Of a stretch of 64,000 nucleotides of DNA, positions 1 through 64,000 are shown one piece after another. The translations under genes were made by a program, and so were the position numbers. Position 1 is the stretch's first letter. The number at the start of each line of letters is the position of its first letter. The notes under the pieces are model-generated. The model was not told where the DNA came from and did not search any database. It saw nothing but the letters and a program-made list of their open reading frames with translations. The stretch is from the NCBI RefSeq assembly GCF_988242995.1, contig NZ_OZ547043.1, one strand, 5' to 3'.

Positions 1-66
1 AATGGCTTTCACCGTTACTGATGGACAACCACAAAATGGACATGGTTTAACATTGTCATATCTCAT
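1..66 (-). CDS. ralR: Restriction-alleviation protein RalR/Lar, N-terminal 22 codons only (gene continues beyond window start)
   Basis: Minus-strand translation from ATG at 66 reads MRYDNVKPCPFCGCPSVTVKAI, matching the start of Rac RalR as I recall it; lies just downstream of recT as in K-12 Rac. Confidence 0.6.
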   Translation of the reverse strand, partial: MRYDNVKPCPFCGCPSVTVKAI

Positions 67-122
67 AACTTTTCTCATAAAAAATATTTCAAGTTGGCGG
101 TGCATTACACCGCCAGGCTGAA

Positions 123-932
123 TTATTCCTCTGAATTATCGATTACACTGTATTCCCCGGTTAATACAGAGGAATCTGCAGGATCGATTGTCAGTGGTTC
201 CTTTTCATCCATTGATACTGCACGCTGGATCTCAATTGATACGGGCAGATATTTGAACAGGCGACGAATAGCCGTTTTCTTTGCCATTTCTTCCCAGTGA
301 GTTACCCACGGCCCGTTATTACCAGCTTTACTCAGGCTGCGCACCAGCTCAATCTGTTTGCGCGTCATAACTTCAAACTGAGTACCTCCGTCTTTCAGTC
401 TTGCGACAGCATAGACGTGGGTAACCGGGGCATCTTCGTTTTCTCCCGGGCGGTGTATTAACTTTTCATCAAGGCCAAATTCGAAGCTAAACTCGTCACC
501 TTCACGGACAACACGGGCTGACAGGCTGGCGATTTGACCAGAACGGCGAGCCAGATCAATCATGCCGCGATAGCCAATGATTAGCTGAACGTTCTTTTTA
601 CCGCTCTTTTCGTTTTTATTACCAAAAGGCAGTAAATATGCATGACCGAGGGCGCTACCTGGCTCAAGTCCGAGCTGTGAACACTGTACGATCGCACTGA
701 CAAAACTCATAGTGTCACAGTTTCCTAACGCCGGAACTTTACGAATTTCTGTAGTGGCGATACGGATCATACGTTCAGCCGTCATATGGCGTGGAAGAGC
801 TGCTGCCAGTTGCTCTTTCATTGATGGCTGGTTAATAAAGCTAATCACGTCGCTATTTTTAACTGCTGCTGGTGCACGGTTTCCCTGAGTTTTTTGCAGA
901 TCGGCTTTTGCGATTGGTGGTTGCTTAGTCAT
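123..932 (-). CDS. recT: RecT single-strand annealing recombinase (Rac prophage)
   Basis: ORF 123..989; product from internal Met [21 protein letters not shown]... is 269 aa and matches K-12 RecT from memory. Confidence 0.95.
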
Positions 933-3525
933 TTGCATATTCCTTAGCCCAGCGGGGCAGTGATAATGTCTTAATAGCTGGCCATTCATCGGTATTCAGG
1001 CAGTCAGACAGGGTTCGCAGATTGCGGTGATATTCCTGTTGACCTGCCAGTTTTGCTTCTTCGCCCATCATGAAAATTTCAACCGGATAACGTCCGCATT
1101 CAATAGTTGTGCTGGCAACCAGAAAAACGAAAGTTGGCTGCACTCCAAACTGTGCTTCATAACCGTCACTGTAGAATGCATCCTGAACGTGATAGCGGTA
1201 GTCGTAATAAGCGGTTTTGAATCGTTGAATATCCGCCGTAGTTTTCACGTCCATGATCCAGTGAAATTCAGGGATAATTTTGTCCGGACGGCACCGACAC
1301 AAAATTCCTGTTTCAGGATCTTCCCAGTAAATTGATGATTCAGCGTGTCCGGCGCTTTCAACAAGCCATTGCCCCAGCGGCAAAGCCATAACGCTTTGAT
1401 ACATGAGTTCAATTTTCCGGCCTTCTTCCGCAGTGATAACCGTTTTTCCTGTGCTTGCGCATTCCATCAGAAACGCTTTCTCTTCTTCTTTTCCGGCGTT
1501 TGTACGGCGGTTAAATTCAGGTGCTACGATAAAGCGGTTACTGAATTCTTCCGGTTCAAGTACCCGGCAGTGGAAAGCAGTTCCTAAATCGAGCGTTTTT
1601 GTCTTTGTGGTGTCCACGGGGGCATTTTTACGCCACAAATATAGTGCCGGAGTATCAGCAATGTCATCGAGCTGAGACTTACTGATACCGGGACCCGCGT
1701 GGTAATTCTCATTCGAAATTCCGTAATAAATACCTGGCTCTATGTCTTCTACGATTACGGGATCTGCGACTTCGCCAGTTTCATCACTGCAATCGTGATG
1801 CGGATCGCTGCCAGCATTCTCATTGTGCGGATGTTCAGCGCCTTCCATTTCCTCCGGATCATTTTCCTTAGCTTCAACCTGACTCTCTTCATCGAATGTT
1901 TCCTGGTATGTTGCGTCGCCCATCACCGCACCACAGTCAGGGCAGTTATCCCCGCCAGTCTGGCCGCAGGCATTGCAGGCTATTTCCGGTTCCTGTTGCA
2001 CTACTGGCTCAGGTTGATTCATATCTGGGCTGGTTTTTTCCGTTTCTGGCTGGTTCTGGTACACACAATCGCGAGTCTGGATCCCCTTTACCCATTTCGG
2101 ATCGTTCGGGTCGCTAATTCCGTCAACAAATTCACCACGTGATGCAGCAAGCAATTTATCGGCATCGACAGGATTTTTTGATGGAATGTTTTTCCGGGCT
2201 TCATGGAGTTCTGCCCACAGTTCCTGATATTTCGCATCAACAGAATTTACCTGTGACTGAGCATCCAGCGGCTGCGTGTCCTGATGATGTTCAGTTGCGT
2301 CCGGTTCCATTGTTTCAGCCTCTCCCTGTTCAACTGCCGTTGTTCCAGATGGTTGCGGTTTTTCTTCATCATCCTGTTTTCCTTCTTCTGTTACTCGCTG
2401 CGGCATCGGGGCAGAGGAGCGACCGCAGGCAATATCCACGATTTCCGGATCAGGGTTGGCATGATCGGTTTCAGTCAGTACTTTGTTCAGATATTCAGTG
2501 ACGTGCGCGGGGATGACCTCGATCCCAATTGGTGCTTCTTTTACGGACGCAACCACGATGGCGCGGGAATAATCCAGCCCGCCAGGCATGGTGATGAATT
2601 TGTCGCGGAAAACAGAAAAGGGCGGTTTATTTTCAGCGATAATTTCCTCAATGCGTTTAGCGTGTGCCGGATGAAGGTTATAGATGTCCAGATCCATTGA
2701 ACGGGCCAGTACGCCAGTGGCTACGTCGCGCGCCAGTGACGTCAGATCGTGTACGAAACCTTCGCCGCGATCGGTGAGGTTTCCGCCGCCAGCATTAGCA
2801 CCGGAAGCCGTGCGAGTGATGTGTGAAACACGATTACCCTTCATCCACTCTTTTGTCAGCAGTCCTCGATCGGTGTAGTCAGCGTTCAGGTATGCTTCGA
2901 AAAAAGCAGTTATCAGTCCCAGGTTTGAATTACCAGGATTAGGGAAAACTTTGTCAGTGTCACGAACCAGTTTGTGGAGTTCGCGAATTTCCAGCGGGTC
3001 GAGCAGGCTGGTTTTGTGGGAAACAGCCAGGGCAGTAACAGCCGGTAGTTCTTCAGCCCGAGCAATGTGTAATGCCTGGAGTCCGTCGCGTGAAACGTGC
3101 GTTACCGGTTTTTCGCTGCCGTGTTGAGCAAGCCAACGAATGGGCAGTTCCTGGCCAGAAATTGGGAGTAGCATATTCTCCTCAATCTCAGTCATGTCTT
3201 CGCCGTTGACGTTGGTATTGCCTTGATAGTGAGCGTTGTCTGGTGCTGCTCCCGGTTTTAGTTCCCATGTCATGGAGTCTTTGCTGAGTTGATAGCGTTC
3301 ACTCCAGGTAAAATCGATCTCACCTTCAGTGGGCAGGTCATTAACGACAGGAAAATTCGTGGCAACAGCTTTAAAATAGCTGCTCAGTTTTTTACCTGAC
3401 TTAACGATCAGGTAGTCCAGAGTGGCACAGGTCGATTCAAAATCGTTGCTTGCCCACAGGACGACGTCAGGTTCACCGGATGATTTTTTCGCTTTCCGTA
3501 ACAGGAAGAGTGGTTTTGTGCTCAT
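925..3525 (-). CDS. recE: Exodeoxyribonuclease VIII (RecE)
   Basis: 866-aa [23 protein letters not shown]...; length and sequence match K-12 RecE; overlaps recT start as in Rac. Confidence 0.95.
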
Positions 3526-3624
3526 TGTTTTTTAACCTCAACTCAGATTAAAATTCGTTTTGTTCAGTGAATGATCTTGCCGGATACACACTGTTCATAG
3601 CCTGCGCCATACGCAGGCTATTTC

Positions 3625-4337
3625 TTGTGCACAGAAAACCCCCAGCTAGGCTGGGGGTTCCGGAAAGCTTTCAGCTTTGAGCCAGTTATTAAAACCCCTT
3701 TTGATTTGTTAAAACACTTTGCGGTCTGGCAACTGCAAGTGTCAAACAAGAAATCAAAAGGGGGTCCCAATGGGGAACGAAAAGAGCTTAGCGCACACCC
3801 GATGGAACTGTAAATATCACATAGTTTTTGCGCCAAAATACCGAAGACAGGTGTTCTACAGAGAGAAGCGTAGAGCAATAGGCAGTATTTTGAGAAAGCT
3901 GTGTGAGTGGAAAAGCGTACGGATTCTGGAAGCTGAATGCTGTGCAGATTATATCCATATGCTTGTGGAGATCCCGCCCAAAATGAGCGTATCCGGCTTT
4001 ATGGGATATCTGAAAGGGAAAAGCAGTCTGATGCTTTACGAGCAGTTTGGTGATTTGAAATTCAAATACAGGAACAGGGAGTTCTGGTGCAGAGGGTACT
4101 ACGTCGATACAGTGGGTAAGAACACGGCGAAGATACAGGATTACATAAAGCACCAGCTTGAAGAGGATAAAATGGGAGAGCAGTTATCGATTCCCTATCC
4201 GGGCAGCCCGTTTACGGGCCGTAAGTAACGAAGTTGGATGCAAATGTCAGATCGTGTGCGCCTGTTAGGGCGCGGCTGGTAAGAGAGCCTTATAGGCGCA
4301 TTTGAAAAACCTCCGGCTATGCCGGAGGATATTTATT
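3625..4337 (+). mobile_element. IS200-family insertion sequence (IS200/IS605 family, tnpA only), copy 1
   Basis: About 713 bp identical to 16039..16751; left-end perfect palindrome cccccagctaggctggggg; single Y1 transposase ORF; 3' end hairpin cctccggctatgccggagg. Confidence 0.9.
3770..4228 (+). CDS. tnpA: IS200 transposase TnpA (HUH/Y1 type)
   Basis: MGNEKSLAHTRWNCKYHIVFAPKYRRQVFY...; classic IS200 TnpA sequence with H-x-H motif (YIHMLVEIPP); SD aagggggt upstream. Confidence 0.9.
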   Translation: MGNEKSLAHTRWNCKYHIVFAPKYRRQVFYREKRRAIGSILRKLCEWKSVRILEAECCADYIHMLVEIPPKMSVSGFMGYLKGKSSLMLYEQFGDLKFKYRNREFWCRGYYVDTVGKNTAKIQDYIKHQLEEDKMGEQLSIPYPGSPFTGRK

Positions 4338-4613
4338 TCAGATTTCACCTTTTAATTTCATTGCAATTAGAGTTGCCAGAAATTCGGCTTTTTTTTCTGC
4401 GGGCAGATTCTTTCCGATATGCACCAGGCACATTTTTTTGACACCTTCATCAAGTGTTTTTACGTTGCCTGATGGACCATCGATATCAACCACAGTGAAT
4501 GGGGTTTCTTTATTTTCTGTTTTAATTACGTAGCCAATGCGCTTTCCTTCCAGATTCACCTCGTGAACAATGTCATCGGTAGTTACAACAGTGGCTTCAT
4601 AATTGGTAATCAT
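4338..4613 (-). CDS. racC: Rac prophage protein RacC
   Basis: 91-aa product MITNYEATVVTTDDIVHEVNLEGKRIGYV... matches K-12 RacC from memory; stop codon abuts IS200 right end. Confidence 0.8.
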   Translation of the reverse strand: MITNYEATVVTTDDIVHEVNLEGKRIGYVIKTENKETPFTVVDIDGPSGNVKTLDEGVKKMCLVHIGKNLPAEKKAEFLATLIAMKLKGEI

Positions 4614-4687
4614 GTTTTTCTCCTTAATTAAGGTTGAGCGAATACCTGCCATTTCTGGCATAAATTTAGTTTCGAATAGTCAATTAA

Positions 4688-4858
4688 TTAAAGTTCATGT
4701 GCCATCTGGTCTTTTTCGGCACAAGCTTCACTGCAATATTTTCTCGGTTCGTCTTTTGATAAAATCCCGTGCATGAAGTGAAGCATTCTTTCAATAGCTT
4801 TGCTTTCTTCAACGTCTTTTTTGCAAAGGTGGTAAGCACATTTTATTTTCTTAGTCAT
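4688..4858 (-). CDS. ydaE: Small Cys-rich protein YdaE (56 aa)
   Basis: Hand translation [56 protein letters not shown]; start overlaps kilR stop (TGATG); below ORF-track length cutoff. Confidence 0.7.
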   Translation of the reverse strand: MTKKIKCAYHLCKKDVEESKAIERMLHFMHGILSKDEPRKYCSEACAEKDQMAHEL

Positions 4859-5079
4859 CACCATGACTCCGCCTTTACAGGTAAACCATCACGACCGAGG
4901 AAGACTTTAATCATGCGGTCAGTAATGCATGTTTTTGTGGTCAGGTTACGAATATATAGTTTTCGCTTTTTAATATTGTTTGCCGAGGCAATATATGTCC
5001 GGCCTTCATGAAGAACATAATCGCCAGGAGTCACACACTGACGTGGTATTTCATCAGTTCCGAAGTGATGTGCAATCAT
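4858..5079 (-). CDS. kilR: Cell-division inhibitor KilR (FtsZ inhibitor)
   Basis: 73-aa product [38 protein letters not shown]... matches K-12 KilR. Confidence 0.85.
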
Positions 5080-5520
5080 AATTATCTCCATTTTTACAAA
5101 TGAACTTTGTTGATGCGGTGCCTGGTGCCTCCAGGTGACTGCAACCAGTTAACAATTACAGTCGGCTTTCCCACCCAAACCAATAAGGACTAACATGACT
5201 TTTAACTGTGCCACGTGCGCTTAGCCGCATTCACCGCATCACAAAATTCACTTTAAAAAGGGCGGACATCAGCCGAACTTCAAGAAAAAAACTGATGCCG
5301 CCAGGACTACACACAGCAATGTCGTTATTTACAACCGGAGGCGCACTCCCACCATTTAAATTTAACAGACAAGACCGACTCTTTATGGATATCGGAAATG
5401 CGCCTTCGTGTTGTGCCCGGTTTTATTTCACCACCTCCGGGCTTCGGTGGTCTCGGCTATACCCCTACAGCGAGAGCTTGTGTTAACATTTCAATACCCT
5501 TACAGTTGAGAGTTATTGAT

Positions 5521-6009
5521 ATGTTGGATGTATTTACTCCATTGTTGAAACTTTTTGCTAACGAGCCACTCGAAAGACTTATGTATACGATTATCATTTT
5601 TGGTCTCACTCTCTGGCTGATACCGAAAGAGTTTACTGCCGCATTCAATGCTTATACTGAAATACCTTGGCTCTTTCAGATTATCGTTTTTGCCTTTTCT
5701 TTCGTGGTCGCCATTTCCTTCTCAAGATTGCGAGCACATATTCAAAAGCATTATTCATTACTACCAGAGCAACGAGTATTGCTTCGTTTATCTGAGAAAG
5801 AAATCGCTGTATTTAAAGATTTCCTTAAAACAGGAAATCTTATTATCACTTCTCCTTGCCGTAACCCGGTTATGAAAAAATTAGAACGGAAGGGCATCAT
5901 TCAACATCAGAGTGATAGCGCAAACTGTTCTTATTATCTCGTCACCGAAAAATACTCCCATTTTATGAAGTTATTCTGGAACAGCAGGAGTAGACGTTTT
6001 AATCGTTAG
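5521..6009 (+). CDS. sieB: Superinfection exclusion protein B
   Basis: 162-aa product from MLDVFTPLLKLFANEPLERLMYTIIIFGLTLWLIP... matches K-12 SieB; membrane segments visible. Confidence 0.9.
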   Translation: MLDVFTPLLKLFANEPLERLMYTIIIFGLTLWLIPKEFTAAFNAYTEIPWLFQIIVFAFSFVVAISFSRLRAHIQKHYSLLPEQRVLLRLSEKEIAVFKDFLKTGNLIITSPCRNPVMKKLERKGIIQHQSDSANCSYYLVTEKYSHFMKLFWNSRSRRFNR

Positions 6010-6161
6010 CTTACTGTGTGCTTCTCCAACCATCGGCGCGCACCAGTTTCGGTTTTAAATGTTTTGCTTTTGGTATACGTCATGGCAGTGAACGTTCCAT
6101 CCTGGTTGGGGAACACGCCGCACACCAGGGATTCGTTGTTGCCGAGGTCGATTTTTTGCAT
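6006..6161 (-). CDS. ydaF: Rac prophage small protein YdaF (51 aa)
   Basis: Hand translation MQKIDLGNNESLVCGVFPNQDGTFTAMTYTKSKTFKTETGARRWLEKHTVS; 3' end overlaps sieB stop. Confidence 0.7.
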   Translation of the reverse strand: MQKIDLGNNESLVCGVFPNQDGTFTAMTYTKSKTFKTETGARRWLEKHTVS

Positions 6162-6171
6162 TTTGCGAATC

Positions 6172-6306
6172 TCACATCTTGTTGCTACGTATAGCGACTT
6201 CTGCCTGCCAGAGATCCCAGTCGTTGCTGCGTAAAGCCTGCACAGCCTGGTTGTAAGTGATACCGCAACAATCCATCAAATACTGAACTACTTCGTAATG
6301 CACCAT
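6172..6306 (-). CDS. ydaG: Rac prophage small protein YdaG (44 aa)
   Basis: Hand translation MVHYEVVQYLMDCCGITYNQAVQALRSNDWDLWQAEVAIRSNKM. Confidence 0.65.
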   Translation of the reverse strand: MVHYEVVQYLMDCCGITYNQAVQALRSNDWDLWQAEVAIRSNKM

Positions 6307-6475
6307 CTTATCTCTCCCCTTAACGCCGGGTGGCGGAACTAACTGCTGCACTGCAAAATTTGAATCCCGCCGTCATGTTCATACGCCTCGGGCTGGCTAC
6401 TTAACCCCTTACCACTGCCTGGTAACTCGAAGTATTGCCCGGCGTTCTGTGGGGCGGGGTGGGTGGTATGCTGGA

Positions 6476-6517
6476 ACTATAGGTAATGCCTAATTGATTG
6501 TCAATAGGCTATGCCTA
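6476..6517 (-). promoter_or_regulatory. Leftward early promoter (PL-like) with repressor operator half-sites
   Basis: Minus strand -35 TTGACA (6504..6499), 17-bp spacer, -10 TATAGT (6481..6476); palindrome TAGGCtatGCCTA at 6505..6517 and GCCTAAT half-site in the spacer. Confidence 0.55.
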
Positions 6518-6614
6518 ATGTTTTGAGCGTAACCTAATAGGTGATGGCGACAGCAGAAAGTGATGGGGGGGTTAAATAACGGAATCCAGGAGTTTTCCGT
6601 CAGACCATATAAGT

Positions 6615-7091
6615 TTAAGTTCCAGTTTTTGTGATGTTCTGGCTTTTCCGTTCAGATTCTAGAGCTTTCAGATACTTACCCACTTTCATTTCCATCGCTG
6701 CTATATAGGCGCGAACATCGTGGTCAACCCAATCTGGTTCTGTAGCATTTCCAGATAACAGGAAAGCTACAATCGCTCTTATTTCATCAGAGGCTGCTTG
6801 ATAAAGGTTGTTTATATCTAAAAGTTCACTTTTTGTATCTGAATTGGTGGGGGTTGGTATGGGGTATTCGTTAAGCCCCCAATGCTCTGGACCAACAACA
6901 TCAGAAAAGAAACGCCATAATTCTGGAAGTTTATCTTTACTTATAGAGCCTTTCTTAATCCAGTCATAAATTGATGGTGGTTGGACTTTGAAGTGGCGTG
7001 CGACCTCCGCCTTTGATTTGACGGATCCCGATGCGATTTTTTTGTTAATGGCCTGCTCTATCGCTCGGCCTAAGTCTTTACCACTAAGCAT
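6615..7091 (-). CDS. racR: Rac prophage repressor RacR
   Basis: 158-aa ORF MLSGKDLGRAIEQAINKKIASGS...; matches K-12 RacR; divergent from ydaS. Confidence 0.9.
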   Translation of the reverse strand: MLSGKDLGRAIEQAINKKIASGSVKSKAEVARHFKVQPPSIYDWIKKGSISKDKLPELWRFFSDVVGPEHWGLNEYPIPTPTNSDTKSELLDINNLYQAASDEIRAIVAFLLSGNATEPDWVDHDVRAYIAAMEMKVGKYLKALESERKSQNITKTGT

Positions 7092-7144
7092 TGCTTAATA
7101 TTCTCCTATGCGCATTACATTAGGCAATCCCTACCCTTACCGCA

Positions 7145-7188
7145 TTAGGCACAGCCTATTGACAATTGCGTTAGGCGTCGCCTAATAT
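7145..7188 (+). promoter_or_regulatory. Rightward early promoter (PR-like) with two operator palindromes
   Basis: Palindromes TTAGGCacaGCCTA (7145..7158) and TTAGGCgtcGCCTAA (7171..7185); -35 TTGACA 7159..7164 and -10 TAATAT 7183..7188 about 27 bp upstream of ydaS. Confidence 0.55.
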
Positions 7189-7214
7189 TTCTGTGTGTTT
7201 TTGGAGTTCATTCG

Positions 7215-7511
7215 ATGAAAAAAGAGAACTATTCATTCAAGCAAGCTTGTGCTGTTGTCGGTGGGCAATCAGCAATGGCTAGGCTTTTAGGTGTATCACC
7301 TCCAAGCGTAAATCAATGGATCAAAGGGGTACGTCAATTGCCTGCCGAGAGATGTCCAGCAATTGAACGTGCAACAAGAGGTGAGGTTCTGTGCGAAGAA
7401 CTTCGTCCTGATATTGACTGGTCATATTTACGACGTTCGGCATGTTGTTCGCAGAATATGTCAGTGAAGCAACTAAATGACAGTAACAAATCCTCATTTG
7501 ATCATACCTGA
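7215..7511 (+). CDS. ydaS: Cro-like HTH regulator YdaS
   Basis: 98-aa ORF MKKENYSFKQACAVVGGQSAMARLLGVSPPSVNQWIKG...; HTH motif; matches K-12 YdaS. Confidence 0.9.
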   Translation: MKKENYSFKQACAVVGGQSAMARLLGVSPPSVNQWIKGVRQLPAERCPAIERATRGEVLCEELRPDIDWSYLRRSACCSQNMSVKQLNDSNKSSFDHT

Positions 7512-7533
7512 AACATCAAGAGGCAAATGATTC

Positions 7534-7956
7534 ATGAAAATCAAGCATGAGCACATCGAATCAGTGTTGTTTGCCCTAGCAGCCGAAAAAGGGCAGGCAT
7601 GGGTAGCCAATGCAATTACTGAAGAATATCTGCGCCAGGGGGGCGGCGAATTGCCCCTGGTTCCAGGCAAGGACTGGAACAATCAGCAGAATATCTATCA
7701 CCGTTGGTTGAAAGGTGAAACGAAAACGCAAAGAGAAAAAATTCAGAAGCTGATCCCAGCAATTCTGGCAATCCTTCCGCGCGAGCTGCGTCACCGACTC
7801 TGCATCTTCGATACCCTGGAACGCCGTGCATTACTGGCGGCGCAGGAAGCGTTAAGTACGGCAATTGATGCGCATGATGATGCAGTCCAAGCCGTTTACC
7901 GGAAAGCGCATTTCAGCGGCGGCGGTTCTTCCGACGATTCTGTCATTGTTCATTAA
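7534..7956 (+). CDS. ydaT: Rac prophage protein YdaT
   Basis: 140-aa ORF matching K-12 YdaT from memory. Confidence 0.85.
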   Translation: MKIKHEHIESVLFALAAEKGQAWVANAITEEYLRQGGGELPLVPGKDWNNQQNIYHRWLKGETKTQREKIQKLIPAILAILPRELRHRLCIFDTLERRALLAAQEALSTAIDAHDDAVQAVYRKAHFSGGGSSDDSVIVH

Positions 7957-7968
7957 GCAAAAGTTTCC

Positions 7969-8826
7969 ATGCTGTTTGTGCTTATTCTAAGCCACCGGGC
8001 AGCATCATACGGGGCAATTATGGCCGCATTACCATACATGCAACTGTACATAGCTGATTACCTGGCTGACACCATGCATTTGTCAGCAGAGGAGCATGGT
8101 GCGTATTTGTTGCTGATGTTCAATTACTGGCAAACAGGAAAGCCAATACCTAAAAACAGGCTGGCAAAAATTGCCCGTCTGACTAACGAGCGATGGGCTG
8201 ATGTTGAACCATCCTTGCAGGAGTTTTTTTGCGATAACGGCGAGGAATGGGTGCATCTTCGGATTGAGGAAGATCTGGCATCAGTCAGGGAAAAATTAAC
8301 CAAAAAATCAGCCGCAGGAAAAGCATCTGTTCAGGCCAGAAGAAGCAGAAAGGAAGCAGATGTTCAAACAAAACAAGAGAGAAATTTAACAGGTGTTCAA
8401 ACAGATGTTGAAGTGGTGTTTGAACATGATGTCAACACAAAGGCAACTAATAAAGATACAGATAAAGATCTAAAAACAGATCCCCCCCTAAATCCCCCCC
8501 GGGGGAATCGAGGTGTCAAAAAGTTTGACCCTCTGGATATTGCTTTGCCGAACTGGATTTCTGTCTCGCTTTGGCGTGAGTGGGTTGAATTTCGCCAGGC
8601 ATTGCGAAAACCGATTCGAACGGAGCAGGGCGCTAACGGGGCGATACGGGAGCTGGAAAAATTCCGCCAGCAGGGTTTTTCACCTGAGCAGGTGATTCGA
8701 CACAGCATCGCCAATGAATACCAGGGCTTGTTCGCGCCGAAAGGTGTTCGACCTGAGACGTTACTCCGACAGGTTAACACCGTCTCGTTACCGGATAGTG
8801 CGATCCCGCCAGGCTTCAGGGGGTAA
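7969..8826 (+). CDS. ydaU: Rac prophage protein YdaU (DUF1376-like, replication region)
   Basis: 285-aa ORF; position and length as K-12 YdaU. Confidence 0.8.
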   Translation: MLFVLILSHRAASYGAIMAALPYMQLYIADYLADTMHLSAEEHGAYLLLMFNYWQTGKPIPKNRLAKIARLTNERWADVEPSLQEFFCDNGEEWVHLRIEEDLASVREKLTKKSAAGKASVQARRSRKEADVQTKQERNLTGVQTDVEVVFEHDVNTKATNKDTDKDLKTDPPLNPPRGNRGVKKFDPLDIALPNWISVSLWREWVEFRQALRKPIRTEQGANGAIRELEKFRQQGFSPEQVIRHSIANEYQGLFAPKGVRPETLLRQVNTVSLPDSAIPPGFRG

Positions 8827-8832
8827 CTGACC

Positions 8833-9579
8833 ATGAAAAATATTGCGACAGGCGATGTTCTTGAACGTATCCGCAGACTGGCCCCGTCACATGTAACCGC
8901 GCCATTCAAGACGGTAGCGGAGTGGCGCGAGTGGCAACTTTCCGAAGGCCAGAAACGTTGTGAGGAGATCAACCGTCAGAATCGTCAGTTGCGGGTGGAA
9001 AAAATTCTTAATCGCTCTGGCATCCAGCCATTGCACCGCAAATGCTCGTTTTCGAATTACCAGGTGCAGAACGAAGGGCAGCGATACGCGTTGAGTCAGG
9101 CGAAATCCATCGCTGATGAACTGATGACCGGGTGTACAAATTTTGCGTTCAGCGGAAAACCTGGTACCGGAAAAAACCATCTGGCGGCGGCTATCGGGAA
9201 TCGCCTGCTGAAAGATGGCCAGACAGTGATTGTGGTTACCGTGGCTGATGTCATGAGTGCCCTACACGCCAGCTATGACGACGGGCAATCAGGCGAAAAA
9301 TTTTTGCGGGAACTGTGCCAAGTGGATCTGCTGGTTCTTGATGAAATTGGCATTCAGCGCGAGACAAAAAACGAGCAGGTGGTGCTGCACCAGATTGTTG
9401 ATCGCCGGACAGCGTCGATGCGCAGCGTGGGGATGCTGACAAACCTGAATTATGAGGCCATGAAAACATTGCTCGGCGAGAGGATTATGGATCGCATGAC
9501 CATGAACGGCGGGCGATGGGTGAATTTTAACTGGGAGAGCTGGCGTCCGAATGTCGTCCAGCCAGGAATTGCGAAGTAA
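8833..9579 (+). CDS. ydaV: DnaC-like replication/helicase-loader ATPase YdaV
   Basis: 248-aa ORF with Walker [16 protein letters not shown] and Walker B LLVLDEIG; matches K-12 YdaV. Confidence 0.9.
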
Positions 9580-9601
9580 TTTTTACCGGGAGAAAAATTT
9601 A

Positions 9602-10363
9602 ATGGAGACTGTTTTTGACGCACTGAAAGCAATGGGAAAAGCCACATCCATAGAACTTGCTGCGCGACTTGATATCAGCCGTGAAGAAGTGCTGAACGAA
9701 CTATGGGAACTGAAAAAGGCTGGTTTCGTTGATAAAAGCGCGTACACCTGGCGTGTGGCTGATAACAACGTTCAGCAGGAACAGCCAGCGCCGGCAGAAC
9801 TGCCGGAAGAAACTACCACGGCAACAGTCGCGAAAATTTCAGAGAGCGATTTAACTGCGACGATTGAACAACGTGGTCCACTAACTGCGGATGAACTGGC
9901 TACGTTGTTCGGTACCACATCCCGCAAAGTGGCTTCAACGCTGGCAATGGCAATCAGCAAAGCTCGTCTGATTCGCGTTAATCAGAACGGTAAATTTCGT
10001 TACTGCATGCCGGGCGGTAATTTACCAGCAGAGCCGAAAGCTGCATCGGTAGCGGAAACAGATGGTAAAGCCTTTCCTCAGCTAGCCGGTGTTGCGTTAC
10101 CAGTACAGGAAGCTGCAACACAGGAAGATATTAAAACAGAAACTGTGGCGGACATTGTGCAGTCGTTGCCATCGTTTACTGAAACGCAAGCGGATAACCT
10201 GATTTTACCATCGCTGCATATGGCAAACCGTGAACTGCGTCGGGCGAAAAATCATGTCCAGAAGTGGGAGCGAGTCTGCGCCGCGCTGCGGGAGCTGAAC
10301 AAGCACCGGGATATTGTTCGACAGATTTTCGATTCCTCCAGTCGTATTGTGTCGGAAAAGTGA
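9602..10363 (+). CDS. Phage protein with N-terminal winged-helix-like domain (intact counterpart of K-12 ydaW remnant?)
   Basis: ORF 9551..10363; likely start ATG 9602 ([30 protein letters not shown]...); the earlier in-frame start at 9551 would overlap ydaV. Confidence 0.5.
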
Positions 10364-10378
10364 TTGCCGGAGGCACCT

Positions 10379-10810
10379 ATGGCAAAAGTATTTACACCAG
10401 AAGAGCGGGAAAAAATTAAAGGGCAGGTTGTTGAACTTGTACGTCTGAGCGGTCGCGAGACGTTACGGGCTCTGGAGGCTAAAACCGGTGCATCAAGGTA
10501 TTACATAAGCACTCTCGCCAGAGAACTGGTCGCCAGTGGTGATGTTTACAATTCAGGCTACGGATTATTCCCGTCTGAGCAGGCTCGTAAGGACTGGCAA
10601 AACGCCCGCAAAAAACTATCCAGGGCAAAGGTGAAAAAAACGGTTGTGGTTGATCCTGACCTTATCTGGTCATTACCAGACGGAGAAATACGCCGCTACG
10701 ACAGGCGCCTGAATATAATCTGTCGCGAGTGCCGGAAAAGCGAAGTTATGCAGCGTGTACTGGCATTTTACCAGAGTAATTTCAGGAGGTTGTCTGGTGA
10801 GCACGATTAA
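10379..10810 (+). CDS. Hypothetical phage protein (143 aa)
   Basis: ORF with ATG at 10379 preceded by GGAGG; no family recognised. Confidence 0.5.
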   Translation: MAKVFTPEEREKIKGQVVELVRLSGRETLRALEAKTGASRYYISTLARELVASGDVYNSGYGLFPSEQARKDWQNARKKLSRAKVKKTVVVDPDLIWSLPDGEIRRYDRRLNIICRECRKSEVMQRVLAFYQSNFRRLSGEHD

Positions 10811-10835
10811 CTACTAGGGGGGATAACAATAAAAT

Positions 10836-10855
10836 AAAGCCTCCTAGGAGGCTTT
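10836..10855. terminator. Bidirectional intrinsic terminator between convergent genes
   Basis: Perfect palindrome aaagcctcctaggaggcttt flanked by T-runs on both strands; overlaps MTase stop codon. Confidence 0.6.
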
Positions 10856-11884
10856 GATTATATTAAGCAAATGTTTTCCAATCGTTTCAGACATCTTCGG
10901 AGGGACCGCATTTCCTATTTGACGAGCCCGAGATTGCAAAGAACCAATAAATTTATAATCCAAAGGAAATGTTTGTAGACACGCTGCTTCACGAACCGAT
11001 ATTGCTCGATTTTGTGTTGGATGTCCAAAACGTCCATTTGAATAGCTAATACAACGAGTTGTTAGTCCGCTGGCTGGTTTGTCCCAACTCAAACGTCCAT
11101 ATACGTCTGTATGCCCTTTATGGTTACGATGGCATTCTAAAATCAATTCATCTGGCCAAAATTCTCGACTTCCACCTTCAGGAGTGCATTTTATTCTACG
11201 TAAATTAAGCTCTGATAAGCGTGCAGCTTCATGATCAGGAATACTATTATGCTTTTCTCCTGCTTCTATCTTCGGTAAATTAGCGATCCAGTCCTTTACT
11301 GTTGAATAGGGAGTATTTCCAACCCCATGTGTAGGAGAAGGCAATGCGACATAAAAATCCTTGGATGCAATGAGCACTAATCTTTCTCGCGTCTGTGGTA
11401 CACCGTACCACGCAGCTGGCATTACTTTATAATCTACACTATATCCCTTTGATGAAAGCATTTCTAAAAACATCATGAATGTTCCTTCATTTTTGTTAAA
11501 CTTTTGCATTCCTGGCACGTTTTCAACAAAAATAAAATCAGGCATATAATGCTCTACAAAGCGACTGAATTCCTTTAATAGATCTAATCGTGGATCATCA
11601 TTTTTCTTATTTGAGTTTTGCTTAGAGTACGGTTGACAAGGCGCACATCCTGAAAAAAGAATGTAATCATTACGATGTTTTTTTACTAACTTGTTTATGG
11701 CATTGTTGTCGATTAACCTAATGTCCGAGTTAATAAAAGCAGCCTGCGGGAAATTTGCACGAAATGAACTGGCTGCATCAACGTCGAAATCGAGGCCAAA
11801 AACAATATCCATTCCAGCTTGATGGAAACCTTGGCTGGTTCCACCACAACCGGAAAAGAAGTCAAACACTTTGATTTTTTTCAT
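10844..11884 (-). CDS. DNA (cytosine-5)-methyltransferase
   Basis: Motif I FDFFSGCGGTSQGF, motif IV GCAPCQPYS (catalytic Cys), motif VI FVENVPGM, motif VIII QTRER, motif X GNAVPP; ATG 11884 with GAGGG SD; ORF track extends to a GTG at 11908; visibly AT-rich. Confidence 0.85.
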   Translation of the reverse strand: MKKIKVFDFFSGCGGTSQGFHQAGMDIVFGLDFDVDAASSFRANFPQAAFINSDIRLIDNNAINKLVKKHRNDYILFSGCAPCQPYSKQNSNKKNDDPRLDLLKEFSRFVEHYMPDFIFVENVPGMQKFNKNEGTFMMFLEMLSSKGYSVDYKVMPAAWYGVPQTRERLVLIASKDFYVALPSPTHGVGNTPYSTVKDWIANLPKIEAGEKHNSIPDHEAARLSELNLRRIKCTPEGGSREFWPDELILECHRNHKGHTDVYGRLSWDKPASGLTTRCISYSNGRFGHPTQNRAISVREAACLQTFPLDYKFIGSLQSRARQIGNAVPPKMSETIGKHLLNIIKAS

Positions 11885-11907
11885 TTTTCCCTCTGCATCC
11901 AGAATCA

Positions 11908-13737
11908 CTACCTAATGATACCACGGTCAAGAGCCTGAGTAATTATTTTTCTTATTTTTATAAATTCAGGCAATTCATTTTTAAGTCTTGCGGTCATCAT
12001 TTGTTGGAGGCAAAAAATTTCCTCTGCATTTACTTCTTCTTTATCATACAGGTGTTGCGCTAATAATCTTATTTGATTCTTATACAGTTCTGGATCATTA
12101 GAACTCCAGGTCTGTGAATCAATTATTTCTTTTTCACTTGGCGTAATTGCCTTTTCAATGAGTAATTGTTCGGGAGTATCAAATGGTAAATACTTCACTT
12201 TATTGAATGCATACTCAAGCACTTGCCTTTTGAGTCTATTAGATTCTTGTTCATTTTTTTTGCCATTACTACCACTGGCATTGATAATTAACTCGCAACC
12301 ATAATATTTGCACATTGTATTAACTAAATCAGCATCAGCAATTTCACTAATTCTTACTGGTTTTATTTTTTTGTTTTTATCACCATCAAGTAAAAACAAA
12401 ATATCATTGCGTTCTACCACAGCGTAACTGGGAAGATGCTTGCTTAAAATGGTCTCCGAACCACCTGGTATATAACTTACACTAAATGATAAGCTTAATC
12501 TTTCATCATTTTTAATCGCTTTATCTATAATTGCTTTAGCTAATTTATCTTCTACAATTATTGTTTTCTTGTTAATATCATGCCCTAGCTCTATAAAAGC
12601 TTCATCCGGTGCTATATTTTGAACTATTTTAGCTGTTTCACTCTCTTCATCAAAAACAAATAATTTAATGGCATCTTTGGGAAGAGTGTTCACAATAACA
12701 GGAGAATGGGTTGATATTACCACTTGATGTTTTTTCTGCTCAACAATAGAGTACAGAACATCCATCATCCTTTTTTGTGCACCAGGGTGAAGTGAAACTT
12801 CTGGTTCGTCAAGAAGAATTAATGAATTAGGTTTGGCCGAATAAATATTGAGTATTAGTGAAACTATTGCAAATTCACCACTTCCAGCAAACGCTTCTGT
12901 ATAGTTCAACTTATCAGTTGAAAGTAAAGCGGTTCCTCCTCTGGTTCCAAATAACCGATGCTCAAGAAATTTAATGACTTTATATTTTTTCCCTAATATA
13001 AATGAGACGTGCTCAACTAGTTCTGGCGCCAAGGTTATATTTTTAACAATGGTTTCCGCCCCCCAGAGTCTTAAATTACTTAGCTTTTCATCAAAAGCTT
13101 TCTTTATATATTTAGATTTGCTTCTGATATAGTCTTGCTTTGTAATTAATACACCACTCTTCTTCTTTCTTAATTTAAAATCAGAGTGATACATACATCT
13201 ATCAAATGCACTTATTTCCGATCTGAAATCTAGGAAAACCAATCCCTTCTTGATTTTTTTCCATCTGGTTGCATTACTATTAGCACCCAGATCATCCGAA
13301 ATACTCTCCATGTTATCACCAACAGATGGTCGACTTGTTTCCCAATAATCGATTGTTTTCTTGGTAGCATTGATACGTGCTTGGAGTATTTCAACTAAAC
13401 GGCCATCAGCATTTTTATATCCATATATATATCTAGGTTTAAGAGAACTGCCATCAGCAAGTTTTAGGTCAGGAAACTCATCTGTTTCAGTTGTGAACCA
13501 ATAACGAGTTATATTTTTACCATGTGGGCAACCAAATAGCGCTTTGATAACAGAACTTTTATTAGTTCCATTTTTTCCTACTAAAGCCGTTATAGGGAAC
13601 TGAAAATCGATCCTTGCATTCTGCTCTATATTTTTAAAGTATGGAAAACGGATATGTTGTATGAATGGTTCAAATTCACCGTTTTTTAACGCGCACTGGA
13701 GTGTTCGAATTTTGCTCTTGTATGCGGAAGTGCTCAT
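11908..13737 (-). CDS. OLD-family-like nuclease: N-terminal ABC-type ATPase plus C-terminal Toprim-like domain (609 aa)
   Basis: Walker A LVGKNGTNKSS; signature-like AGSGEFAIVSL; Walker B/D-loop LILLDEPEVSLHP; H-loop VISTHSP; C-terminal Toprim-like E (TIIVEDKLAK) and DxD (LFLLDGDKN); stop lies 23 bp from MTase ATG; visibly AT-rich. Confidence 0.7.
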   Translation of the reverse strand: MSTSAYKSKIRTLQCALKNGEFEPFIQHIRFPYFKNIEQNARIDFQFPITALVGKNGTNKSSVIKALFGCPHGKNITRYWFTTETDEFPDLKLADGSSLKPRYIYGYKNADGRLVEILQARINATKKTIDYWETSRPSVGDNMESISDDLGANSNATRWKKIKKGLVFLDFRSEISAFDRCMYHSDFKLRKKKSGVLITKQDYIRSKSKYIKKAFDEKLSNLRLWGAETIVKNITLAPELVEHVSFILGKKYKVIKFLEHRLFGTRGGTALLSTDKLNYTEAFAGSGEFAIVSLILNIYSAKPNSLILLDEPEVSLHPGAQKRMMDVLYSIVEQKKHQVVISTHSPVIVNTLPKDAIKLFVFDEESETAKIVQNIAPDEAFIELGHDINKKTIIVEDKLAKAIIDKAIKNDERLSLSFSVSYIPGGSETILSKHLPSYAVVERNDILFLLDGDKNKKIKPVRISEIADADLVNTMCKYYGCELIINASGSNGKKNEQESNRLKRQVLEYAFNKVKYLPFDTPEQLLIEKAITPSEKEIIDSQTWSSNDPELYKNQIRLLAQHLYDKEEVNAEEIFCLQQMMTARLKNELPEFIKIRKIITQALDRGIIR

Positions 13738-13885
13738 TGTTTACTAAAGTCCATAATAGGCTATTAACAGGTTGAGGATGACATGATAACGATTTTTAAT
13801 GCAGATAAAAGAGGTTTGTTGGTTAGCACACAACAGAAAAAGTGACCTTACCGCTTGAACGAAAGGTAAGGGTAAGTAGGCTGTG

Positions 13886-14038
13886 ATGCAGCAAAAGACG
13901 ATGTTAATCGCCCTGATTGTCATCTGTATTACCGTCGTTGTGATGGCACTGGTAACAAGGAAAGACTTCTGCGAGGTACAAATCCGAACCGGTCAGACGG
14001 AGGTCGCTGTCTTCACAGCTTACGAACCTGAGGAGTGA
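13886..14038 (+). CDS. hok: Hok/Gef-family type I toxin (50 aa)
   Basis: Hand translation MQQKTMLIALIVICITVVVMALVTRKDFCEVQIRTGQTEVAVFTAYEPEE; close to K-12 HokD/RelF as I recall; GC-rich hairpin ggcgagggagaaatccctcgcc downstream. Confidence 0.8.
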   Translation: MQQKTMLIALIVICITVVVMALVTRKDFCEVQIRTGQTEVAVFTAYEPEE

Positions 14039-14503
14039 GAGACCAGGCGAGGGAGAAATCCCTCGCCACCTCTGATGAGTCAGGCATCCTCAACGCACCC
14101 GCACTTAACCAACTTTGGCGGGTATATTTTATCTGTGAATATTTTTATAAAAATAATGCCCACGCACAGCATAAAACAAAAAGTATTACAGATAAAAAAG
14201 GAACGTAATGTGCAGATTTGTTGTTTTCCATATTTACTCACCTTAATATGATTAACCCTAATAGGGTTGTTATTTCAGCGGTTTTCAAATGAGATATTAT
14301 GGTGATCTGGCAGATTTGCATAACATTAAAATTTAATTTGTTTAACCGCTTTTAATAATAAGCGTTGTTTGTATCCCAGCAATCTGTTGTTTGGTTTTTA
14401 TTCCATTAAGGTGGGGCTTTACACTGGAGCCAGTTTATTTATACTTCATACGTCAGCCTGAACAACTGGCATCTGCTGCGCTGCGCCATCGAGAGATTAA
14501 GAA

Positions 14504-15103
14504 ATGGCGCATATACAACTGGTCAAACAAACCTCTTCCGGATTACTTCTCCCGGCGACGCCGGAGAGTTGTGATTTTCTGCATCAAATCAAAATAGGCG
14601 AGTGGATACACGCAGACTTTAAGCGTGTGCGTAACTACGCATTCCACAAGCGTTTTTTCAAACTCCTGCAACTGGGATTCGATTACTGGACTCCGGTCGG
14701 TGGGGCGATCACGCCTCGCGAACGAGAACAGCTGTCTGGTTTCGTTGATTACCTGTGCGAATCAGTTGGTCGGGAACACACGCCAGCCCTGAGTGATGCC
14801 GCAGAGCAATATCTGAATACAGTTGCGACACGCAGAACCCGGGATACGGCATTGCTAAAGTCGTTTGAGGCTTTTCGCGAGTGGGTAACCATTCAGGCTG
14901 GATTTTACACCGAACATTTTTATCCGGACGGTAGCCGCGGGCGTCGGGCAAAATCTATCGCTTTTGCGAATATGGACGAAACCGAGTTTCAGCAGGTTTA
15001 TAAATCTGTTCTGAATGTGCTGTGGAACTGGATTCTGTTCCGTAAATTTTCCTCTCCGGAACAAGTCGAAAATGTGGCCGCGCAGCTGCTGGAGTTTGCG
15101 TAA
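14504..15103 (+). CDS. Phage protein, DUF1367-like (nin-region)
   Basis: 199-aa ORF MAHIQLVKQTSSGLLLPATPESCDFLHQIKIGEW...; family call from memory and position before the YbcO-like gene. Confidence 0.5.
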   Translation: MAHIQLVKQTSSGLLLPATPESCDFLHQIKIGEWIHADFKRVRNYAFHKRFFKLLQLGFDYWTPVGGAITPREREQLSGFVDYLCESVGREHTPALSDAAEQYLNTVATRRTRDTALLKSFEAFREWVTIQAGFYTEHFYPDGSRGRRAKSIAFANMDETEFQQVYKSVLNVLWNWILFRKFSSPEQVENVAAQLLEFA

Positions 15104-15393
15104 TGGTGGATTTACGTAAAGCGGCGCGGGGGCAGATGTGCACCGTCAGAATTCCTGGCTACTGCAATCACAATCCCGAAACATCTGTGCTGGCGCATTA
15201 CAGGCTGGCGGGGACGTGCGGAACAGCGACAAAACCACACGATATGCAGGCAGCGATTGCCTGTAGCTCATGCCACGATTTAATCGACGGGCGGGTAAAA
15301 ACCAGCGATTACACCAAAGAAGAATTACGCCTGATGCATGCAGAAGGTGTTTTTCGCACACAAGAAATCTGGAGAAAGGAAGGTTATTTATGA
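15103..15393 (+). CDS. YbcO-like putative nuclease (DUF1364)
   Basis: 96-aa ORF MVDLRKAARGQMCTVRIPGYCNHNPETSVLAH...CSSCHDLID; resembles DLP12 YbcO; Cys/His motifs. Confidence 0.7.
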   Translation: MVDLRKAARGQMCTVRIPGYCNHNPETSVLAHYRLAGTCGTATKPHDMQAAIACSSCHDLIDGRVKTSDYTKEELRLMHAEGVFRTQEIWRKEGYL

Positions 15394-15932
15394 TTTACCC
15401 AACAAATACAGGCAAAAGCGGGGAACACCTTCGTCTCACCACGCTGGAAAGTGTCTGGATTCAGGGAAAACTGCGCATGTGGGGGCGCTGGTCGTATATT
15501 GGCGGCGGTAAGACGGGAAATATGTTTAACCAGTTGCTGGCATCCAAAAAATTGACGAAAACAGCCGTCAATGAAGCCCTGCGCAGGATGAAAAAAGCGG
15601 GAATAGAGAAACCTGAGCTGGAAGCGTTTTTGCGAGAGATGATCAATGGCAAGCAAAAGACCTGGCTGGCGCATTGTACTGATGCAGAGGCGTTATGTAT
15701 TGATAGAGTCATAAGTGAGGTGCTGGCAGAGCATCCTGGATTGATTAGTGTCCTCCGGCAACGGTATGAAGGACGGGGGATGACTAAGCGCAAAATGGCT
15801 GAATTGCTAAATGATGCACATCCTGAGTGGTGTTTTAGCACATGCGAAAAGCGAATTGCTAATTGGTTGGCTGTTGCTGAGTATGCCCTATATATTCCCA
15901 TGCGAGAATTATTTGCTCAAAAAATAGCTTGA
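15390..15932 (+). CDS. Putative late-gene antitermination protein (Q-like) by position
   Basis: 180 aa from MIYPTNTGKSGEHLRLTT...; last gene of the nin block before the lysis cassette; family not confirmed. Confidence 0.4.
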   Translation: MIYPTNTGKSGEHLRLTTLESVWIQGKLRMWGRWSYIGGGKTGNMFNQLLASKKLTKTAVNEALRRMKKAGIEKPELEAFLREMINGKQKTWLAHCTDAEALCIDRVISEVLAEHPGLISVLRQRYEGRGMTKRKMAELLNDAHPEWCFSTCEKRIANWLAVAEYALYIPMRELFAQKIA

Positions 15933-16038
15933 TTTTTTACGCATAAACTGCTTCAATTCCGGTATGCTTCGCAAAGCTGTATCGCGAGGCGAACCAAGCG
16001 CATGAACTTTACCAGAACCCGCCATTGAGCGGGTTTTG

Positions 16039-16751
16039 TTGTGCACAGAAAACCCCCAGCTAGGCTGGGGGTTCCGGAAAGCTTTCAGCTTTGAGCCAGT
16101 TATTAAAACCCCTTTTGATTTGTTAAAACACTTTGCGGTCTGGCAACTGCAAGTGTCAAACAAGAAATCAAAAGGGGGTCCCAATGGGGAACGAAAAGAG
16201 CTTAGCGCACACCCGATGGAACTGTAAATATCACATAGTTTTTGCGCCAAAATACCGAAGACAGGTGTTCTACAGAGAGAAGCGTAGAGCAATAGGCAGT
16301 ATTTTGAGAAAGCTGTGTGAGTGGAAAAGCGTACGGATTCTGGAAGCTGAATGCTGTGCAGATTATATCCATATGCTTGTGGAGATCCCGCCCAAAATGA
16401 GCGTATCCGGCTTTATGGGATATCTGAAAGGGAAAAGCAGTCTGATGCTTTACGAGCAGTTTGGTGATTTGAAATTCAAATACAGGAACAGGGAGTTCTG
16501 GTGCAGAGGGTACTACGTCGATACAGTGGGTAAGAACACGGCGAAGATACAGGATTACATAAAGCACCAGCTTGAAGAGGATAAAATGGGAGAGCAGTTA
16601 TCGATTCCCTATCCGGGCAGCCCGTTTACGGGCCGTAAGTAACGAAGTTGGATGCAAATGTCAGATCGTGTGCGCCTGTTAGGGCGCGGCTGGTAAGAGA
16701 GCCTTATAGGCGCATTTGAAAAACCTCCGGCTATGCCGGAGGATATTTATT
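16039..16751 (+). mobile_element. IS200-family insertion sequence, copy 2 (identical to copy 1)
   Basis: Identical to 3625..4337 (offset 12414 bp), same orientation; inserted between Q-like gene and lysis region. Confidence 0.9.
16184..16642 (+). CDS. tnpA: IS200 transposase TnpA
   Basis: Identical to the 3770..4228 product. Confidence 0.9.
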   Translation: MGNEKSLAHTRWNCKYHIVFAPKYRRQVFYREKRRAIGSILRKLCEWKSVRILEAECCADYIHMLVEIPPKMSVSGFMGYLKGKSSLMLYEQFGDLKFKYRNREFWCRGYYVDTVGKNTAKIQDYIKHQLEEDKMGEQLSIPYPGSPFTGRK

Positions 16752-16864
16752 GTTTCTGGTACTGGCGAACCTGATGTTTCATTTCTGGAGCGCGATTCCT
16801 GGCGGAATACCTAGAATCGAGACATTCTGGTAAAATTGTTTTCAGTACAGGATGTGGAGGTGAG

Positions 16865-17434
16865 ATGAGAGAACTACCTAAAGATTATTTTTTAGGAGTA
16901 GATGATGAGCTCGTCGATTATCTTGAAAAACAAGGGGAAGAGACGATACGAGAGATTCATCTTTCTAACAAAACCAATGTTGAGAATGGATACAAACTTC
17001 TGAACATTCAGATTGTTGGAATTGGTTCATCTTTTTTATTGCTGACACAGAAAACTAATTTCGATTTTCTCACCGCCGGAATTACCACATTTACATTACT
17101 ATGGACATGGTGCGCCATTTACTTGGTATGTACTGGTTTATCTGTGAAGGTTAGGGGCCTGATCAATGCCCCTCCTGATCATCTATATCATGAAAAATAT
17201 AAGGATATGGAGCCCTCGAGCTTTAAAATATTCGCTGATGCAGGATATTTAGGACCTGATAAGTTATTGCCGCTTATACGAAGGTATCGCCTTGTTGACT
17301 TGAGTGATACAGCAAGAGAGTTACTGTTGGAAAATGAGAAAATCCGCACGAGTCTCGATAAAGCAAGGATGTATACCATCCTTGCTCCGGTAGCGGCGAT
17401 GTTTATCTCGGCTGTTTTTTTATATGTTCAATGA
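16865..17434 (+). CDS. Hypothetical membrane protein (189 aa, about three predicted TM segments), AT-rich moron
   Basis: Hydrophobic stretches LLNIQIVGIGSSFLLL, GITTFTLLWTWCAIYLVCTGL and MYTILAPVAAMFISAVFLYV; visibly AT-rich versus neighbours. Confidence 0.55.
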   Translation: MRELPKDYFLGVDDELVDYLEKQGEETIREIHLSNKTNVENGYKLLNIQIVGIGSSFLLLTQKTNFDFLTAGITTFTLLWTWCAIYLVCTGLSVKVRGLINAPPDHLYHEKYKDMEPSSFKIFADAGYLGPDKLLPLIRRYRLVDLSDTARELLLENEKIRTSLDKARMYTILAPVAAMFISAVFLYVQ

Positions 17435-17564
17435 CTGAGTCGGCAGAATCTCCAACAAAAACACGACGTGTAGCAAAGTCTGTAGTACTTTGTGTTGGAG
17501 TTGGTTTTGGTGCCACGGGGTGCTGAGGTTTATTTTCACCTTGTGGTTTGTTTTTTTCAGACAT
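17403..17564 (-). CDS. Hypothetical small Lys/Pro-rich protein (53 aa)
   Basis: ATG at 17564 with AGAGGA SD 7 nt upstream; MSEKNKPQGENKPQHPVAPKPTPTQSTTDF...; convergent with and overlapping the 189-aa ORF. Confidence 0.35.
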   Translation of the reverse strand: MSEKNKPQGENKPQHPVAPKPTPTQSTTDFATRRVFVGDSADSVIEHIKKQPR

Positions 17565-17659
17565 AAAAATCCTCTTTGTTTGAATTGTTACTTTTGGCGA
17601 TTTAACGATATCAAACACGAGTATATACCGCCAGAAGCTTAATCTGGCACTCCATCTGA

Positions 17660-17683
17660 CCCCGGCATGTCCCGGGGCTTTTT
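17660..17683 (+). terminator. Intrinsic terminator upstream of holin (tR'-like candidate)
   Basis: GC stem ccccgg/ccgggg with 6-nt loop followed by cttttt. Confidence 0.5.
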
Positions 17684-17781
17684 CGTTGTTAGGCTCCGGA
17701 AACATCCTCGACTTCTTGTTAGCAAGCCTGAGAGCCTGAATCTTACACTTAGCACCATCCGAACTCTCGGAGGTGAGGCTT

Positions 17782-18123
17782 ATGAAAATGCACAATGCCC
17801 CTCATTCCTGGCCTGACTTACTGGAACTCTTACAAAGTTGGTGGCGTGGAGATACGCCGCTGGGTGCAGTGGTTATGTCAATTATTATGGCTGGTTTGCG
17901 CATTGCCTATTTTGGCGGTGGCGGCGGCTGGAAACGAAAAACGCTTGAGATTCTGCTTTGTGGTGCTCTGACGCTGACCTTTGCATCCGCGCTTGAGTAT
18001 GTCGGATGGCCTAAATCACTTTCTGTTGCCATTGGTGGTGGGGTGGGGCTGATTGGTGTTGATGCTATTCGTAGTGCGGCAATGAGGGTCATCGGTAACA
18101 AGTTCGGTGCCCATAAGGAGTAA
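17782..18123 (+). CDS. Holin
   Basis: N-terminus MKMHN... gives a dual-start motif (ATG 17782 and 17788) with GGAGGTGAGG SD; hydrophobic segments; immediately upstream of endolysin. Confidence 0.8.
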   Translation: MKMHNAPHSWPDLLELLQSWWRGDTPLGAVVMSIIMAGLRIAYFGGGGGWKRKTLEILLCGALTLTFASALEYVGWPKSLSVAIGGGVGLIGVDAIRSAAMRVIGNKFGAHKE

Positions 18124-18126
18124 TTA

Positions 18127-18603
18127 ATGCAGACACTTAATTCCCAGCGTAAAGCTTTCCTTGATATGGTGGCATGGTCAGAAGGAACAGATAACGGACG
18201 GCAGAAAACCAGAAATCACGGTTATGATATTATTGTCGGTGGCGAACTGTTCACTGATTACTCCGATCACCCCCGCAAACTTGTCACGCTAAATCCGAAA
18301 CTCAAATCAACAGCCGCTGGACGTTACCAGCTTCTTTCACGCTGGTGGGATGCCTACCGCAAGCAACTTGGCCTGAAAGATTTTTCTCCAGAAAGTCAGG
18401 ATGCTGTAGCGCTGCAGCAGATTAAAGAGCGTGGCGCTTTGCCGATGATTGATCGCGGTGATATCCGTCAGGCTATCGACCGTTGCAGCAATATATGGGC
18501 TTCACTGCCGGGCGCTGGTTATGGTCAGTTCGAGCATAAGGCTGACAGTCTGATTGCAAAATTCAAAGAAGCTGGCGGAACGGTCAGAGAGATTGAGGTA
18601 TGA
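18127..18603 (+). CDS. R: Endolysin (lambda R-like lytic transglycosylase)
   Basis: [34 protein letters not shown]...; near-identical to lambda R from memory. Confidence 0.95.
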
Positions 18604-19064
18604 GCAGAGTAACCGCGATTATCTCCGCTCTGGTTATCTGCATCGTCGTCTGCCTGTCATGGGGTGTTAATCATTACCGTGATAACGCCATCGCCTACAA
18701 AGAACAGCGCGACAAAAATGCCAGAGAACTGAAGCTGGCGAACGCGGCAATTACTGAGATGCAGATGCGTCAGCGTGATGTTGCTGCGCTCGATGCAAAA
18801 TACACGAAGGAGTTAGCTGATGCGAAAGCTGAAAATGATGCTCTGCGTGATGATGTTGCCGCTGGTCGTCGTCGGTTGCACATCAAAGCAGTCTGTCAGT
18901 CAGTGCGTGAAGCCACCACCGCCTCCGGCGTGGATAATGCAGCCTCCCCCCGACTGGCAGACACCGCTGAACGGGATTATTTCACCCTCCGGGAACGACT
19001 GGTAATGATGCAGGCCCAACTTGAAGGTGCTCAGCAATACATAACCGAGCAGTGTTTAAAGTAA
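18600..19064 (+). CDS. Rz: Spanin inner-membrane subunit Rz
   Basis: Matches lambda Rz; start overlaps endolysin stop (ATGA). Confidence 0.9.
18820..19005 (+). CDS. Rz1: Spanin outer-membrane lipoprotein Rz1 (embedded in Rz, +1 frame)
   Basis: [23 protein letters not shown]... lipobox and proline-rich region; matches lambda Rz1. Confidence 0.85.
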
Positions 19065-19201
19065 AATCTTAACTACAATATGATTCATTTTGATGATTGT
19101 TTCATAAGGAACAGTGAAGTAAGATCTAAGAGGAGTTAAATTTTATACAGTATAATCATAATATTGCAGCAAGGTGGTTATAATTGAAAGAATATTTAGA
19201 T

Positions 19202-20659
19202 ATGAATACATCTCATGTAAGAGTTGTTACTCATATGTGTGGGTTCCTGGTTTGGCTCTATAGTCTTTCAATGTTGCCACCAATGGTTGTAGCATTGTTT
19301 TATAAAGAAAAAAGCCTGTTTGTTTTCTTTATAACTTTCGTTATATTTTTTTGCATTGGTGGCGGAGCGTGGTATACAACTAAGAAATCTGGCATTCAAT
19401 TACGTACCCGTGATGGGTTTATTATAATTGTAATGTTTTGGATTTTGTTTTCTGTTATTAGTGCATTCCCTTTATGGATTGACTCAGAACTTAATTTAAC
19501 GTTCATTGATGCTCTGTTTGAAGGGGTTTCTGGAATAACAACAACAGGAGCAACTGTAATTGATGATGTTAGTTCATTACCTCGGGCATATTTGTACTAT
19601 CGGTCACAGTTAAATTTTATAGGTGGTTTAGGAGTTATTGTTCTGGCGGTTGCTGTATTGCCATTATTGGGTATTGGTGGTGCAAAGCTTTATCAGTCAG
19701 AAATGCCGGGGCCATTTAAGGATGACAAACTCACTCCCCGCCTGGCCGATACGTCACGGACACTGTGGATAACTTATTCTTTATTAGGTATTGCTTGTAT
19801 TGTCTGTTATAGACTTGCAGGAATGCCTTTGTTTGATGCTATTTGTCACGGGATTTCCACAGTTTCGCTTGGTGGTTTCTCAACTCATAGCGAGAGTATC
19901 GGATATTTTAATAACTATTTGGTTGAGCTGGTGGCTGGTTCTTTTTCCCTGCTATCGGCTTTCAACTTCACTCTTTGGTATATTGTTATTAGCAGGAAAA
20001 CGATAAAACCTTTAATCAGAGATATTGAACTTCGTTTCTTTCTGTTAATAGCCTTAGGTGTGATCATTGTTACCTCTTTCCAGGTCTGGCATATAGGTAT
20101 GTATGACTTGCATGGAAGTTTTATTCATTCGTTTTTTCTTGCCAGCTCCATGCTCACTGATAATGGTTTAGCTACGCAGGATTATGCAAGTTGGCCCACG
20201 CACACGATAGTGTTTTTGCTGTTGTCAAGTTTCTTTGGGGGATGTATAGGTTCAACTTGTGGTGGAATTAAGTCACTTCGATTTCTTATACTTTTCAAAC
20301 AAAGCAAACACGAGATAAATCAGCTTTCTCATCCCAGAGCGTTGTTGAGTGTAAATGTAGGAGGGAAGATAGTTACAGATCGTGTAATGAGGTCTGTATG
20401 GAGTTTCTTTTTTCTTTATACTCTCTTCACGGTGTTTTTTATACTGGTGTTAAATGGTATGGGATATGATTTTCTTACATCATTTGCAACAGTGGCTGCA
20501 TGCATTAATAATATGGGATTAGGTTTTGGGGCTACTGCATCGTCATTCGGAGTGCTTAATGACATTGCAAAATGTTTAATGTGCATAGCTATGATTCTTG
20601 GTCGCCTTGAAATTTATCCTGTTATTATATTGTTTTCAGGTTTTTTTTGGCGCTCCTAA
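19202..20659 (+). CDS. trkG: Trk potassium uptake protein TrkG (Rac prophage)
   Basis: ORF 19184..20659; product from MNTSHVRVVTHMCGFLVW... matches K-12 TrkG (485 aa); start may be off by 1 because my hand indexing of the displayed sequence disagrees with the ORF track here. Confidence 0.9.
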   Translation: MNTSHVRVVTHMCGFLVWLYSLSMLPPMVVALFYKEKSLFVFFITFVIFFCIGGGAWYTTKKSGIQLRTRDGFIIIVMFWILFSVISAFPLWIDSELNLTFIDALFEGVSGITTTGATVIDDVSSLPRAYLYYRSQLNFIGGLGVIVLAVAVLPLLGIGGAKLYQSEMPGPFKDDKLTPRLADTSRTLWITYSLLGIACIVCYRLAGMPLFDAICHGISTVSLGGFSTHSESIGYFNNYLVELVAGSFSLLSAFNFTLWYIVISRKTIKPLIRDIELRFFLLIALGVIIVTSFQVWHIGMYDLHGSFIHSFFLASSMLTDNGLATQDYASWPTHTIVFLLLSSFFGGCIGSTCGGIKSLRFLILFKQSKHEINQLSHPRALLSVNVGGKIVTDRVMRSVWSFFFLYTLFTVFFILVLNGMGYDFLTSFATVAACINNMGLGFGATASSFGVLNDIAKCLMCIAMILGRLEIYPVIILFSGFFWRS

Positions 20660-20796
20660 TATATGGCTGATTTATAATTGTGAGTTTAATATTATGTTGA
20701 CTCACTCATTGATCCAATACCTAACTTTACCAGCAACACCTCCGTCCCCAGTAGCACTGGCTGCTGGGGTGCGTTTTATTCATAAAGCAAGGCTGT

Positions 20797-21588
20797 ATGA
20801 GCGAGAAATTAAAGATAGTCTATCGCCCATTACAAGAATTGTCACCGTATGCGCACAACGCCAGGACGCACAGTACTGAGCAGGTGGCACAACTGGTAGA
20901 AAGTATTAAGCAATTCGGCTGGACTAATCCGGTGCTGATTGACGAAAAGGGCGAAATTATTGCGGGTCACGGTCGTGTTATGGCGGCTGAAATGCTCAAA
21001 ATGGATTCTGTTCCGGTCATTGTTCTGTCTGGCCTGACGGATGAGCAGAAAAAGGCGTACCGCCTGGCAGATAATCGCCTGCCGATGAATGCTGGCTGGG
21101 ATGAAGATCTGTTGCGGATGGAGCTGTCGGACCTAATCAATGCTGATTTTGATGTCTCCCTGACAGGCTTCATCCCGACAGAAATTGATGAACTGTTGAC
21201 GGATGTTTTGCCCGGTACAGGAAATGAGGAGGAGCCGTATACGACGAAAATTGATACGCCTGTTTATGAGCCGTCGGGCGGTAAACCGGATATCAGTGAA
21301 CTGTACGACGATACGAAAACTCAGGAGCTGATCAGCCGGATACGTTCGGCGTCCCTTGAGCCTGATATTGAGAAATTCCTCCTGTGTGCGGCAGAACGTC
21401 ACACGGTGTTTAATTTCAGCAGAATTGCGGACTATTACGCTCACGCCCCCTCTGAAATTCAGTGTTTTTTCGAGGAGTCGGCGCTGGTGATCATTGATTA
21501 TCAGCAGGCTATTGAAAATGGATTTGTCCGGATGACGCAGCGCATGGTGGAGATCATGCATGGTGGTGAGGAGGAGGAATATGCGTGA
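20797..21588 (+). CDS. ParB-like nuclease domain protein
   Basis: 263-aa ORF MSEKLKIVYRPLQELSPYAHNARTHSTEQVAQLVESIKQFGWTNPVLID... typical ParB/Srx N-terminal domain; K-12 ynaK/ydaY look like remnants of this gene. Confidence 0.75.
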   Translation: MSEKLKIVYRPLQELSPYAHNARTHSTEQVAQLVESIKQFGWTNPVLIDEKGEIIAGHGRVMAAEMLKMDSVPVIVLSGLTDEQKKAYRLADNRLPMNAGWDEDLLRMELSDLINADFDVSLTGFIPTEIDELLTDVLPGTGNEEEPYTTKIDTPVYEPSGGKPDISELYDDTKTQELISRIRSASLEPDIEKFLLCAAERHTVFNFSRIADYYAHAPSEIQCFFEESALVIIDYQQAIENGFVRMTQRMVEIMHGGEEEEYA

Positions 21589-22513
21589 TGATTTTTGCGC
21601 CTTTATTCTGACTCACGGGCGACCGGACAAAGTTCTGACTTACCGGACGTTGCGTCGTGCTGGCTATACCGGGAAAATTTTTATCGTTGTTGATGATGAA
21701 GATAAGACACGGCATCAGTACATGGCTGAATTTGGTGAACAGGTGCTGGTGTTTTCCAAAGCCGATATCGCCAGTCGTTTTGACGAAGCCGATAATTTCT
21801 GTGACCGCCGCTCAATTTTTTACGCCCGTAATGCCTGTTTCGACCTGGCAAAACTGGTCGGGTGTAAATACTTCATTCAGCTCGATGATGATTATCACGA
21901 GTTCCAGTTTCGGGTGGATCGCAACTATGACCAGGCCTATTTTCCGATAAGGAAACTGGATGCGATCCTTTCTGAAATGCTGGCGTACTACGAATCAATA
22001 CCTGCTCTTTCCATCGCTATGTCGCAGGGCGGGGATTTTCTTGGTGACAATGGCGGCCATGCTTCGTGGGTGAAACGCAAGGCAATGAACAGCTTTATCT
22101 GTTCGGTTGATCGACCGTTCTCATTCATGGGGCGCATTAACGAGGATGTGAATACGTACACGAATCTCGGTCGCTGTGGTGAATTGTTTATGACGATCGG
22201 TGCTGTCCAGTTAGGGCAGAAACAGACGCAGAAAAACAGCGGCGGAATGACCGAGCTGTATCTGGATTCCGGAACCTACGTTAAAAGTTTTTACTCCGTC
22301 ATGTATGCGCCGTCGTGCGTAAAAATTTCACTGATGGGTGCCAGCCATAAACGCATTCACCATCAGGTCACCTGGAACAACGCTGCAGTAAAAATCCTTC
22401 ACGAAAAATACAGGAAGAAGACACCCTGCATATCAATGGGGGTGACAAATGATTCCGTATTCGAAAGTCGAGTCTCTGGCAGCGTGCCGGATGACTGCAC
22501 AACAAATCGCTGA
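21581..22513 (+). CDS. Hypothetical protein (310 aa), function unknown
   Basis: ATG 21581 after strong SD GAGGAGGAA, overlapping ParB-like stop; contains HGRPDK and LDDDY motifs; no family confidently recognised. Confidence 0.5.
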   Translation: MRDDFCAFILTHGRPDKVLTYRTLRRAGYTGKIFIVVDDEDKTRHQYMAEFGEQVLVFSKADIASRFDEADNFCDRRSIFYARNACFDLAKLVGCKYFIQLDDDYHEFQFRVDRNYDQAYFPIRKLDAILSEMLAYYESIPALSIAMSQGGDFLGDNGGHASWVKRKAMNSFICSVDRPFSFMGRINEDVNTYTNLGRCGELFMTIGAVQLGQKQTQKNSGGMTELYLDSGTYVKSFYSVMYAPSCVKISLMGASHKRIHHQVTWNNAAVKILHEKYRKKTPCISMGVTNDSVFESRVSGSVPDDCTTNR

Positions 22514-22700
22514 CGTTCTGGATGTTGATCTGAACCGACTGAAAGAAAATCGGGAAGCAATGACAGATTTTTATGCGGCCATCCGTAAGGGCAGAGCGAA
22601 AGGTGAAGCCGAGTTACGAGCGGCATTGTTTAAGCTTGCCAGAAAAGGGGATGCCTTTGCTCTGCGCGAACTACTCAGGGTGGATAAAAATCAGGACTAA
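22449..22700 (+). CDS. Small putative DNA-binding protein (possible packaging accessory)
   Basis: 83-aa ORF with GGGGGTG SD; overlaps previous gene by 65 nt so the start is uncertain. Confidence 0.35.
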   Translation: MIPYSKVESLAACRMTAQQIADVLDVDLNRLKENREAMTDFYAAIRKGRAKGEAELRAALFKLARKGDAFALRELLRVDKNQD

Positions 22701-22703
22701 CTG

Positions 22704-23798
22704 ATGAGCAGACCGGACTGGGGGGCGTTGCAGCAGGAGTATATTGCTGAATACACCCGCTCCGGTATATCTCCGGTGGCATGGTGTGAAGCAAGGGGAC
22801 TGAATTACGCAACAGCCCGTCGTTACATCAAAAAAACTCCGAAAAATGCGCAGACAGAAATGTGCAAAACTGCGCAAAAAAGTGCGCAGAAAAAATCTGC
22901 GCAGACTGCACAAAAGCGGAACGAAAAATCTCAGGAAAAAAAGCCAGTATTCGATGCGGGCCTGAATGAGGGCGACGCGGAGGAATTTTCGTTCTGTCCC
23001 GATGAATTCGGCATTTCTGACCAGCAGGCTAAGTTTGCGATGCTTGTTGCTCAGGGTAAAAAGCCGACAGAGGCGTACCGACTAGCCGGTTATGAGGGGC
23101 AAGGTGCGACAGCTAACAGCAACGCCAGTCGTATGCTTAGAAATGCCAGGGTTTTTCGCGCTATCAGCTACTTCCGCAATCAGTACCAGAAACGCTATAC
23201 CGCAGACCTGGATTTACTAGTGAGTCAGTTGATGGCTATTGTCCTGGCCGACCCCAATCAGCTTGCACAATTTCGCCGTGTTAACTGCCGTTATTGCTGG
23301 GGCGAGAATCATCTCTACCAGTGGCGCGATATAGCAGAATTCGACAAGGCAGCGGCGCAGGCTTCCAGAGATGGCAAACCCGAACCGGAATATGGAGGCC
23401 TCGGCTTTGTTGATAACGCCATACCCAATCCGGACTGCCCGAAGTGCTGCGGTGAGGGAACGGGACAGCTTTATATGGCTGATACCACTCTGCTTGATGG
23501 GGATGCGCGGCAATTATATGCAGGGGCAAAATTCGGAAAATTCGGCGTTGAGATCCTGCTGGAGGATAAGGCTGCCGCCCGGCGTGAATTGTTGCGTTTG
23601 TTTTCTGCTGGCGGGGCTTTATGTGCAGATAAACGGCTACAGGAACTGGAAATTGAACGGCGCAGAATGGAAAACCAGAAGCTGCGCAAAGAGATCGAAA
23701 CGGTGGAAGATAATGAACATCCCCAGCCTGTGGCGATCAATATTAATGTGGTTGATGCCAGAGTAAGGAGTGATGAAGATGATCTCTCCGACGCTTAA
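22704..23798 (+). CDS. Terminase small subunit (putative)
   Basis: 364-aa ORF directly upstream of terminase large subunit; N-terminal HTH-like region. Confidence 0.55.
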   Translation: MSRPDWGALQQEYIAEYTRSGISPVAWCEARGLNYATARRYIKKTPKNAQTEMCKTAQKSAQKKSAQTAQKRNEKSQEKKPVFDAGLNEGDAEEFSFCPDEFGISDQQAKFAMLVAQGKKPTEAYRLAGYEGQGATANSNASRMLRNARVFRAISYFRNQYQKRYTADLDLLVSQLMAIVLADPNQLAQFRRVNCRYCWGENHLYQWRDIAEFDKAAAQASRDGKPEPEYGGLGFVDNAIPNPDCPKCCGEGTGQLYMADTTLLDGDARQLYAGAKFGKFGVEILLEDKAAARRELLRLFSAGGALCADKRLQELEIERRRMENQKLRKEIETVEDNEHPQPVAININVVDARVRSDEDDLSDA

Positions 23799-25080
23799 TG
23801 TGCCTCAGGCGCGATTTCTTTCAATGCCCCATAAATTTAAAGCCTATATTGCTGGTTTTGGCTCGGGCAAAACATGGGTTGGGTGTAGCGGCATATGCAA
23901 GGGGATTTGGGAGCATCCAGGTATAAATCAGGGATATTTTGCGCCAACGTATCCCCAAATTCGCGATATTTTTTACCCTACAGTGGAAGAAGTTGCTGCT
24001 GACTGGGGATTGAACGTAAAAATTAATGAGGGAAATAAAGAGGTTCACTTTTATTACGGACGCCAGTATCGGGGAACCACTATCTGCAGATCGATGGAGA
24101 AGCCACAAACGATCGTCGGTTTCAAAATTGGTAATGCGTTGGTGGATGAACTGGACATTTTGCCGAAGGAAAAAGCCAGAACGGCGTGGCGCAAGATAAT
24201 TGCACGTATGCGTTATAAGATTGATGGACTTCGCAACGGTATTGACGTTACAACCACGCCGGAAGGATTCAAATTTGTCTACGAGCAGTTTGTTAAAGCC
24301 GTGCGTGAAAAAACAGAGCTGGCCTCACTGTATGGTCTGGTGCAGGCATCTACTTTCGATAATGAAAAGAACCTGCCAGCAGATTACATTCCTTCGCTTC
24401 TTGAATCATACCCTCCAGAGCTGATTAAAGCCTATCTTCGAGGACAGTTTACTAACCTGACAAGTGGTACTGTTTACCATCAGTTTGACCGGAAACTGAA
24501 TAATTGCGAAGAAGTGGAGCAGCCAGGGGAGCCGATTTATATTGGGATGGATTTTAACGTTGGAAAGATGGCGGGAATCGTCCATGTGCTGCGTTTGGGG
24601 CTTCCATGTGCGGTAACTGAAATCATCAATGCCTACGATACGCCGGATATGATCCGCATCATTAAAGAACGCTTCTGGCTGTATGATGGGAATGATTACC
24701 GGAAAGTGAGGGAAATTTATATTTATCCAGATGCTTCCGGGGATTCCAGAAAATCAAGTAACGCAAGTACGACGGATATAGCCCAGCTTAAGCAGGCTGG
24801 TTTTAACGTTGTGGTGAACAGCTCGAACCCGCCAGTAAAAGATCGCGTTAACTCAATGAATGCAATGTTCTGCAATGCCAATGGTGAGCGTCGCTATAAA
24901 GTTAATGTGAAGCGTTGCCCGTTATATGCCGAATCTCTGGAGCAACAGGTCTGGGATGAGAAGGGGGAGCCTGATAAAAAATCTGGCAATGATCACCCGA
25001 ATGATGCCGGAGGTTATTTCATCGTTAAGCAATTCCCTATTGTCAAACCGACCGGAAGAGTCACATCACTTCGGATTTAA
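23770..25080 (+). CDS. Terminase large subunit
   Basis: 436-aa ORF; Walker A-like AGFGSGKT near N-terminus; position before portal. Confidence 0.7.
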   Translation: MMKMISPTLNVPQARFLSMPHKFKAYIAGFGSGKTWVGCSGICKGIWEHPGINQGYFAPTYPQIRDIFYPTVEEVAADWGLNVKINEGNKEVHFYYGRQYRGTTICRSMEKPQTIVGFKIGNALVDELDILPKEKARTAWRKIIARMRYKIDGLRNGIDVTTTPEGFKFVYEQFVKAVREKTELASLYGLVQASTFDNEKNLPADYIPSLLESYPPELIKAYLRGQFTNLTSGTVYHQFDRKLNNCEEVEQPGEPIYIGMDFNVGKMAGIVHVLRLGLPCAVTEIINAYDTPDMIRIIKERFWLYDGNDYRKVREIYIYPDASGDSRKSSNASTTDIAQLKQAGFNVVVNSSNPPVKDRVNSMNAMFCNANGERRYKVNVKRCPLYAESLEQQVWDEKGEPDKKSGNDHPNDAGGYFIVKQFPIVKPTGRVTSLRI

Positions 25081-25082
25081 TT

Positions 25083-26489
25083 ATGGCTGATATATCAACA
25101 CCCAACCTCGACTATAACGATATGCTGGAGGCGTGGGATATTAACGACGCACTGATGGGCGGTACGCTTGAAATGCGCAGGCAGGGGGAAAATTATCTCC
25201 CAAAATGGCCTAACGAAGATGAAGACGCTTATAAAAAACGCCTGTCTGTGGCTACGCTACTTCCTGTGTATGAAGAAAGCATCAAGCAAAATATTGGGCG
25301 CATATTTGCAGAGCCGACAGTATTGAGTGAGGAAACGCCGGCAAAAATCAGGGAATATGCAGAAAATATCGACATGGAGGGGAGCCGACTGGATGTGTGG
25401 GCGCAGCAATTTTTCAGCCTCGCATTTCAGTATGGTGTGGCACATGCGCTGGTGGACTATCCACGAACGGATATGAAAGAGATTCGGACAAAAGCCGATG
25501 AAAACGCGACCGGTGGTCGTCCGTACGTTACGATGCTGAATCCACGCCAGGTTATTGGATGGAAATCGAAAGTTGAAAAAGGGAAAGTTGTTCTCACTGA
25601 TTTGCGTATAAAAGAGGTCATCATTATTGATGGTGATGATTTCGGGCAGAAGAAGGTGGAGCAGATCCGCCATATTATGCCCCGTCGAGTTGAAATTTAT
25701 CGACGTAGCGAAGGCACTAATGGCGAATCTGTCTGGACGCTTCATGAGTCATGGAATACCAGCCGTGATGATATTCCTCTGGTAACACTGTACACGAAGA
25801 AAACAGGATTTATGCGTGGTACACCGCCATTGCTTAATCTTGGCTTGCTGAATATCAAGCACTGGCAAAGCCAGAGCGAGCAGGACAATATTCTTCATGT
25901 TGCCCGCGTTCCATTGCTGGTGGCCTACGGGCTGGACAGGAATGAAGAACTGACGGTTGGTGCATCCACCGCTACGATTTTTGAGGACAGAACAAAAAAT
26001 GGCCTCGAATATGTTGAACATAGTGGCGCAGCGATAGAATCTGGCGAAACATCACTTGAGAAGCTGGAAAATCAGATGCGTCATGCCGGCGCTAAACTTC
26101 TGCGTGCTGAAAATACATCCACCAAATCTGTTGATCAGACTAATGAAGAGCGAATGCAGGAAAACTCGCCGCTTTATACAATGGCGAACTCCCTCGAAGA
26201 TGCTCTCGATAATATTCTCCAGATAATGGCGGAATGGATCGGAGAGAGTTGCGGTGGCAATGTGGATGTGCGCACTGAACTGGATGTATCTGCCCAGGTG
26301 TTTGACTCATCCTCCGCGCTGGCTGTTCAGTCATTGCGTCAGGGCGGTGATATACGTCAGATTGATGCGGTTCGGGTGTTGCAGGCGTTGAAATTTATCG
26401 ATCAGGATTCCCGTCCAGAGGAAGTGATCGATGAATTAAAAAATCAGAGTGTAATGCTGATGGAAATCAATGATGCAAACCGTGAATGA
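25083..26489 (+). CDS. Portal protein (putative)
   Basis: 468-aa ORF immediately after terminase large subunit. Confidence 0.55.
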   Translation: MADISTPNLDYNDMLEAWDINDALMGGTLEMRRQGENYLPKWPNEDEDAYKKRLSVATLLPVYEESIKQNIGRIFAEPTVLSEETPAKIREYAENIDMEGSRLDVWAQQFFSLAFQYGVAHALVDYPRTDMKEIRTKADENATGGRPYVTMLNPRQVIGWKSKVEKGKVVLTDLRIKEVIIIDGDDFGQKKVEQIRHIMPRRVEIYRRSEGTNGESVWTLHESWNTSRDDIPLVTLYTKKTGFMRGTPPLLNLGLLNIKHWQSQSEQDNILHVARVPLLVAYGLDRNEELTVGASTATIFEDRTKNGLEYVEHSGAAIESGETSLEKLENQMRHAGAKLLRAENTSTKSVDQTNEERMQENSPLYTMANSLEDALDNILQIMAEWIGESCGGNVDVRTELDVSAQVFDSSSALAVQSLRQGGDIRQIDAVRVLQALKFIDQDSRPEEVIDELKNQSVMLMEINDANRE

Positions 26490-27585
26490 ACGGCTGCGTG
26501 ATGAATCAATTGCTCATGCAGTCTGGATATCCCGCTATAGCACTGGCGTGGCTGCCAGAATGGTGAAAATACTGAATGACAGCGATGCGGAACTTACTGC
26601 TCGCCTGCTGATAGCACTGGACAGCCTCGATCCAGGTAATTTTACCGTTAAGCGCCTGGAGTCACTTCTGGCGAGCGTCAGAGAGGTTAACCGCACTGCT
26701 ATTAACAGCATGTTTACCAGTCTCTCCGGAGAGCTGAACGAGCTGGCAATTTATGAGGCTGGTTATCAGTTAAGTCTGTTTGATTCTATGCTACCTGATT
26801 TTGTTGCTGATGTTCACCCTCTGGTTGGTATCTCTCCTGATGCACTTTATGCCGCTGCAATGGCGCGACCATTCCAGGGACGACTGCTCAGTGAGTGGGC
26901 CTCAGATCTTGAGGCGGATCGGCTCAGACGCATAACAAATACAGTGCGTCAGGGTTTTTTGCTGGGGGATACCAATGAGCAGATCGCAAGAAAAATTCGG
27001 GGACATGTCAGTAAGGGATTTCAGGATGGTGCATTGCAGATGAGCCGGGCTAATGCGGCCAGCATTGCAAAAACAGCGGTTGGACATCTTGCTGCTACTG
27101 CCCGTGAGAGTTTTGCCAGCGCGAATAATGATTTGATTAAGGGTAAGCAATGGTTATCAACGCTTGATAATCGTACTACGCCACAATGTCGAATCAGGGA
27201 TCGCCTCAAATATACGCTGAATAATAAACCTGTAGGTCACAGCGTGCCTTATTTGCAGGGGCCGGGAAAAATTCATTTCTGCTGCCGCTCAACGGAAACG
27301 TTCATTCTGAAATCAGCGAAGGAACTGGGTATTGATGTTCGCGATATTTCCCCGGCTGAGCGGGCCAGCATGGATGGCGTGGTGGCCGGAGATACAACCT
27401 ACAGGGAATGGTTTTTGCGTCAGCCTTACACCAGACAAAAACAGATTGTGGGGGAAACCCGAGCAAAGCTGATTCGGGATGGTGGTATGTCGCCAGATGA
27501 ATTTTACACCGATAAAGGCGAATGGCTGACGCTGAAGCAGCTCCGTGAGCGTGATGCACAGGTATTCAGAAAAGCAGGGATTTAA
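26470..27585 (+). CDS. Head morphogenesis protein (putative minor head protein)
   Basis: 371-aa ORF following portal; assignment by order and size. Confidence 0.45.
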   Translation: MMQTVNERLRDESIAHAVWISRYSTGVAARMVKILNDSDAELTARLLIALDSLDPGNFTVKRLESLLASVREVNRTAINSMFTSLSGELNELAIYEAGYQLSLFDSMLPDFVADVHPLVGISPDALYAAAMARPFQGRLLSEWASDLEADRLRRITNTVRQGFLLGDTNEQIARKIRGHVSKGFQDGALQMSRANAASIAKTAVGHLAATARESFASANNDLIKGKQWLSTLDNRTTPQCRIRDRLKYTLNNKPVGHSVPYLQGPGKIHFCCRSTETFILKSAKELGIDVRDISPAERASMDGVVAGDTTYREWFLRQPYTRQKQIVGETRAKLIRDGGMSPDEFYTDKGEWLTLKQLRERDAQVFRKAGI

Positions 27586-27604
27586 ATAAATCATTTATTA
27601 CAAC

Positions 27605-27630
27605 AGGCTACCTTCGGGTGGCCTTTTTTA
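27605..27630 (+). terminator. Intrinsic terminator-like hairpin
   Basis: aggctaccttcgggtggcct followed by ttttttatt. Confidence 0.4.
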
Positions 27631-27689
27631 TTGCTGCGATCCGGATGGTGAGCAGCGTAACTGTCGGAAGACTTAAACCAGGTACTAAT

Positions 27690-28454
27690 ATGAAACTGAA
27701 AACGGTCGAGATTAACGGAAAACAATACGCAGAAATTGATACTGCTGGCCTGCCAGTTTATGTGCACGACGATGGTAAAGAAATTGGCTTCGATGCACCG
27801 CTGGCGACAAAAAAAATTACAGAGCTTAATGGCGAGGCAAAAAATCATCGCCTGGCTAAAGAAGCTGCAGAGGAAAAACTGGCTAAGTTTGCCGCTATCG
27901 AAGACCCGAAGAAGGCGATCGAGGCACTGGAAATGCTGTCAAAAATCGACCAGAAAAAGCTGCTCGATGCGGGACAGGTTGACCAGGTTAAGGCAGAAAT
28001 TACGAAAAATTTTCAGCAGCAATTAGATGAAGAAAAGCAACGCTCTCAGATGCTGGAGAAGCAGCTTTACGATTCTATGATTGGCGGTAGTTTTGCGGGT
28101 TCAAAATATATTGCCGATAAAATTGCGATCCCGGCAGATTTATTACAAGCCCGCTTCGGGCAGGCATTCAAAGTGGAAGAAGGGAGGATCGTTGCTTATG
28201 ACGCTTCCGGCAACAAAATTTATTCCCGCGCGAAGCCTGGCGAACTGGCGCAGTTTGATGAGGCGCTGGAGTTCCTTGTCGAAAATTACCCTCAGAAAGA
28301 CTACATCCTGAAAGCCAGTGGCAACAATGGCGGCGGCTCCCGTCCGACACAGCATGATATTGGTCAGAAAACGATGAAACGCTCTGCTTTTGATGCACTG
28401 GATGTTGCAGGTAAGCAAAACGCATTGAAAGACGGTATCACAATCGTTGATTAA
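27690..28454 (+). CDS. Scaffolding protein (putative)
   Basis: Acidic, coiled-coil-like sequence immediately upstream of capsid gene; start taken at MKLKTV; ORF track begins 27618. Confidence 0.45.
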   Translation: MKLKTVEINGKQYAEIDTAGLPVYVHDDGKEIGFDAPLATKKITELNGEAKNHRLAKEAAEEKLAKFAAIEDPKKAIEALEMLSKIDQKKLLDAGQVDQVKAEITKNFQQQLDEEKQRSQMLEKQLYDSMIGGSFAGSKYIADKIAIPADLLQARFGQAFKVEEGRIVAYDASGNKIYSRAKPGELAQFDEALEFLVENYPQKDYILKASGNNGGGSRPTQHDIGQKTMKRSAFDALDVAGKQNALKDGITIVD

Positions 28455-28552
28455 CACATTTGTCAGCTTCCGGATGGGAGCTGGTGTCAGGGCTGGATAG
28501 CTCATTACTCCATCTATTCACAATTACGCAAATTTTTAAGGAATATTTAATT

Positions 28553-29692
28553 ATGGCTGGAAATACCCTGACCGGGTTGATCCCGACTATTTATACCGCC
28601 CTGGATGTTGTATCCCGTGAGCAGGTAGGTTTTATCCCTGCGGTAGCAAAAAACGCAAAAGCTGACGCCGCAGCAAAAGATCAGACGGTAACCGCGCCAG
28701 TTGCGCCTGAGGCGAAAACCGAAGATATCGTACCGGGGCCGTCAGCTCCGAATACCGGTGATCAAAATATTGGCACTGTTGATGTAAAAATTACTAAATC
28801 CAAAATGGCACCGGTTAAATGGAATGGTGAAGAACAACTGGCTCTTGGCCCTTCAGGGACTTACAACACCATTCTGGCTGATCAGTTCAAGCAGGCTTTT
28901 CGCGCCCTTGCAAACGAGGTTGAGGCTGATCTTGGTGCGTTGTATTTCGGTGCTTCCCGCGCCGTGGGAACCGCAGGGACAACGCCGTTTGGTGTTAAAG
29001 ATGATCTTTCTGATGCTGCTCTGGCTCGTCAGGTTCTGGAGGATAACGGCGCACCGACAACCGATCTGCAGATGGTGCTTGGCTCCACTGCCATTGCTAA
29101 TTTGCGCGGAAAACAGTCTGTATTGTTTAAAGTGAATGAATCCGGCACTGAACAGCTACTGCGTGAGGGCGTGTTGGGGCGTCTGGAGGGATTCAATATT
29201 CACAGTTCGGCAGGTGTGAAACGAGCGCCAAAGGTTGCTGCAACTGGTTATCTCGTGAATGGAGAGAAAAAAGAAGGCGATGTTCTTATTTCCATTGATA
29301 CTGGTTCGGGGAGTATTTCTGCAGGTCAGATTGTTACGTTCGCTGGTGATCCGAATCAGTATGTTGTGGCAGCAGCGACCAGCAATCTGATTACTCTTGC
29401 AGCGCCCGGACTGCGTCAGGATCTGGCCGATGATACTGCCATCACAGTTGTTGGGGCCTTTACTGCAAATATGGCGTTTGATCGCAACGCGTTTCTGCTG
29501 GCATCCCGTACTCCGGCAATGCCGGAAGGTGGCGATAATGCTGATGATGTAATGAATGTTACGGACCCGATTTCAGGGATTACGTTCCAGATTGCACTGT
29601 ATCGTCAGTATCGCCAGGTGCGCTATGAAGTTGGACTGGCATGGGGTGTTTCATCAGTGAAGCCGGCACATGGTTGTCTGATTCTTGGTTAA
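28553..29692 (+). CDS. Major capsid protein (putative)
   Basis: 379 aa from MAGNTLTGLIPTIYTAL... with AAGGAA SD; followed by a strong terminator. Confidence 0.6.
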   Translation: MAGNTLTGLIPTIYTALDVVSREQVGFIPAVAKNAKADAAAKDQTVTAPVAPEAKTEDIVPGPSAPNTGDQNIGTVDVKITKSKMAPVKWNGEEQLALGPSGTYNTILADQFKQAFRALANEVEADLGALYFGASRAVGTAGTTPFGVKDDLSDAALARQVLEDNGAPTTDLQMVLGSTAIANLRGKQSVLFKVNESGTEQLLREGVLGRLEGFNIHSSAGVKRAPKVAATGYLVNGEKKEGDVLISIDTGSGSISAGQIVTFAGDPNQYVVAAATSNLITLAAPGLRQDLADDTAITVVGAFTANMAFDRNAFLLASRTPAMPEGGDNADDVMNVTDPISGITFQIALYRQYRQVRYEVGLAWGVSSVKPAHGCLILG

Positions 29693-29702
29693 ACATTCAA
29701 AC

Positions 29703-29722
29703 GGGGCTTCGGCCCCATTTTT
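29703..29722 (+). terminator. Intrinsic terminator after capsid gene
   Basis: ggggcttcggcccc hairpin followed by attttt. Confidence 0.7.
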
Positions 29723-29734
29723 AATGGAGGGCAT

Positions 29735-29911
29735 ATGGCCGGATTAACTAAAGAGCAAAGAGCACAGCGTGAAGCCGCACAAAAAACGCAAATTGAGTTA
29801 GTGGTTATGGTGACCGATTATCAGATGTTTCCCGGCGCACCAACTATCGCTAATGTTCATCCTGATGAAGTTGACAACTGGAAGGCTATGGGCTGGAAAA
29901 CTCAGGAGTAA
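29735..29911 (+). CDS. Hypothetical small head-region protein (58 aa)
   Basis: Hand-found ORF MAGLTKEQRAQREAAQKTQIELVVMVTDYQMF... with GGAGGG SD; below ORF-track cutoff. Confidence 0.4.
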   Translation: MAGLTKEQRAQREAAQKTQIELVVMVTDYQMFPGAPTIANVHPDEVDNWKAMGWKTQE

Positions 29912-29914
29912 CAC

Positions 29915-30310
29915 ATGATCACTTACGTGACCTGTGATGACGTTGATAATGCGTTTGGGAACGCCTGGACGAGTGAGAACGCTAAAAATAAAGCTGTTTT
30001 AATGGCTAATGCCTGGCTTAATGGCTTCAACCTGAAAATTAACCCATCCCGTATTCCGGAAGAGGTAAAACTTGCGGGAGCATATGCAGCCAGAATTGCC
30101 TCATTCGGTAAGTTGTTTCAGCAGAAAAATGATTCTGGCGTTGTTATCAGTAAAGCCGTGTCGGCTGACGGGGTCAGTGTATCGAAATCATTTGCTGAGT
30201 TGCCAGCAAACAGCACTGTATTGCTTGAACCCGATTTACAGCTTGCGATAGCACTGCTGAAACCGTACGGACTTAGTCGCTCACAAGTCAGGGTTGTGAG
30301 GGGGGGATAA
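29915..30310 (+). CDS. Head-tail connector/adaptor protein (putative)
   Basis: 131-aa ORF in tightly packed head-to-tail gene series with overlapping stops and starts. Confidence 0.4.
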   Translation: MITYVTCDDVDNAFGNAWTSENAKNKAVLMANAWLNGFNLKINPSRIPEEVKLAGAYAARIASFGKLFQQKNDSGVVISKAVSADGVSVSKSFAELPANSTVLLEPDLQLAIALLKPYGLSRSQVRVVRGG

Positions 30311-30693
30311 TGGGGCTTCGTGAAGAGATTCAGTCAGAGGTTGCCGCTGCTTTTGATGAGGATTTAGCGGACGCCGTGAGTGATTTTTCTGGTTCTTACG
30401 TTACGCACCGGCACTGGGATCCTGTGACGGAAACTGGCGGCGAATCCACCGCAATCTATACCGGGCGAGGCGTGTTGACACGTTATAAGCTGGGCAGAAT
30501 TGATGGGATTAATATTTTGCATGGTGACCTTAAATTAACCGCTCTGGTATGCGAGGTTACGGATAAACCCGCTGTCGACCATATTATTGAGATTTATGAT
30601 CCTGTATTAAGGCAGTTACAACGATACGAGGTAATTACAGCGAGTGTAGATCCTTCCGCATCAGTTTACTCTATCCAGTTAAGGAGAGCGTAA
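30310..30693 (+). CDS. Head-tail joining protein (putative)
   Basis: 127-aa ORF, translationally coupled to neighbours. Confidence 0.4.
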   Translation: MGLREEIQSEVAAAFDEDLADAVSDFSGSYVTHRHWDPVTETGGESTAIYTGRGVLTRYKLGRIDGINILHGDLKLTALVCEVTDKPAVDHIIEIYDPVLRQLQRYEVITASVDPSASVYSIQLRRA

Positions 30694-31074
30694 ATGGCAA
30701 AGGCATGGGATATAGAACCGTCAATATTTGCCGGGATGATTGAGGAAGATGTGGGGCTGAAAATTCGCTACATCGCTATGCAGATTCTTACTGCTATTGA
30801 TATTGCTGCTCCGGTTGATACCGGACGTTTCAGAAATAACAACCTGGTGTCGTTACAGCATCCCGATTTTGGTATATCTGATAACGTGGATCCGAACGGT
30901 ACGATTGCGGTTCAGCGTGGGATCGGGGTTATTTCGAAAGCTGCAAATTACGGAGTTATTTATATCCAGAATAACCTTCCTTATGCAGAGGCTCTTGAAA
31001 ACGGTCATTCACAACAAGCGCCAACTGGCGTGTATGCCAACGCTTTTCATGGTGTTTTACAGGCTTACAAATGA
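30694..31074 (+). CDS. Head-tail joining/tail completion protein (putative)
   Basis: 126-aa ORF in head-tail series. Confidence 0.4.
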   Translation: MAKAWDIEPSIFAGMIEEDVGLKIRYIAMQILTAIDIAAPVDTGRFRNNNLVSLQHPDFGISDNVDPNGTIAVQRGIGVISKAANYGVIYIQNNLPYAEALENGHSQQAPTGVYANAFHGVLQAYK

Positions 31075-31463
31075 CGTTTACTGAAATCAGAAATACGGTT
31101 ATTTCCAGAATGACGGCACAGACGATTATTGATGGAAAAGACGTATTGTATCCGAACGCGCCAACGTTCGATCCTTCCGGTAAGTTAATCTGGGCGCGGT
31201 TAAGTAATATTCCCGGGCAGGCTGGAGTTAATGAAATTGGCGCGGGGCCGATTGTTTATCGCACGGGGATAATCATTATTCAGTTATTTGTCCCCGCAGG
31301 TTCTGGTTCAAAACTCATTACTGAGACAGCCGATAAATTGCGGGAACTGTTTGAGTTTCAGGATGACGATCGTCTCAGTTACCAGGCTGTTTCCTCAATA
31401 GCCGTTGGCGAAAAGAATGGCTGGTTCCAGCTTAATCTTCAAATTCCATATCGCGCGCTCTAG
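31071..31463 (+). CDS. Tail completion protein (putative)
   Basis: 130-aa ORF immediately upstream of major tail gene. Confidence 0.4.
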   Translation: MTFTEIRNTVISRMTAQTIIDGKDVLYPNAPTFDPSGKLIWARLSNIPGQAGVNEIGAGPIVYRTGIIIIQLFVPAGSGSKLITETADKLRELFEFQDDDRLSYQAVSSIAVGEKNGWFQLNLQIPYRAL

Positions 31464-31489
31464 CGCAATTAATGACATAGGAGGCTCCT

Positions 31490-32452
31490 GTGAGTTCAGG
31501 TGCAAAGGTTATCTCGGCATTTATCCGGGAGACGGTTGCAGGCACTACGCCAGCAAGTGGTGACTGGAGTTTATTAAAACGCACAAGCTGGGGAGTAAAA
31601 CCCACCCAGAATAAAGGCGAAAATAATGAGATTGGTGGCTCCCGGATGGCTCAGGGGGCGACGCCTGGCACTGTGGATGTCGGCGGTGATGTTGGTACCA
31701 AATTTCGCTGGGGTCAACATGATGATTTTCTTGCATCCTGTTTCGGCGCGGAATGGTCAGGCGATTCTCTGACAATGGGGAATGAGCGAATAACATTTTC
31801 TCTGGCGACCTATGCGTCCGATGTCGGAATTGCCTCTGTCGTCAGAGGAGCGCAGGTTGGCTCATGGAAAATGCAGATCCCTAACGACGGCGATATTACA
31901 GCGACCGTAACCTTTGCCGGACTGGACTGGGAATCAAAGGCCGATGATACGAATTTTATCAAAGGCGAACCTGTGGATAGTGCAGGAAAGCTACGTTATT
32001 CGTTTAAGGAGGTTTCAGCAGTAAGCCTGAATGGTGTTGCCGGAGGTAACGGTTTTTGTATCGACAGTTTTGATATTCAGTTCGATAACAAACTCCAGAC
32101 ACAGCGTTGTATCGGGACTGGCTCGCCTTATGCAGGAGCAAATATTCCGACTACTTTTACACCGTCCGGTACGGTGACGCTTTCATGGTCTAAAGCCGCG
32201 TGGGAAATCTGGAGTAAAACACTGACTGGAGAAACAGTTCCGTTCAGCTTCACGCTTTCGAATGGAGAGGGGGCATACACTTTCAGTTTCCCGAAGGTTC
32301 AGGTGTCAGGTGAATGGCCTGATGGGGGTAATAGCGACATTATCCAGGTTCAATTGAGCATTACCGCAGCAGATGAAGCACCTACGATAACCAGAAAAAA
32401 AAATTCCCCGGCTGCCGTGATCGCAAAAGCCAGTGCTGAGGCGATTAGTTGA
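31490..32452 (+). CDS. Major tail (tube) protein (putative)
   Basis: 320-aa ORF with strong SD; precedes tail assembly chaperone pair. Confidence 0.6.
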   Translation: MSSGAKVISAFIRETVAGTTPASGDWSLLKRTSWGVKPTQNKGENNEIGGSRMAQGATPGTVDVGGDVGTKFRWGQHDDFLASCFGAEWSGDSLTMGNERITFSLATYASDVGIASVVRGAQVGSWKMQIPNDGDITATVTFAGLDWESKADDTNFIKGEPVDSAGKLRYSFKEVSAVSLNGVAGGNGFCIDSFDIQFDNKLQTQRCIGTGSPYAGANIPTTFTPSGTVTLSWSKAAWEIWSKTLTGETVPFSFTLSNGEGAYTFSFPKVQVSGEWPDGGNSDIIQVQLSITAADEAPTITRKKNSPAAVIAKASAEAIS

Positions 32453-32500
32453 TTTTCCGTTATTCCTCCTGTGGTACTGCCCTACAGGGGGACGCATTGA

Positions 32501-32962
32501 ATGAGGTTATGGATGTTTATTCTTAATCAGAAAATTATCATTGGTGGAGAACGCTGGTTTACGCCAATGAAGGACTTAAAACCTGTAGACGGGTTAAAAC
32601 TGTTGGTGGTAAGCAGCGATAACGATCAGTATCGCTCCCGTAATGCATTAATCCGTCGCCACATTGAGAAAATGGATGCCAGTTTGCACGTCGGAACGAA
32701 GGAGTTTGATATTTCAAAGGTTTCCGAGGTGGATTCTGTTGATGATTTACTCATTGATAATGCCGCTCGTTATCTGCTGAAAGACTGGAAAGGGGTTGGT
32801 GAACTGGTTAATGGTGTTGAGGTTGCACTGGAATATACGGCAGAACGAGGGATCGCGCTGCTTAAGCAGAATCCAGAGTTGTACTGGCAGATCCTTGCAG
32901 AAGCAGCCAGCATCGCCCAGGGTAAAGAGCAGCAGAAGCAGGATACGATAAAAAAGCCATAG
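32501..32962 (+). CDS. Tail assembly chaperone (lambda G analogue)
   Basis: ORF upstream of tape measure gene ending with slippery A_AAA_AAG; true start may be ATG at 32567 (MKDLKPV). Confidence 0.65.
   Translation: MRLWMFILNQKIIIGGERWFTPMKDLKPVDGLKLLVVSSDNDQYRSRNALIRRHIEKMDASLHVGTKEFDISKVSEVDSVDDLLIDNAARYLLKDWKGVGELVNGVEVALEYTAERGIALLKQNPELYWQILAEAASIAQGKEQQKQDTIKKP
32950..32956 (+). other. Programmed -1 ribosomal frameshift slippery heptamer A_AAA_AAG
   Basis: In chaperone frame the codons are ATA AAA AAG CCA TAG; -1 frame is open from here to 33270. Confidence 0.7.
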
Positions 32963-33270
32963 CTGCCCAGCGGTGGTTATCGGAGTTCGGGGGAGAAAGG
33001 GGGGAAAAGGCAAGATGGAAGCGAGAAAAACTCAGGTTGCCACCGATACCGGAACCAGAAATAGACCCGGTGCTTAAGGAGTTGTTGTACGCCTATTCGG
33101 TAATATCCCGTGCCCGACGTTATGCTGGAATGGCTGGGGTGCCTTTGCCTTTATCTCTGACAGAGATAAATGAATATTTAGCCACTCATCCGGTATTGAT
33201 TGAGCGCGATGAATTTGAAGCAGTGATCTTTGCACTGGATGACCAGTATTTTCAGGAGCAGTGTGTGTAG
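32950..33270 (+). CDS. C-terminal extension of tail assembly chaperone fusion (lambda GT analogue), made by -1 frameshift
   Basis: -1 frame relative to chaperone ORF, open through the slippery site; ORF track reports 33037..33270. Confidence 0.6.
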   Translation, partial: KKAIAAQRWLSEFGGERGEKARWKREKLRLPPIPEPEIDPVLKELLYAYSVISRARRYAGMAGVPLPLSLTEINEYLATHPVLIERDEFEAVIFALDDQYFQEQCV

Positions 33271-33435
33271 TTGTTAATTACGTACACTCTGTTACAGAGA
33301 TGTGATTGTGTCTTTAATTAAATCGATGATGCTCCTGGAGAAAAGCATTGCGTGGCCTCGTAATCGCTATATCTACTATTATGTCGCCTGAAACCCACTT
33401 CGCGGTGGGTTTTTTGTTGTCAGGAGTTTTAATAA

Positions 33436-36400
33436 ATGGCAGAGCAAACCTCGCGTCTCGCAATAATTATTGATAGCACTGGAGCGAAAAATAATGCTGA
33501 CAATCTGACCTCCTCATTAGTCAAAATGACGCAGGCTGGGGAAACTGCTGCAAATAGCGCAGGGAAAGTGACTAAGGCAACAGAAGATGAGAAGAACGCG
33601 CTCGCAAAATTAAAAGCAGCTATTGATCCAGTTGGTGCCGCAATTGATACTGTCGGTCGACGCTATTCTGAATTAAAGAAATTTTTCGATAAAGGGCTTA
33701 TTGATAAAGAAGAATATGAATTTCTTGTCCGTAAACTTAATGAAACCACAGAGGAATTGAGCGGGGTTGCGCAAGCGCAGAGAGAAGCCGAGAAGGCCGG
33801 AAAACTTGCTGCCGCCCAGCAGGAAGCGCAGGCTCAGGCCTTTCAAAGAATGCTGGACAAGATCGACCCTCTGGCTGCGGCGCTAAGAAATCTTGAACAA
33901 CAGCATGATGAACTTAATGCTGCGTTTGCATCCGGGAAAATAAATGGTTCTCAGTTTGAGAATTATAGCCGAAAAATACAGGAAACACGGCGAGAGCTTA
34001 CCGGAGAGGCTCAGGCAGAGCGAGAAGCAGCAAAAGCGCATGATGAACAGGTTGTTGCTTTGCAACGTCTGATTGCTCAACTTGATCCTGTCGGAACTGC
34101 TTTTAATCGTCTGGTAGAACAACAGAAACAGCTCAATGAAGCAAAAGCTAAGGGGATGCTTTCTCCTGAAATGTATGAGGAGCTTTCTGGAAAACTTCGT
34201 GCTATGCGGAGTGAGCTTGAGGTTACTCAATCACAATTAAGCAAAACCGGAATGTCGGCAAAACAAACGGCTTTTGCTATGCGCATGTTGCCTGCACAAA
34301 TGACGGATATTGTTGTTGGGTTGTCCACTGGTCAGTCGCCATTTATGGTGTTAATGCAGCAGGGCGGCCAGCTAAAAGATATGTTCGGTGGGATTGGCCC
34401 GGCGATCAAAGGTGTAGGTTCTTATGTGCTGGGATTAATTAATCCTTTTACCCTGGCCGCAGCAGCCGTTGGGGTCTTAGGACTGGCTTACTATAAAGGC
34501 TCTCAGGAGCAGGACGAATTTAATAAATCTCTTATTCTTACCGGAAATCAGTTGGGGACAACCAGCGGGCAATTGGGCGATATAGCTCAACGTGCCGGGA
34601 ATGCGGCTGATTCGACAACTGGTGCTGCGGCGGCAGTATTAAATCAGCTTGTGCGTTCGGGAAAGGTAGCGAGCAGTTCGCTGGAGCAAGTGACGACAGC
34701 GATAGTAAAAACGAGCGAAGTAACAGGAATATCAACCGAACAACTGGTTAATGACTTCAATGAAATTGCAAAGGATCCTGTCAGTGCCATATCAAAACTT
34801 AATGATCAGTACCATTTTCTGACACTTGCGACTTATAACCAGATTAAGGCGCTACAGGATGAAGGGAACCAGCAGGAGGCCGCCCGCATTGCGACAGAAG
34901 AATACTCATCCTCAATGATCCAGCGCACCAACCAGATTAAAGAAAATCTTGGTTATCTTGAGACTGCATGGAAAGCTGTCGCAGACTCCGCAAAATGGGC
35001 ATGGGATTCCATGCTGGATATTGGCCGTGAGGCCTCCCTTGATCAAAAAATCTCAGATGTTCTCCGTCAAATTGATGAAATAGAAAAAAATACCCGACCC
35101 GGAGTTTTCGGGTTAGGTGGCATTGGAGATGGCGGAGCTCAAAATAAAAGGCTGGCACGATTAAAGCAGCAATTGGGCGTACTTCAAGCAGAAAAAATTG
35201 CTCAGGACGTACTAAATTCATCAATAAACGATTACAACAAGCGACAACAGGAAGGAATTGAACTCAGACAGAGAGCAGATGCCTTTTCAAAACAATATCA
35301 GACCCGGGAGCAGCAGAGAGCTAGTGAACTTGCAAAACTGGAAAAGCTAAAGAATCAGTATTCAAAGGAAGAATATAATAATCTTATCGCTCAAATAAAT
35401 GAGCGTTATAAAGATCCAAAGCAACCAAAGGCGAAAGGTTATTCTGATGATGCAGCCCAACGAATGATTGATCATCTGAATCAACAGAATGCGTTACTAA
35501 GTTCACAAGCTGAGTTGACCGTTAAATTAAGTTCCTCTGAACAGGAACTGGTTAAGTGGCGTCAGCGGATTGCCGACCTAGAGTCACGACCATCATCGAA
35601 ATTAACCCAGGATCAGAAATCGCTTCTCTTACACCGGGAAGAAATAACCGCGTTGATGGAGAAAAATGTTGCGATTGAAAAGAATAACAGGCTAATCAAG
35701 GAATCCGCCGAAATAACAGCATGGCGTGATTCATTGCAGGCTTCGATTGATAATCGTCAGCAGGGGTATGATATTCAGATTGCTGGTTATGGGGTTGGCG
35801 ATAAAAATCAGCAACGCCAGCAGGAATTACTGCGGATTGAACATGGATATAACAATCAGCGTCTGCAACTTGAACGTGACTATGCAGATAAATCCCGTGG
35901 AATGTCAGATCATGTTTTTCAAGAGAAAATGCAGGCTCTGAATGATGCTCTGGAACGGGAAAAAGAAATTGTCAGACAGAAAAACGAGCAGCTCGATATT
36001 CAGGCAGGAGACTGGGTTAGTGGTGCCTCCCAGGGATTCAATAACTGGCTGGATGACACTAAGGATATCAGTGAGCAGATAAAATCAACCACGACTCAGA
36101 TGTTTGATGGGATGACCGATGCGCTGGGTGATTTTGTCACGACAGGCAAGGCAAATTTTCGTTCTTTCGCTACTTCCGTGATTTCGGATCTTAGTCGAAT
36201 AGCATTAAAGGCTTCAATTACTGGGATTTTCGACAGCATTAGTAACAGTTCTTCTGGGGGGATTTTAGGAACTATCGGGAGTGCTATTAGTAAATTTATT
36301 CCGAATGCAAAGGGCGGTGTTTATGAGTCTCCGTCATTGAGCACGTATTCGAACGGTATTTATGATTCCCCGCAATTTTTTGCTTTTGCAAAAGGGGCTG

Positions 36401-36669
36401 GTGTTTTTGGTGAGGCTGGACCGGAAGCCATTATGCCATTAACACGAACTTCCGATGGTTCTCTTGGTGTCAGAGCTATTAATAGTAAAAGTGGTAATGG
36501 AGGCGGAGATATTACCTATGCCCCTGTATACCAAATCACTATTCAAAATGACGGCCAGAATGGAGAGATTGGCCCTCAGGCAATAAAAGCACTTATGGGG
36601 ATGGTTGATCAGCGGGTGCAGGGCACTCTGTTAAATATGCGACGTGATGGGGGAATGTTAAGTGGCTAA
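33436..36669 (+). CDS. Tail tape measure protein
   Basis: 1077-aa coiled-coil-rich ORF between chaperones and lambda-like M/L/K/I/J. Confidence 0.9.
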
Positions 36670-37000
36670 TACGGAAGAATTTCACTGGTTACCAGAGGAT
36701 GGAATGAAAACAGAAAATAAACCATCGATAAAAACTGTAAGATTTGGCGATGGTTATGAGCAACGAAGTCCAAATGGACTTAATCATTCTCTGCGCGTTT
36801 TCACCTGTGATTTCAAAGTTGAGGCGAATGAACGTGATTCATTTGAAAAATTTTTAGCCCGGCATGAAGGCTATAAATCTTTTTTTTGGCGCCCGCCGGG
36901 TATTAACAGAAAAATCAGAGTGGTGTGTCGAACGTGGTCAGCGACAGAACATATCACCTATACCGATTTTTCGTGTCAGTTTGACGAAGTGGTGATCTGA
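36662..37000 (+). CDS. M: Minor tail protein M
   Basis: [16 protein letters not shown]...SFFWRPPG... homologous to lambda M. Confidence 0.85.
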
Positions 37001-37698
37001 TGCAGGACATACAACAGGAAACACTGAATGAATGCATTCGGGCGGAGCAGTCGGCCAGCGTGGTGCTCTGGGAAATCGACCTGACAGAGGTTGGCGGGGA
37101 TCGCTACTTTTTCTGCAATGAGCAGAATGAAAAAGGTGAGTCTGTCACCTGGCAGAGTCGGCAGTATCAGGCCTATCCCATTCAGGGGAGTGGATTTGAG
37201 ATGAACGGCAAAGGTGCCAGTGCAAGGCCAACACTGAAAGTATCTAACCTGCACGGCATGGTCACCGGGATGGTGGAGGATTTACAGAGTCTGGTCGGCG
37301 GAACAGTCGTCCGGCGTAAGGTCTACGCCCGTTTTCTGGATGCGGTGAACTTCGTCAACGGAAACAGAGACGCCGATCCGGAGCAGGAGGTGATCAGCCG
37401 CTGGCGCATTGAGCAGTGCAGCGAACTGAGCGCGGTGAGTGCCTCTTTTGTACTGTCCACGCCGACGGAAACGGACGGCGCTGTTTTTCCGGGACGTATC
37501 ATGCTGGCCAACACCTGCACCTGGACCTATCGCGGCGATGAGTGCGGTTATCACGGTCCGGCGGTCGCGGATGAATATGACCAGCCAACGTCCGATATCA
37601 CGAAGGATAAATGCAGCAAATGCCTGAGCGGTTGTAAGTTCCGCAATAACGTCGGCAACTTTGGCGGCTTCCTTTCCATTAACAAACTTTCGCAGTAA
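37000..37698 (+). CDS. L: Minor tail protein L
   Basis: [47 protein letters not shown]... near-identical to lambda L. Confidence 0.95.
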   Translation: MQDIQQETLNECIRAEQSASVVLWEIDLTEVGGDRYFFCNEQNEKGESVTWQSRQYQAYPIQGSGFEMNGKGASARPTLKVSNLHGMVTGMVEDLQSLVGGTVVRRKVYARFLDAVNFVNGNRDADPEQEVISRWRIEQCSELSAVSASFVLSTPTETDGAVFPGRIMLANTCTWTYRGDECGYHGPAVADEYDQPTSDITKDKCSKCLSGCKFRNNVGNFGGFLSINKLSQ

Positions 37699-37702
37699 TC
37701 CC

Positions 37703-38446
37703 ATGACAGAGACAGAATCAGCGATTCTGGCGCACGCCCGGCGATGTGCGCCAGCGGAGTCGTGCGGCTTCGTGGTAAGCACGCCGGAGGGGGAAAGATA
37801 TTTCCCCTGCGTGAATATCTCCGGTGAGCCGGAGGCGTATTTCCGTATGTCGCCGGAAGACTGGCTGCAGGCAGAAATGCAGGGTGAGATTGTGGCGCTG
37901 GTCCACAGCCACCCCGGTGGTCTGCCCTGGCTGAGTGAGGCCGACCGGCGGCTGCAGGTGCAGAGTGATTTGCCGTGGTGGCTGGTCTGCCGGGGGGCGA
38001 TTCATAAGTTCCGCTGTGTGCCGCATCTCACCGGGCGGCGCTTTGAGCACGGGGTGACGGACTGTTACACGCTGTTCCGGGATGCTTATCATCTGGCGGG
38101 GATTGAGATGCCGGATTTTCATCGCGAGGATGACTGGTGGCGTCACGGTCAGAATCTCTATCTGGATAATCTGGAGGCCACAGGGCTGTATCAGGTGCCG
38201 TTGTCATCAGCACAACCGGGCGATGTGCTGCTGTGCTGTTTTGGTTCATCGGTGCCGAATCATGCCGCCATTTACTGTGGTGATGGCGAGCTGCTGCACC
38301 ATATTCCTGAACAACTGAGCAAACGAGAGAGGTATACCGACAAATGGCAGCGACGCACACACTCCCTCTGGCGTCACCGGGCATGGCGCGCATCTGCCTT
38401 TACGGGGATTTACAACGATTTGGTCGCCGCATCGACCTTCGTGTGA
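37703..38446 (+). CDS. K: Tail assembly protein K (JAB/MPN plus NlpC/P60-like)
   Basis: ILAHARRCAPAESCGFVVSTPEGERYFPCVNISGEPEAYF...HSHPGG matches lambda K; start taken at MTETES. Confidence 0.9.
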   Translation: MTETESAILAHARRCAPAESCGFVVSTPEGERYFPCVNISGEPEAYFRMSPEDWLQAEMQGEIVALVHSHPGGLPWLSEADRRLQVQSDLPWWLVCRGAIHKFRCVPHLTGRRFEHGVTDCYTLFRDAYHLAGIEMPDFHREDDWWRHGQNLYLDNLEATGLYQVPLSSAQPGDVLLCCFGSSVPNHAAIYCGDGELLHHIPEQLSKRERYTDKWQRRTHSLWRHRAWRASAFTGIYNDLVAASTFV

Positions 38447-38985
38447 AAACGGGGGCTGAAGCCATCCGGGCGCTGGCCACACAGCTCCCGGCGTTTCGTC
38501 AGAAACTGAGCGACGGCTGGTATCAGGTACGGATTGCCGGGCGTGATACAGGTGAAACGGAATTATCAGCCCGTCTTAATGAACCGCTGGCAAATGGTGC
38601 TGTGATCCATATCGTGCCGCGTCTGGCAGGAGCCAAAAGTGGCGGTGTGTTTCAGGCTGTGCTGGGGGCGGCTGTTATGGCGGTTGCTATATGGATGCCG
38701 GGGGTAGGAATTATGGCGAGTAATCTGCTGTTTTCTCTCGGTGCCAGTATGACGCTTGGCGGTGTTGCACAGATGCTGGCCCCTAAACCCAAAACCCCCC
38801 GCACACAGACAACGGATAACGGCAAACAGAACACCTATTTTTCTTCACTGGATAATATGGTTGCCCAGGGCAATGTTCTGCCCGTTCTGTACGGTGAAAT
38901 GCGCGTGGGATCACGTGTGGTATCTCAGGAGATCAGCACAGCAGATGAAGGTGATGGTGGTCAGGTTGTGGTGATTGGTCGCTGA
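38344..38985 (+). CDS. I: Tail assembly protein I
   Basis: MAATHTLPLASPGMARICLYGDLQRFGRRIDLRVKTG... matches lambda I. Confidence 0.9.
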   Translation: MAATHTLPLASPGMARICLYGDLQRFGRRIDLRVKTGAEAIRALATQLPAFRQKLSDGWYQVRIAGRDTGETELSARLNEPLANGAVIHIVPRLAGAKSGGVFQAVLGAAVMAVAIWMPGVGIMASNLLFSLGASMTLGGVAQMLAPKPKTPRTQTTDNGKQNTYFSSLDNMVAQGNVLPVLYGEMRVGSRVVSQEISTADEGDGGQVVVIGR

Positions 38986-39045
38986 TGAAAAACGTTTTAT
39001 GTGAAACCGCCTCCGGGCGGTTTTATCGTTTATGGAGCATGACGA

Positions 39046-42000
39046 ATGGGTAAAGGCAGCAGTAAGGGGCATACCCCGCGCGAAGCGAAGGACAACCTGA
39101 AGTCCACGCAGCTGCTGAGTGTGATCGATGCCATCAGCGAAGGGCCGGTTGAAGGTCCGGTGGATGGATTAAAAAGCGTGCTGCTGAACAGTACGCCGGT
39201 GCTGGACAGTGAGGGGAATACCAATATATCCGGCGTCACGGTGGTGTTCCGGGCCGGTGAGCAGGAGCAGACTCCGCCGGAGGGATTTGAATCCTCCGGT
39301 TCCGAGACGGTGCTGGGTACGGAAGTGAAATATGACACGCCGATCACCCGCACCATCACGTCGGCAAACATCGACCGTCTGCGCTTTACCTTCGGTGTGC
39401 AGGCACTGGTGGAAACCACCTCAAAGGGGGACAGGAATCCATCGGAAGTCCGCCTGCTGGTTCAGATACAACGTAACGGTGGCTGGGTGACGGAAAAAGA
39501 CATCACCATTAAGGGTAAAACCACCTCGCAGTATCTGGCCTCAGTGGTGGTGGATAACCTGCCGCCGCGCCCGTTTAATATCCGGATGCGCAGGATGACG
39601 CCGGACAGCACCACAGACCAGCTGCAGAACAAAACGCTCTGGTCGTCATACACCGAAATCATCGATGTGAAACAGTGCTACCCGAACACGGCACTGGTCG
39701 GCGTGCAGGTGGACTCGGAGCAGTTCGGCAGCCAGCAGGTGAGCCGTAATTATCATCTGCGCGGGCGTATTCTGCAGGTGCCGTCGAACTATAACCCGCA
39801 GACGCGGCAATACAGCGGTATCTGGGACGGGACGTTTAAACCGGCATACAGCAACAACATGGCCTGGTGTCTGTGGGATATGCTGACCCATCCGCGCTAC
39901 GGCATGGGGAAGCGTCTCGGTGCGGCGGATGTGGACAAATGGGCGCTGTATGTCATCGGCCAGAATTGCGACCAGTCGGTGCCGGATGGCTTTGGTGGCA
40001 CGGAGCCTCGCATCACCTGTAATGCCTGGCTGACCACGCAGCGCAAGGCGTGGGATGTGCTCAGTGATTTCTGCTCGGCGATGCGCTGTATGCCGGTATG
40101 GAACGGGCAGACGCTGACGTTCGTGCAGGACCGGCCATCGGATAAGGTGTGGACCTATAACCGCAGTAATGTGGTGATGCCGGATGATGGCGCGCCGTTC
40201 CGCTACAGCTTCAGCGCCCTGAAGGACCGTCATAATGCCGTTGAGGTGAACTGGATTGACCCGAATAACGGCTGGGAGACGGCGACAGAGCTTGTGGAGG
40301 ACACGCAGGCCATTGCCCGTTACGGTCGTAACGTCACGAAGATGGATGCCTTTGGCTGTACCAGCCGGGGGCAGGCACACCGCGCCGGGCTGTGGCTGAT
40401 TAAAACAGAACTGCTGGAAACGCAGACCGTGGATTTCAGCGTCGGCGCAGAAGGGCTTCGCCATGTACCGGGTGATGTTATTGAAATCTGCGATGATGAC
40501 TATGCGGGGATCAGCATTGGCGGGCGCGTGCTGGCGGTGAACAGCCAGACCCGGACGCTGACGCTCGACCGTGAAATCACGCTGCCATCCTCCGGTACCA
40601 CGCTGATAAGCCTGGTTGACGGGCAGGGGAGTCCGGTCAGCGTGGAGGTTCAGTCCGTCACCGACGGCGTGAAGGTGAAAGTGAGTCGGGTTCCTGACGG
40701 CGTTGCCGGATACAGCGTGTGGGGGCTGAAGCTGCCGACGCTGCGCCAGCGCCTGTTCCGCTGTGTGAGTATCCGTGAGAACGATGACGGCACGTATGCC
40801 ATCACTGCCGTGCAGCATGTACCGGAAAAAGAAGCCATCGTGGATAACGGGGCGCACTTTGACGGCGACCAGAGCGGCACGGTGAATGGTGTCACGCCGC
40901 CAGCGGTGCAGCACCTGACCGCCGAAGTCACCGCAGACAGCGGGGAATACCAGGTGCTGGCGCGCTGGGATACGCCGAAGGTGGTGAAGGGCGTGAGCTT
41001 TATGCTTCGCCTGACCGTGGCAGCGGATGACGGCAGTGAGCGGCTGGTCAGCACGGCCCGGACGACGGAAACCACATACCGCTTCAGGCAGCTGGCTCTG
41101 GGAAATTACAGTCTGACAGTCCGGGCGGTAAATGCGTGGGGGCAGCAGGGCGATCCGGCGTCGGTATCGTTCCGGATTGCCGCACCGGCAGCGCCATCGC
41201 GGATTGAGCTGACGCCGGGCTATTTTCAGATAACCGCCACGCCGCATCTTGCGGTTTATGATCCGACGGTACAGTTTGAGTTCTGGTTCTCGGAAAATCG
41301 GATTGCGGATATCAGGCAGGTTGAAACCAGCGCGCGTTATCTTGGCACGGCGCTGTACTGGATAGCCGCCAGTATCAATATCAAACCGGGCCATGATTAT
41401 TATTTTTACGTTCGCAGTGTGAACACCGTCGGCAAATCGACATTCGTGGAGGCTGTCGGTCGGGCGAGCGATGATGCGGAAGGTTACCTGGATTTTTTCA
41501 AAGGCAAGATAACCGAATCTCATCTCGGCAAGGAGTTGCTGGAAAAAGTCGACCTGACGGAGGATAACGCCAGCAGACTGGATGAGTTTTCGAAAGAGTG
41601 GAAGGATGCCAACGATAAATGGAATGCCATGTGGGCTGTCAAAATTGAGCAGACCAAAGACGGCAAACATTATGTCGCGGGTATTGGCCTCAGCATGGAG
41701 GATACAGAGGAAGGCAAACTGAGTCAGTTTCTGGTTGCCGCCAATCGTATCGCGTTTATTGACCCGGCAAACGGGAATGAAACGCCGATGTTTGTGGCGC
41801 AGGGCAATCAGATATTCATGAACGAAGTGTTCCTGAAATATCTGACGGCTCCCACCATTACCAGCGGCGGTAATCCTCCGGCATTTTCCCTGACACCGGA
41901 CGGGCGGCTGACGGCGAAAAATGCCGATATCAGCGGTAACGTGAATGCGAACTCCGGGACGCTCAACAACGTCACGATTAACGAGAACTGCCGGGTTCTG

Positions 42001-42441
42001 GGAAAACTGTCCGCGAACCAGATTGAAGGCGATCTCGTTAAAACAGTGGGCAAAGCTTTCCCCCGTGACTCCCGGGCACCGGAGCGGTGGCCATCAGGGA
42101 CCATTACCGTCAGGGTTTATGACGATCAGCCGTTTGACCGGCAAATTGTTATTCCGGCGGTGGCATTCAGTGGCGCTAAGCATGAGAGAGAGCATACTGA
42201 TATTTACTCCTCATGCCGTCTGATAGTGCGGAAAAACGGTGCTGAAATTTATAACCGTACCGCGCTGGATAATACGCTGATTTACAGTGGCGTTATTGAT
42301 ATGCCTGCCGGTCACGGTCACATGACACTGGAGTTTTCGGTGTCAGCATGGCTGGTAAATGGCTGGTATCCCACAGCAAGTATCAGCGATTTGCTGGTTG
42401 TTGTGATGAAGAAAGCCACTGCAGGCATCACGATTAGCTGA
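39046..42441 (+). CDS. J: Central tail fibre / host specificity protein J
   Basis: 1131-aa [40 protein letters not shown]... matches lambda J. Confidence 0.95.
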
Positions 42442-42508
42442 ATTTTATAACCCAGATACGGGCACCAGAAATGGTGCCTTTTTTATTGCAGAAAAGCGAG
42501 AGGTAATT

Positions 42509-43108
42509 ATGCGTAAATTATGTGCTGTTATTCTGTCCGCAGTAGTCTGGCTGGTTGCCGCTGGTACGCCAGCGAGCGCAGCAGAGCATCAGTCCACACT
42601 AAGCGCCGGGTATCTTCAGACCCATACTGATATGCCAGGCAGTGATGACCTGAAGGGCATTAACGTGAAATACCGTTATGAATTTACGGACATGCTGGGG
42701 CTGGTGACGTCATTCAGTTATGCCAATGCCAAAGATGAGCAAAGAACGCATTACAGCGATACCCGCTGGCATGAAGATTCAGTGCGTAACCGCTGGTTCA
42801 GCATGATGGCGGGGCCATCTGTACGCGTGAATGAATGGTTCAGTGCTTATGCGATGGCAGGTGTGGCTTACAGCCGTGTTTCGACGTTCTCCGGGGATTA
42901 TCTCCGCGTAACTGACAACAAGGGGAAAACGCACGATGTGCTGACCGGAAGTGATGACGATCGCCACAGCAACACGTCTCTGGCGTGGGGAGCTGGCGTG
43001 CAGTTTAACCCGACCGAATCCGTGGCCATTGATATTGCTTATGAAGGCTCCGGCAGTGGCGACTGGCGCACTGACGGTTTCATCGTGGGTGTCGGTTATA
43101 AGTTCTGA
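42509..43108 (+). CDS. lom: Lom-family outer membrane protein (Ail/Lom)
   Basis: 199-aa ORF with signal peptide; near-identical to lambda Lom from memory. Confidence 0.9.
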   Translation: MRKLCAVILSAVVWLVAAGTPASAAEHQSTLSAGYLQTHTDMPGSDDLKGINVKYRYEFTDMLGLVTSFSYANAKDEQRTHYSDTRWHEDSVRNRWFSMMAGPSVRVNEWFSAYAMAGVAYSRVSTFSGDYLRVTDNKGKTHDVLTGSDDDRHSNTSLAWGAGVQFNPTESVAIDIAYEGSGSGDWRTDGFIVGVGYKF

Positions 43109-43166
43109 TTAGCCAGGTAACACAGTGTTATGACAGCCCGCCGGTTCAGGCGGGCTTTTTTGTGGA

Positions 43167-45530
43167 GTGGATATGGCAGCAGTAAAAATCTCAGGTGTGC
43201 TGAAAGATGGTGCGGGAAAACCAATACAGAACTGCACTATTCAACTGAAGGCAAAGCGTAACAGCACCACGGTACTGGTGAACACGGTGGCCTCTGAAAA
43301 TCCGGATGAAGCCGGGCGTTACAGCATGGATGTTGAGTATGGTCAGTACAGCGTCACCCTGCTGGTTGAAGGTTTTCCGCCTTCACATGCCGGGACCATT
43401 ACCGTCTATGAAGGTTCCAGACCAGGTACGCTGAATGATTTTCTCGGTGCCATGACGGAAGATGATGTCATGCCGGAGGCATTGCGTCGTTTTGAGGCAA
43501 TGGTGGAAGAAGCGGCACGCAACGCCGAAGCCGCCTCTCAGAGCGCAGCAGCGGCAAAGAAATCCGAAACTGCAGCGGCATCATCGAAGAACGCGGCGAA
43601 AACCTCAGAAACAAATGCAGCTAACAGCGCACAGGCGGCAGCGTCCTCGCAGACTGCATCGGCAAACTCCGCGACAGCAGCCAAAAAATCAGAAACCAAC
43701 GCGAAAAATAGCGAGACAGCCGCAAAGACGAGCGAAACCAACGCAAAGTCCAGCCAGACGGCAGCGAAAACAAGCGAAACGAATGCCAAAGCCAGTGAAA
43801 CTGCGGCAAAAAACAGCCAGGTTGCAGCAGCCCAAAGCGAGAGCGCGGCAGCCGGTTCTGCGACTTCAGCAGCTGGATCAGCAACTGCTGCGGCTAACAG
43901 CCAGAAAGCTGCGAAGACGAGTGAAACTAACGCAAAGTCCAGCCAGACGGCAGCGAAGACCAGCGAAACGAATGCCAAAGCCAGCGAAACTGCGGCGAAA
44001 AACAGTCAGGATGCAGCAGCCCAAAGCGAGAGTGCTGCAGCTGGTTCTGCCACTGCATCAGCCAACAGTCAAAAAGCAGCAAAAACCAGTGAAACCAATG
44101 CAAAGACAAGCGAGACTGCAGCGGCGAACTCGGCGAAAGCATCCGCTGCAAGCCAGACCGCTGCAAAAGCAAGTGAAGACGCAGCCAGAGAGTATGCAAG
44201 CCAGGCAGCAGATCCGTATAAATATGTCTTACAGCCGCTGCCTGATGTGTGGATACCGTTTAACGATTCACTGGATATGATTACGGGCTTTTCGCCATCA
44301 TATAAAAAGATTGTTATTGGTGACGACGAAATAACGATGCCTGGCGACAAGATTGTTAAGTTTAAACGTGCATCGAAAGCAACCTATATTAACAAATCTG
44401 GTGTGTTGACAGAGGCTGCCATTGATGAGCCACGATTTGAACGTGATGGCCTGCTTATTGAGGGGCAAAGAACTAATCTTCTGCTTAATTCAACAAATCC
44501 ATCTAAATGGAATAAGTCAGGCAATCTGGAACTCACAGAAATATCCACGGATTCTTTTAATTTTACTTATGGGAGATTTACTGTAAAAGATACTCTTATT
44601 GGTCAGACAAGTGCTATTAATATCGTAACGATTTCTGGCAGTAAAGGGTTTGATGTCACAGGTGATGAAAAATATGTGACCATTTCATGCCGTGTAAGAA
44701 GTGATGTTGAAAATATAAGGTGTCGTTTAAGATTTGAACACCATGATGGTTATACTTACACTTTTTTGGGAGATGCTTACCTCAATTTATCAACACTTGT
44801 AATTGATAAAACTGGTACTGCTGCAGACCGTATTATTGCAAAGGCTGTAAAAGATGAGGTTACTGGTTGGATTTTCTATCAGGCTACAATTAATGCACTA
44901 GATACAGAGAGCATGATTGGTGCGATGGTTCAATACGCTCCTGTAAAAGGTTCAGGTACAGCATCTGGAGACTATCTGGATATCGCAACTCCACAAGTGG
45001 AAGGTGGATCAAGTGCTTCGTCATTTATTGTAACTGATATAACTGCAAGCACTCGCGCAAGCGATATGGTGACAGTCCCAATCAAGAATAACCTTTATAA
45101 TCTTCCTTTTACGGTTCTTTGTGAGGTACATAAGAACTGGTATAAAACGCCAAATGCAGCACCGCGTGTTTTTGATACCGGCGGTCATCAAACCGGAGCG
45201 GCTATTATTCTTGGCTTCGGTCGTTCAACAGATTACGACGGATTTCCTTATTGTGATATAGGTTTGGCTAACAGACGGGTAAACGAAAACGCATCGCTTG
45301 AAAAAATGGTTATGGGGATGCGTGTAAAGTCAGATCAGTCTACGTGCTCAGTAAGTAACGGGCGTATATCCAGCGAAAAGAAAGCCACATGGTCCTATAT
45401 TCAGAACTCCGCAATTATCCGTATTGGAGGCCAGACTACAGCCGGGTTGCGTCATTTATTTGGTCATGTCAGGAATTTCAGAATATGGCACAAGGCATTG
45501 ACTGATGCTCAGATGGGGGAGTCAATCTAA
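43167..45530 (+). CDS. stf: Side tail fibre protein (Stf-like) with Ala/Ser/Thr-rich repeats and distinct C-terminal domain
   Basis: N-terminus MAAVKISGVLKDGAGKPIQNCTIQLKAKRNSTT... as lambda Stf; C-terminal third is visibly AT-rich and ends with a motif I read as LamG-like (RNFRIWHKALTDAQ). Confidence 0.85.
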   Translation: MDMAAVKISGVLKDGAGKPIQNCTIQLKAKRNSTTVLVNTVASENPDEAGRYSMDVEYGQYSVTLLVEGFPPSHAGTITVYEGSRPGTLNDFLGAMTEDDVMPEALRRFEAMVEEAARNAEAASQSAAAAKKSETAAASSKNAAKTSETNAANSAQAAASSQTASANSATAAKKSETNAKNSETAAKTSETNAKSSQTAAKTSETNAKASETAAKNSQVAAAQSESAAAGSATSAAGSATAAANSQKAAKTSETNAKSSQTAAKTSETNAKASETAAKNSQDAAAQSESAAAGSATASANSQKAAKTSETNAKTSETAAANSAKASAASQTAAKASEDAAREYASQAADPYKYVLQPLPDVWIPFNDSLDMITGFSPSYKKIVIGDDEITMPGDKIVKFKRASKATYINKSGVLTEAAIDEPRFERDGLLIEGQRTNLLLNSTNPSKWNKSGNLELTEISTDSFNFTYGRFTVKDTLIGQTSAINIVTISGSKGFDVTGDEKYVTISCRVRSDVENIRCRLRFEHHDGYTYTFLGDAYLNLSTLVIDKTGTAADRIIAKAVKDEVTGWIFYQATINALDTESMIGAMVQYAPVKGSGTASGDYLDIATPQVEGGSSASSFIVTDITASTRASDMVTVPIKNNLYNLPFTVLCEVHKNWYKTPNAAPRVFDTGGHQTGAAIILGFGRSTDYDGFPYCDIGLANRRVNENASLEKMVMGMRVKSDQSTCSVSNGRISSEKKATWSYIQNSAIIRIGGQTTAGLRHLFGHVRNFRIWHKALTDAQMGESI
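43722..44100 (+). repeat. Imperfect tandem duplication (about 189-bp unit, 2 copies) inside stf
   Basis: Units beginning near 43722 and 43911 encode KTSETNAKSSQTAAKTSETNAKASETAAKNSQ.AAAQSESAAAGSAT; boundaries approximate. Confidence 0.7.
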
Positions 45531-45811
45531 TGAAAGATTTAACACTCAAATTTGCAGACAGGGCCGACTTTTCGGCCTTTATGGATAGCATTGGCTATTA
45601 TGATGACGAGTCGATGCAGGATGATATTCTTATTGACGTGATAGGTAACGTGTACAAAGAAACCGGAGAACTGACTGAAGATGGCGAACCGGTATGTGTT
45701 AAGGAAGACGGATATTTTGTAAACGTGCGCATCATTAATGATGCAAAAAAATCGTCAATATTCGATGAATACGCGGTTGTAGTTGAACATCAACTTCGTG
45801 GCTGGATGTGA
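45530..45811 (+). CDS. Hypothetical protein (93 aa) downstream of stf
   Basis: ORF with start overlapping stf stop; acidic. Confidence 0.45.
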   Translation: MKDLTLKFADRADFSAFMDSIGYYDDESMQDDILIDVIGNVYKETGELTEDGEPVCVKEDGYFVNVRIINDAKKSSIFDEYAVVVEHQLRGWM

Positions 45812-45820
45812 GGGAGACAA

Positions 45821-46525
45821 ATGGCTACATCGACAGTAATTCCAGGAGACATCACCACGTTAAAGGGAGATGTCAGTAAAGCCAAGGAAGATATTTCCTC
45901 AATTAACGGAAAAGTATCAACGCTTCAGGCTGATATGACCAGTGCAAAGCAGGATATCAGCACCAGATACACAAAAACTGAAGTTGATAATAAGCTGAAA
46001 AACAAACTGGAAGTGAACGCTCTGGAAAGCGGTCGTTATGGTGGAGATTTTTACCCGTTGACTGGCCGTGAAGCGTTTTATTTGTGGGGATTGGGCACGA
46101 CTACAGCGGCGGCAAACCTTTATCTTAATCCTGACCCCGCAATTTCGTCTGTGCTGCGGTCAACATCGTCTATCCGCTATAAACATTCAGTAGAGACAAT
46201 AGATTCAGAGCACGCCGAACTCATTTTCAGGATGCGCCCTGTGTGGTACAGGTCACAATGCGAAAATGACAGGCGTGACTGGGGATTCTACGGATTGATT
46301 GCCGAGGAAGTAGGAGAAATTGCCCCTCAGTTTGTACACTGGCGACCAGCTAACGAAGATGATGCACCGGAAGCTATTTCCAGCAATGGCCTTGTTGCCG
46401 AAGGTGTAATGTACGAACGTCTGGTTGTTCCACTGATTCACCATATCCAGAAGCTGACTGAAAGAGTTGATGAACTTGAGTCAGAATTAAAGTTGTTATC
46501 CGTTTCCCGAAGCGATATCGGATAA
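45821..46525 (+). CDS. Tail-fibre-associated protein with coiled-coil N-terminus and possible intramolecular-chaperone-like C-terminus
   Basis: 234-aa ORF; N-terminal heptad-like repeats; C-terminal region SSIRYKHSVETID...WGFYGLIAEEV reminiscent of tail-spike chaperone domains (from memory, unverified). Confidence 0.45.
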   Translation: MATSTVIPGDITTLKGDVSKAKEDISSINGKVSTLQADMTSAKQDISTRYTKTEVDNKLKNKLEVNALESGRYGGDFYPLTGREAFYLWGLGTTTAAANLYLNPDPAISSVLRSTSSIRYKHSVETIDSEHAELIFRMRPVWYRSQCENDRRDWGFYGLIAEEVGEIAPQFVHWRPANEDDAPEAISSNGLVAEGVMYERLVVPLIHHIQKLTERVDELESELKLLSVSRSDIG

Positions 46526-46535
46526 AGGAGGAGTA

Positions 46536-46829
46536 ATGGATATAACACCTTTCCTTCATGCGCTTTGTGCTGTGGCTGCGCAGCTACTGATTGGTCTTTT
46601 TACCGGGAACTGGGCTTACGGGGCGATAGCCGGTTGTACGTTCTTCATTGCGCGTGAACACACCCAGGCAGAATATCGCTGGATCGAAATGTTCGGGCAT
46701 GGCAAGCGAATGAATATGCCGTGGTGGGGCGGTTTTGATCCGCGCGCGTGGGATGTGGCAAGCCTGATGGATTTTGCTGTGCCGGTGGTGGCGTGTCTGC
46801 TGGTCTGGCTGTTGGTTAATCGTGGGTGA
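46536..46829 (+). CDS. Hypothetical membrane protein (97 aa)
   Basis: ORF with AGGAGG SD; two hydrophobic segments. Confidence 0.45.
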   Translation: MDITPFLHALCAVAAQLLIGLFTGNWAYGAIAGCTFFIAREHTQAEYRWIEMFGHGKRMNMPWWGGFDPRAWDVASLMDFAVPVVACLLVWLLVNRG

Positions 46830-46839
46830 AAAAAGGTGA

Positions 46840-46968
46840 GCTGTATATGCAACGGAGGAAGAAACCCCGTTGCTGGAAGCCTGGAAAAAGTATCGGATGC
46901 TGCTGAACCGTGTTGATACATCAACTGCACCTGATATTGAGTGGCCTACGAACCCTGTCAGGGAGTAA
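46840..46968 (+). pseudogene. tfa: Remnant of tail fibre assembly gene tfa (C-terminal about 40 codons only)
   Basis: Translation ...[37 protein letters not shown] matches the conserved C-terminus of lambda Tfa; no upstream ORF in frame. Confidence 0.75.
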
Positions 46969-47180
46969 TCATTGGGATTATGCCGCAGAAACGTTGTATG
47001 CAATAACGTTCTGCGGTTGGCTGATGCACTTTCGAGAGTGCATGTATTGAATTATTTCCAGCTATTATCGATTTTACGTATTTTTTGCATGAGAGAATTT
47101 GTACCTCCTCCCAACAACGACCTTCCATGACTTTCCGGACTTCTGTGGGCCAGCGGACGATGCTGCCCTCGGATGTTGTG

Positions 47181-48038
47181 CTAATTGGGTGATGACAAAT
47201 CCTGTGTATGGGTGTTTCCCTTTGTGCGTGCGTTGATGCTGGTAACGGTGAACGTCATGATGAACACAACCGCGAATAAGACGACAATCGTCGGAGCTGG
47301 TGCACTGTCGATAAAAAAGGACAACCAGACACCAGTCATTGACACTATTACCGATATGCCAATCGCCAGTAGGAGCGCAATATGAAAGCGTTGTGTCAGG
47401 AGTACCGCAATGGCGCCAGGCGCAATGAGCAGAGAAATGGAGAGAATGATACCTACCGCTTTCAGCGTCGCCACAATGGTCAGAGAGACCATGCACAGCA
47501 GCCCATAATGCAGACATCTCGTATGCAAACCGCTTACCTGCGCCTGTTGATAATCAAAGCTGAACAGCAAAAAATCCCGCCATTTTACGCTAATAACAAG
47601 TGTAACCAGCCCGGCAATAATCACCGTCTGGATTATATCGCCGATGGTTACCCCGAGCATGTCGCCGAAAAGAATATGGTCAAGATGTACGTCTGGTTTG
47701 ACTGCAATATACAAGATCAGACCTGCGGCAAACATGCCAGAAAAAACAATCCCCATCACTGTATCTTGCTTGATTCGGCTGTTGTCTTTCAGGTATCCCG
47801 TCGCCACCGCGCAGAATACTCCGGCGACGAATGCCCCTGTAGCCAGAGGTAACCCCAGAATCCAGGCAAGCACGATGCCAGGAAAAACCGCATGACTCAT
47901 CGCGTCACCCATCAGTGCCCAACCTTTCAGGACCAGAAAGACCGACAGCAGCGCACAGGGTATGGAAACTACCAGTGAAATCAGCAGTGCGTGACTCATA
48001 AAGGTGAACTGCAGTGGCTCCAGTAATAATGCCATCAT
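47181..48038 (-). CDS. sitD: Mn/Fe ABC transporter permease SitD
   Basis: 285-aa polytopic membrane ORF, last gene of a four-gene metal ABC operon. Confidence 0.85.
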   Translation of the reverse strand: MMALLLEPLQFTFMSHALLISLVVSIPCALLSVFLVLKGWALMGDAMSHAVFPGIVLAWILGLPLATGAFVAGVFCAVATGYLKDNSRIKQDTVMGIVFSGMFAAGLILYIAVKPDVHLDHILFGDMLGVTIGDIIQTVIIAGLVTLVISVKWRDFLLFSFDYQQAQVSGLHTRCLHYGLLCMVSLTIVATLKAVGIILSISLLIAPGAIAVLLTQRFHIALLLAIGISVIVSMTGVWLSFFIDSAPAPTIVVLFAVVFIMTFTVTSINARTKGNTHTQDLSSPN

Positions 48039-48892
48039 GAGCGATCCTCCAGCGCTTTATGCGCACGCCGACGATTTGCCAAAAGCCCATGGGTGGGCGC
48101 AAATACAAATGCTAAAAGAAACAGCAGTGTCTGCGCCACCACGATGATTCCACCTGTCGCGCCGTCCAGAAAGTAACTGACCCACGCGCCGAGGAAACTG
48201 GTTACACTGCCAATAGTTACAGCAATTATGAGCAGGCGGGGAAAACGATCGGTTAACAACCATGCTGTTGCACCGGGAGTCACCACCAGACAGATCACCA
48301 GAAAGGCACCAACCGTTTGCAGCGCCGCAACGGTCGAAACCGACAGCAGGGTGAAGAAGAGGATTTTTAATCTGCCCGGATGCAATCCAATAGCACGAGC
48401 GTGATTCTCGTCGAAAAAGGTCACCATAAGATCTTTCCATTTGAAAAAAAGCACGATGATCGAGAGAATGCCAATGATAGTGAGTTGCAGGATATCCGCC
48501 GGATCGATTGCCAGAATATTGCCCAGGACGATGGTCTGAATGTTCACGGATGTCGGGTTCAATGACACCATAAACAGCCCCAGGCCAAAAAAGGAGGAGA
48601 AGATCAGGCCGATGATGGCATCTTCTTTTAAGCGAGTGCGTTGGTTAAGAAACAGCATGCTGCCCGCTGCCAGTCCGCCGGAAAAGAAGGCTCCCAGAGA
48701 AAACGGAAGCCCCAGCATATATGCCCCCGCAACACCCGGGACAATAGAGTGCGACAGCGCATCGCCAATCAGCGACCAGCCTTTTAGCATCAGATAGCAT
48801 GACAGGAAAGCGCAGAGACCGCCGACCATCGCCGAGACCCACATCGCATTGAGCATATATTCATAGCTGAAGGGTTCCAGTAGCACGTTCAT
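48035..48892 (-). CDS. sitC: Mn/Fe ABC transporter permease SitC
   Basis: 285-aa membrane ORF paralogous to the downstream permease. Confidence 0.85.
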
Positions 48893-49716
48893 CTTGCTTC
48901 CCCCTGCACCGCTGACGGTCGATGTGCCACAAAAGGGTGTTCATCGTCAGTAATAATGCTTTCTTCCGAGCCGTTAAGTGTGACATGGCGCAGTACGCCG
49001 CTAAAAGCCAGCTCCAGGTTCTCGGCTGTAAAAGTGGTGTCTGTCGGCCCGCTTGCCAGGACGGTGCCTTTGACCATGACCGTATAATCGCAAAATGTCG
49101 TGACTGAGCCGAGATTGTGCGTTGAGACAAGCATCGTCTTGCCTTCCGCGCGTAACTCCCTCAACAGGCTGATGATTTTCGCTTCGGTTTTCACATCAAC
49201 GCCCGTAAAAGGTTCATCCAGCAGGATCACATCACCCTGCTGTGCAATCGCTCTCGCCAGAAAGACGCGTTTCTTTTGTCCACCGGAAAGCTCGCCGATT
49301 TGTCGATGGCGAAAATCCACCATATCGACACGTTCCAGCGCATCGGTGACAATCTGACGATCCCTCTTTTTGGCTATACGCAACATACCCATGTGCCCAT
49401 AGCGGCCCATCATCACCACATCTTCCACTAGTACAGGAAATGACCAGTCAACCTCTTCTGACTGAGGGACGTAGGCAACCAGGTTTTTCTGTAGCGCCTG
49501 TCGCGTGGGAATACCCAGAACAGATATCTTTCCGCTGGTCAGACGCACAAATCCCATAATCGCTTTAAACAACGTCGATTTTCCGGAACCGTTTACCCCA
49601 ACCAGAGCGGCAATAGATCCACTTGGTACTGTGAAGGATGCATCGCGCAGTGCTGTGTGCCCGTTACGCCAGGTGACAGTAACATCATTAACGACAATGC
49701 CCGCAGATTGCATCAT
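48889..49716 (-). CDS. sitB: Mn/Fe ABC transporter ATP-binding protein SitB
   Basis: Walker [13 protein letters not shown] signature LSGGQKKR, Walker [12 protein letters not shown]. Confidence 0.9.
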
Positions 49717-50630
49717 TATTTCTCCCTTTTCCCGGCTTTAATTCCCTGTACCAGCGTACTGGTAGTAACCTTCAGAAGGTCGATATACGTAGGTACCGGG
49801 CCGTTTTCTGTGCTCAGGGAATCGACATAGAGTACACCGCCGTAGTGCGCGCCGGTTTCACGCGCAACCTGACGCGCTGGTTTATCGGAAATCGTACTCT
49901 CGCTAAAGACTGCCGGGATATGATTTTTCTTCACCATATCAACAACCTTACGTACCTGCTGCGGCGTGCCTTGTTGATCGGCATTAATCGGCCACAGATA
50001 AAGCTCTTTTAGCCCCAAATCGCGTGCGAGATAAGAAAAAGCCCCTTCACTGGTGACCATCCATCGCTGATTCTCAGGGAGTTCAGCAATCTGCTTACGC
50101 AGGGGGGCAAGGGTTTGGGTAATCTTGGCTTTATAAGTATCGGCATTACGTTGGTAGGTTTGTGCATTTGCCGGATCGTATTTTATCAACGCATCACGAA
50201 TATTATCGACGTAAATCAGAGCATTATCTGGCGACATCCAGGCATGGGGGTTAGGTTTGCCCTCATAGGGGCCTTCAGTGATCCCTACTGGCGTCACACC
50301 CGAAGAGACAATTACTTCTGGAACCCCATTAAGATGCTGGTAAAAGCGTTGGAACCACAATTCCAGATTCATACCATTGGCGAGAATCAGTTGTGCCCCC
50401 TGCGCACGTTTAATATCGCCAGGGGTAGGCTGATACTCATGAATTTCTGCACCGGGCTTGGTTATGGATGAGACTTCTGCAGCATCTCCAGCCACGTTTT
50501 TGGCCATATCTGCGATGATGGTAAATGTTGTAATGACCTTGAATTTTTCAGTTGCACTCGCCTGAAATGCGATCGAGCAGGTGAGGGCGAGGCACCCCAA
50601 GAGCATGGTTACTTTTTTTATTGAGTACAT
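49716..50630 (-). CDS. sitA: Periplasmic Mn/Fe-binding protein SitA
   Basis: 304-aa ORF with signal peptide; metal-binding SBP family; first gene of operon. Confidence 0.85.
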
Positions 50631-50663
50631 AATTTAGTACCTATAGTGAGCAAAATTAGAACA

Positions 50664-50683
50664 AACATAGCAACGGCTATGTT
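50664..50683. promoter_or_regulatory. MntR operator-like palindrome upstream of sitA
   Basis: AACATAGCaacgGCTATGTT, the same palindrome type as the mntH MntR box as I recall. Confidence 0.6.
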
Positions 50684-50706
50684 TTATAGCACAACCTATA
50701 CAAAAT

Positions 50707-50725
50707 GAAAATGATTATCATTAGC
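50707..50725. promoter_or_regulatory. Fur box upstream of sitA
   Basis: GAAAATGATTATCATTAGC matches 16 of 19 positions of the Fur consensus GATAATGATAATCATTATC. Confidence 0.65.
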
Positions 50726-51216
50726 AGCTTTGGGGCCCAAAACAGGGATTAGGTTGTTTCCTGCTGGCGACGCGTTATTGAGGAAAAAAGTAAGGCAGCT
50801 AGTAGGCTTTGAAATGACTTGATGAGGAAAATTGTTGATGGCAAAAATGGGGCAAAGCGCTGCAAAAGGGGCAAAAAAGGGGCAAAAAAAGAGTGGGTTA
50901 TCGTAGCTTATTGTTGTCGCTGATGATATTTAACACATTGAAAAATAAGTAAAATACTTATGAGTCAGAGAGTTGTGATTTTTGCCCTTACTTGTTCAGG
51001 TTGTATTGTTCTTTCTTACTAAATTCTTGATTTTGCGACATTTAAAAGCGACTCAATTCGTTATATGGCATCAGAAGAGTATGCGTCATGCCGGAACGCC
51101 CAGCATAAGAAATCTGATATAAAAACTGTGGCGTGTATGGTACGGATTAGAGGGGAAAATGTCAGCACATTTGCGAAATGAATCAAAAAGCCCGCAGGAA
51201 TGTGCGGGCGTTAGTG

Positions 51217-51732
<516 letters not shown>

Positions 51733-51791
51733 TTAGATCAAAGGAGGAAGAATAAGCAGAAAAAGCCCGCCATAACAGCGGGCAGGAGGAT

Positions 51792-52910
51792 TTAGAACTG
51801 ATAAACCAGACCTAAAGCGACAATATCATCGGTAGAGATGCCGTTGGCAGCGTAGAAGCTGTCATCTTCATCCAACAGGTTGATTTTATAGTCAACATAA
51901 GTGGACATGTTTTTATTGAAATAGTAAGTCGCGCCAACATCGGCGTATTTAACCAGATCTTTATCACCGTCGGTACCGACCAAATCCTTGCCTTTAGACA
52001 TCAGGAAAGAGACTGCCGGACGCAGCCCAAAATCGAACTGATACTGCGCAGTAACTTCAAAGTTCTGGGTTTTGTTGGCAATCGTATTTGTTGAATCACC
52101 GTAAGGTGTCATGTTACGCGTTTCAGAATACATGGTCGCCAGGTAGATATTGTTAGCATCGTATTTTGCCCCGGCAGTCCAGGCATCTGCCTTATCGCCT
52201 TTTGCGGTAGAGAATTCAGCCTGCTGGTTAGTGCGATCGGAACTGGTATAGGCGGCACCAAAACTCATGCCCATACCTAAGTCGTAGGTAGTAGAGATGC
52301 CAAGACCGTCGCCATTGGCGTTCTTAATGTTTCGATCACCACCGTTTGCGGTACCTTCTTGCTCATGGGTGACCTGGTTTTCATTCGCACCCTGGTACTG
52401 TAACGCAAAATTCAGACCATCAACCAGACCGAAGAAATCAGTATTACGATAGGTTGCTACGCCATTGGCTCGACCGGTCATATAGTTATCGGCTTTGGTA
52501 TAAGAGTCACCACCGAATTCCGGTAGCATATCGGTCCAGCCTTCGATGTCGTACATTACGCCATAATTACGACCATAGTCGAATGAACCCAGGTCACCAA
52601 ATTTCAGACCGGCAAAAGCAAGACGAGTCCAGGAATCACCTTTATCACCTTCAGAGCCATTAGCCTGCACGTTATATTCCCACTGGCCATACCCAACCAG
52701 TTGATCCGTGATTTGCGTTTCACCCTTAAAACCAAAACGCACATAAGTTTGATCACCATCACTATTGGTATTATCAGAAAAATAATGCAGGCCATCAACT
52801 TTGCCATACAGATCTAATTTGTTGCCGTCTTTATTATAAACTTCGGCTGCATGTGCAGCACCTGCGGCGAGCAGGGCAGGAATTAAAAGTGCCAGTACTT
52901 TGCTTTTCAT
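51792..52910 (-). CDS. ompN: Outer membrane porin OmpN
   Basis: Signal peptide [21 protein letters not shown], porin beta-barrel ending ...VYQF; K-12 order uspF-ompN. Confidence 0.9.
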
Positions 52911-53138
52911 TGAATAAATCCTTTAGTTATTTTATTTGCCTTTTCATCCCCATTTTGGGGAGTGAAAGCATCCTAAAGGAGAAGTTCAGTTAGCCGATAA
53001 ATATCATTTGTTACGCCTTAAGTAAAACCTTAATCAAATAATTCTTCTGAAATGATAATAAGTCTGGTGAATGTATTGAAGATAATACATACAAAATAAA
53101 AATTATACTTTTAATTTGCTATACGTTATTCTGCGCGG

Positions 53139-53248
53139 GTTATATGCCTTTATTGTCACAGATTTTATTTTCTGTTGGGCCATTGCGTTGCTACTGATTT
53201 TCCAACAAATAATGAGACAAGCCCGAACAGTCGTTCGGGCTTTTTTTT
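53139..53248 (+). ncRNA. micC: MicC small regulatory RNA
   Basis: GTTATATGCCTTTATTGTCACAGATTTTATTTTCTGTTGGGCCATTG... ending in hairpin gcccgaacagtcgttcgggc plus T-run; matches K-12 micC from memory; between ompN and ydbK. Confidence 0.8.
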
Positions 53249-53276
53249 AGAATTGGATAATCCTTATCCAGTGCAT

Positions 53277-56200
53277 TTAATCGGTGTTGCTTTTTTCCGC
53301 TTTTCCGGCCATTTGTGCCAGGAAGTCATAGCGTTTTTGCAAATCAGCTGCAGCATCTTTCCATAACTGTTCTGCCACTTCTGGCTGCTGCGAATTCAGA
53401 CGACGGAAACGCTGCTCGTGAAGTAACGTTTCTTCCAGTGCTTCTGACGGCGGGCGTGAATCCAGTGCCAGCGGCAGTTTGCCTTCATCGGCTCGACGTG
53501 GATCGAAGCGATATAGCGGCCAGAAGCCGGTGGCAGTGAGTTGGCGCATCTGGTCGTGGCTGAGTGCCAGATCGTAACCATGCTCTTCACACGGGCTATA
53601 AGCAATGATCAGCGATGGCCCCGGATACGCTTCCGCTTCCTGAATCGCTTTCACCGTCTGGTTCAGCTGCGCGCCGAGAGAAATCTGCGCCACATAAACA
53701 TGACCGTACATCATCATACTGACGCCAAGATCTTTACGCGCTTTACGTTTGCCGTGCTCGCCAAACTTAGTCACCGCGCCAAGCGGCGTGGCTTTTGACG
53801 CCTGACCACCGGTATTGGAATAGCATTGCGTATCCAGCACCAGAATGTTGACGTTTTCCGTCAAACTCAATACATGATCCAGACCGCCAAAGCCGATATC
53901 GTAAGCCCAGCCGTCGCCACCAATCAGCCAGATTGATTTTTCCACCAGTGCATCTGCGTCACGTAGCAGTTCATGTGCTTCGGCAACATCGTTGAGTTGC
54001 TGGCGTAAAGCTGCGACCTGTTCTCGACGAACCTCTGGCGTGGCGTCTGATTTCAACGCAGTCAGTAATTCCGCCGGGATTTTATCGGCAAATTGATCCA
54101 GCAGACGCAGCACGCGGACACGGTGTTGATCGACCGTCAGGCGGAAACCAAGGCCAAATTCGGCATTATCTTCAAATAGAGAGTTCGCCCATGCCGGCCC
54201 GCGACCGTTGGTATCGGTGGTATACGGTGTAGAGGGCAGGTTACCGCCATAAATTGAAGAACAGCCGGTGGCGTTAGCGATCAACATCCGGTCGCCATAG
54301 AGCTGAGTCAGCAATTTAATATACGGCGTCTCGCCACAACCGGAGCAAGCACCGGAATATTCAAACAGCGGTGTAATCAGCTGCGATGTACGAATATCAA
54401 TACGCTCCAGTTTGCTACGGTCGATTTCTGGCAGGTTGAGGAAGAAATCGTAATTGATTTTCTCTTCTTCGACATGTTCCAGCCGCGACATCATATTGAT
54501 GGCTTTAATCTCTGGATTCTGACGGTCTTTCGCCGGGCAAACTTCGACGCACAGGTTACAACCGGTGCAATCTTCCGGAGCCACCTGCAAGACATATTTC
54601 TGCCCGCGCATATCACGCGATTTCACATCCAGCGAATGCAGGCTGGCAGGGGCGTTTTCCATCGCTTCAGGCGGCACCACTTTTGCGCGAATAGCTGAGT
54701 GTGGGCAAGCGGCGACGCAGTGGTTACATTGGGTACAGAGTTCCTCTTTCCAGATGGGGATCTCTTCGGCGATATTGCGTTTTTCCCAGCGCGTGGTGCC
54801 CATCGGCCAGGTGCCGTCTGGCGGCAGCGCCGAAACGGGGAGGGCATCACCAAGCCCGGCGAGCATCGCCGCGGTTACGGTTTTCACGAAATCAGGGGCG
54901 GCATCGGAAACCACTGGCGGTCGATTGGCGCTGTGCGGATTAACCGGCTGCAGCGGAACTTCTTCTACGGATTCACGTGCCAGCGCCAGAGCCTGCCAGT
55001 TGCGTTCCACCAGATCCTGACCTTTGCTACTGTAACTTTTGGCAATCGCACCCTGCAATTCTGCGAGGGCGCTATCGCCAGGCAGAATTTGCGTAAGATG
55101 GAAAAAAGCCATCTGCATGACGGTATTAATACGGGCCGCCAGGCCACATTCGCGGGCGATTTTCGCCGCGTTAATCACATAGAAGCGCGCTTTTTTCTGG
55201 TTTAACACGGCCTGAACTTCTTGCGGCAAGCGCGACCACACTTCATCTGCGCTGTACGGCGTGTTGAGCAGGAAAATGCCGCAAGGTTTTAAACGCTCAG
55301 CCATCTGATATTTATCGATAAACTGCAACTGGTGGCAGCCAACAAAATCAGCCTGGGAAATGAGATAAGCGGAACGAATCGGCTGTTCGCTCACGCGAAG
55401 GTGAGAAACCGTCAGGCCGCCCGCCTTTTTGGAGTCGTAAACAAAATAGCCCTGTGCGTACCACGGCGTGGAATTACCGATAATCTTGATATTGTTTTTG
55501 GTCGCGGAAACGCTGCCATCGCTACCAAGGCCATAAAACAAGGCTTCAAGTTTCGCCGAGTTTGGCAGGGTGTTTTCCGGCAACGGCAGTGACAGATTGG
55601 TCACATCATCGTAAATACCAACCGTAAAGCGCGCTTTCGGTTTAGCCGCGTTGAGCTCGGCAAATACCGCCAGTACACAGTCCGGGCCAAATTCTTTGGA
55701 TGAAAGACCATAGCGCCCACCAATGACACGGGGCAGGGTTTCGCGCTCGCCATTATTAAAGGCTTCTGCCAGTGCGGTCATCACATCCAGATAGAGCGGT
55801 TCAGCCTGGGCACCGGGTTCTTTGGTTCTGTCCAGTACCGCCACGCTGCGTACGGATCCCGGCAGAGCTTGTAGCAAGTGTTTGGCGGAGAAGGGACGGT
55901 ACAGGCGAACTTTCAGCACGCCGACTTTTTCGCCACGGGTTAGCAATTCATCAACCACTTCTTCACAGGTGCCAATGGCAGAGCCCATCAGGATAATCAC
56001 CCGTTCCGCTTGCGGATGCCCGTAATACTCAAACGGCTGATACTGACGACCTGTCGCGGCAGAGAAATCATTCATCGCCTGTTCAACATGGTCGTAAACT
56101 GCGTTGTACCACGGGTTGGTGGCTTCACGTGACTGGAAATAGGTGTCCGGGTTAGCCGAGGTACCACGAATCACCGGATGCTCCGGATTCAGCGCGCGGG

Positions 56201-56801
56201 CGCGGTGGGCATCAATTTCGGCCTGCGGTATCAGTTCAAGAATCGTGTCATCGGCCAGCGGGACAATTTTATTGATTTCGTGGGACGTGCGGAAACCATC
56301 AAAGAAATGAATAAATGGCACGCGACTCTTCAGCGTCGCGATGTGCGAAATAAGAGCAAAGTCTTGCGCTTCCTGGACGTTTGCCGCACACAACATCGCG
56401 CAACCCGTCTGGCGCACCGCCATAACGTCGGAATGATCGCCAAAAATAGAGAGTGCATGTGTGGCAACGGTACGTGCCGCTACATGCAGGACAAATGGCG
56501 TCAGTTCGCCTGCCAGTTTGTACAGCGTCGGGATCATCAGCAGCAAACCCTGCGATGACGTAAACGATGTTGAAAGGGCACCCGTCTGCAAAGCGCCATG
56601 CACGGTAGCGATAGCCCCCGCTTCCGACTGCATTTCAACCACGCGTGGTGTGTCTCCCCAAACGTTCTTCAAGCCGTTTCCGGCCCATGCATCAGCCTGT
56701 TCTGCCATCGTGGAACTGGGGGTAATAGGGTAGATGGCGATAACTTCACTGGTGCGAAACGCCACCGAAGCAACCGCGCCATTACCGTCAATAGTAATCA
56801 T
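53277..56801 (-). CDS. ydbK: Pyruvate:flavodoxin oxidoreductase YdbK (PFOR)
   Basis: 1174-aa ORF; ferredoxin-type Cys clusters (CTQCNHCVAACP, CTGCNLCVEVCP); matches K-12 YdbK. Confidence 0.95.
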   Translation of the reverse strand: MITIDGNGAVASVAFRTSEVIAIYPITPSSTMAEQADAWAGNGLKNVWGDTPRVVEMQSEAGAIATVHGALQTGALSTSFTSSQGLLLMIPTLYKLAGELTPFVLHVAARTVATHALSIFGDHSDVMAVRQTGCAMLCAANVQEAQDFALISHIATLKSRVPFIHFFDGFRTSHEINKIVPLADDTILELIPQAEIDAHRARALNPEHPVIRGTSANPDTYFQSREATNPWYNAVYDHVEQAMNDFSAATGRQYQPFEYYGHPQAERVIILMGSAIGTCEEVVDELLTRGEKVGVLKVRLYRPFSAKHLLQALPGSVRSVAVLDRTKEPGAQAEPLYLDVMTALAEAFNNGERETLPRVIGGRYGLSSKEFGPDCVLAVFAELNAAKPKARFTVGIYDDVTNLSLPLPENTLPNSAKLEALFYGLGSDGSVSATKNNIKIIGNSTPWYAQGYFVYDSKKAGGLTVSHLRVSEQPIRSAYLISQADFVGCHQLQFIDKYQMAERLKPCGIFLLNTPYSADEVWSRLPQEVQAVLNQKKARFYVINAAKIARECGLAARINTVMQMAFFHLTQILPGDSALAELQGAIAKSYSSKGQDLVERNWQALALARESVEEVPLQPVNPHSANRPPVVSDAAPDFVKTVTAAMLAGLGDALPVSALPPDGTWPMGTTRWEKRNIAEEIPIWKEELCTQCNHCVAACPHSAIRAKVVPPEAMENAPASLHSLDVKSRDMRGQKYVLQVAPEDCTGCNLCVEVCPAKDRQNPEIKAINMMSRLEHVEEEKINYDFFLNLPEIDRSKLERIDIRTSQLITPLFEYSGACSGCGETPYIKLLTQLYGDRMLIANATGCSSIYGGNLPSTPYTTDTNGRGPAWANSLFEDNAEFGLGFRLTVDQHRVRVLRLLDQFADKIPAELLTALKSDATPEVRREQVAALRQQLNDVAEAHELLRDADALVEKSIWLIGGDGWAYDIGFGGLDHVLSLTENVNILVLDTQCYSNTGGQASKATPLGAVTKFGEHGKRKARKDLGVSMMMYGHVYVAQISLGAQLNQTVKAIQEAEAYPGPSLIIAYSPCEEHGYDLALSHDQMRQLTATGFWPLYRFDPRRADEGKLPLALDSRPPSEALEETLLHEQRFRRLNSQQPEVAEQLWKDAAADLQKRYDFLAQMAGKAEKSNTD

Positions 56802-57074
56802 ATGACACCCTTACATTGCGCAAATGAGGGGCGCACGAAATTGCTGCGCGCCCAGTAGTAATCCTTCAATTTTAGCAAATGGCTTTCTTCTGCATTTTCG
56901 CTTTTGTGTCCCCCTCATCAGCGTAATGAATGTTTTGATCAAACAGAGGGCAAAAAAATAGCCATAAAAAAGTAAAAATGCGGGGCAACGCGCAGGACAG
57001 CTCTCGACGCCGCCCTCTGTGCTGCCTATTATTTATGGCGGTGTCGTTTGGCTTGAAGATCAGAGGAAGAAAAG

Positions 57075-57341
57075 ATGCGAGCAGCGTTTTGGGTAGGGTG
57101 TGCCGCTTTATTGTTGTCGGCGTGTAGTAGTGAACCTGTTCAGCAGGCGACTGCGGCGCACGTAGCGCCAGGTTTAAAAGCGTCGATGTCCAGTAGTGGA
57201 GAAGCAAATTGTGCAATGATCGGCGGTTCGCTTTCTGTTGCCCGTCAACTGGATGGTACGGCGATTGGGATGTGTGCATTACCCAACGGCAAACGCTGTA
57301 GCGAACAGTCACTTGCCGCCGGGAGCTGTGGCAGCTATTAA
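57075..57341 (+). CDS. ydbJ: Lipoprotein YdbJ
   Basis: 88-aa ORF with lipoprotein signal (LLSACSS); K-12 synteny. Confidence 0.8.
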   Translation: MRAAFWVGCAALLLSACSSEPVQQATAAHVAPGLKASMSSSGEANCAMIGGSLSVARQLDGTAIGMCALPNGKRCSEQSLAAGSCGSY

Positions 57342-57760
57342 TTCATTAAATCCGCTAGCTTATAAGTTAATGTCTGTTTCGCGGTCGCCAGCGTTAACTG
57401 GTTCGCGGTCAGATCCACTTGTGCACCTTCTTTCAGCATTTCGCTAATGGTGTTATCGAGTTCATTAAGCTGCGGGTTAGCGCACATCATACGGGTCATT
57501 GCCAGCCCTTTGGCTGTCAGTTTACCATTAGACAGTTTGCCATCACCGCTAAAGCGGTTACACATGCTGCCGGAAATCATCATTTTTTCACCAAAGCTGA
57601 TTTCTGGCGGATTTTTATCGCTGGTCACGGGCTTACCGTTTACGCTTTCCAGCACAAAGCGATGATGCTGTAGCTGTTCTGGGGTTACAGCAATTTTGTC
57701 ATTACTTACACATCCCGCCATCAGCAGGCTTAGCGCAACAAACGCGGCTACTTTCTTCAT
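57338..57760 (-). CDS. hslJ: Heat-shock lipoprotein HslJ
   Basis: 140 aa from MKKVAAFVALSLLMAGCVSND...; matches K-12 HslJ. Confidence 0.9.
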   Translation of the reverse strand: MKKVAAFVALSLLMAGCVSNDKIAVTPEQLQHHRFVLESVNGKPVTSDKNPPEISFGEKMMISGSMCNRFSGDGKLSNGKLTAKGLAMTRMMCANPQLNELDNTISEMLKEGAQVDLTANQLTLATAKQTLTYKLADLMN

Positions 57761-57870
57761 TGTGGTTCTCAATTACAGTTTCTGACTCAGGACTATTTTA
57801 AGAATAGAGGATGAAAGGTCATTGGGGATTATCTGAATCAGCTCCCCTGGAATGCAGGGGAGCGGCAAGA

Positions 57871-58860
57871 TTAAACCAGTTCGTTCGGGCAGGTTTCGCC
57901 TTTTTCCAGATTGCTTAAGTTTTGCAGCGTAGTCTGAGAAATACTGGTCAGTGCTTCTGCTGTCAGGAATGCCTGGTGCCCGGTAAACAGCACGTTGTGG
58001 CAGGCAGACAGACGACGGAACACGTCATCCTGGATCACGTCGTTGGATTTGTCTTCAAAGAACAGATCGCGTTCGTTCTCATACACGTCCATACCCAACG
58101 AACCAATTTTCTGATTTTTCAGCGCTTCAATTGCCGCCTGAGAATCAATCAATGCACCGCGACTGGTATTGACGATCATCACGCCATTTTTCATCTGATC
58201 GAAGGCGGCTTCGTTCAACAGATGGTAGTTTTCCGGTGTCAGCGGGCAGTGCAGAGAGATAACGTCTGATTCAGAGAACAGGGTTGGCAGATCGACATAC
58301 TCCACACCGAGTTCCAGTGCCGCCGCACTTGGATACGGATCGAACGCCAGCAGACGCATACCAAAACCTTTCAGAATGCGCAGCATCGCCACACCGATTT
58401 TACCGGTACCGATAACGCCTGCCGTTTTGCCATACATAGTAAAGCCGGTCAGACCTTCCAGAGAGAAGTTGGCGTCACGAGTACGCTGATACGCTCGATG
58501 AATACGGCGGTTCAGCGTCATCATCATACCGATGGCGTGTTCAGCAACGGCTTCTGGATCATAGGCTGGAACACGGACTACTTTCAGCCCCAGTTCTTTT
58601 GCCGCGTCAAGGTCGACGTTATTGAAACCGGCACAGCGCAGGGCGATATATTTAACGCCGTGCTTTTTCAGCTCTTCCAGCACCGGGCGGCTGCCGTCAT
58701 CGTTTACGAAAATACATACCGCTTCGCAGCCATTGGCGGTTTTAGCGGTTTTTTCCGTCAGCAGAAAGTCAAAAAATTCCAGCTCAAAGCCAAAGGACTC
58801 GTTCACCTGTTGCAGGTACTTCTTGTCGTACTGTTTTGTGCTATAAACGGCGAGTTTCAT
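57871..58860 (-). CDS. ldhA: Fermentative D-lactate dehydrogenase (NAD-dependent)
   Basis: 329-aa ORF MKLAVYSTKQYDKKYLQQVNESFGFELEFFDFLL...; matches K-12 LdhA. Confidence 0.95.
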   Translation of the reverse strand: MKLAVYSTKQYDKKYLQQVNESFGFELEFFDFLLTEKTAKTANGCEAVCIFVNDDGSRPVLEELKKHGVKYIALRCAGFNNVDLDAAKELGLKVVRVPAYDPEAVAEHAIGMMMTLNRRIHRAYQRTRDANFSLEGLTGFTMYGKTAGVIGTGKIGVAMLRILKGFGMRLLAFDPYPSAAALELGVEYVDLPTLFSESDVISLHCPLTPENYHLLNEAAFDQMKNGVMIVNTSRGALIDSQAAIEALKNQKIGSLGMDVYENERDLFFEDKSNDVIQDDVFRRLSACHNVLFTGHQAFLTAEALTSISQTTLQNLSNLEKGETCPNELV

Positions 58861-59067
58861 AAGACTTTCTCCAGTGATGTTGAATCACATTTAAGCTACT
58901 AAAAATATTTTACAAAATTTCAAATATAATTGAAAGCTATGGCGATATTGAAAAATTCATCAACAACTATGCTTAGTGTAGGCGCAACCTTCAACTGAAC
59001 GGTTAAACATGCCACAATACCCGTATTGAATGCTTAATTTTTCGCTAAATCAGGATATTAACTACCC

Positions 59068-61707
59068 ATGCTGGGTAAATATAAAGCCGTTCTCGCGCTG
59101 TTATTACTGATTATTCTTGTGCCGTTGACGCTGCTGATGACGCTCGGCTTGTGGGTTCCCACACTGGCGGGCATCTGGCTACCGCTCGGGACACGTATTG
59201 CATTAGATGAAAGCCCACGCATTACGCGTAAAGGTTTAATCATTCCCGATCTCCGTTATCTGGTGGGAGATTGTCAGCTTGCGCATATCACCAACGCCAG
59301 CCTTTCACATCCGAGCCGCTGGTTATTGAACGTCGGCACGGTAGAACTTGATTCTGCTTGTCTGGCGAAATTGCCGCAGACGGAGCAATCGCCTGCCGCT
59401 CCAAAAACCCTCGCGCAGTGGCAGGCCATGTTGCCTAACACCTGGATCAATATCGATAAACTAATTTTTTCTCCCTGGCAGGAATGGCAGGGAAAACTCT
59501 CTCTCGCATTAAACTCCGATATCCAGCAACTGCGTTATCAGGGCGAAAAAGTTAAATTTCAAGGCCAGCTGAAAGGGCAACAACTTACAGTCAGCGAACT
59601 GGATGTCGTCGCGTTTGAAAATCAGCCGCCGGTAAAACTGGTGGGGGAATTTACTATGCCGCTAGTGCCGGATGGACTTCCTGTAAGTGGTCATGCTACT
59701 GCGACGTTAAACTTGCCGCAGGAACCGTCACTGGTGGATGCCGAGCTGGACTGGTTGGAAAATAGCGGGCAATTGATTGTGCTGGCACGGGATAACGGCG
59801 ATCCGTTGCTCGATTTGCCGTGGCAAATTACTCGTCAACAATTGACCGTAAGCGATGGTCGCTGGAGTTGGCCGTATGCAGGTTTTCCTTTGAGTGGCCG
59901 ACTGGGTGTCAAAGTCGACAACTGGCAGGCAGGGCTCGAGAACGCTCTGGTCAGCGGACGACTGAGTGTGCTGACCCAGGGGCAAGCGGGTAAAGGCAAC
60001 GCGGTGCTTAATTTTGGCCCAGGAAAATTAAGCATGGATAACAACCAGCTGCCTATGCAACTGACCGGTGAAGCGAAACAGGCGGACCTCATTTTATATG
60101 CCCGTTTACCTGCGCAGCTAAGCGGAAGTCTGACTGACCCAACGCTGGCCTTTGAGCCTGGCGCGTTACTTCGTTCAAAGGGAAGAGTCATTGATTCGCT
60201 GGACATCGATGAAATCCGCTGGCCTTTAGCGGGTGTAAAAGTCACCCAACGTGGTATTGACGGACGTTTGCAGGCCATTTTGCAGGCGCATGAAAATGAA
60301 CTGGGCGATTTCGTGCTGCATATGGATGGACTGGCGAATGATTTTCTCCCTGACGCTGGCCGCTGGCAGTGGCGCTACTGGGGAAAAGGCAGTTTTACAC
60401 CGATGAATGCCACCTGGGATGTCGCAGGAAAGGGTGAGTGGCATGACAGCACGATTACGCTGACCGATCTCTCCACCGGTTTCGACCAGTTACAATACGG
60501 TACGATGACGGTAGAAAAGCCGCGATTAATTCTCGACAAGCCCGTCGTCTGGGTACGTGACGCACAGCATCCCTCCTTCAGTGGCGCGCTGTCACTGGAC
60601 GCCGGGCAAACGCTGTTCACTGGCGGCAGTGTGTTACCGCCATCAACCTTAAAATTTAGCGTCGATGGGCGCGATCCGACGTATTTCCTCTTTAAAGGCG
60701 ATTTACATGCTGGTGAGATTGGCCCGGTTCGGGTAAATGGTCGCTGGGACGGTATTCGTCTGCGCGGTAACGCCTGGTGGCCTAAACAATCACTGACTGT
60801 ATTCCAGCCGCTGGTGCCACCCGACTGGAAGATGAACTTACGCGATGGTGAACTGTATGCTCAGGTTGCATTTTCTGCTGCGCCTGAACAAGGATTCCGC
60901 GCGGGAGGGCACGGCGTGTTGAAAGGCGGTAGTGCCTGGATGCCAGATAATCAGGTTAACGGTGTCGATTTTGTCCTGCCTTTCCGTTTTGCCGATGGAG
61001 CCTGGCATCTGGGGACTCGCGGCCCCGTTACGTTGCGAATTGCCGAAGTGATTAATCTGGTGACAGCGAAAAATATTACGGCTGATTTGCAAGGGCGCTA
61101 TCCGTGGACTGAAGAAGAACCATTGCTGTTGACTGATGTTAGCGTCGATGTGTTAGGCGGTAACGTGCTGATGAAACAATTACGTATGCCGCAACATGAC
61201 CCGGCGCTGTTGCGGCTGAATAATCTCTCATCCAGCGAACTGGTTAGCGCCGTCAATCCGAAACAATTCGCCATGTCCGGGGCATTTAGTGGTGCATTGC
61301 CGTTATGGCTAAACAACGAAAAATGGATAGTGAAAGATGGTTGGCTGGCAAATAGCGGGCCAATGACCTTGCGGCTGGATAAAGACACCGCAGATGCGGT
61401 GGTGAAAGACAATATGACTGCGGGTTCAGCAATTAACTGGTTGCGCTATATGGAAATTAGCCGTTCATCGACAAATATTAATTTAGATAATCTCGGTTTA
61501 TTAACCATGCAGGCCAACATTACAGGTACCAGTCGCGTTGATGGTAAAAGCGGTACGGTAAACCTTAATTACCATCATGAAGAGAATATTTTTACGCTGT
61601 GGCGCAGTTTACGCTTTGGCGATAATCTCCAGGCATGGTTGGAGCAGAACGCACGTCTGCCGGGAAATGACTGTCCGCAAGGAAAAGAGTGTGAGGAAAA
61701 ACAATGA
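59068..61707 (+). CDS. ydbH: Large inner-membrane-anchored protein YdbH
   Basis: 879-aa ORF with N-terminal TM segment; K-12 synteny ydbH-ynbE-ydbL. Confidence 0.85.
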   Translation: MLGKYKAVLALLLLIILVPLTLLMTLGLWVPTLAGIWLPLGTRIALDESPRITRKGLIIPDLRYLVGDCQLAHITNASLSHPSRWLLNVGTVELDSACLAKLPQTEQSPAAPKTLAQWQAMLPNTWINIDKLIFSPWQEWQGKLSLALNSDIQQLRYQGEKVKFQGQLKGQQLTVSELDVVAFENQPPVKLVGEFTMPLVPDGLPVSGHATATLNLPQEPSLVDAELDWLENSGQLIVLARDNGDPLLDLPWQITRQQLTVSDGRWSWPYAGFPLSGRLGVKVDNWQAGLENALVSGRLSVLTQGQAGKGNAVLNFGPGKLSMDNNQLPMQLTGEAKQADLILYARLPAQLSGSLTDPTLAFEPGALLRSKGRVIDSLDIDEIRWPLAGVKVTQRGIDGRLQAILQAHENELGDFVLHMDGLANDFLPDAGRWQWRYWGKGSFTPMNATWDVAGKGEWHDSTITLTDLSTGFDQLQYGTMTVEKPRLILDKPVVWVRDAQHPSFSGALSLDAGQTLFTGGSVLPPSTLKFSVDGRDPTYFLFKGDLHAGEIGPVRVNGRWDGIRLRGNAWWPKQSLTVFQPLVPPDWKMNLRDGELYAQVAFSAAPEQGFRAGGHGVLKGGSAWMPDNQVNGVDFVLPFRFADGAWHLGTRGPVTLRIAEVINLVTAKNITADLQGRYPWTEEEPLLLTDVSVDVLGGNVLMKQLRMPQHDPALLRLNNLSSSELVSAVNPKQFAMSGAFSGALPLWLNNEKWIVKDGWLANSGPMTLRLDKDTADAVVKDNMTAGSAINWLRYMEISRSSTNINLDNLGLLTMQANITGTSRVDGKSGTVNLNYHHEENIFTLWRSLRFGDNLQAWLEQNARLPGNDCPQGKECEEKQ

Positions 61708-61889
61708 AAATTTTACTGGCTGCGTTGACGTCATCTTTTATGCTGGTTGGCTGTACGCCTCGCATTGAAGTCGCTGCGCCTAAGGAACCGATCACTATCA
61801 ATATGAACGTTAAAATTGAGCATGAGATCATCATCAAGGCAGACAAAGATGTCGAAGAGCTGCTTGAGACTCGTAGCGATCTTTTCTGA
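61704..61889 (+). CDS. ynbE: Lipoprotein YnbE
   Basis: 61-aa ORF with lipobox LVGCTP; overlaps ydbH stop. Confidence 0.8.
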   Translation: MKILLAALTSSFMLVGCTPRIEVAAPKEPITINMNVKIEHEIIIKADKDVEELLETRSDLF

Positions 61890-61896
61890 GGCGATG

Positions 61897-62223
61897 ATGA
61901 AGAAAACATTACTTCTTTGTGCGTTTCTTGTTGGGCTGGTAAGCAGCAATGTAATGGCATTGACTCTGGATGAAGCCAGAACTCAGGGGCGGGTAGGGGA
62001 AACATTTTATGGTTATCTGGTTGCGCTGAAAACAGATGCTGAAACAGAGAAATTAGTAAACGACATTAATGCCGAACGTAAAGCGAGTTACCAACAACTG
62101 GCAAAGCAGAATAATGTCTCGGTAGATGATATCGCGAAACTCGCCGGGCAAAAGCTCGTAGCTCGGGCTAAACCGGGGGAATATGTACAAGGGATAAACG
62201 GTAAATGGGTGCGAAAATTTTAA
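61897..62223 (+). CDS. ydbL: Periplasmic protein YdbL
   Basis: 108 aa from MKKTLLLCAFLVGLVSSNVMA (signal peptide); ORF track starts further upstream. Confidence 0.8.
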   Translation: MKKTLLLCAFLVGLVSSNVMALTLDEARTQGRVGETFYGYLVALKTDAETEKLVNDINAERKASYQQLAKQNNVSVDDIAKLAGQKLVARAKPGEYVQGINGKWVRKF

Positions 62224-62394
62224 TAGCAAAACCGCAATATCGGGATAACGCTACAGGAGAAGGCGATTATTCTATTTTCCGGAAACAAGGTGAATATTCA
62301 AAAATTCCTGTCAAATTGCCTTTCGCCCTGAAAAATGCATAGTCAAATATCTGTTTTAACTAATTCGCGTTGCTGTACATGCAACGCGAATTAG

Positions 62395-63300
62395 TTAGCG
62401 GAATTTACGTCGATACTCGCCTGGCGTCATCCCAAAGCGTTGCTTAAATACCGTTGAAAAATGACTCTGGTCGGAAAATCCCCAATGAAAGCCAATGCCT
62501 GCCAGTTTTTCATCATCTGCGGCATGGCGAATCGCATCTGCACAAAAATCGAGACGACGGTTACGGATATATTGCGCGACTACCAAACCTTTATCGGCAA
62601 ACATTCGGTACAAACTACGTACTGACATACCTGTCTCTCCGGCTATCCACTCCGGGCGTAATATCTCTTCGCGAATATTATCGTCTATCAACGTAACCAC
62701 TTTTTGAAACTGACGTTCACGGCGAGGTTGGACAGATTCCCGCTGATGAAGTACTGGGCGAAGCAGACACACCATCGCCTGTAGCGCAGCTTCACTTTCT
62801 GTTTCAGAAAGTGCCGGATTATTCATGCTCTCCTGTAACAGGCGATGACTGAGTTGCACCATGGGTAAGTCAGCGTCCAGTCTTTCTGCGCAGACAGGTT
62901 TTTGATGGGGAAAATATTGTTCCAGCAGAGTGCGTGGCAAAAGTAATGAAATCTGTTTAGAAGACTCCTGCCAGTAAAGCGAACAGGGGCGTGAGGCATC
63001 GAGTAACGTAATATCGCCAGCGCCAATCTGCACCTGACGCTCATCCTGCTCCATTATTGCCTGACCACTAAGCTGAAAAACGGTGTAAAACCAGGCATCG
63101 TCGCTGCCTTTTATTTCCTGCCAGGTGCGGGATAAATTCACCCCGTTGGTTGTCACGGTACTCAGCTTTAGTCCTTTGGCAAAATGCGTATCCAGTACAC
63201 CCGTGTAACGCTCAGTCAGCAGGCGTCCGGTAAAATTTCCGCATACCTGATTGATTTGGGAAAGCCATTGCTGAAACTCATTATCCACTGCGGGGTTCAT
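62395..63300 (-). CDS. feaR: AraC-family transcriptional activator FeaR
   Basis: 301-aa ORF with C-terminal AraC-type HTH; divergent from feaB. Confidence 0.9.
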   Translation of the reverse strand: MNPAVDNEFQQWLSQINQVCGNFTGRLLTERYTGVLDTHFAKGLKLSTVTTNGVNLSRTWQEIKGSDDAWFYTVFQLSGQAIMEQDERQVQIGAGDITLLDASRPCSLYWQESSKQISLLLPRTLLEQYFPHQKPVCAERLDADLPMVQLSHRLLQESMNNPALSETESEAALQAMVCLLRPVLHQRESVQPRRERQFQKVVTLIDDNIREEILRPEWIAGETGMSVRSLYRMFADKGLVVAQYIRNRRLDFCADAIRHAADDEKLAGIGFHWGFSDQSHFSTVFKQRFGMTPGEYRRKFR

Positions 63301-63535
63301 GGCACGTTTTCGCTCTGTGAAATGTATTTTTATTGTTGCATTTGTGTTGCAATAAACGAAGCTAATGAGCCTGACTATAGGAAATAAGTCTTGTCAGGCA
63401 TAGAGACATAAGCGGTTATTGTCACGATTTGCGGAGCTTGTCACAGCTGACAAAGCGAATGTCACAGCGAAAAAAGTGACTTTTCTTGTCGCTGCGTACA
63501 CTGAAATCACACTGGGTAAATGATAAGGAAAAGTG

Positions 63536-64000
63536 ATGACAGAGCCGCATGTAGCAGTATTAAGCCAGGTCCAACAGTTTCTCGATCGTCAACACGGTCT
63601 TTATATTGATGGTCGTCCTGGCCCCGCACAAAGTGAAAAACGGTTGGCGATCTTTGATCCGGCCACCGGGCAAGAAATTGCGTCAACTGTTGATGCCAAC
63701 GAAGCGGATGTAGATAACGCGGTCATGTCTGCCTGGCGGGCCTTTGTCTCGCGTCGCTGGGCCGGGCGATTACCCGCAGAGCGTGAACGTATCCTGCTAC
63801 GTTTTGCCGATCTGGTGGAACAGCACGGTGAGGAGCTGGCACAGCTGGAAACCCTGGAGCAAGGCAAGTCAATTGCTATTTCCCGTGCTTTTGAAGTGGG
63901 CTGTACGCTGAACTGGATGCGTTATACCGCTGGGTTAACGACCAAAATCGCGGGTAAAACGCTGGACTTGTCGATTCCCTTACCCCAGGGGGCGCGCTAT
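63536..64000 (+). CDS. feaB: Phenylacetaldehyde dehydrogenase FeaB, N-terminal 155 codons (runs off window end)
   Basis: [49 protein letters not shown]... matches K-12 FeaB N-terminus. Confidence 0.9.

Follow-up and report, generated by a model that had tools for sequence, protein, structure and literature searches.

The T5-like phage IrisVonRoten is described as having a fibre in two parts, of which the proximal one includes a galectin-like domain and bears the distal one, itself equipped with an intramolecular chaperone (PMC11990801), and the same concept, a tail-attached proximal fibre bearing a second fibre, is described for LtfA/LtfB of DT57C (Golomidova 2016, PMC4728585; Ayala 2023, PMC10713586). 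The locus considered here (positions 43167-46968 of a 64,000-nucleotide window from contig NZ_OZ547043.1, assembly GCF_988242995.1; all features are on the + strand) lies in a phage-21-like lambdoid prophage and is likely to encode a side tail fibre that is complete and made of two components, rather than a damaged stf-tfa pair. The four-gene module, i.e. an stf-like proximal 'trunk' gene followed by ORFs of 93, 234 and 97 codons (orf93, orf234 and orf97), is intact here, is common in E. coli and is ordinary, not new.

The resemblance to the T5-like fibres, i.e. IrisVonRoten Bas32 gp22-gp23-gp24 and FGS017 gp189-188-187, extends to the trunk family (phrog_1419), the small protein (phrog_1361, 37-41% amino acid identity), the gene order, in which stop and start codons overlap, the N-terminal motif of the distal fibre and its C-terminal intramolecular chaperone. 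By contrast, the attachment domain and stem are lambda-type here (PF08400) but Ltf-type in the T5-like fibres, the distal fibre is a 234-residue mini-fibre rather than an ~575-residue T-shaped protein with two receptor-binding domains, and the locus here continues with the membrane protein orf97 and a tfa scar. In T1-like (Drexlerviridae) KarlJaspers (gp37-gp36-gp35), the trunk C-terminal domain is 47% and the small protein 53% identical to those here, and a 225-residue S74 protein is 62% identical to orf234; the N-terminal attachment is, however, T1-type, and both orf97 and the tfa scar are absent. DT57C shares an S74-type C-terminal domain with the present locus, orf234 residues 109-222 aligning to the LtfA C terminus (PDB 8hqz_d; whole-sequence E=1.3e-6). 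The docking sequences differ, in that the DT57C LtfB N terminus resembles phiEco32 gp15, whereas comparison of orf234 and the trunk with phiEco32 gp15 and gp14 gave no similarity. DT57C appears to lack a small gene separating ltfA from ltfB, as judged from consecutive gene numbering in PMC10713586 rather than from sequence.

Among lambdoid phages, phage 21 (OL657228) is similar in having J, an stf with a C-terminal domain of the same family (51% identity overall), a 92-residue protein, a 97-residue membrane protein (96% identity) and part of the tfa scar, followed by sitDCBA cargo. Unlike the present locus, it lacks lom and the S74 distal fibre gene, its stem is shorter (686 aa) and it retains less of the tfa scar. 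The Stf-Tfa system of lambda (Ur-lambda) matches the present locus in its N-terminal domain and Ala/Ser/Thr stem, in lying after J-lom and in the last 40 tfa codons; the fibre here differs in that it lacks both a C-terminal tip of the lambda or T4 gp37 type and a functional Tfa, being instead two-part and self-chaperoned.

The trunk gene (43167..45530; 787 residues when read from GTG) matches phrog_1419 over its full length (1466 bits). Translation probably begins instead at the ATG at 43173, giving 785 residues, because GGAG (43164-43167) lies 5 nt upstream, a terminator-like element occurs at ~43136-43161, and RefSeq begins the orthologue at the equivalent position, such orthologues being named 'prophage tail fiber N-terminal domain-containing protein'. 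The element, read directly from the sequence between lom and stf (43136..43161), is a GC hairpin with a T-run; a rho-independent terminator is annotated at the equivalent place in phage mEp460. The stf ORF, the three smaller ORFs and the last 40 tfa codons listed in the first-pass annotation are all present, their coordinates holding with small corrections, and its description of the stf N terminus as lambda-like is well founded. The tail-attachment domain (residues 5-134; 43179..43568) matches PF08400 (E=1e-66) and a solved 94-residue 'Tail fiber protein' chain (PDB 9e7m, E=7.5e-49), residues 5-275 are 61% identical to lambda Stf (BLASTP), and nucleotide identity to lambda is 84% up to 43525. 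By homology, the first gene is demonstrably a chimera of a lambda-type attachment domain, a heptad-repeat stem and a low-GC C-terminal region. The trunk would trimerise, and its N-terminal domain would, as in lambda, anchor it to the tail tip.

The stem (43500..44228), comprising 245 Ala/Ser/Thr-rich, heptad-periodic residues between ALRRFE and QPLPDVW, presumably forms a trimeric helical shaft; the helical region of DT57C LtfA aligns to it weakly, in a composition-biased alignment. It contains the imperfect 189-bp tandem duplication previously reported, which TRF finds at 43710..44062 (period 189, 1.9 copies, 89% matches, score 580), in frame and with 53 of 63 residues identical between the copies, the unit itself being made of 42-bp/14-residue sub-repeats. 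That the duplication is an artefact is ruled out by self-matches at equal offset in strain 3059, strain 042 and phage Tritos. Stem length varies across homologues, from 126 to 252 residues, the stem of IdasGreatGrand, e.g., being shorter than that here. Lengths of 126, 147, 203 and 252 residues, like the 245 here, differ from the mode of 189 by multiples of 7, with a few (180, 236 and 238 residues) off this pattern. Stem length may fix the reach of the fibre, to which the 63-residue duplication would, if the stem is helical, add about 9 nm.

GC content falls from 0.539 over 43167-44231 to 0.411 over 44232-45530, so that the earlier description of an AT-rich C terminus holds as to composition but not size, the region being the C-terminal 55% of the protein rather than a third. 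The low-GC block begins with a near-invariant 'neck' (residues 356-435; 44232..44471; column entropy 0.03-0.19 bits in 78 distinct homologues), a candidate docking or trimerisation element. The following domain (residues 436-635; 44472..45071) is variable (0.5-1.0 bits) and is predicted to be a beta-sandwich by homology to the RcGTA head-spike fibre, residues 430-631 matching NCBIfam NF048003 (GTA head-spike-fibre domain; 58.6 bits against a cut-off of 36) and the domain profile matching PDB 6tb9 Rcc01080 (E=1.7e-12). It is the sole confident part (pLDDT 66-94) of an AF2 monomer model of the C-terminal region that is poor outside residues 443-617 (mean pLDDT 54). The Rhodobacter GTA head-spike fibre mediates capsule attachment (PMC7296036). 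The trunk domain is a candidate glycan-binding receptor domain, and may bind surface polysaccharide in a lectin-like manner. The conserved C-terminal part (residues 636-787; 45072..45527) ends in a ConA/LamG-like motif, RHLFGHVRNFRIWHKALTD. The LamG-like reading of the first-pass annotation is weak but consistent, the firm match being instead that to NF048003: Pfam Laminin_G_3 matches only the extreme C terminus and below threshold (E=0.057, or 0.0093 with the last 86 residues), with E=1.6e-4 to 2.9e-4 in homologues, and Foldseek matches of this part, from a low-confidence model, are to galectin and BoNT-Hc jelly rolls. The trunk C-terminal domain has 2,571 homologues, joined to four kinds of N terminus; together with the 92-93-residue protein it is found behind fibre N termini of T5-like, T1-like and P2-like origin. 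The C-terminal region is 74-100% identical to fibres of T5-like, T1-like and P2-like phages.

The probable small partner of the trunk, orf93 (45530..45811), whose start overlaps the stf stop (TAATG), has a full-length match to phrog_1361. This family lies directly 3' of the trunk in all nine loci, which represent four phage types; one of them is phage 21, which is without the distal fibre. An AF2 model (pLDDT 87.5) gave no informative match on fold comparison. The role of orf93 may be that of an assembly factor or a structural partner, acting together with the C-terminal region of the trunk. The small membrane protein orf97 (46536..46829; strong SD, AGGAGG, upstream) has hydrophobic segments at about residues 5-40 and 73-95 and a full-length match to phrog_1443, but no family in Pfam or NCBIfam. 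It occurs directly 3' of the orf93 homologue in phage 21 and many lambda-like phages, and may be a lambdoid-specific membrane accessory, superinfection exclusion being one guess. Homologues also occur outside fibre loci (on an Aeromonas chromosome), so that orf97 may be functionally separate from the fibre.

The distal mini-fibre, orf234 (45821..46525), comprises an N-terminal plug (residues 1-15; 45821-45865), a coiled-coil-like segment, a small tip and a Peptidase_S74 chaperone domain (residues 116-234, from 46166; PF13884, 27 bits against a cut-off of 22). The coiled-coil N terminus and chaperone-like C terminus proposed earlier are thus partly upheld, the former by weak matches of residues 16-65 to coiled-coil-type sequences (LPP zipper, P22 gp26 needle), the latter in that the chaperone is of the intramolecular (cis) type. 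On sequence grounds, orf234 is a native-size distal mini-fibre with an intramolecular chaperone domain; its homologues, at about 220-270 residues, constitute a native family, and it matches phrog_6921, the top hit of which is LtfB of DT571/2. Every distal fibre examined opens with the motif MxTxTxIPxDIxxLK, that of the P2-like prophage likewise beginning MATVTTIPADITNLK, and M1, T3, T5, I7, P8, D10, I11, L14, K15, S116 and K121 are invariant across six distal fibres. The motif may plug into the conserved neck of the trunk; the S74 domain would fold the distal fibre's own trimer in cis and then be released by cleavage at Ser116, with Ser116 and Lys121 as the dyad, so that a tip of about 115 residues remains. 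Against this reading, such a mature tip would be unusually short for a receptor-binding fibre, and it shows conservation, at 62% identity to KarlJaspers gp35, and not hypervariability.

Its shortness, with the S74 domain making up half of the protein, its position in the slot where tfa would be, and the labelling of T1-like orthologues as 'putative lateral tail fiber chaperone' (by the BASEL annotators) or 'chaperone of endosialidase', would also fit an orf234 that folds the trunk in trans as a functional replacement for Tfa, absent from virions and not a structural fibre. This is unlikely, given that residues 1-15 are invariant between it and true long distal fibres (346, 574, 581 and 303 residues) in the equivalent slot, and that the matching trunk type and orf93 occur without an S74 gene in phage 21 and many lambda-like phages. 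Phage 21, which combines the trunk with orf92 and orf97 but has no S74 gene, shows that the trunk can do without that gene. S74 domains, moreover, act in cis on the polypeptide that they terminate, as in endosialidase and T5 pb1. Returning to orf234 as a distal fibre, this is an optional, swappable add-on: the window is colinear with E. coli 042 over 41086-45864 and 46535-52500, with no match between, and Tritos breaks at identical points. The exchangeable body (45865..46534) is replaced in 042 and Tritos by an unrelated 346-residue allele, although 042 shares the prophage, adjoining sitABCD. Host range might be tuned by swapping this body between plug and orf97, together with changes in the variable trunk domain.

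As had been noted, only the last 40 or so codons of tfa remain (46846..46968, without a start codon), 33 of 39 residues being identical to lambda Tfa 156-194, with 90% nucleotide identity to lambda over 46848-47018; in RefSeq the orthologue is a pseudogene (tail fiber assembly protein) with its N terminus missing. Tfa could be lost because the orf234 C terminus is an intramolecular chaperone: with no component needing a Tfa-type chaperone, tfa would have decayed to a 40-codon scar, which may also mark the right-hand recombination joint. Cassette boundaries were correctly anticipated, lambda nucleotide homology ending at 43525 and returning only at 46848 (the last ~120 nt of tfa and 50 nt beyond). 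The proposal of one horizontally swapped cassette is right in that the low-GC C-terminal domain is shared horizontally, the T5-like virulent Salmonella phage FGS017 being 91% identical in nucleotide sequence over 44232-45553, starting exactly at the neck, but at least three nested exchange units are involved, with boundaries at 44232, 45864/46535 and 46848.

Nor is the arrangement a local or recent one-off rearrangement: the whole module occurs in 141 of 5,426 complete E. coli genomes, while at least 508 genomes have the orf97/tfa' junction and 739 have orf234, all three also being found in isolated phages. Lambdoid, T5-like, T1-like and P2-like phages (IdasGreatGrand, Tritos, FGS017, IrisVonRoten, KarlJaspers and one P2-like prophage) retain the order trunk, 92-93-residue protein, distal fibre, the distal fibre coming next after the small protein in most loci, not all; in FGS017 and IrisVonRoten the module directly follows the LtfC collar gene. 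With order kept and dN/dS of 0.14-0.42 across the module ORFs, i.e. purifying selection, the supposed 'extra fibre-like genes' are regular partners of this fibre type, not extras or debris. The ORFs have tight translational coupling and good SD sequences, and the module is conserved, selected and co-transcribed. It is therefore very improbable that the small ORFs and tfa fragment are illegitimate-recombination debris in a decaying cryptic prophage with a non-functional fibre, as truncation of tfa, the mosaic composition and the dispensability of side fibres in the laboratory (per lambda PaPa) might suggest: all four ORFs are intact, the prophage retains head, packaging and tail genes, and plaque-forming lambdoid phages (IdasGreatGrand, Tritos and HannyBb) carry the module at 87-93% nucleotide identity, a shorter form occurring in classic phage 21. 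Use of the cassette by a tailocin-like, headless killing particle, also raised earlier, can be dismissed for practical purposes, since small and large terminase, portal, major head protein and tape measure are encoded upstream in the prophage, and identical modules occur in complete infectious phage genomes.

This locus is a lambdoid example of a known and widespread kind of fibre, annotated already in hundreds of genomes. It lies at the right-hand end of a lambdoid prophage's late operon and comprises a side tail fibre gene, or trunk (stf, 43167-45530, plus strand), genes for 93-, 234- and 97-residue proteins (orf93, 45530-45811; orf234, 45821-46525; orf97, 46536-46829), and a scar of tfa (46846-46968). 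The features listed in the first-pass annotation, i.e. a fibre N-terminus, a repeat, a low-GC part, the three ORFs and a tfa remnant, are all present. Every sequence-testable feature of the phrog_1419/1361 two-part fibre, as found in IrisVonRoten, FGS017 and KarlJaspers, is also found here. The closest described systems are the T5-like two-part lateral fibres of IrisVonRoten and FGS017, and the branched LtfA/LtfB fibres of DT57C are close in concept (PMC4728585, PMC10713586). The strict DT57C LtfA/LtfB type was rejected, the orf234 N-terminus lacking similarity to phiEco32 gp15 and Stf lacking a match to gp14; mEp460 was ruled out as an intermediate, its single 1,202-residue stf being of another type.

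Stf is numbered throughout as 787 residues from the GTG at 43167 (ORF finder), the RefSeq orthologue starting at the equivalent of the ATG; a GC hairpin and T-run 3' of lom are followed by GGAG and then by ATG 43173. The N-terminus had been described as lambda-like, and this is borne out: Stf residues 5-134 match the tail-attachment domain PF08400 (E = 1e-66), which is common to lambda and the Stf here, the N-terminus matches a solved 94-residue chain (PDB 9e7m, E = 7.5e-49), and lambda Stf is 61% identical to residues 5-275 (BLASTP). By contrast with lambda Stf/Tfa, the lambda/T4 gp37-type C-terminal tip is missing, the BLASTP alignment to lambda Stf orf-401 ending at residues ~275-340, as is an intact downstream Tfa, of which only residues equivalent to 156-194 are present.

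The imperfect 189-bp tandem duplication reported at first pass was recovered by Tandem Repeats Finder at 43710-44062 (1.9 copies, 89% matches, score 580), with a unit made up of 42-bp sub-repeats; its 63-residue copies have 53 residues in common, and the second lacks seven residues. A sequencing artefact is ruled out, since independent complete genomes and phage genomes have the repeat. The Ala/Ser/Thr stem (43500-44228) has 245 residues here, the modal length in homologues being 189, and most stem lengths (126, 147, 203 and 252 residues, as well as the 245 here) differ from 189 by multiples of 7, with a few homologue stems (180, 236 and 238 residues) breaking the pattern. This periodicity is further ground against an artefact, suggests that the heptad register is largely preserved during repeat expansion and contraction, and leads us to infer, from the steps of seven residues, that the 189-bp duplication is one allele of a length polymorphism of the stem. 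Two alternative-frame ORFs within the stf repeats (43462-44280, plus, 272 residues; 43538-43978, minus, 146 residues) are low-complexity by-products of the repeat, like lambda orf206b, and not genes.

The phrog_1419 match covers Stf residues 4-787 and profile positions 1-793 of 793 (1466 bits). The C-terminal 447 residues of the trunk have 2,571 homologues, the best 120 at 74-100% identity, and this region occurs joined to N-termini of lambda type (PF08400), P2 gpH type (PF12571/PF03406), T1-like and T5-like type. Across 78 distinct sequences, entropy defines a near-invariant neck (residues 356-435, 0.03-0.19 bits), a variable region (residues 436-635, 0.5-1.0 bits) and a trunk end that is conserved again. 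Residues 430-631 correspond to the NCBIfam GTA head spike fiber domain (NF048003, 58.6 bits against a cut-off of 36), and a profile of the trunk region matches the Rhodobacter RcGTA head fibre Rcc01080 (PDB 6tb9, E = 1.7e-12), which binds particles to capsular polysaccharide (PMC7296036). Because Rcc01080 is resolved at residues 2-10 only (PMC7296036), this match informs function, not fold. The motif first read as LamG-like is the C-terminal RHLFGHVRNFRIWHKALTD of Stf, where Laminin_G_3 (PF13385) scores 14-22 bits, below its gathering threshold of 27.6, in four homologues and at a constant C-terminal place.

An AlphaFold2 model of the trunk region from an 11-sequence alignment (mean pLDDT 54) is confident at residues 443-617 only, as a beta-sandwich. 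Foldseek searches with this low-confidence model returned the Pa193/E217 tail fibre, galectins and BoNT Hc, matches that are suggestive only; TM is ~0.2 for galectins and for BoNT Hc, the model being of low confidence at its C-terminal part. [quoted passage not shown]

Nucleotide homology to lambda extends over 42981-43525 and is then absent until 46848-47018, so the locus is not a standard stf-tfa arrangement and the proposed cassette boundary exists. What does not hold is a single cassette, or an event in one genome: three nested joints were mapped (44232; 45864/46535; 46848), and the module occurs in 141 of 5,426 complete E. coli genomes and in isolated phages. At the first joint (44232, Stf residue 356), the virulent T5-like Salmonella phage FGS017 becomes 91% nucleotide-identical, over exactly 44232-45553. 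GC content is 0.539 for 43167-44231, 0.411 for 44232-45530, 0.408 for orf93, 0.458 for orf234 and 0.548 for orf97, that of the block starting at 44232 (0.41) equalling that of the T5-like locus (0.39-0.41).

The second pair of joints is evident from E. coli 042, which has the same prophage in the same chromosomal place (J-lom-stf ... sitDCBA-uspF-ompN) and aligns colinearly with the window across 41086-45864 (91%) and 46535-52500 (96.6%); between 45864 and 46535 an unrelated 346-residue fibre gene replaces orf234, and the break points in the phage Tritos are the same. The third joint, 46848, meets the 3' end of tfa, and how much of this scar is kept varies: it reaches 46905 in phage 21 and many lambda-like phages, 46946 in Tritos and HannyBb, and 47020 in 2G7b and PhiR49. 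As had been noticed, only about the last 40 codons of tfa are left here; these end at 46968, lack a start codon and are identical to lambda Tfa 156-194 at 33 of 39 positions. Phage 21 has a 686-residue stf of the same C-terminal family (51% identity), then a 92-residue gene, a 97-residue membrane protein (96% identity) and sitDCBA, and lacks a gene with the Peptidase_S74 intramolecular chaperone domain (S74). From this shared layout, the window can be described as a phage-21-like prophage in which the stem is longer, lom is present and a distal fibre has been added.

The product of orf234 has an S74 domain (PF13884) at residues 116-172 (27.0 bits against a gathering threshold of 22; profile positions 1-57 of 58). 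Its homologues constitute a family of native size, ~220-270 residues, in E. coli prophages and T1-like phages, so orf234 is not a truncated gene. In an alignment of six distal fibres (orf234 and those of IdasGreatGrand, Tritos, FGS017, IrisVonRoten and KarlJaspers), residues M1, T3, T5, I7, P8, D10, I11, L14 and K15 are invariant and define an N-terminal 15-residue plug (MxTxTxIPxDIxxLK). S116 and K121, where the S74 domain begins, are likewise invariant. K1F endosialidase has a known Ser/Lys dyad with i/i+5 spacing; here too the S74 domain starts with a Ser followed by a Lys five residues downstream, i.e. S116/K121.

BASEL annotations read proteins of the orf234 type as a chaperone, which would make orf234 a factor acting in trans rather than a structural fibre. 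This reading is weakened on two counts: orf234 has its plug in common with genuine long fibres, and phage 21 does without an orf234-type gene. A distal mini-fibre is the preferred description of orf234. A P2-like prophage on an ENA metagenome contig (L013, 5001-9052) joins a P2 gpH-type N-terminus to the same trunk C-domain, in the order trunk, 92-residue orf93 homologue, 303-residue distal fibre and complete Tfa (Caudo_TAP); the distal fibre starts MATVTTIPADITNLK, has the plug motif and contains a Gp34_trimer domain. Judged by its gene content, this myovirus-type prophage has a Tfa-dependent version of the two-part fibre. The presence of the plug both on S74 tips and on the P2-like tip accompanied by Tfa indicates that it heads tips matured in cis or in trans.

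The orf93 protein matches phrog_1361 (E = 8e-47), a narrow family that clusters at 50% into 50 representatives, and a homologue lies directly 3' of the trunk at every examined locus, i.e. lambdoid, T5-like, T1-like, P2-like and phage 21. Since phage 21 has it without a distal fibre, orf93 goes with the trunk rather than with the distal fibre. The orf93 model is good (pLDDT 87.5) but yielded no informative structural neighbour. For orf97, no Pfam or NCBIfam match was found; its 575 homologues are labelled 'hypothetical', those within fibre modules are of lambdoid versions only, and one in a Comamonas prophage is 3' of a gpJ-like gene. On the Aeromonas rivipollensis chromosome (L008, 5001-5309) a 58%-identical homologue stands alone between pirin and RIO1-kinase genes, with lipid A acyltransferases nearby and no phage genes within 5 kb. 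This isolated homologue implies that the membrane protein family is not confined to fibre loci, and, given such inconsistent genomic contexts, a role for orf97 in superinfection exclusion remains a guess.

A decaying remnant, as a tfa fragment might imply, is contradicted by genes that are intact, coupled and under selection, and by infectious phages with the same module. The stf stop overlaps the orf93 start (TAATG), gaps of 9-10 nt precede orf234 and orf97, each with a good Shine-Dalgarno sequence, and dN/dS values (0.14 for the trunk C-domain, 0.30-0.42 for orf93, 0.27 for orf234) indicate purifying selection. The 141 complete E. coli genomes, which include S88 and APEC O1, have at least 80% of 42400-47200; the junction of orf97 with the tfa scar is in at least 508 genomes, and the orf234 body in 739, or ~14% of complete genomes, including a BL21-type laboratory strain. 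Phage IdasGreatGrand has the same four genes (87% coverage), and Tritos, HannyBb and PhiR63_1 have the alternative distal fibre. Tailocin-like use, raised in the first-pass annotation, is contradicted by genes at 22704-29692 in the same prophage for both terminase subunits (small and large), the portal and the major head protein; a tape measure gene, J (39046-42441) and lom (42509-43108; Ail_Lom, E = 3e-126) also precede stf. Of that earlier interpretation, then, the boundaries and the reduction of tfa stand; a single or strain-specific cassette and the tailocin do not.

Domain make-up, synteny across phages, the invariant plug and catalytic-type residues, the exchange boundaries and purifying selection are established by the data, and a mechanism can be proposed around them. 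The trunk trimer would join the tail via its lambda-type N-domain, with the heptad-periodic stem as a helical shaft and the variable lectin-like domain as a candidate for binding a surface glycan. The plug of the mini-fibre is predicted to dock onto the conserved neck, and the S74 domain to fold the distal trimer before being freed at Ser116 by autoproteolysis. Tfa would then be dispensable, hence the survival of only a scar; in one scenario a Tfa-dependent tip, as in the P2-like version, was exchanged for an S74-type tip plus orf97.

A wider proposal, somewhat doubtful at present, is that neck, orf93 and plug might form a cross-family plug-and-socket standard, by which tips move freely between temperate lambdoid/P2-like and virulent T1-/T5-like phages and are matured by S74 in cis or Tfa in trans, with orf93 as a new class of assembly/adaptor protein replacing Tfa and orf97 as a lysogen-expressed block on superinfection by phages with the same fibre. 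To our knowledge, neither the invariance of the plug motif across four phage types nor roles for orf93 and orf97 have been described; as leads they are modest and do not amount to a discovery.

Ordinary in itself, the locus is of practical value. In a large proportion of E. coli prophages the side fibre is two-part and Tfa-independent, as opposed to the textbook lambda Stf/Tfa, the trunk being commoner than the orf234 allele. The swap points, codon 15 of the plug and the start of orf97, are clean and conserved, and offer a design rule for re-targeting lambdoid particles, e.g. phage-derived delivery vehicles, with T5-, T1- or P2-like tips; orf93 and orf97 are small conserved proteins that may help to assemble the fibre or to protect the lysogen. 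For annotation, 'tail fiber assembly protein, partial' denotes here a recombination scar and is no sign of a defective prophage. The orf234 allele (45870-46530) is present at 95% identity in NZ_CP053594 (T7Express, BL21-type), so common expression hosts carry a distal-fibre gene in a resident prophage.

A scan of 45400-47300 called no plus-strand promoter or terminator, and thus gives no support for a separate moron promoter driving orf97. Just 3' of the tfa scar, an inverted repeat, CCGCAGAAACGTT...AACGTTCTGCGG (46983-47018), lies inside a stretch 90% identical to lambda DNA downstream of tfa, and may be a conserved end-of-operon hairpin; the simple terminator scan gave no call there. Beyond a spacer (46968-47180) is the iron/manganese transporter operon sitDCBA (47181-50630, minus strand), as in phage 21 and E. 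coli 042, where uspF and ompN follow it. From this exactly shared placement after the fibre module, sit appears to be prophage cargo of the phage-21 b-region type rather than a core chromosomal operon. In the early region, just upstream of ninB (14504-15103), a 354-residue DNA methyltransferase (phrog_116) adjoins a 609-residue protein (phrog_3940) on the minus strand (10844-13737), as a possible moron or defence pair.

Follow-up and report, generated by a model that had tools for sequence, protein, structure and literature searches.

The window, by which the whole 64-kb stretch of DNA analysed is meant, contains on its minus strand a block of four contiguous and intact open reading frames (47181-50630), which overlap their neighbours by 1-4 nt and encode, in this order, a binding protein, an ATPase and two permeases of 304, 275, 285 and 285 amino acids. 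The lengths are those of the RefSeq genes sitA-D in a genome that is 99.9% identical, and the region from sit to uspF shows the same 99.9% identity to annotated sitABCD-uspF in RefSeq genomes. With the operon on the minus strand, "upstream of sitA" refers to the high-coordinate end of the interval. The base composition of the operon (GC 0.49-0.53) did not reveal any anomaly.

SitA is a binding protein of the ZnuA/YfeA type, with a ZnuA/TroA fold, whose nearest members bind Mn/Fe. The solved structure closest to it is that of Yersinia YfeA (5UXS, E=9e-125), cyanobacterial MntC being also among the best, and in the profile search the zinc-specific models AztC, ZnuA and AdcA all fell below their cutoffs for this protein. 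SitB scores 589.6 bits (cutoff 393) for PRK15056, "manganese/iron ABC transporter ATP-binding protein" (NF011630), and all four proteins are matched over their full length by PHROG families, phrog_8216 in the case of SitA. The four-gene Mn/Fe ABC transporter (SBP, ATPase and two permeases) described in the initial annotation is borne out by the reading frames and by the PF01297, PRK15056 and PF00950 scores collected in Table 1. Judged by its sequence, the operon is sitABCD, which would encode an Mn2+/Fe2+ ABC importer of the SitABCD/YfeABCD type (cluster A-I). Transport of both Mn2+ and Fe2+ is known for the Sit orthologues of APEC, Shigella and Salmonella (PMC3852070).

Table 1. Features of the sit locus and of the adjoining prophage end, in window positions.
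Feature	Position	Strand	Basis and details
Tail-fibre assembly gene 3' remnant (tfaR-like)	46848-46946	+	89.9% identical to the 3' end of K-12 tfaR
X, conserved linker of the lambdoid b-region; contains two hairpins and lies downstream of sitD	46975-47160	.	E. coli genome search
sit cassette as transferable unit (sitDCBA and ~190-215 bp of promoter)	47152-50845	-	Homology breakpoints
sitD, permease, 285 aa	47181-48038	-	PF00950 (ABC-3), 257.3 bits; phrog_4782
sitC, permease, 285 aa	48035-48892	-	PF00950 (ABC-3), 279.4 bits; phrog_4782, full length
sitB, ABC ATPase, 275 aa	48889-49716	-	NCBIfam equivalog NF011630 (PRK15056); PF00005
sitA, periplasmic Mn/Fe-binding protein with signal peptide, 304 aa	49716-50630	-	PF01297, 289.9 bits; annotated SitA in 99.9% identical genome
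Predicted MntR operator, perfect dyad AACATAGC-N4-GCTATGTT	50664-50683	.	Unique exact match in the window
Second, degenerate MntR-like dyad	50683-50702	.	9/16 of the specified positions match; core ATAG-N5-GCTAT; lies 19 bp farther upstream than the perfect dyad
Putative sigma-70 promoter	50683-50711	-	-35 TTTTCA (50711-50706), 17-nt spacer, extended -10 TGcTATAAA (50691-50683)
Predicted Fur box GCTAATGATAATCATTTTC	50707-50725	-	17/19 to consensus; reaches into the putative -35 at its 3' end
Rac-type attachment-site arm (P' arm), 153 bp	50839-50991	.	99.4% identical to the right end of K-12 Rac
ttcC remnant, the original ttcA 5' end (MSQNQEFSKKEQYNLNK*), 17 codons, severed by prophage integration	50988-51041	-	Aligned against the uninterrupted ttcA of strain 042
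attR core AAGAAAGAACAATACAACCTGAACAA	50992-51017	-	Sole block common to three sequences: attR of the window, attL of an O121 Rac remnant, and the unoccupied ttcA attB of strain 042
uspF	51217-51651		ompN is next after uspF

As initially noted, sitABCD stands between the tail-fibre assembly remnant and uspF, a position that in K-12 is taken by pinR-ydfK-ynaM and holds no such operon. In the 99.9% identical genome, the annotation gives the remnant as a partial tail fiber assembly protein, and an intact tfaR occupies the same position in strain PapM-32-1. Homology to K-12 Rac restarts at 50839, and relative to K-12 the sit module constitutes an insertion at 47021-50838. The limits of the cassette, of ~3.7 kb, are given by homology breakpoints with other carriers: the ColV plasmid pGZM7a matches 47152-50845 at 96.6% and the ST131 icd-prophage matches 47161-50818 at 98.0%, the cassette ending only 20-29 bp after the stop codon of sitD. 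The linker X, which follows it, is present in 5331 of 5426 E. coli genomes, at 14,600 places in all and with a median of three copies per genome, and its neighbours in a lambda lysogen are genes identified as ea47 and ea31, one on each side. In the region downstream of sitD, the Rfam E-value search returned nothing but an IS009 match below threshold, located over the tfa remnant.

The same operon is carried by 27 records deposited as phage genomes, including phage 21, Perceval and the Lambda_ev phages. Phage 21 (OL657228.1), a phage isolate of the 1950s obtained from sewer water according to the source note of its record, has sit in the same b-region slot, with the tail-fibre genes on one side and attP/int on the other, and the phage-21-type sit-icd' junction appears in 739 genomes. 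The prophage Perceval has been reported to carry sitABCD as a moron operon, whose transcription in the LF82 lysogen exceeds the prophage background, and to give particles containing Perceval DNA (PMC9928086). In addition, several insertion sites and phage-like genes have been described for the sit island (PMC7545054). At least one of the 27 records, that of the best phage match, "Salmonella phage SPF_0923" (99.5%), was rejected as evidence of phage carriage: the record holds uspF, ompN and pfo, and it is a mis-delimited prophage of the same E. coli locus. In total, sitA occupies 2728 places, 1681 of them chromosomal (~1240 assigned to a context and ~440 in other contexts) and about 1047 on plasmids.

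This plasmid fraction could suggest a different history, in which the cassette would not be phage cargo at all, and an IS or transposon would have inserted it into a resident, already decaying prophage, plasmids being its main means of spread. The cassette of ColV-type plasmids, located beside the aerobactin genes, is indeed flanked by IS1 and a Tn3 remnant, there are IS elements near sit in some relatives, and both IS elements and RecA-dependent rearrangements have been stressed for the sit island (PMC7545054). However, the window shows no IS beside the cassette, whose flanks there are conserved lambdoid b-region sequence and not transposon ends; the slot is the same in phage genome records such as those of phage 21 and Perceval, and full-length PHROG families exist for the four proteins. 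Thus, an origin of this kind seems very improbable.

The region upstream of sitA contains the two sites on which dual metal regulation had been proposed. The MntR-type palindrome, AACATAGCAACGGCTATGTT, has one exact match in the 64-kb window, at 50664-50683, with 0 expected from shuffles, and the inverted repeat AAACATAGC-N4-GCTATGTTT is exact over 50663-50684. The dyad and the putative -10 share one base, the last of the -10, and the dyad spans the expected transcription start. The Fur box, to which the initial annotation gave 16 of 19 consensus positions, has this score on the plus strand (three mismatches to GATAATGATAATCATTATC) and a better one, 17/19, on the minus, coding strand (two mismatches); it is the only such site in the 64 kb, for which 0.03 matches would be expected by chance. 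The hexamers of the sigma-70 promoter, which were read by eye and are conserved in alignments of sitA promoters, probably drive sitA, and on this reading the Fur box would overlap the -35. A simple promoter consensus scan did not call the sitA promoter, because its -10, TATAAA, ends in A and the rule wants T at position 6. The label "terminator-like", which the scan output attached to the MntR palindrome, was discarded, as the element sits upstream of the start codon and is identical to the mntH dyad. At the gathering threshold, Rfam gave only MicC, outside the operon, and no evidence of an RNA element in the sit leader.

The dyad that precedes K-12 mntH has half-sites (9+9) and a 4-nt spacer length identical to those of the sitA dyad, the distance to the start codon being 14 nt in mntH versus 34 nt in sitA. 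A Fur-like site lies ~20 bp upstream of the mntH dyad, and the order, Fur box and then MntR dyad, is that of sitA. A cross-genus scan recovered the dyad at 120 loci or more, about three quarters of them in unrelated taxa with neither mntH nor sitA, only the Enterobacterales matches being informative; among the classified loci, the exact dyad precedes mntH at no fewer than 26 (13-16 nt) and sitA homologues at no fewer than five (34-74 nt). In unrelated taxa, a palindrome of 16 specified bases occurs for other reasons. Both boxes are present at the sitA orthologues of Citrobacter, Enterobacter, Cedecea and Dryocola (74-77% amino acid identity), and the Fur core, AATGATAAT-ATT--CAT, is invariant in seven sitA promoters from five genera, whose flanks are unalignable. 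They are also retained in the ST131 allele and in the ColV plasmid allele, despite the promoter of the latter being only 83% identical. Repression of sit by MntR and Fur has been experimentally established in Salmonella and Shigella, and the mntH promoter is likewise repressed by both (PMC3852070; PMC8970401). According to Ikeda 2005, as cited in PMC3852070, the equivalent boxes of the Salmonella sit operon mediate this repression.

It might still be thought that the sequences resembling Fur and MntR sites arose by chance or are relics without function, the operon being constitutive or controlled by the phage, since AT-rich promoters frequently look like Fur boxes. Such an explanation is hardly credible, taking into account that the expectation per 64 kb is only 0 for the MntR dyad and 0.03 for the Fur box, that the dyad equals the one upstream of K-12 mntH, a promoter reported to be MntR-repressed, that both boxes stand out as invariant islands in orthologue promoters of other genera that cannot otherwise be aligned, and that the published genetics, to the extent cited in PMC3852070, assigns repression to their Salmonella equivalents. 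The proposal of dual metal regulation is thus supported by the mntH-identical dyad, by conservation across genera and by the repression published for Salmonella and Shigella.

At the other side of the promoter, homology to prophage-free genomes breaks at 50992, inside ttcA and 362 bp beyond the start of sitA. The att core was defined from the attL of another genome, because neither an attL nor a direct repeat of the attR region was found in the 64-kb window, the left end of the prophage lying beyond the window start. The P' arm, located between the sit promoter and this core, contains tandem TTTTGCCCC motifs (50868-50876 and 50879-50887) together with degenerate copies, which may be integrase arm sites. 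The sit operon is therefore inside the prophage, within its att boundaries, and this is what the two comparisons suggested in the initial annotation, that of the junction across E. coli and the search for the attR core, have yielded.

The ttcA attB is uninterrupted in 2489 of 5426 complete E. coli genomes, and in every empty-site genome inspected ttcA abuts uspF without sit; that is, the operon was not seen at this locus in prophage-free strains, an arrangement that the initial annotation had regarded as the mark of a core operon. Sit, the Rac arm and uspF occur together in 475-501 genomes, out of ~2900 occupied ttcA sites, and sit is found at the uspF junction in ~9% of complete E. coli genomes. 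The sit-bearing ttcA sites include both an intact Rac-like prophage and a 16-kb decayed remnant with the arrangement ttcA-intR-xisR...sitDCBA-uspF. The idea that sitABCD is an ancestral chromosomal operon of the uspF locus, lost by K-12 and lying beside the prophage by coincidence, would fit its adjacency to the core genes uspF and ompN and the presence of the junction in that ~9% of genomes, but it can practically be discarded, given that the DNA between sitA and the breakpoint is a Rac-type att arm, that the genomes with intact attB that were inspected show ttcA abutting uspF, and that the same cassette exists in phage 21 and in prophages integrated in icd.

Taken together, it is very probable that sitABCD is a self-regulated moron, which a Rac-type lambdoid prophage in ttcA carries in its b-region. 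As this prophage is integrated in ttcA, in the lysogen the sit genes of the b-region end up beside attR and uspF. As a moron would be, the operon is dispensable, K-12 Rac being without sit at the same slot and only the fraction of occupied ttcA sites indicated above carrying it; a promoter of its own, with operators for host regulators, is predicted. The view that the operon is cargo mobilised with the prophage end is supported by its position inside attR, by its absence from the empty sites inspected and by its carriage in phage genomes.

Transcription of sit would start from the sigma-70 promoter, with the Fur box over the -35 and the MntR dyad over the -10/+1. As the operators would cover the promoter elements, RNA polymerase could be blocked by either of the two host repressors, Fur-Fe2+ or MntR-Mn2+, leaving the operon on only where iron and manganese are in short supply. 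Host tissue, macrophages and oxidative stress are settings in which these metals run short. SitA would then bind the metal in the periplasm and pass it to the SitC/SitD channel, SitB powering the process. The cassette would carry its own cis-regulatory region and plug into regulators already present in the host, and it would spread along with the phage, through recombination of lambdoid phages with one another and by way of ColV-type plasmids.

A further proposal, which for now appears rather unlikely, is that the cassette moves among lambdoid b-regions, and on to plasmids, by recombination at X and, separately, that the tandem MntR dyads form a cooperative two-dimer operator. As a recombination site, X would offer ~130-185 bp. 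X follows sitD here, but its homologous copy precedes sitA in phage 21 and ST131, which would imply an X-sit-X arrangement or a circular intermediate. Regarding the dyads, one is perfect and the other degenerate, in a fixed 19-bp register; in the sitA promoters of Enterobacter, Cedecea and Dryocola, it is the upstream dyad that is perfect and the downstream one that is degenerate, with the same register, so that strong and weak roles are swapped between clades. If true, a cooperative two-dimer MntR operator would be a feature not described for sit.

It has to be noted that the condition of sit as a prophage moron and its repression by Fur and MntR are already published and annotated, and nothing in them is new; the X linker flanking the cassette and the second, degenerate MntR-like dyad are minor additions. 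For this window, the value lies in the annotation, that is, in the right boundary of the prophage, given by the attR core, and in the limits of the cassette, while the predicted cis-elements brought by the operon would tie sit to the host Fur and MntR regulons. The operon aids the fitness and virulence of ExPEC, APEC, AIEC and Shigella, by providing Mn and Fe when the host restricts them and under oxidative stress. Because temperate phages carry it, sitABCD is found in several settings, on chromosomes as well as plasmids, in ~44% of complete E. coli genomes.

Among known systems, phage 21, Perceval of E. coli LF82 and the icd-prophage of ST131/UPEC contain the same cassette, with 98% nucleotide identity, the same orientation and Fur and MntR boxes equal to those of the window, in an equivalent slot after the tail-fibre genes and a 97-aa membrane protein and before the att site. 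However, the phage backbone and the integration site differ (icd for phage 21, versus a Rac-type prophage in ttcA here), the window has an extra 255 bp (the tfa remnant and X) between orf97 and sitD, it is without the hypothetical genes that phage 21 has between sitA and attP, and X is placed on the opposite side of the cassette. K-12 Rac shares the ttcA attachment site, the 153-bp right arm (99.4%) and the chromosomal flank uspF-ompN-micC-ydbK, but it has pinR-ydfK-ynaM between tfaR and the arm, and no sit. The ColV/ColBM-type virulence plasmids of APEC/ExPEC carry the same four genes (96.6% identical) with the same operator pair, although their promoter region is only 83% identical and their flanks are IS1 and a Tn3 remnant, not phage DNA. 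In the E. coli mntH promoter, the order of the sites and the dyad are as at sitA, but the dyad lies 14 nt, instead of 34 nt, from the start. Finally, Salmonella SitABCD and Yersinia YfeABCD belong to the same transporter family as the operon of the window (E=9e-125 for YfeA), the Salmonella sit operon being located at a chromosomal, non-prophage locus.

Both the att core and a Rac-type arm lie beyond the sit promoter, which places the sitDCBA operon inside the prophage integrated in ttcA. The 26-bp att core, AAGAAAGAACAATACAACCTGAACAA, was defined by a three-way comparison of attR in the window, attL in the Rac remnant of an O121 strain and the empty attB. Strain 042 and many more E. coli without the prophage share homology with the window from 50992 onwards, within the first 17 codons of ttcA. 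The displaced 5' end of this gene (MSQNQEFSKKEQYNLNK*) persists as a 17-codon equivalent of the ttcC pseudogene; its replacement N-terminus, as the O121 relative shows, comes from the prophage at attL. The 153-bp arm between sit promoter and core matches the right end of K-12 Rac at 99.4% identity. Its tandem TTTTGCCCC motifs, 11 bp apart and accompanied by two degenerate copies, probably serve the Rac integrase as arm-type binding sites; an analogous YYTTCCCCAAAA triplet is annotated at attP in the phage 21 record. Core and arm thus bear out the initial annotation, which had taken sit at the prophage-chromosome junction for likely prophage cargo and had left the att core to be identified. On the chromosomal flank, the interval separating ompN from the pyruvate:flavodoxin oxidoreductase gene contains the gene for the MicC sRNA (Rfam RF00121, 124.3 bits), the arrangement expected of this neighbourhood.

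Across 5426 complete genomes, attB in ttcA is uninterrupted in 2489, and ttcA abuts uspF directly in each one inspected. The arrangement of the window (sit, Rac arm and uspF) occurs in 475-501 genomes and sit joined to an icd remnant, the phage 21 type, in 739; sitA is found anywhere in 2382 (1681 chromosomal and 1047 plasmid places). K-12 Rac holds pinR-ydfK-ynaM in place of sit, in agreement with the earlier claim that K-12 lacks the operon at this position. It could be argued that sit was ancestral to the chromosome and that K-12 lost it, but the att boundaries and the empty ttcA sites contradict this. Among the genomes inspected, sit was never seen at the ttcA-uspF locus without a prophage, and its association with the prophage stands. 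In one inspected genome with sit next to uspF the Rac-like prophage is intact, and a complete tfaR immediately precedes the cassette. Another, E. coli O121 (L010, NZ_CP119441.1 2080850-2097508), carries a 16-kb Rac-type remnant disrupted by IS1 and IS66: nearly all structural genes are gone, while intR, xisR and an intact sitDCBA adjoining uspF remain, as would fit selective retention of the passenger operon while the prophage decayed.

The four ORFs of the operon are intact and closely packed. SitA belongs to the binding proteins of the ZnuA/TroA fold (PF01297, 289.9 bits), the nearest solved structure being Yersinia pestis YfeA (E=9e-125); SitB scores 589.6 bits against a cutoff of 393 for the curated NCBIfam manganese/iron ABC ATPase equivalog, and SitC and SitD are ABC-3 permeases by family search. 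All four proteins are matched full-length by PHROG families. The annotated sitA-sitD-uspF stretch of a RefSeq E. coli chromosome is 99.9% identical, with equal gene lengths, and the assignment as a four-gene Mn/Fe transporter is confirmed. By analogy, the operon may share the metal transport (PMC3852070) and regulator binding (PMC3852070; PMC8970401) published for near-identical or orthologous systems.

Coordinates of the sit region and its surroundings in the window
Feature	Position	Strand	Remark
Side tail-fibre gene	43167-45530		787 aa
Rfam IS009 match	46830-46925		tfa 3' remnant
X	46975-47160		186 bp
sit operon	47181-50630	minus	
sitD	47181-48038	minus	285 aa
sitC	48035-48892	minus	285 aa
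sitB	48889-49716	minus	275 aa
sitA	49716-50630	minus	304 aa
MntR-type palindrome	50664-50683		
Degenerate MntR-like dyad	50683-50702		
Putative extended -10, TGcTATAAA	50691-50683	minus	read from sequence; 17-nt spacer to -35
Putative -35, TTTTCA	50711-50706	minus	read from sequence
Fur box	50707-50725		
Rac-type arm	50839-50991		
Tandem TTTTGCCCC motifs	50868-50876, 50879-50887		with degenerate copies, in 50839-50892
ttcC equivalent	50988-51041		
att core	50992-51017		
micC	53136-53256		

The limits of the cassette were taken from pairwise comparisons: the plasmid copy aligns to 47152-50845, the phage 21/ST131 copy to 47161-50818, and K-12 Rac homology resumes at 50839. Hence the unit comprises the four genes, 20-29 bp past the sitD stop and a promoter region of ~190-215 bp. 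On plasmids, sit adjoins aerobactin genes and has IS1 and a Tn3 remnant at its borders; no IS flanks the cassette in the window. This absence, and the phage genome records that hold sit in the same slot, contradict the idea that an IS brought the cassette in secondarily, independently of the phage.

Downstream of sitD lies X, a stretch of 186 bp with two hairpins. It is dispersed over 14,600 places in 5331 of the 5426 genomes (median 3 per genome), none of them annotated; a lambda lysogen has it between genes taken as ea47 and ea31, and K-12 has a partial copy between ykgJ and ecpE. In phage 21 and ST131, by contrast, its homologue is on the opposite side of the cassette, upstream of sitA, and K-12 Rac keeps the hairpin part alone, abutting the att arm. 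We infer that X is a conserved inter-module linker of lambdoid b-regions at which passenger modules are exchanged by homologous recombination, which fits the classical modular picture of these phages.

Upstream of sitA, as had been proposed, lies the MntR-type palindrome AACATAGCAACGGCTATGTT; it occurs once in the window, with 0 expected by chance. The Fur box is the sole match to the 19-bp consensus within 64 kb (0.03 expected); the 16/19 reported earlier holds for the plus strand, and the coding strand gives 17/19. As an independent reference, the K-12 mntH promoter carries AAACATAGCAAAGGCTATGTTT 14 nt ahead of the start codon and a Fur-like TTGATAATCATTCTC ~20 bp further upstream, and thus agrees with sit in half-sites, spacer length and site order. 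Both boxes are retained in the ST131 allele (icd-integrated prophage) and in the ColV-plasmid allele, although the ColV promoter is elsewhere only 83% identical. Among the 120 matches listed in a cross-species scan, the exact dyad lies 13-16 nt before mntH at at least 26 enterobacterial loci and 34-74 nt before sitA homologues at at least five; the other loci belong to unrelated taxa and have neither gene. An alignment of seven sitA promoters from five genera, whose proteins are as little as 74% identical, shows the Fur core AATGATAAT-ATT--CAT and the dyad ATAGC-N4-GCTAT as invariant islands amid unalignable sequence. That the boxes are chance matches is contradicted by the shuffle statistics and by this conservation across genera.

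A second, degenerate dyad (ATAG-N5-GCTAT) lies 19 bp upstream of the perfect one and overlaps the putative -10. In the sitA promoters of Enterobacter, Cedecea and Dryocola it is the upstream dyad that is perfect and the downstream one that is degenerate, the 19-bp register being kept across genera with strong and weak roles swapped. The -35 and -10 elements suggest a sitA promoter, for which a generic promoter scan gave no call. The Fur box would cover its -35, and the MntR dyad would begin at the last -10 base and span the expected start site, so either repressor alone could block it by simple occlusion. In Salmonella and Shigella, experiments have established that MntR-Mn and Fur-Fe repress both sit and mntH (PMC3852070; PMC8970401).

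On the prophage side, the tail-fibre module differs from that of otherwise near-identical relatives. The side tail-fibre gene has a long Ala/Ser/Thr/Lys-rich repeat region (AAKTSETNAKSSQT...), which gives rise to several spurious long ORFs, both in other frames and on the reverse strand. Over the tfa 3' remnant, the Rfam match to IS009 stayed below threshold (63.9 bits; gathering score 117; E=2e-14) and was truncated where the searched segment ended; no IS009 match reached that score in the wider search.

The initial annotation had read the locus correctly. Twenty-seven phage records contain the sit cassette at 98% identity. In phage 21, a classical lambdoid phage, attP/int flank it on one side and, on the other, the side tail-fibre genes together with a 97-aa membrane protein; this slot is the nonessential b-region, which becomes the attR-proximal end once integrated. 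The record of 'Salmonella phage SPF_0923' (L007, ON032529.1, 99.5%), deposited as a complete phage, was rejected as evidence of phage carriage; since it holds uspF, ompN and a portion of the gene for pyruvate:flavodoxin oxidoreductase, it is apparently a wrongly delimited prophage region of this E. coli locus that takes in chromosomal flank. In the work of Fisher et al. 2009, sit islands reportedly also contain phage-like genes. A 'PAI sit' with several insertion sites is described in a review summarising that work (PMC7545054), and sitABCD is listed as a moron operon of prophage Perceval in AIEC LF82, transcribed above the prophage background (PMC9928086). The sequence-level defining features of the Sit/Yfe transporter family, the MntR operator and the Fur box are all present in the window, and the operon resembles a moron in its position between the att boundaries, its dispensability and its carriage by phages, with a predicted promoter of its own. 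The finding of sit at this locus is not new, because it re-describes a documented system; originality is limited to the side-switching X linker and the degenerate MntR-like dyad at 50702-50683.

Follow-up and report, generated by a model that had tools for sequence, protein, structure and literature searches.

Candidate arm-type sites for the integrase IntR in a tandem repeat at the outer edge of a Rac-type prophage attachment site

The 64,000-nucleotide stretch of contig NZ_OZ547043.1 (RefSeq assembly GCF_988242995.1) analysed here, hereafter the window, carries a tandem repeat array on the plus strand at 50840–50890, and we consider it quite probable from comparative evidence that this array comprises the arm-type sites at which the integrase IntR would bind the P arm (distal to int) of a Rac-type attP. 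This arm now forms the phage half of attR. The proposal rests on the position of the array in an att arm, the occurrence of the same motif on both arms, the arm-binding domain of IntR and the retention of this architecture in relatives, together with the repeat structure and conservation of the array itself. We infer by analogy with lambda Int that IntR binds the array and requires it for recombination. This reading would turn an unexplained repeat, at times mis-annotated as a hypothetical protein, into a defined boundary, namely the outer edge of the Rac-type attP. The array would be a known kind of element, a part of a phage attachment site, that is apparently undescribed for the PF12167/IntBPP-1 subgroup of integrases. 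No description of arm-type sites for Rac/IntR, 933W/wrbA or DUF3596 was found in the searchable literature, where absence is not proof, and no mention of arm repeats was found by term searches in Liu et al. (2015; PMC4632033) and its supplement, which treat the shared att sequence and XisR binding.

The letters at 50838–50906 read gatGGCAAAAATGGGGCAAAGCGCTGCAAAAGGGGCAAAAAAGGGGCAAAAAAAGAGTGGGTTATCGTAG. The initial annotation had described three adjacent motif copies at 50849–50890, and GGGGCAAA does occur on the plus strand at 50849, 50868 and 50879, but this was an undercount, as the array contains four in-register units of 11-bp period arranged 2+2. The three GGGGCAAA copies fall within 42 bp and are half of the six present in the whole window on both strands, for which shuffling gives an expectation of 3.1. 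The units, all on the plus strand, are a degenerate first one (tGGCAAAAAT, 50840–50848), GGGGCAAAGCG (50849–50859), GGGGCAAAAAA (50868–50878) and GGGGCAAAAAAA (50879–50890), and the second and third are separated by a linker, CTGCAAAA (50860–50867), that holds an off-register GCAAAA. The C of GGGGC falls at 50842, 50853, 50872 and 50883 in the four units (spacing 11/19/11). Tandem Repeats Finder returned a period of 11 with 4.8 copies at 50840–50888 and a perfect 2.4-copy stretch at 50864–50889, and a repeat search also recovered the two pairs of units as copies of one another (17 nt, 30 bp apart). Five phased A-tracts, starting at 50843, 50854, 50864, 50873 and 50884 with a period of ~10–11 bp, run through the array, a series of four or more A-tracts at the helical repeat being characteristic of intrinsically curved DNA. 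An Rfam scan of 47000–55000 at a permissive threshold gave no match in the sitA–uspF intergenic region, its one match being MicC at 53136–53256, and a promoter and terminator scan scored only the uspF terminator and an MntR-box palindrome as hairpins, with none in the array; a known RNA or terminator as the source of the array was discarded on these two scans.

The array is non-coding in location, as initially described, and lies between the start of sitA (50630, minus strand) and the stop of uspF (51217, minus strand). A search of 5,426 complete E. coli genomes divides this intergenic region into three modules: the first (50631 to about 50838) travels with sitA, the second (50839–50991) occurs in K-12 as the rightmost part of the Rac prophage, and the third (50992–51216) is found in nearly all genomes and is the annotated ttcA 5′ end in prophage-free strains. 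The sequence shared with K-12 Rac and with every other Rac-type prophage starts at 50839 regardless of the left-hand cargo, and it identifies 50839–50991 (plus strand) as the phage-derived arm of attR, that is, the attP P arm distal to int. Integration of Rac in the 5′ end of ttcA, with the same attR region, is described by Liu et al. (2015; PMC4632033). The 26-bp Rac att core, TTGTTCAGGTTGTATTGTTCTTTCTT, which is the identity segment common to attL and attR, occupies 50992–51017 on the plus strand, occurs once in the window and is annotated as the attachment site in the record of phage Rac-SA53. A second core (attL) was sought in the window and is absent from it; the window begins inside the prophage at recT/recE, and its left 47 kb are lambdoid prophage in which tail fibres follow at ~43–47 kb and sitDCBA is the last cargo. 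The near-identical genome FDAARGOS_497 has matching attL, intR and ttcA ~50 kb leftwards.

Several elements lie between the array and the first host gene. A conserved block between array and core holds an IHF-like site (50931–50943, minus strand), TTTCAATGTGTTA, with one mismatch to the IHF consensus WATCAANNNNTTR. A single inverted motif copy on the minus strand (50978–50987), ATTTTTGCCC, the reverse complement of GGGCAAAAAT, lies 4 bp away from the core. Most Rac arms have this copy, but those of O111:H8, cq9 and ETEC1703 carry an altered form, and it could reflect chance, a mimic of the replaced ttcA sequence or a core-proximal site. The ttcC-type remnant that the initial annotation had suspected does exist nearby, on the minus strand at 50988–51041 (ATG at 51041–51039, MSQNQEFSKKEQYNLNK and then a stop), and is the original ttcA 5′ end, cut off by the prophage insertion and truncated at the core. 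The array, however, lies outside this remnant, ~100 bp to its left, and a relationship to ttcA did not hold up, as prophage-free genomes with an uninterrupted ttcA match only 50992–51216. The first host gene beyond attR is uspF (51217–51651, minus strand), with a terminator hairpin at 51190–51209.

The conservation of the array was assessed in an alignment of twelve attR arms, whose left cargo includes sit, pinR-ydfK-ynaM, DUF1076 effectors, a DUF4376 protein and YkgJ. All twelve arms become alignable at the first array unit despite their different cargo, which places the outer boundary of the conserved attP at the array. Of the 51 array columns, 9 vary, compared with 45 of the 101 spacer columns between array and core (Fisher p = 0.001), and the mean pairwise identity is 0.94 for the array, 0.85 for the spacer and 0.99 for the core, making the array the best-conserved phage-arm part after the core. 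The variable array positions are mostly in the linker and at A-tract ends. Rac-type prophages occur in 1528 of the 5426 complete E. coli genomes (~28%). Counted as full-length, near-identical matches to a query with three consecutive GGGGCAAAAAA-type units instead of two, a +11-bp allele is found in 53 of ~1501 arm-bearing genomes (~3.5%), and ~96% keep the same unit count. This allele occurs on at least three arm haplotypes and cargo backgrounds (for example FORC_081, USMARC-49610 and PKF8), which indicates that slippage or gain of a unit recurs, though the count is essentially fixed.

The same motif is found on the other arm of the attachment site. In K-12 attL, 46 bp separate the core from aatGGGGCAAAttgGGGGCAAAcTTTGCAAC in the phage arm, and the motif copies, GGGGCAAAttgGGGGCAAAc with 11-bp spacing plus a degenerate TTTGCAAC, lie 47–74 bp beyond the core and end at the intR stop codon. 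A genome that carries sit and is syntenic with the window has exactly this P′-arm sequence beside intR. The contiguous Rac attP is represented by one 4.4-kb IMG/VR contig (L040), in the order array, ~100 bp, core, 46 bp, pair and intR, with both arrays in one orientation; the other integrase loci nearly all ended at the int stop or were attL junctions, and a search of phage DNA returned prophage-type records only. Within the 401-bp attP of this contig, GGGGCA occurs five times in the forward direction and never in reverse (0.10 expected; P about 9e-8), and the same strand distribution of 5 versus 0 holds for each of three attPs of ~400–460 bp (0.10–0.12 expected; P ~1e-7 each). In three contiguous attPs, 187–200 bp separate the innermost site of the distal arm from the first site on the int side. 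The int-proximal (P′) arm of Rac has a perfect IHF consensus (AATCAACAAATTA) immediately next to the core.

Two further observations concern these arms. The 9-mer TTATCGTAG (50898–50906) stands 7 bp past the P-arm array, and its reverse complement CTACGATAA directly follows the P′-arm array and overlaps the intR stop codon; considered as an extra site, these inverted 9-mers are poorly conserved in divergent arms, and chance alone would give ~0.3 such matches. In a lysogen, the first 8 ttcA codons and all the sequence upstream of them come from the phage P′ arm, and in K-12 attL two P′-arm GGGGCAAA sites lie ~24–51 bp upstream of the ttcA ATG, so that integrase binding could interfere with ttcA expression.

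IntR (411 aa) carries the Pfam domain Arm-DNA-bind_2 (PF12167) at residues 5–69 (E 4e-26), ahead of SAM-like and catalytic domains, and residues 1–75 form a three-stranded sheet and a long helix in an AlphaFold model (pLDDT 88.6). A PDB sequence search with IntR returned matches to the catalytic domain only, and a Foldseek search with the N-domain model returned no significant match. Integrases with PF12167 (DUF3596) are placed in the arm-binding ‘IntBPP-1’ subgroup of tyrosine recombinases, and the examples from BPP-1, an Stx2a phage and Gifsy-2 are called ‘putative integrases’ (Smyshlyaev et al., 2021; PMC8138268). IntR is 43–44% identical to Stx-phage integrases named as members of this subgroup. 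That study classifies the proteins; the (A/T)GGGGCA arrays would be the putative DNA partner of the PF12167 arm-binding domain, in an integrase subgroup that includes Shiga-toxin phages.

Relatives were found by tblastn of IntR against 50,697 phage records, and their att arms were read directly. PHB10 (Int 69% identical), whose core resembles the Rac core and whose arms are otherwise unalignable, has AGGGGCAAA three times plus GGGCAC in its P arm (AGGGGCAAAtttAGGGGCAAAAAtgcgaaatAGGGGCAAAAAAAGGGCAC) and AGGGGCATAAT-AGGGGCAAAAA before the int stop in its P′ arm (AGGGGCATAATAGGGGCAAAAA). The 933W-type phage phi367 (44%) has TGGGGC four times with a spacing of 11/20/11 in its P arm (TGGGGCgctatTGGGGCAAAgtgtggttgttTGGGGCAtattTGGGGCAAAAAA) and TGGGGCACGTC-TGGGGCACGGG in its P′ arm (TGGGGCACGTCTGGGGCACGGG). 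For VT1-Sakai (43%), the P arm (ATGGGGCATCAATGGGGCATGTATGGGACACTT) contains ATGGGGCATCA-ATGGGGCATGT-ATGGGACACTT and the P′ arm (ATGGGGCATACATGGGACACTT) contains ATGGGGCATAC-ATGGGACACTT; for the Yersinia phage vB_YenM_06.16-1 (42.5%), the corresponding sites are ATGGGGCAAGA-ATGGGGCAAAA in the P arm (ATGGGGCAAGAATGGGGCAAAA) and ATGGGGCATGG-GTGGGACATTT in the P′ arm (ATGGGGCATGGGTGGGACATTT). The Pseudomonas phage BR319a (31–34%), in which the sites flank a tRNA-3′-end core, has TGGGAACACTC-TGGGAACAAAC in its P arm (TGGGAACACTCTGGGAACAAAC) and TGGGAACAAAC-TGGGAACGAGG in its P′ arm (TGGGAACAAACTGGGAACGAGG). Each of the five relatives carries tandem sites with a spacing of ~11 bp on both of its arms, all pointing the same way and set in DNA that cannot otherwise be aligned, and their motif is (A/T)GGGGCA, or TGGGAAC in BR319a. 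The integrase alignment identifies the N-terminal domain as the best-conserved part of the IntR-related integrases; the motif is kept where this domain is similar and changed in the most divergent member, which is the pattern expected of arm-type sites. Beyond its TGGGAAC sites, the distal arm of BR319a also has many AAGGTAAT/ATTACC-type repeats in both orientations (positions 2360–2500 of locus L100, minus strand), which may be recognised by a further protein, for example an excisionase.

If IntR works in the manner of lambda Int, it would be a heterobivalent tyrosine recombinase, with an N-terminal domain that binds the (G)GGGCAAA units and C-terminal domains that bind the core ~100–150 bp away. 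IHF-type bending, together with the intrinsic bend of the phased A-tracts, would fold the arm back and deliver arm-bound integrase to the core at attR; with the matching pair beside intR at attL, the arm-bound integrase could bridge both ends for excision, and the same sites in attP would serve integration. The layout resembles that of lambda attP (P1, P2, P′1–P′3) in its short repeated motif unrelated to the core, its tandem sites ~10–11 bp apart beside the int stop codon on one arm, its further sites ~100–160 bp from the core on the other arm, its IHF-consensus sites between arm sites and core, and an integrase with a separate N-terminal arm-binding domain. In common with lambda-like arm sites, those proposed here lie less than ~200 bp from the core, are accompanied by an Int N-domain, consist of a non-core motif on both arms and have a layout that is retained in relatives.

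There are also differences from lambda. The motif here is (G)GGGCAAA, and the integrase carries PF12167, whereas that of lambda carries PF09003; the distal arm has four putative sites in a 2+2 arrangement, compared with two separated sites in lambda; and the Rac sites run directly into phased A-tracts, from which a strong intrinsic bend is predicted. The P-arm sites of lambda are inverted relative to its P′-arm sites, whereas here every site on either arm points the same way, and the lambda geometry is therefore not simply reproduced. Also to be weighed against a role as IntR sites, A-rich tandem units could attract Fis or H-NS or be purely bent DNA, and the existence of the three-unit allele means that the exact number of sites is under no absolute constraint.

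Among the alternatives, an array that is mainly intrinsically curved DNA, serving as an architectural bend in the intasome, as a place where H-NS or Fis nucleates to tune excision or the nearby sitA promoter, or as both, and not as a sequence-specific integrase site, appears unlikely to us. The 60 bp centred on 50865 are predicted to be the most curved in the 64-kb window (122 degrees; the mean is 26 and the 99.9th percentile 80) by a wedge-model calculation with the dinucleotide angles of Bolshoy et al. (1991), and A-tracts start every ~10–11 bp. In addition, H-NS is reported by Liu et al. (2015; PMC4632033) to control the excision of Rac only among nine K-12 prophages, and the array is a candidate site for this control. 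However, it is GGGGCA and not the A-tracts that is common to the relatives, as VT1-Sakai, phi367 and the Yersinia phage have few or no phased A-tracts, and the Rac P′-arm copies carry only A3. Because the relatives keep GGGGCA without phased A-tracts, curvature cannot be the primary constraint; it is compatible with, and probably additional to, an arm-site role.

A broader proposal, possible though doubtful at present, would combine a dual-purpose array, in which arm sites lie in pre-bent A-tracts and H-NS or Fis opposes IntR, with (A/T)GGGGCA as the arm code of the whole IntBPP-1/PF12167 subgroup. If true, the pre-bent arm would replace a host bending factor between the arm sites, and competition of H-NS (possibly Fis) with IntR at the array could explain why Rac alone among the nine K-12 prophages is under H-NS control. 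The motif would also be shared by Stx1 and Stx2 converting phages and offer a simple sequence rule to delimit attP sites.

It is very improbable that the array consists of sites for the excisionase XisR (YdaQ), in the manner of the tandem X1/X1.5/X2 sites of the lambda P arm, although tandem direct repeats on the int-distal arm are placed where lambda Xis binds. According to Liu et al. (2015; PMC4632033), XisR shifts a 294-bp AttR fragment, which includes the array, but does not shift the 291-bp negative-control AttM. When the published primers were mapped onto the K-12 sequence, AttM was found to contain the entire array and to end one base before the core. Both EMSA probes of that study contain the array, and since AttM has all of it and is unshifted, the array alone is not an XisR site. 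Moreover, the motif is also present on the P′ arm beside int, whereas Xis sites would be expected on one arm.

The suggestion in the initial annotation of a slipped-strand repeat or gene remnant, extended here to any functionless contingency repeat or decaying gene or pseudogene, retains hardly any credibility: a copy-number comparison did reveal the recurrent one-unit polymorphism, and some annotation pipelines call small ORFs across the array, but the reading is largely refuted by a conservation above that of the surroundings, with the count constant in the great majority of genomes, and by the motif copies on the second arm and in distant relatives, and the array neither aligns to ttcA nor has a conserved ORF across it. 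ORFs do exist across the array at 50832–50906 and 50819–50923. In some genomes RefSeq/PGAP lists ‘hypothetical proteins’ of 41–57 aa there (L089 314–439, L091 241–396 and L094 241–414), and as these calls use three frames and starts, they are probably spurious; the +11-bp allele also shifts the frame. A coding small ORF was rejected on the inconsistency of the frames between genomes, in agreement with the earlier judgement that it is not a gene.

The IntR reading of the array also bears on the cargo beside it. The sitABCD segment (47181–50838; genes 47181–50630, with sitA the first gene at 49716–50630, minus strand) is carried as cargo at the extreme right of a Rac-type lambdoid prophage of ~50 kb, with the tail-fibre genes to its left and the attP arm to its right. 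It joins the conserved arm at 50839, and this arrangement of sit plus arm occurs in 494 of 5426 complete E. coli genomes. Its location 208 bp inside an apparently intact attR makes sitABCD potentially mobilisable by IntR/XisR excision. On the ColV-type plasmid NZ_CP070072.1, the sitA upstream region is 83% identical and continues as ATGGCAAAGCAAAAATAATGTAGGTTATTGGCAAG and then IS1 (L103 605–650); the plasmid sequence looks like a decayed, mostly deleted array with its following sequence, hinting that the plasmid sit was captured from the end of a Rac-type prophage.

Candidate regulatory elements near sitA lie outside the array. The sit genes are regulated by Mn and Fe, and the region upstream of sitA contains fitting elements, a perfect palindrome, AAACATAGCAACGGCTATGTTT (MntR-box-like, 50663–50684), and GAAAATGATTATCATT (Fur-box-like, 50707–50722). 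The native ttcA upstream region (51041–51180, minus strand) now faces sitA (50630), on the same strand, across the ttcC remnant, the core and the array; no terminator-like hairpin was found between this orphaned region and sitA, and read-through from it into sitABCD is conceivable. Farther right, the MicC sRNA is located at 53136–53256 (Rfam RF00121, 124 bits) between ompN and nifJ/ydbK, as in K-12. The record ON032529.1, ‘Salmonella phage SPF_0923’, is 99% identical across sitA–attR and runs on into uspF, ompN and nifJ, and it therefore holds an E. coli-type chromosomal flank and not only phage DNA.
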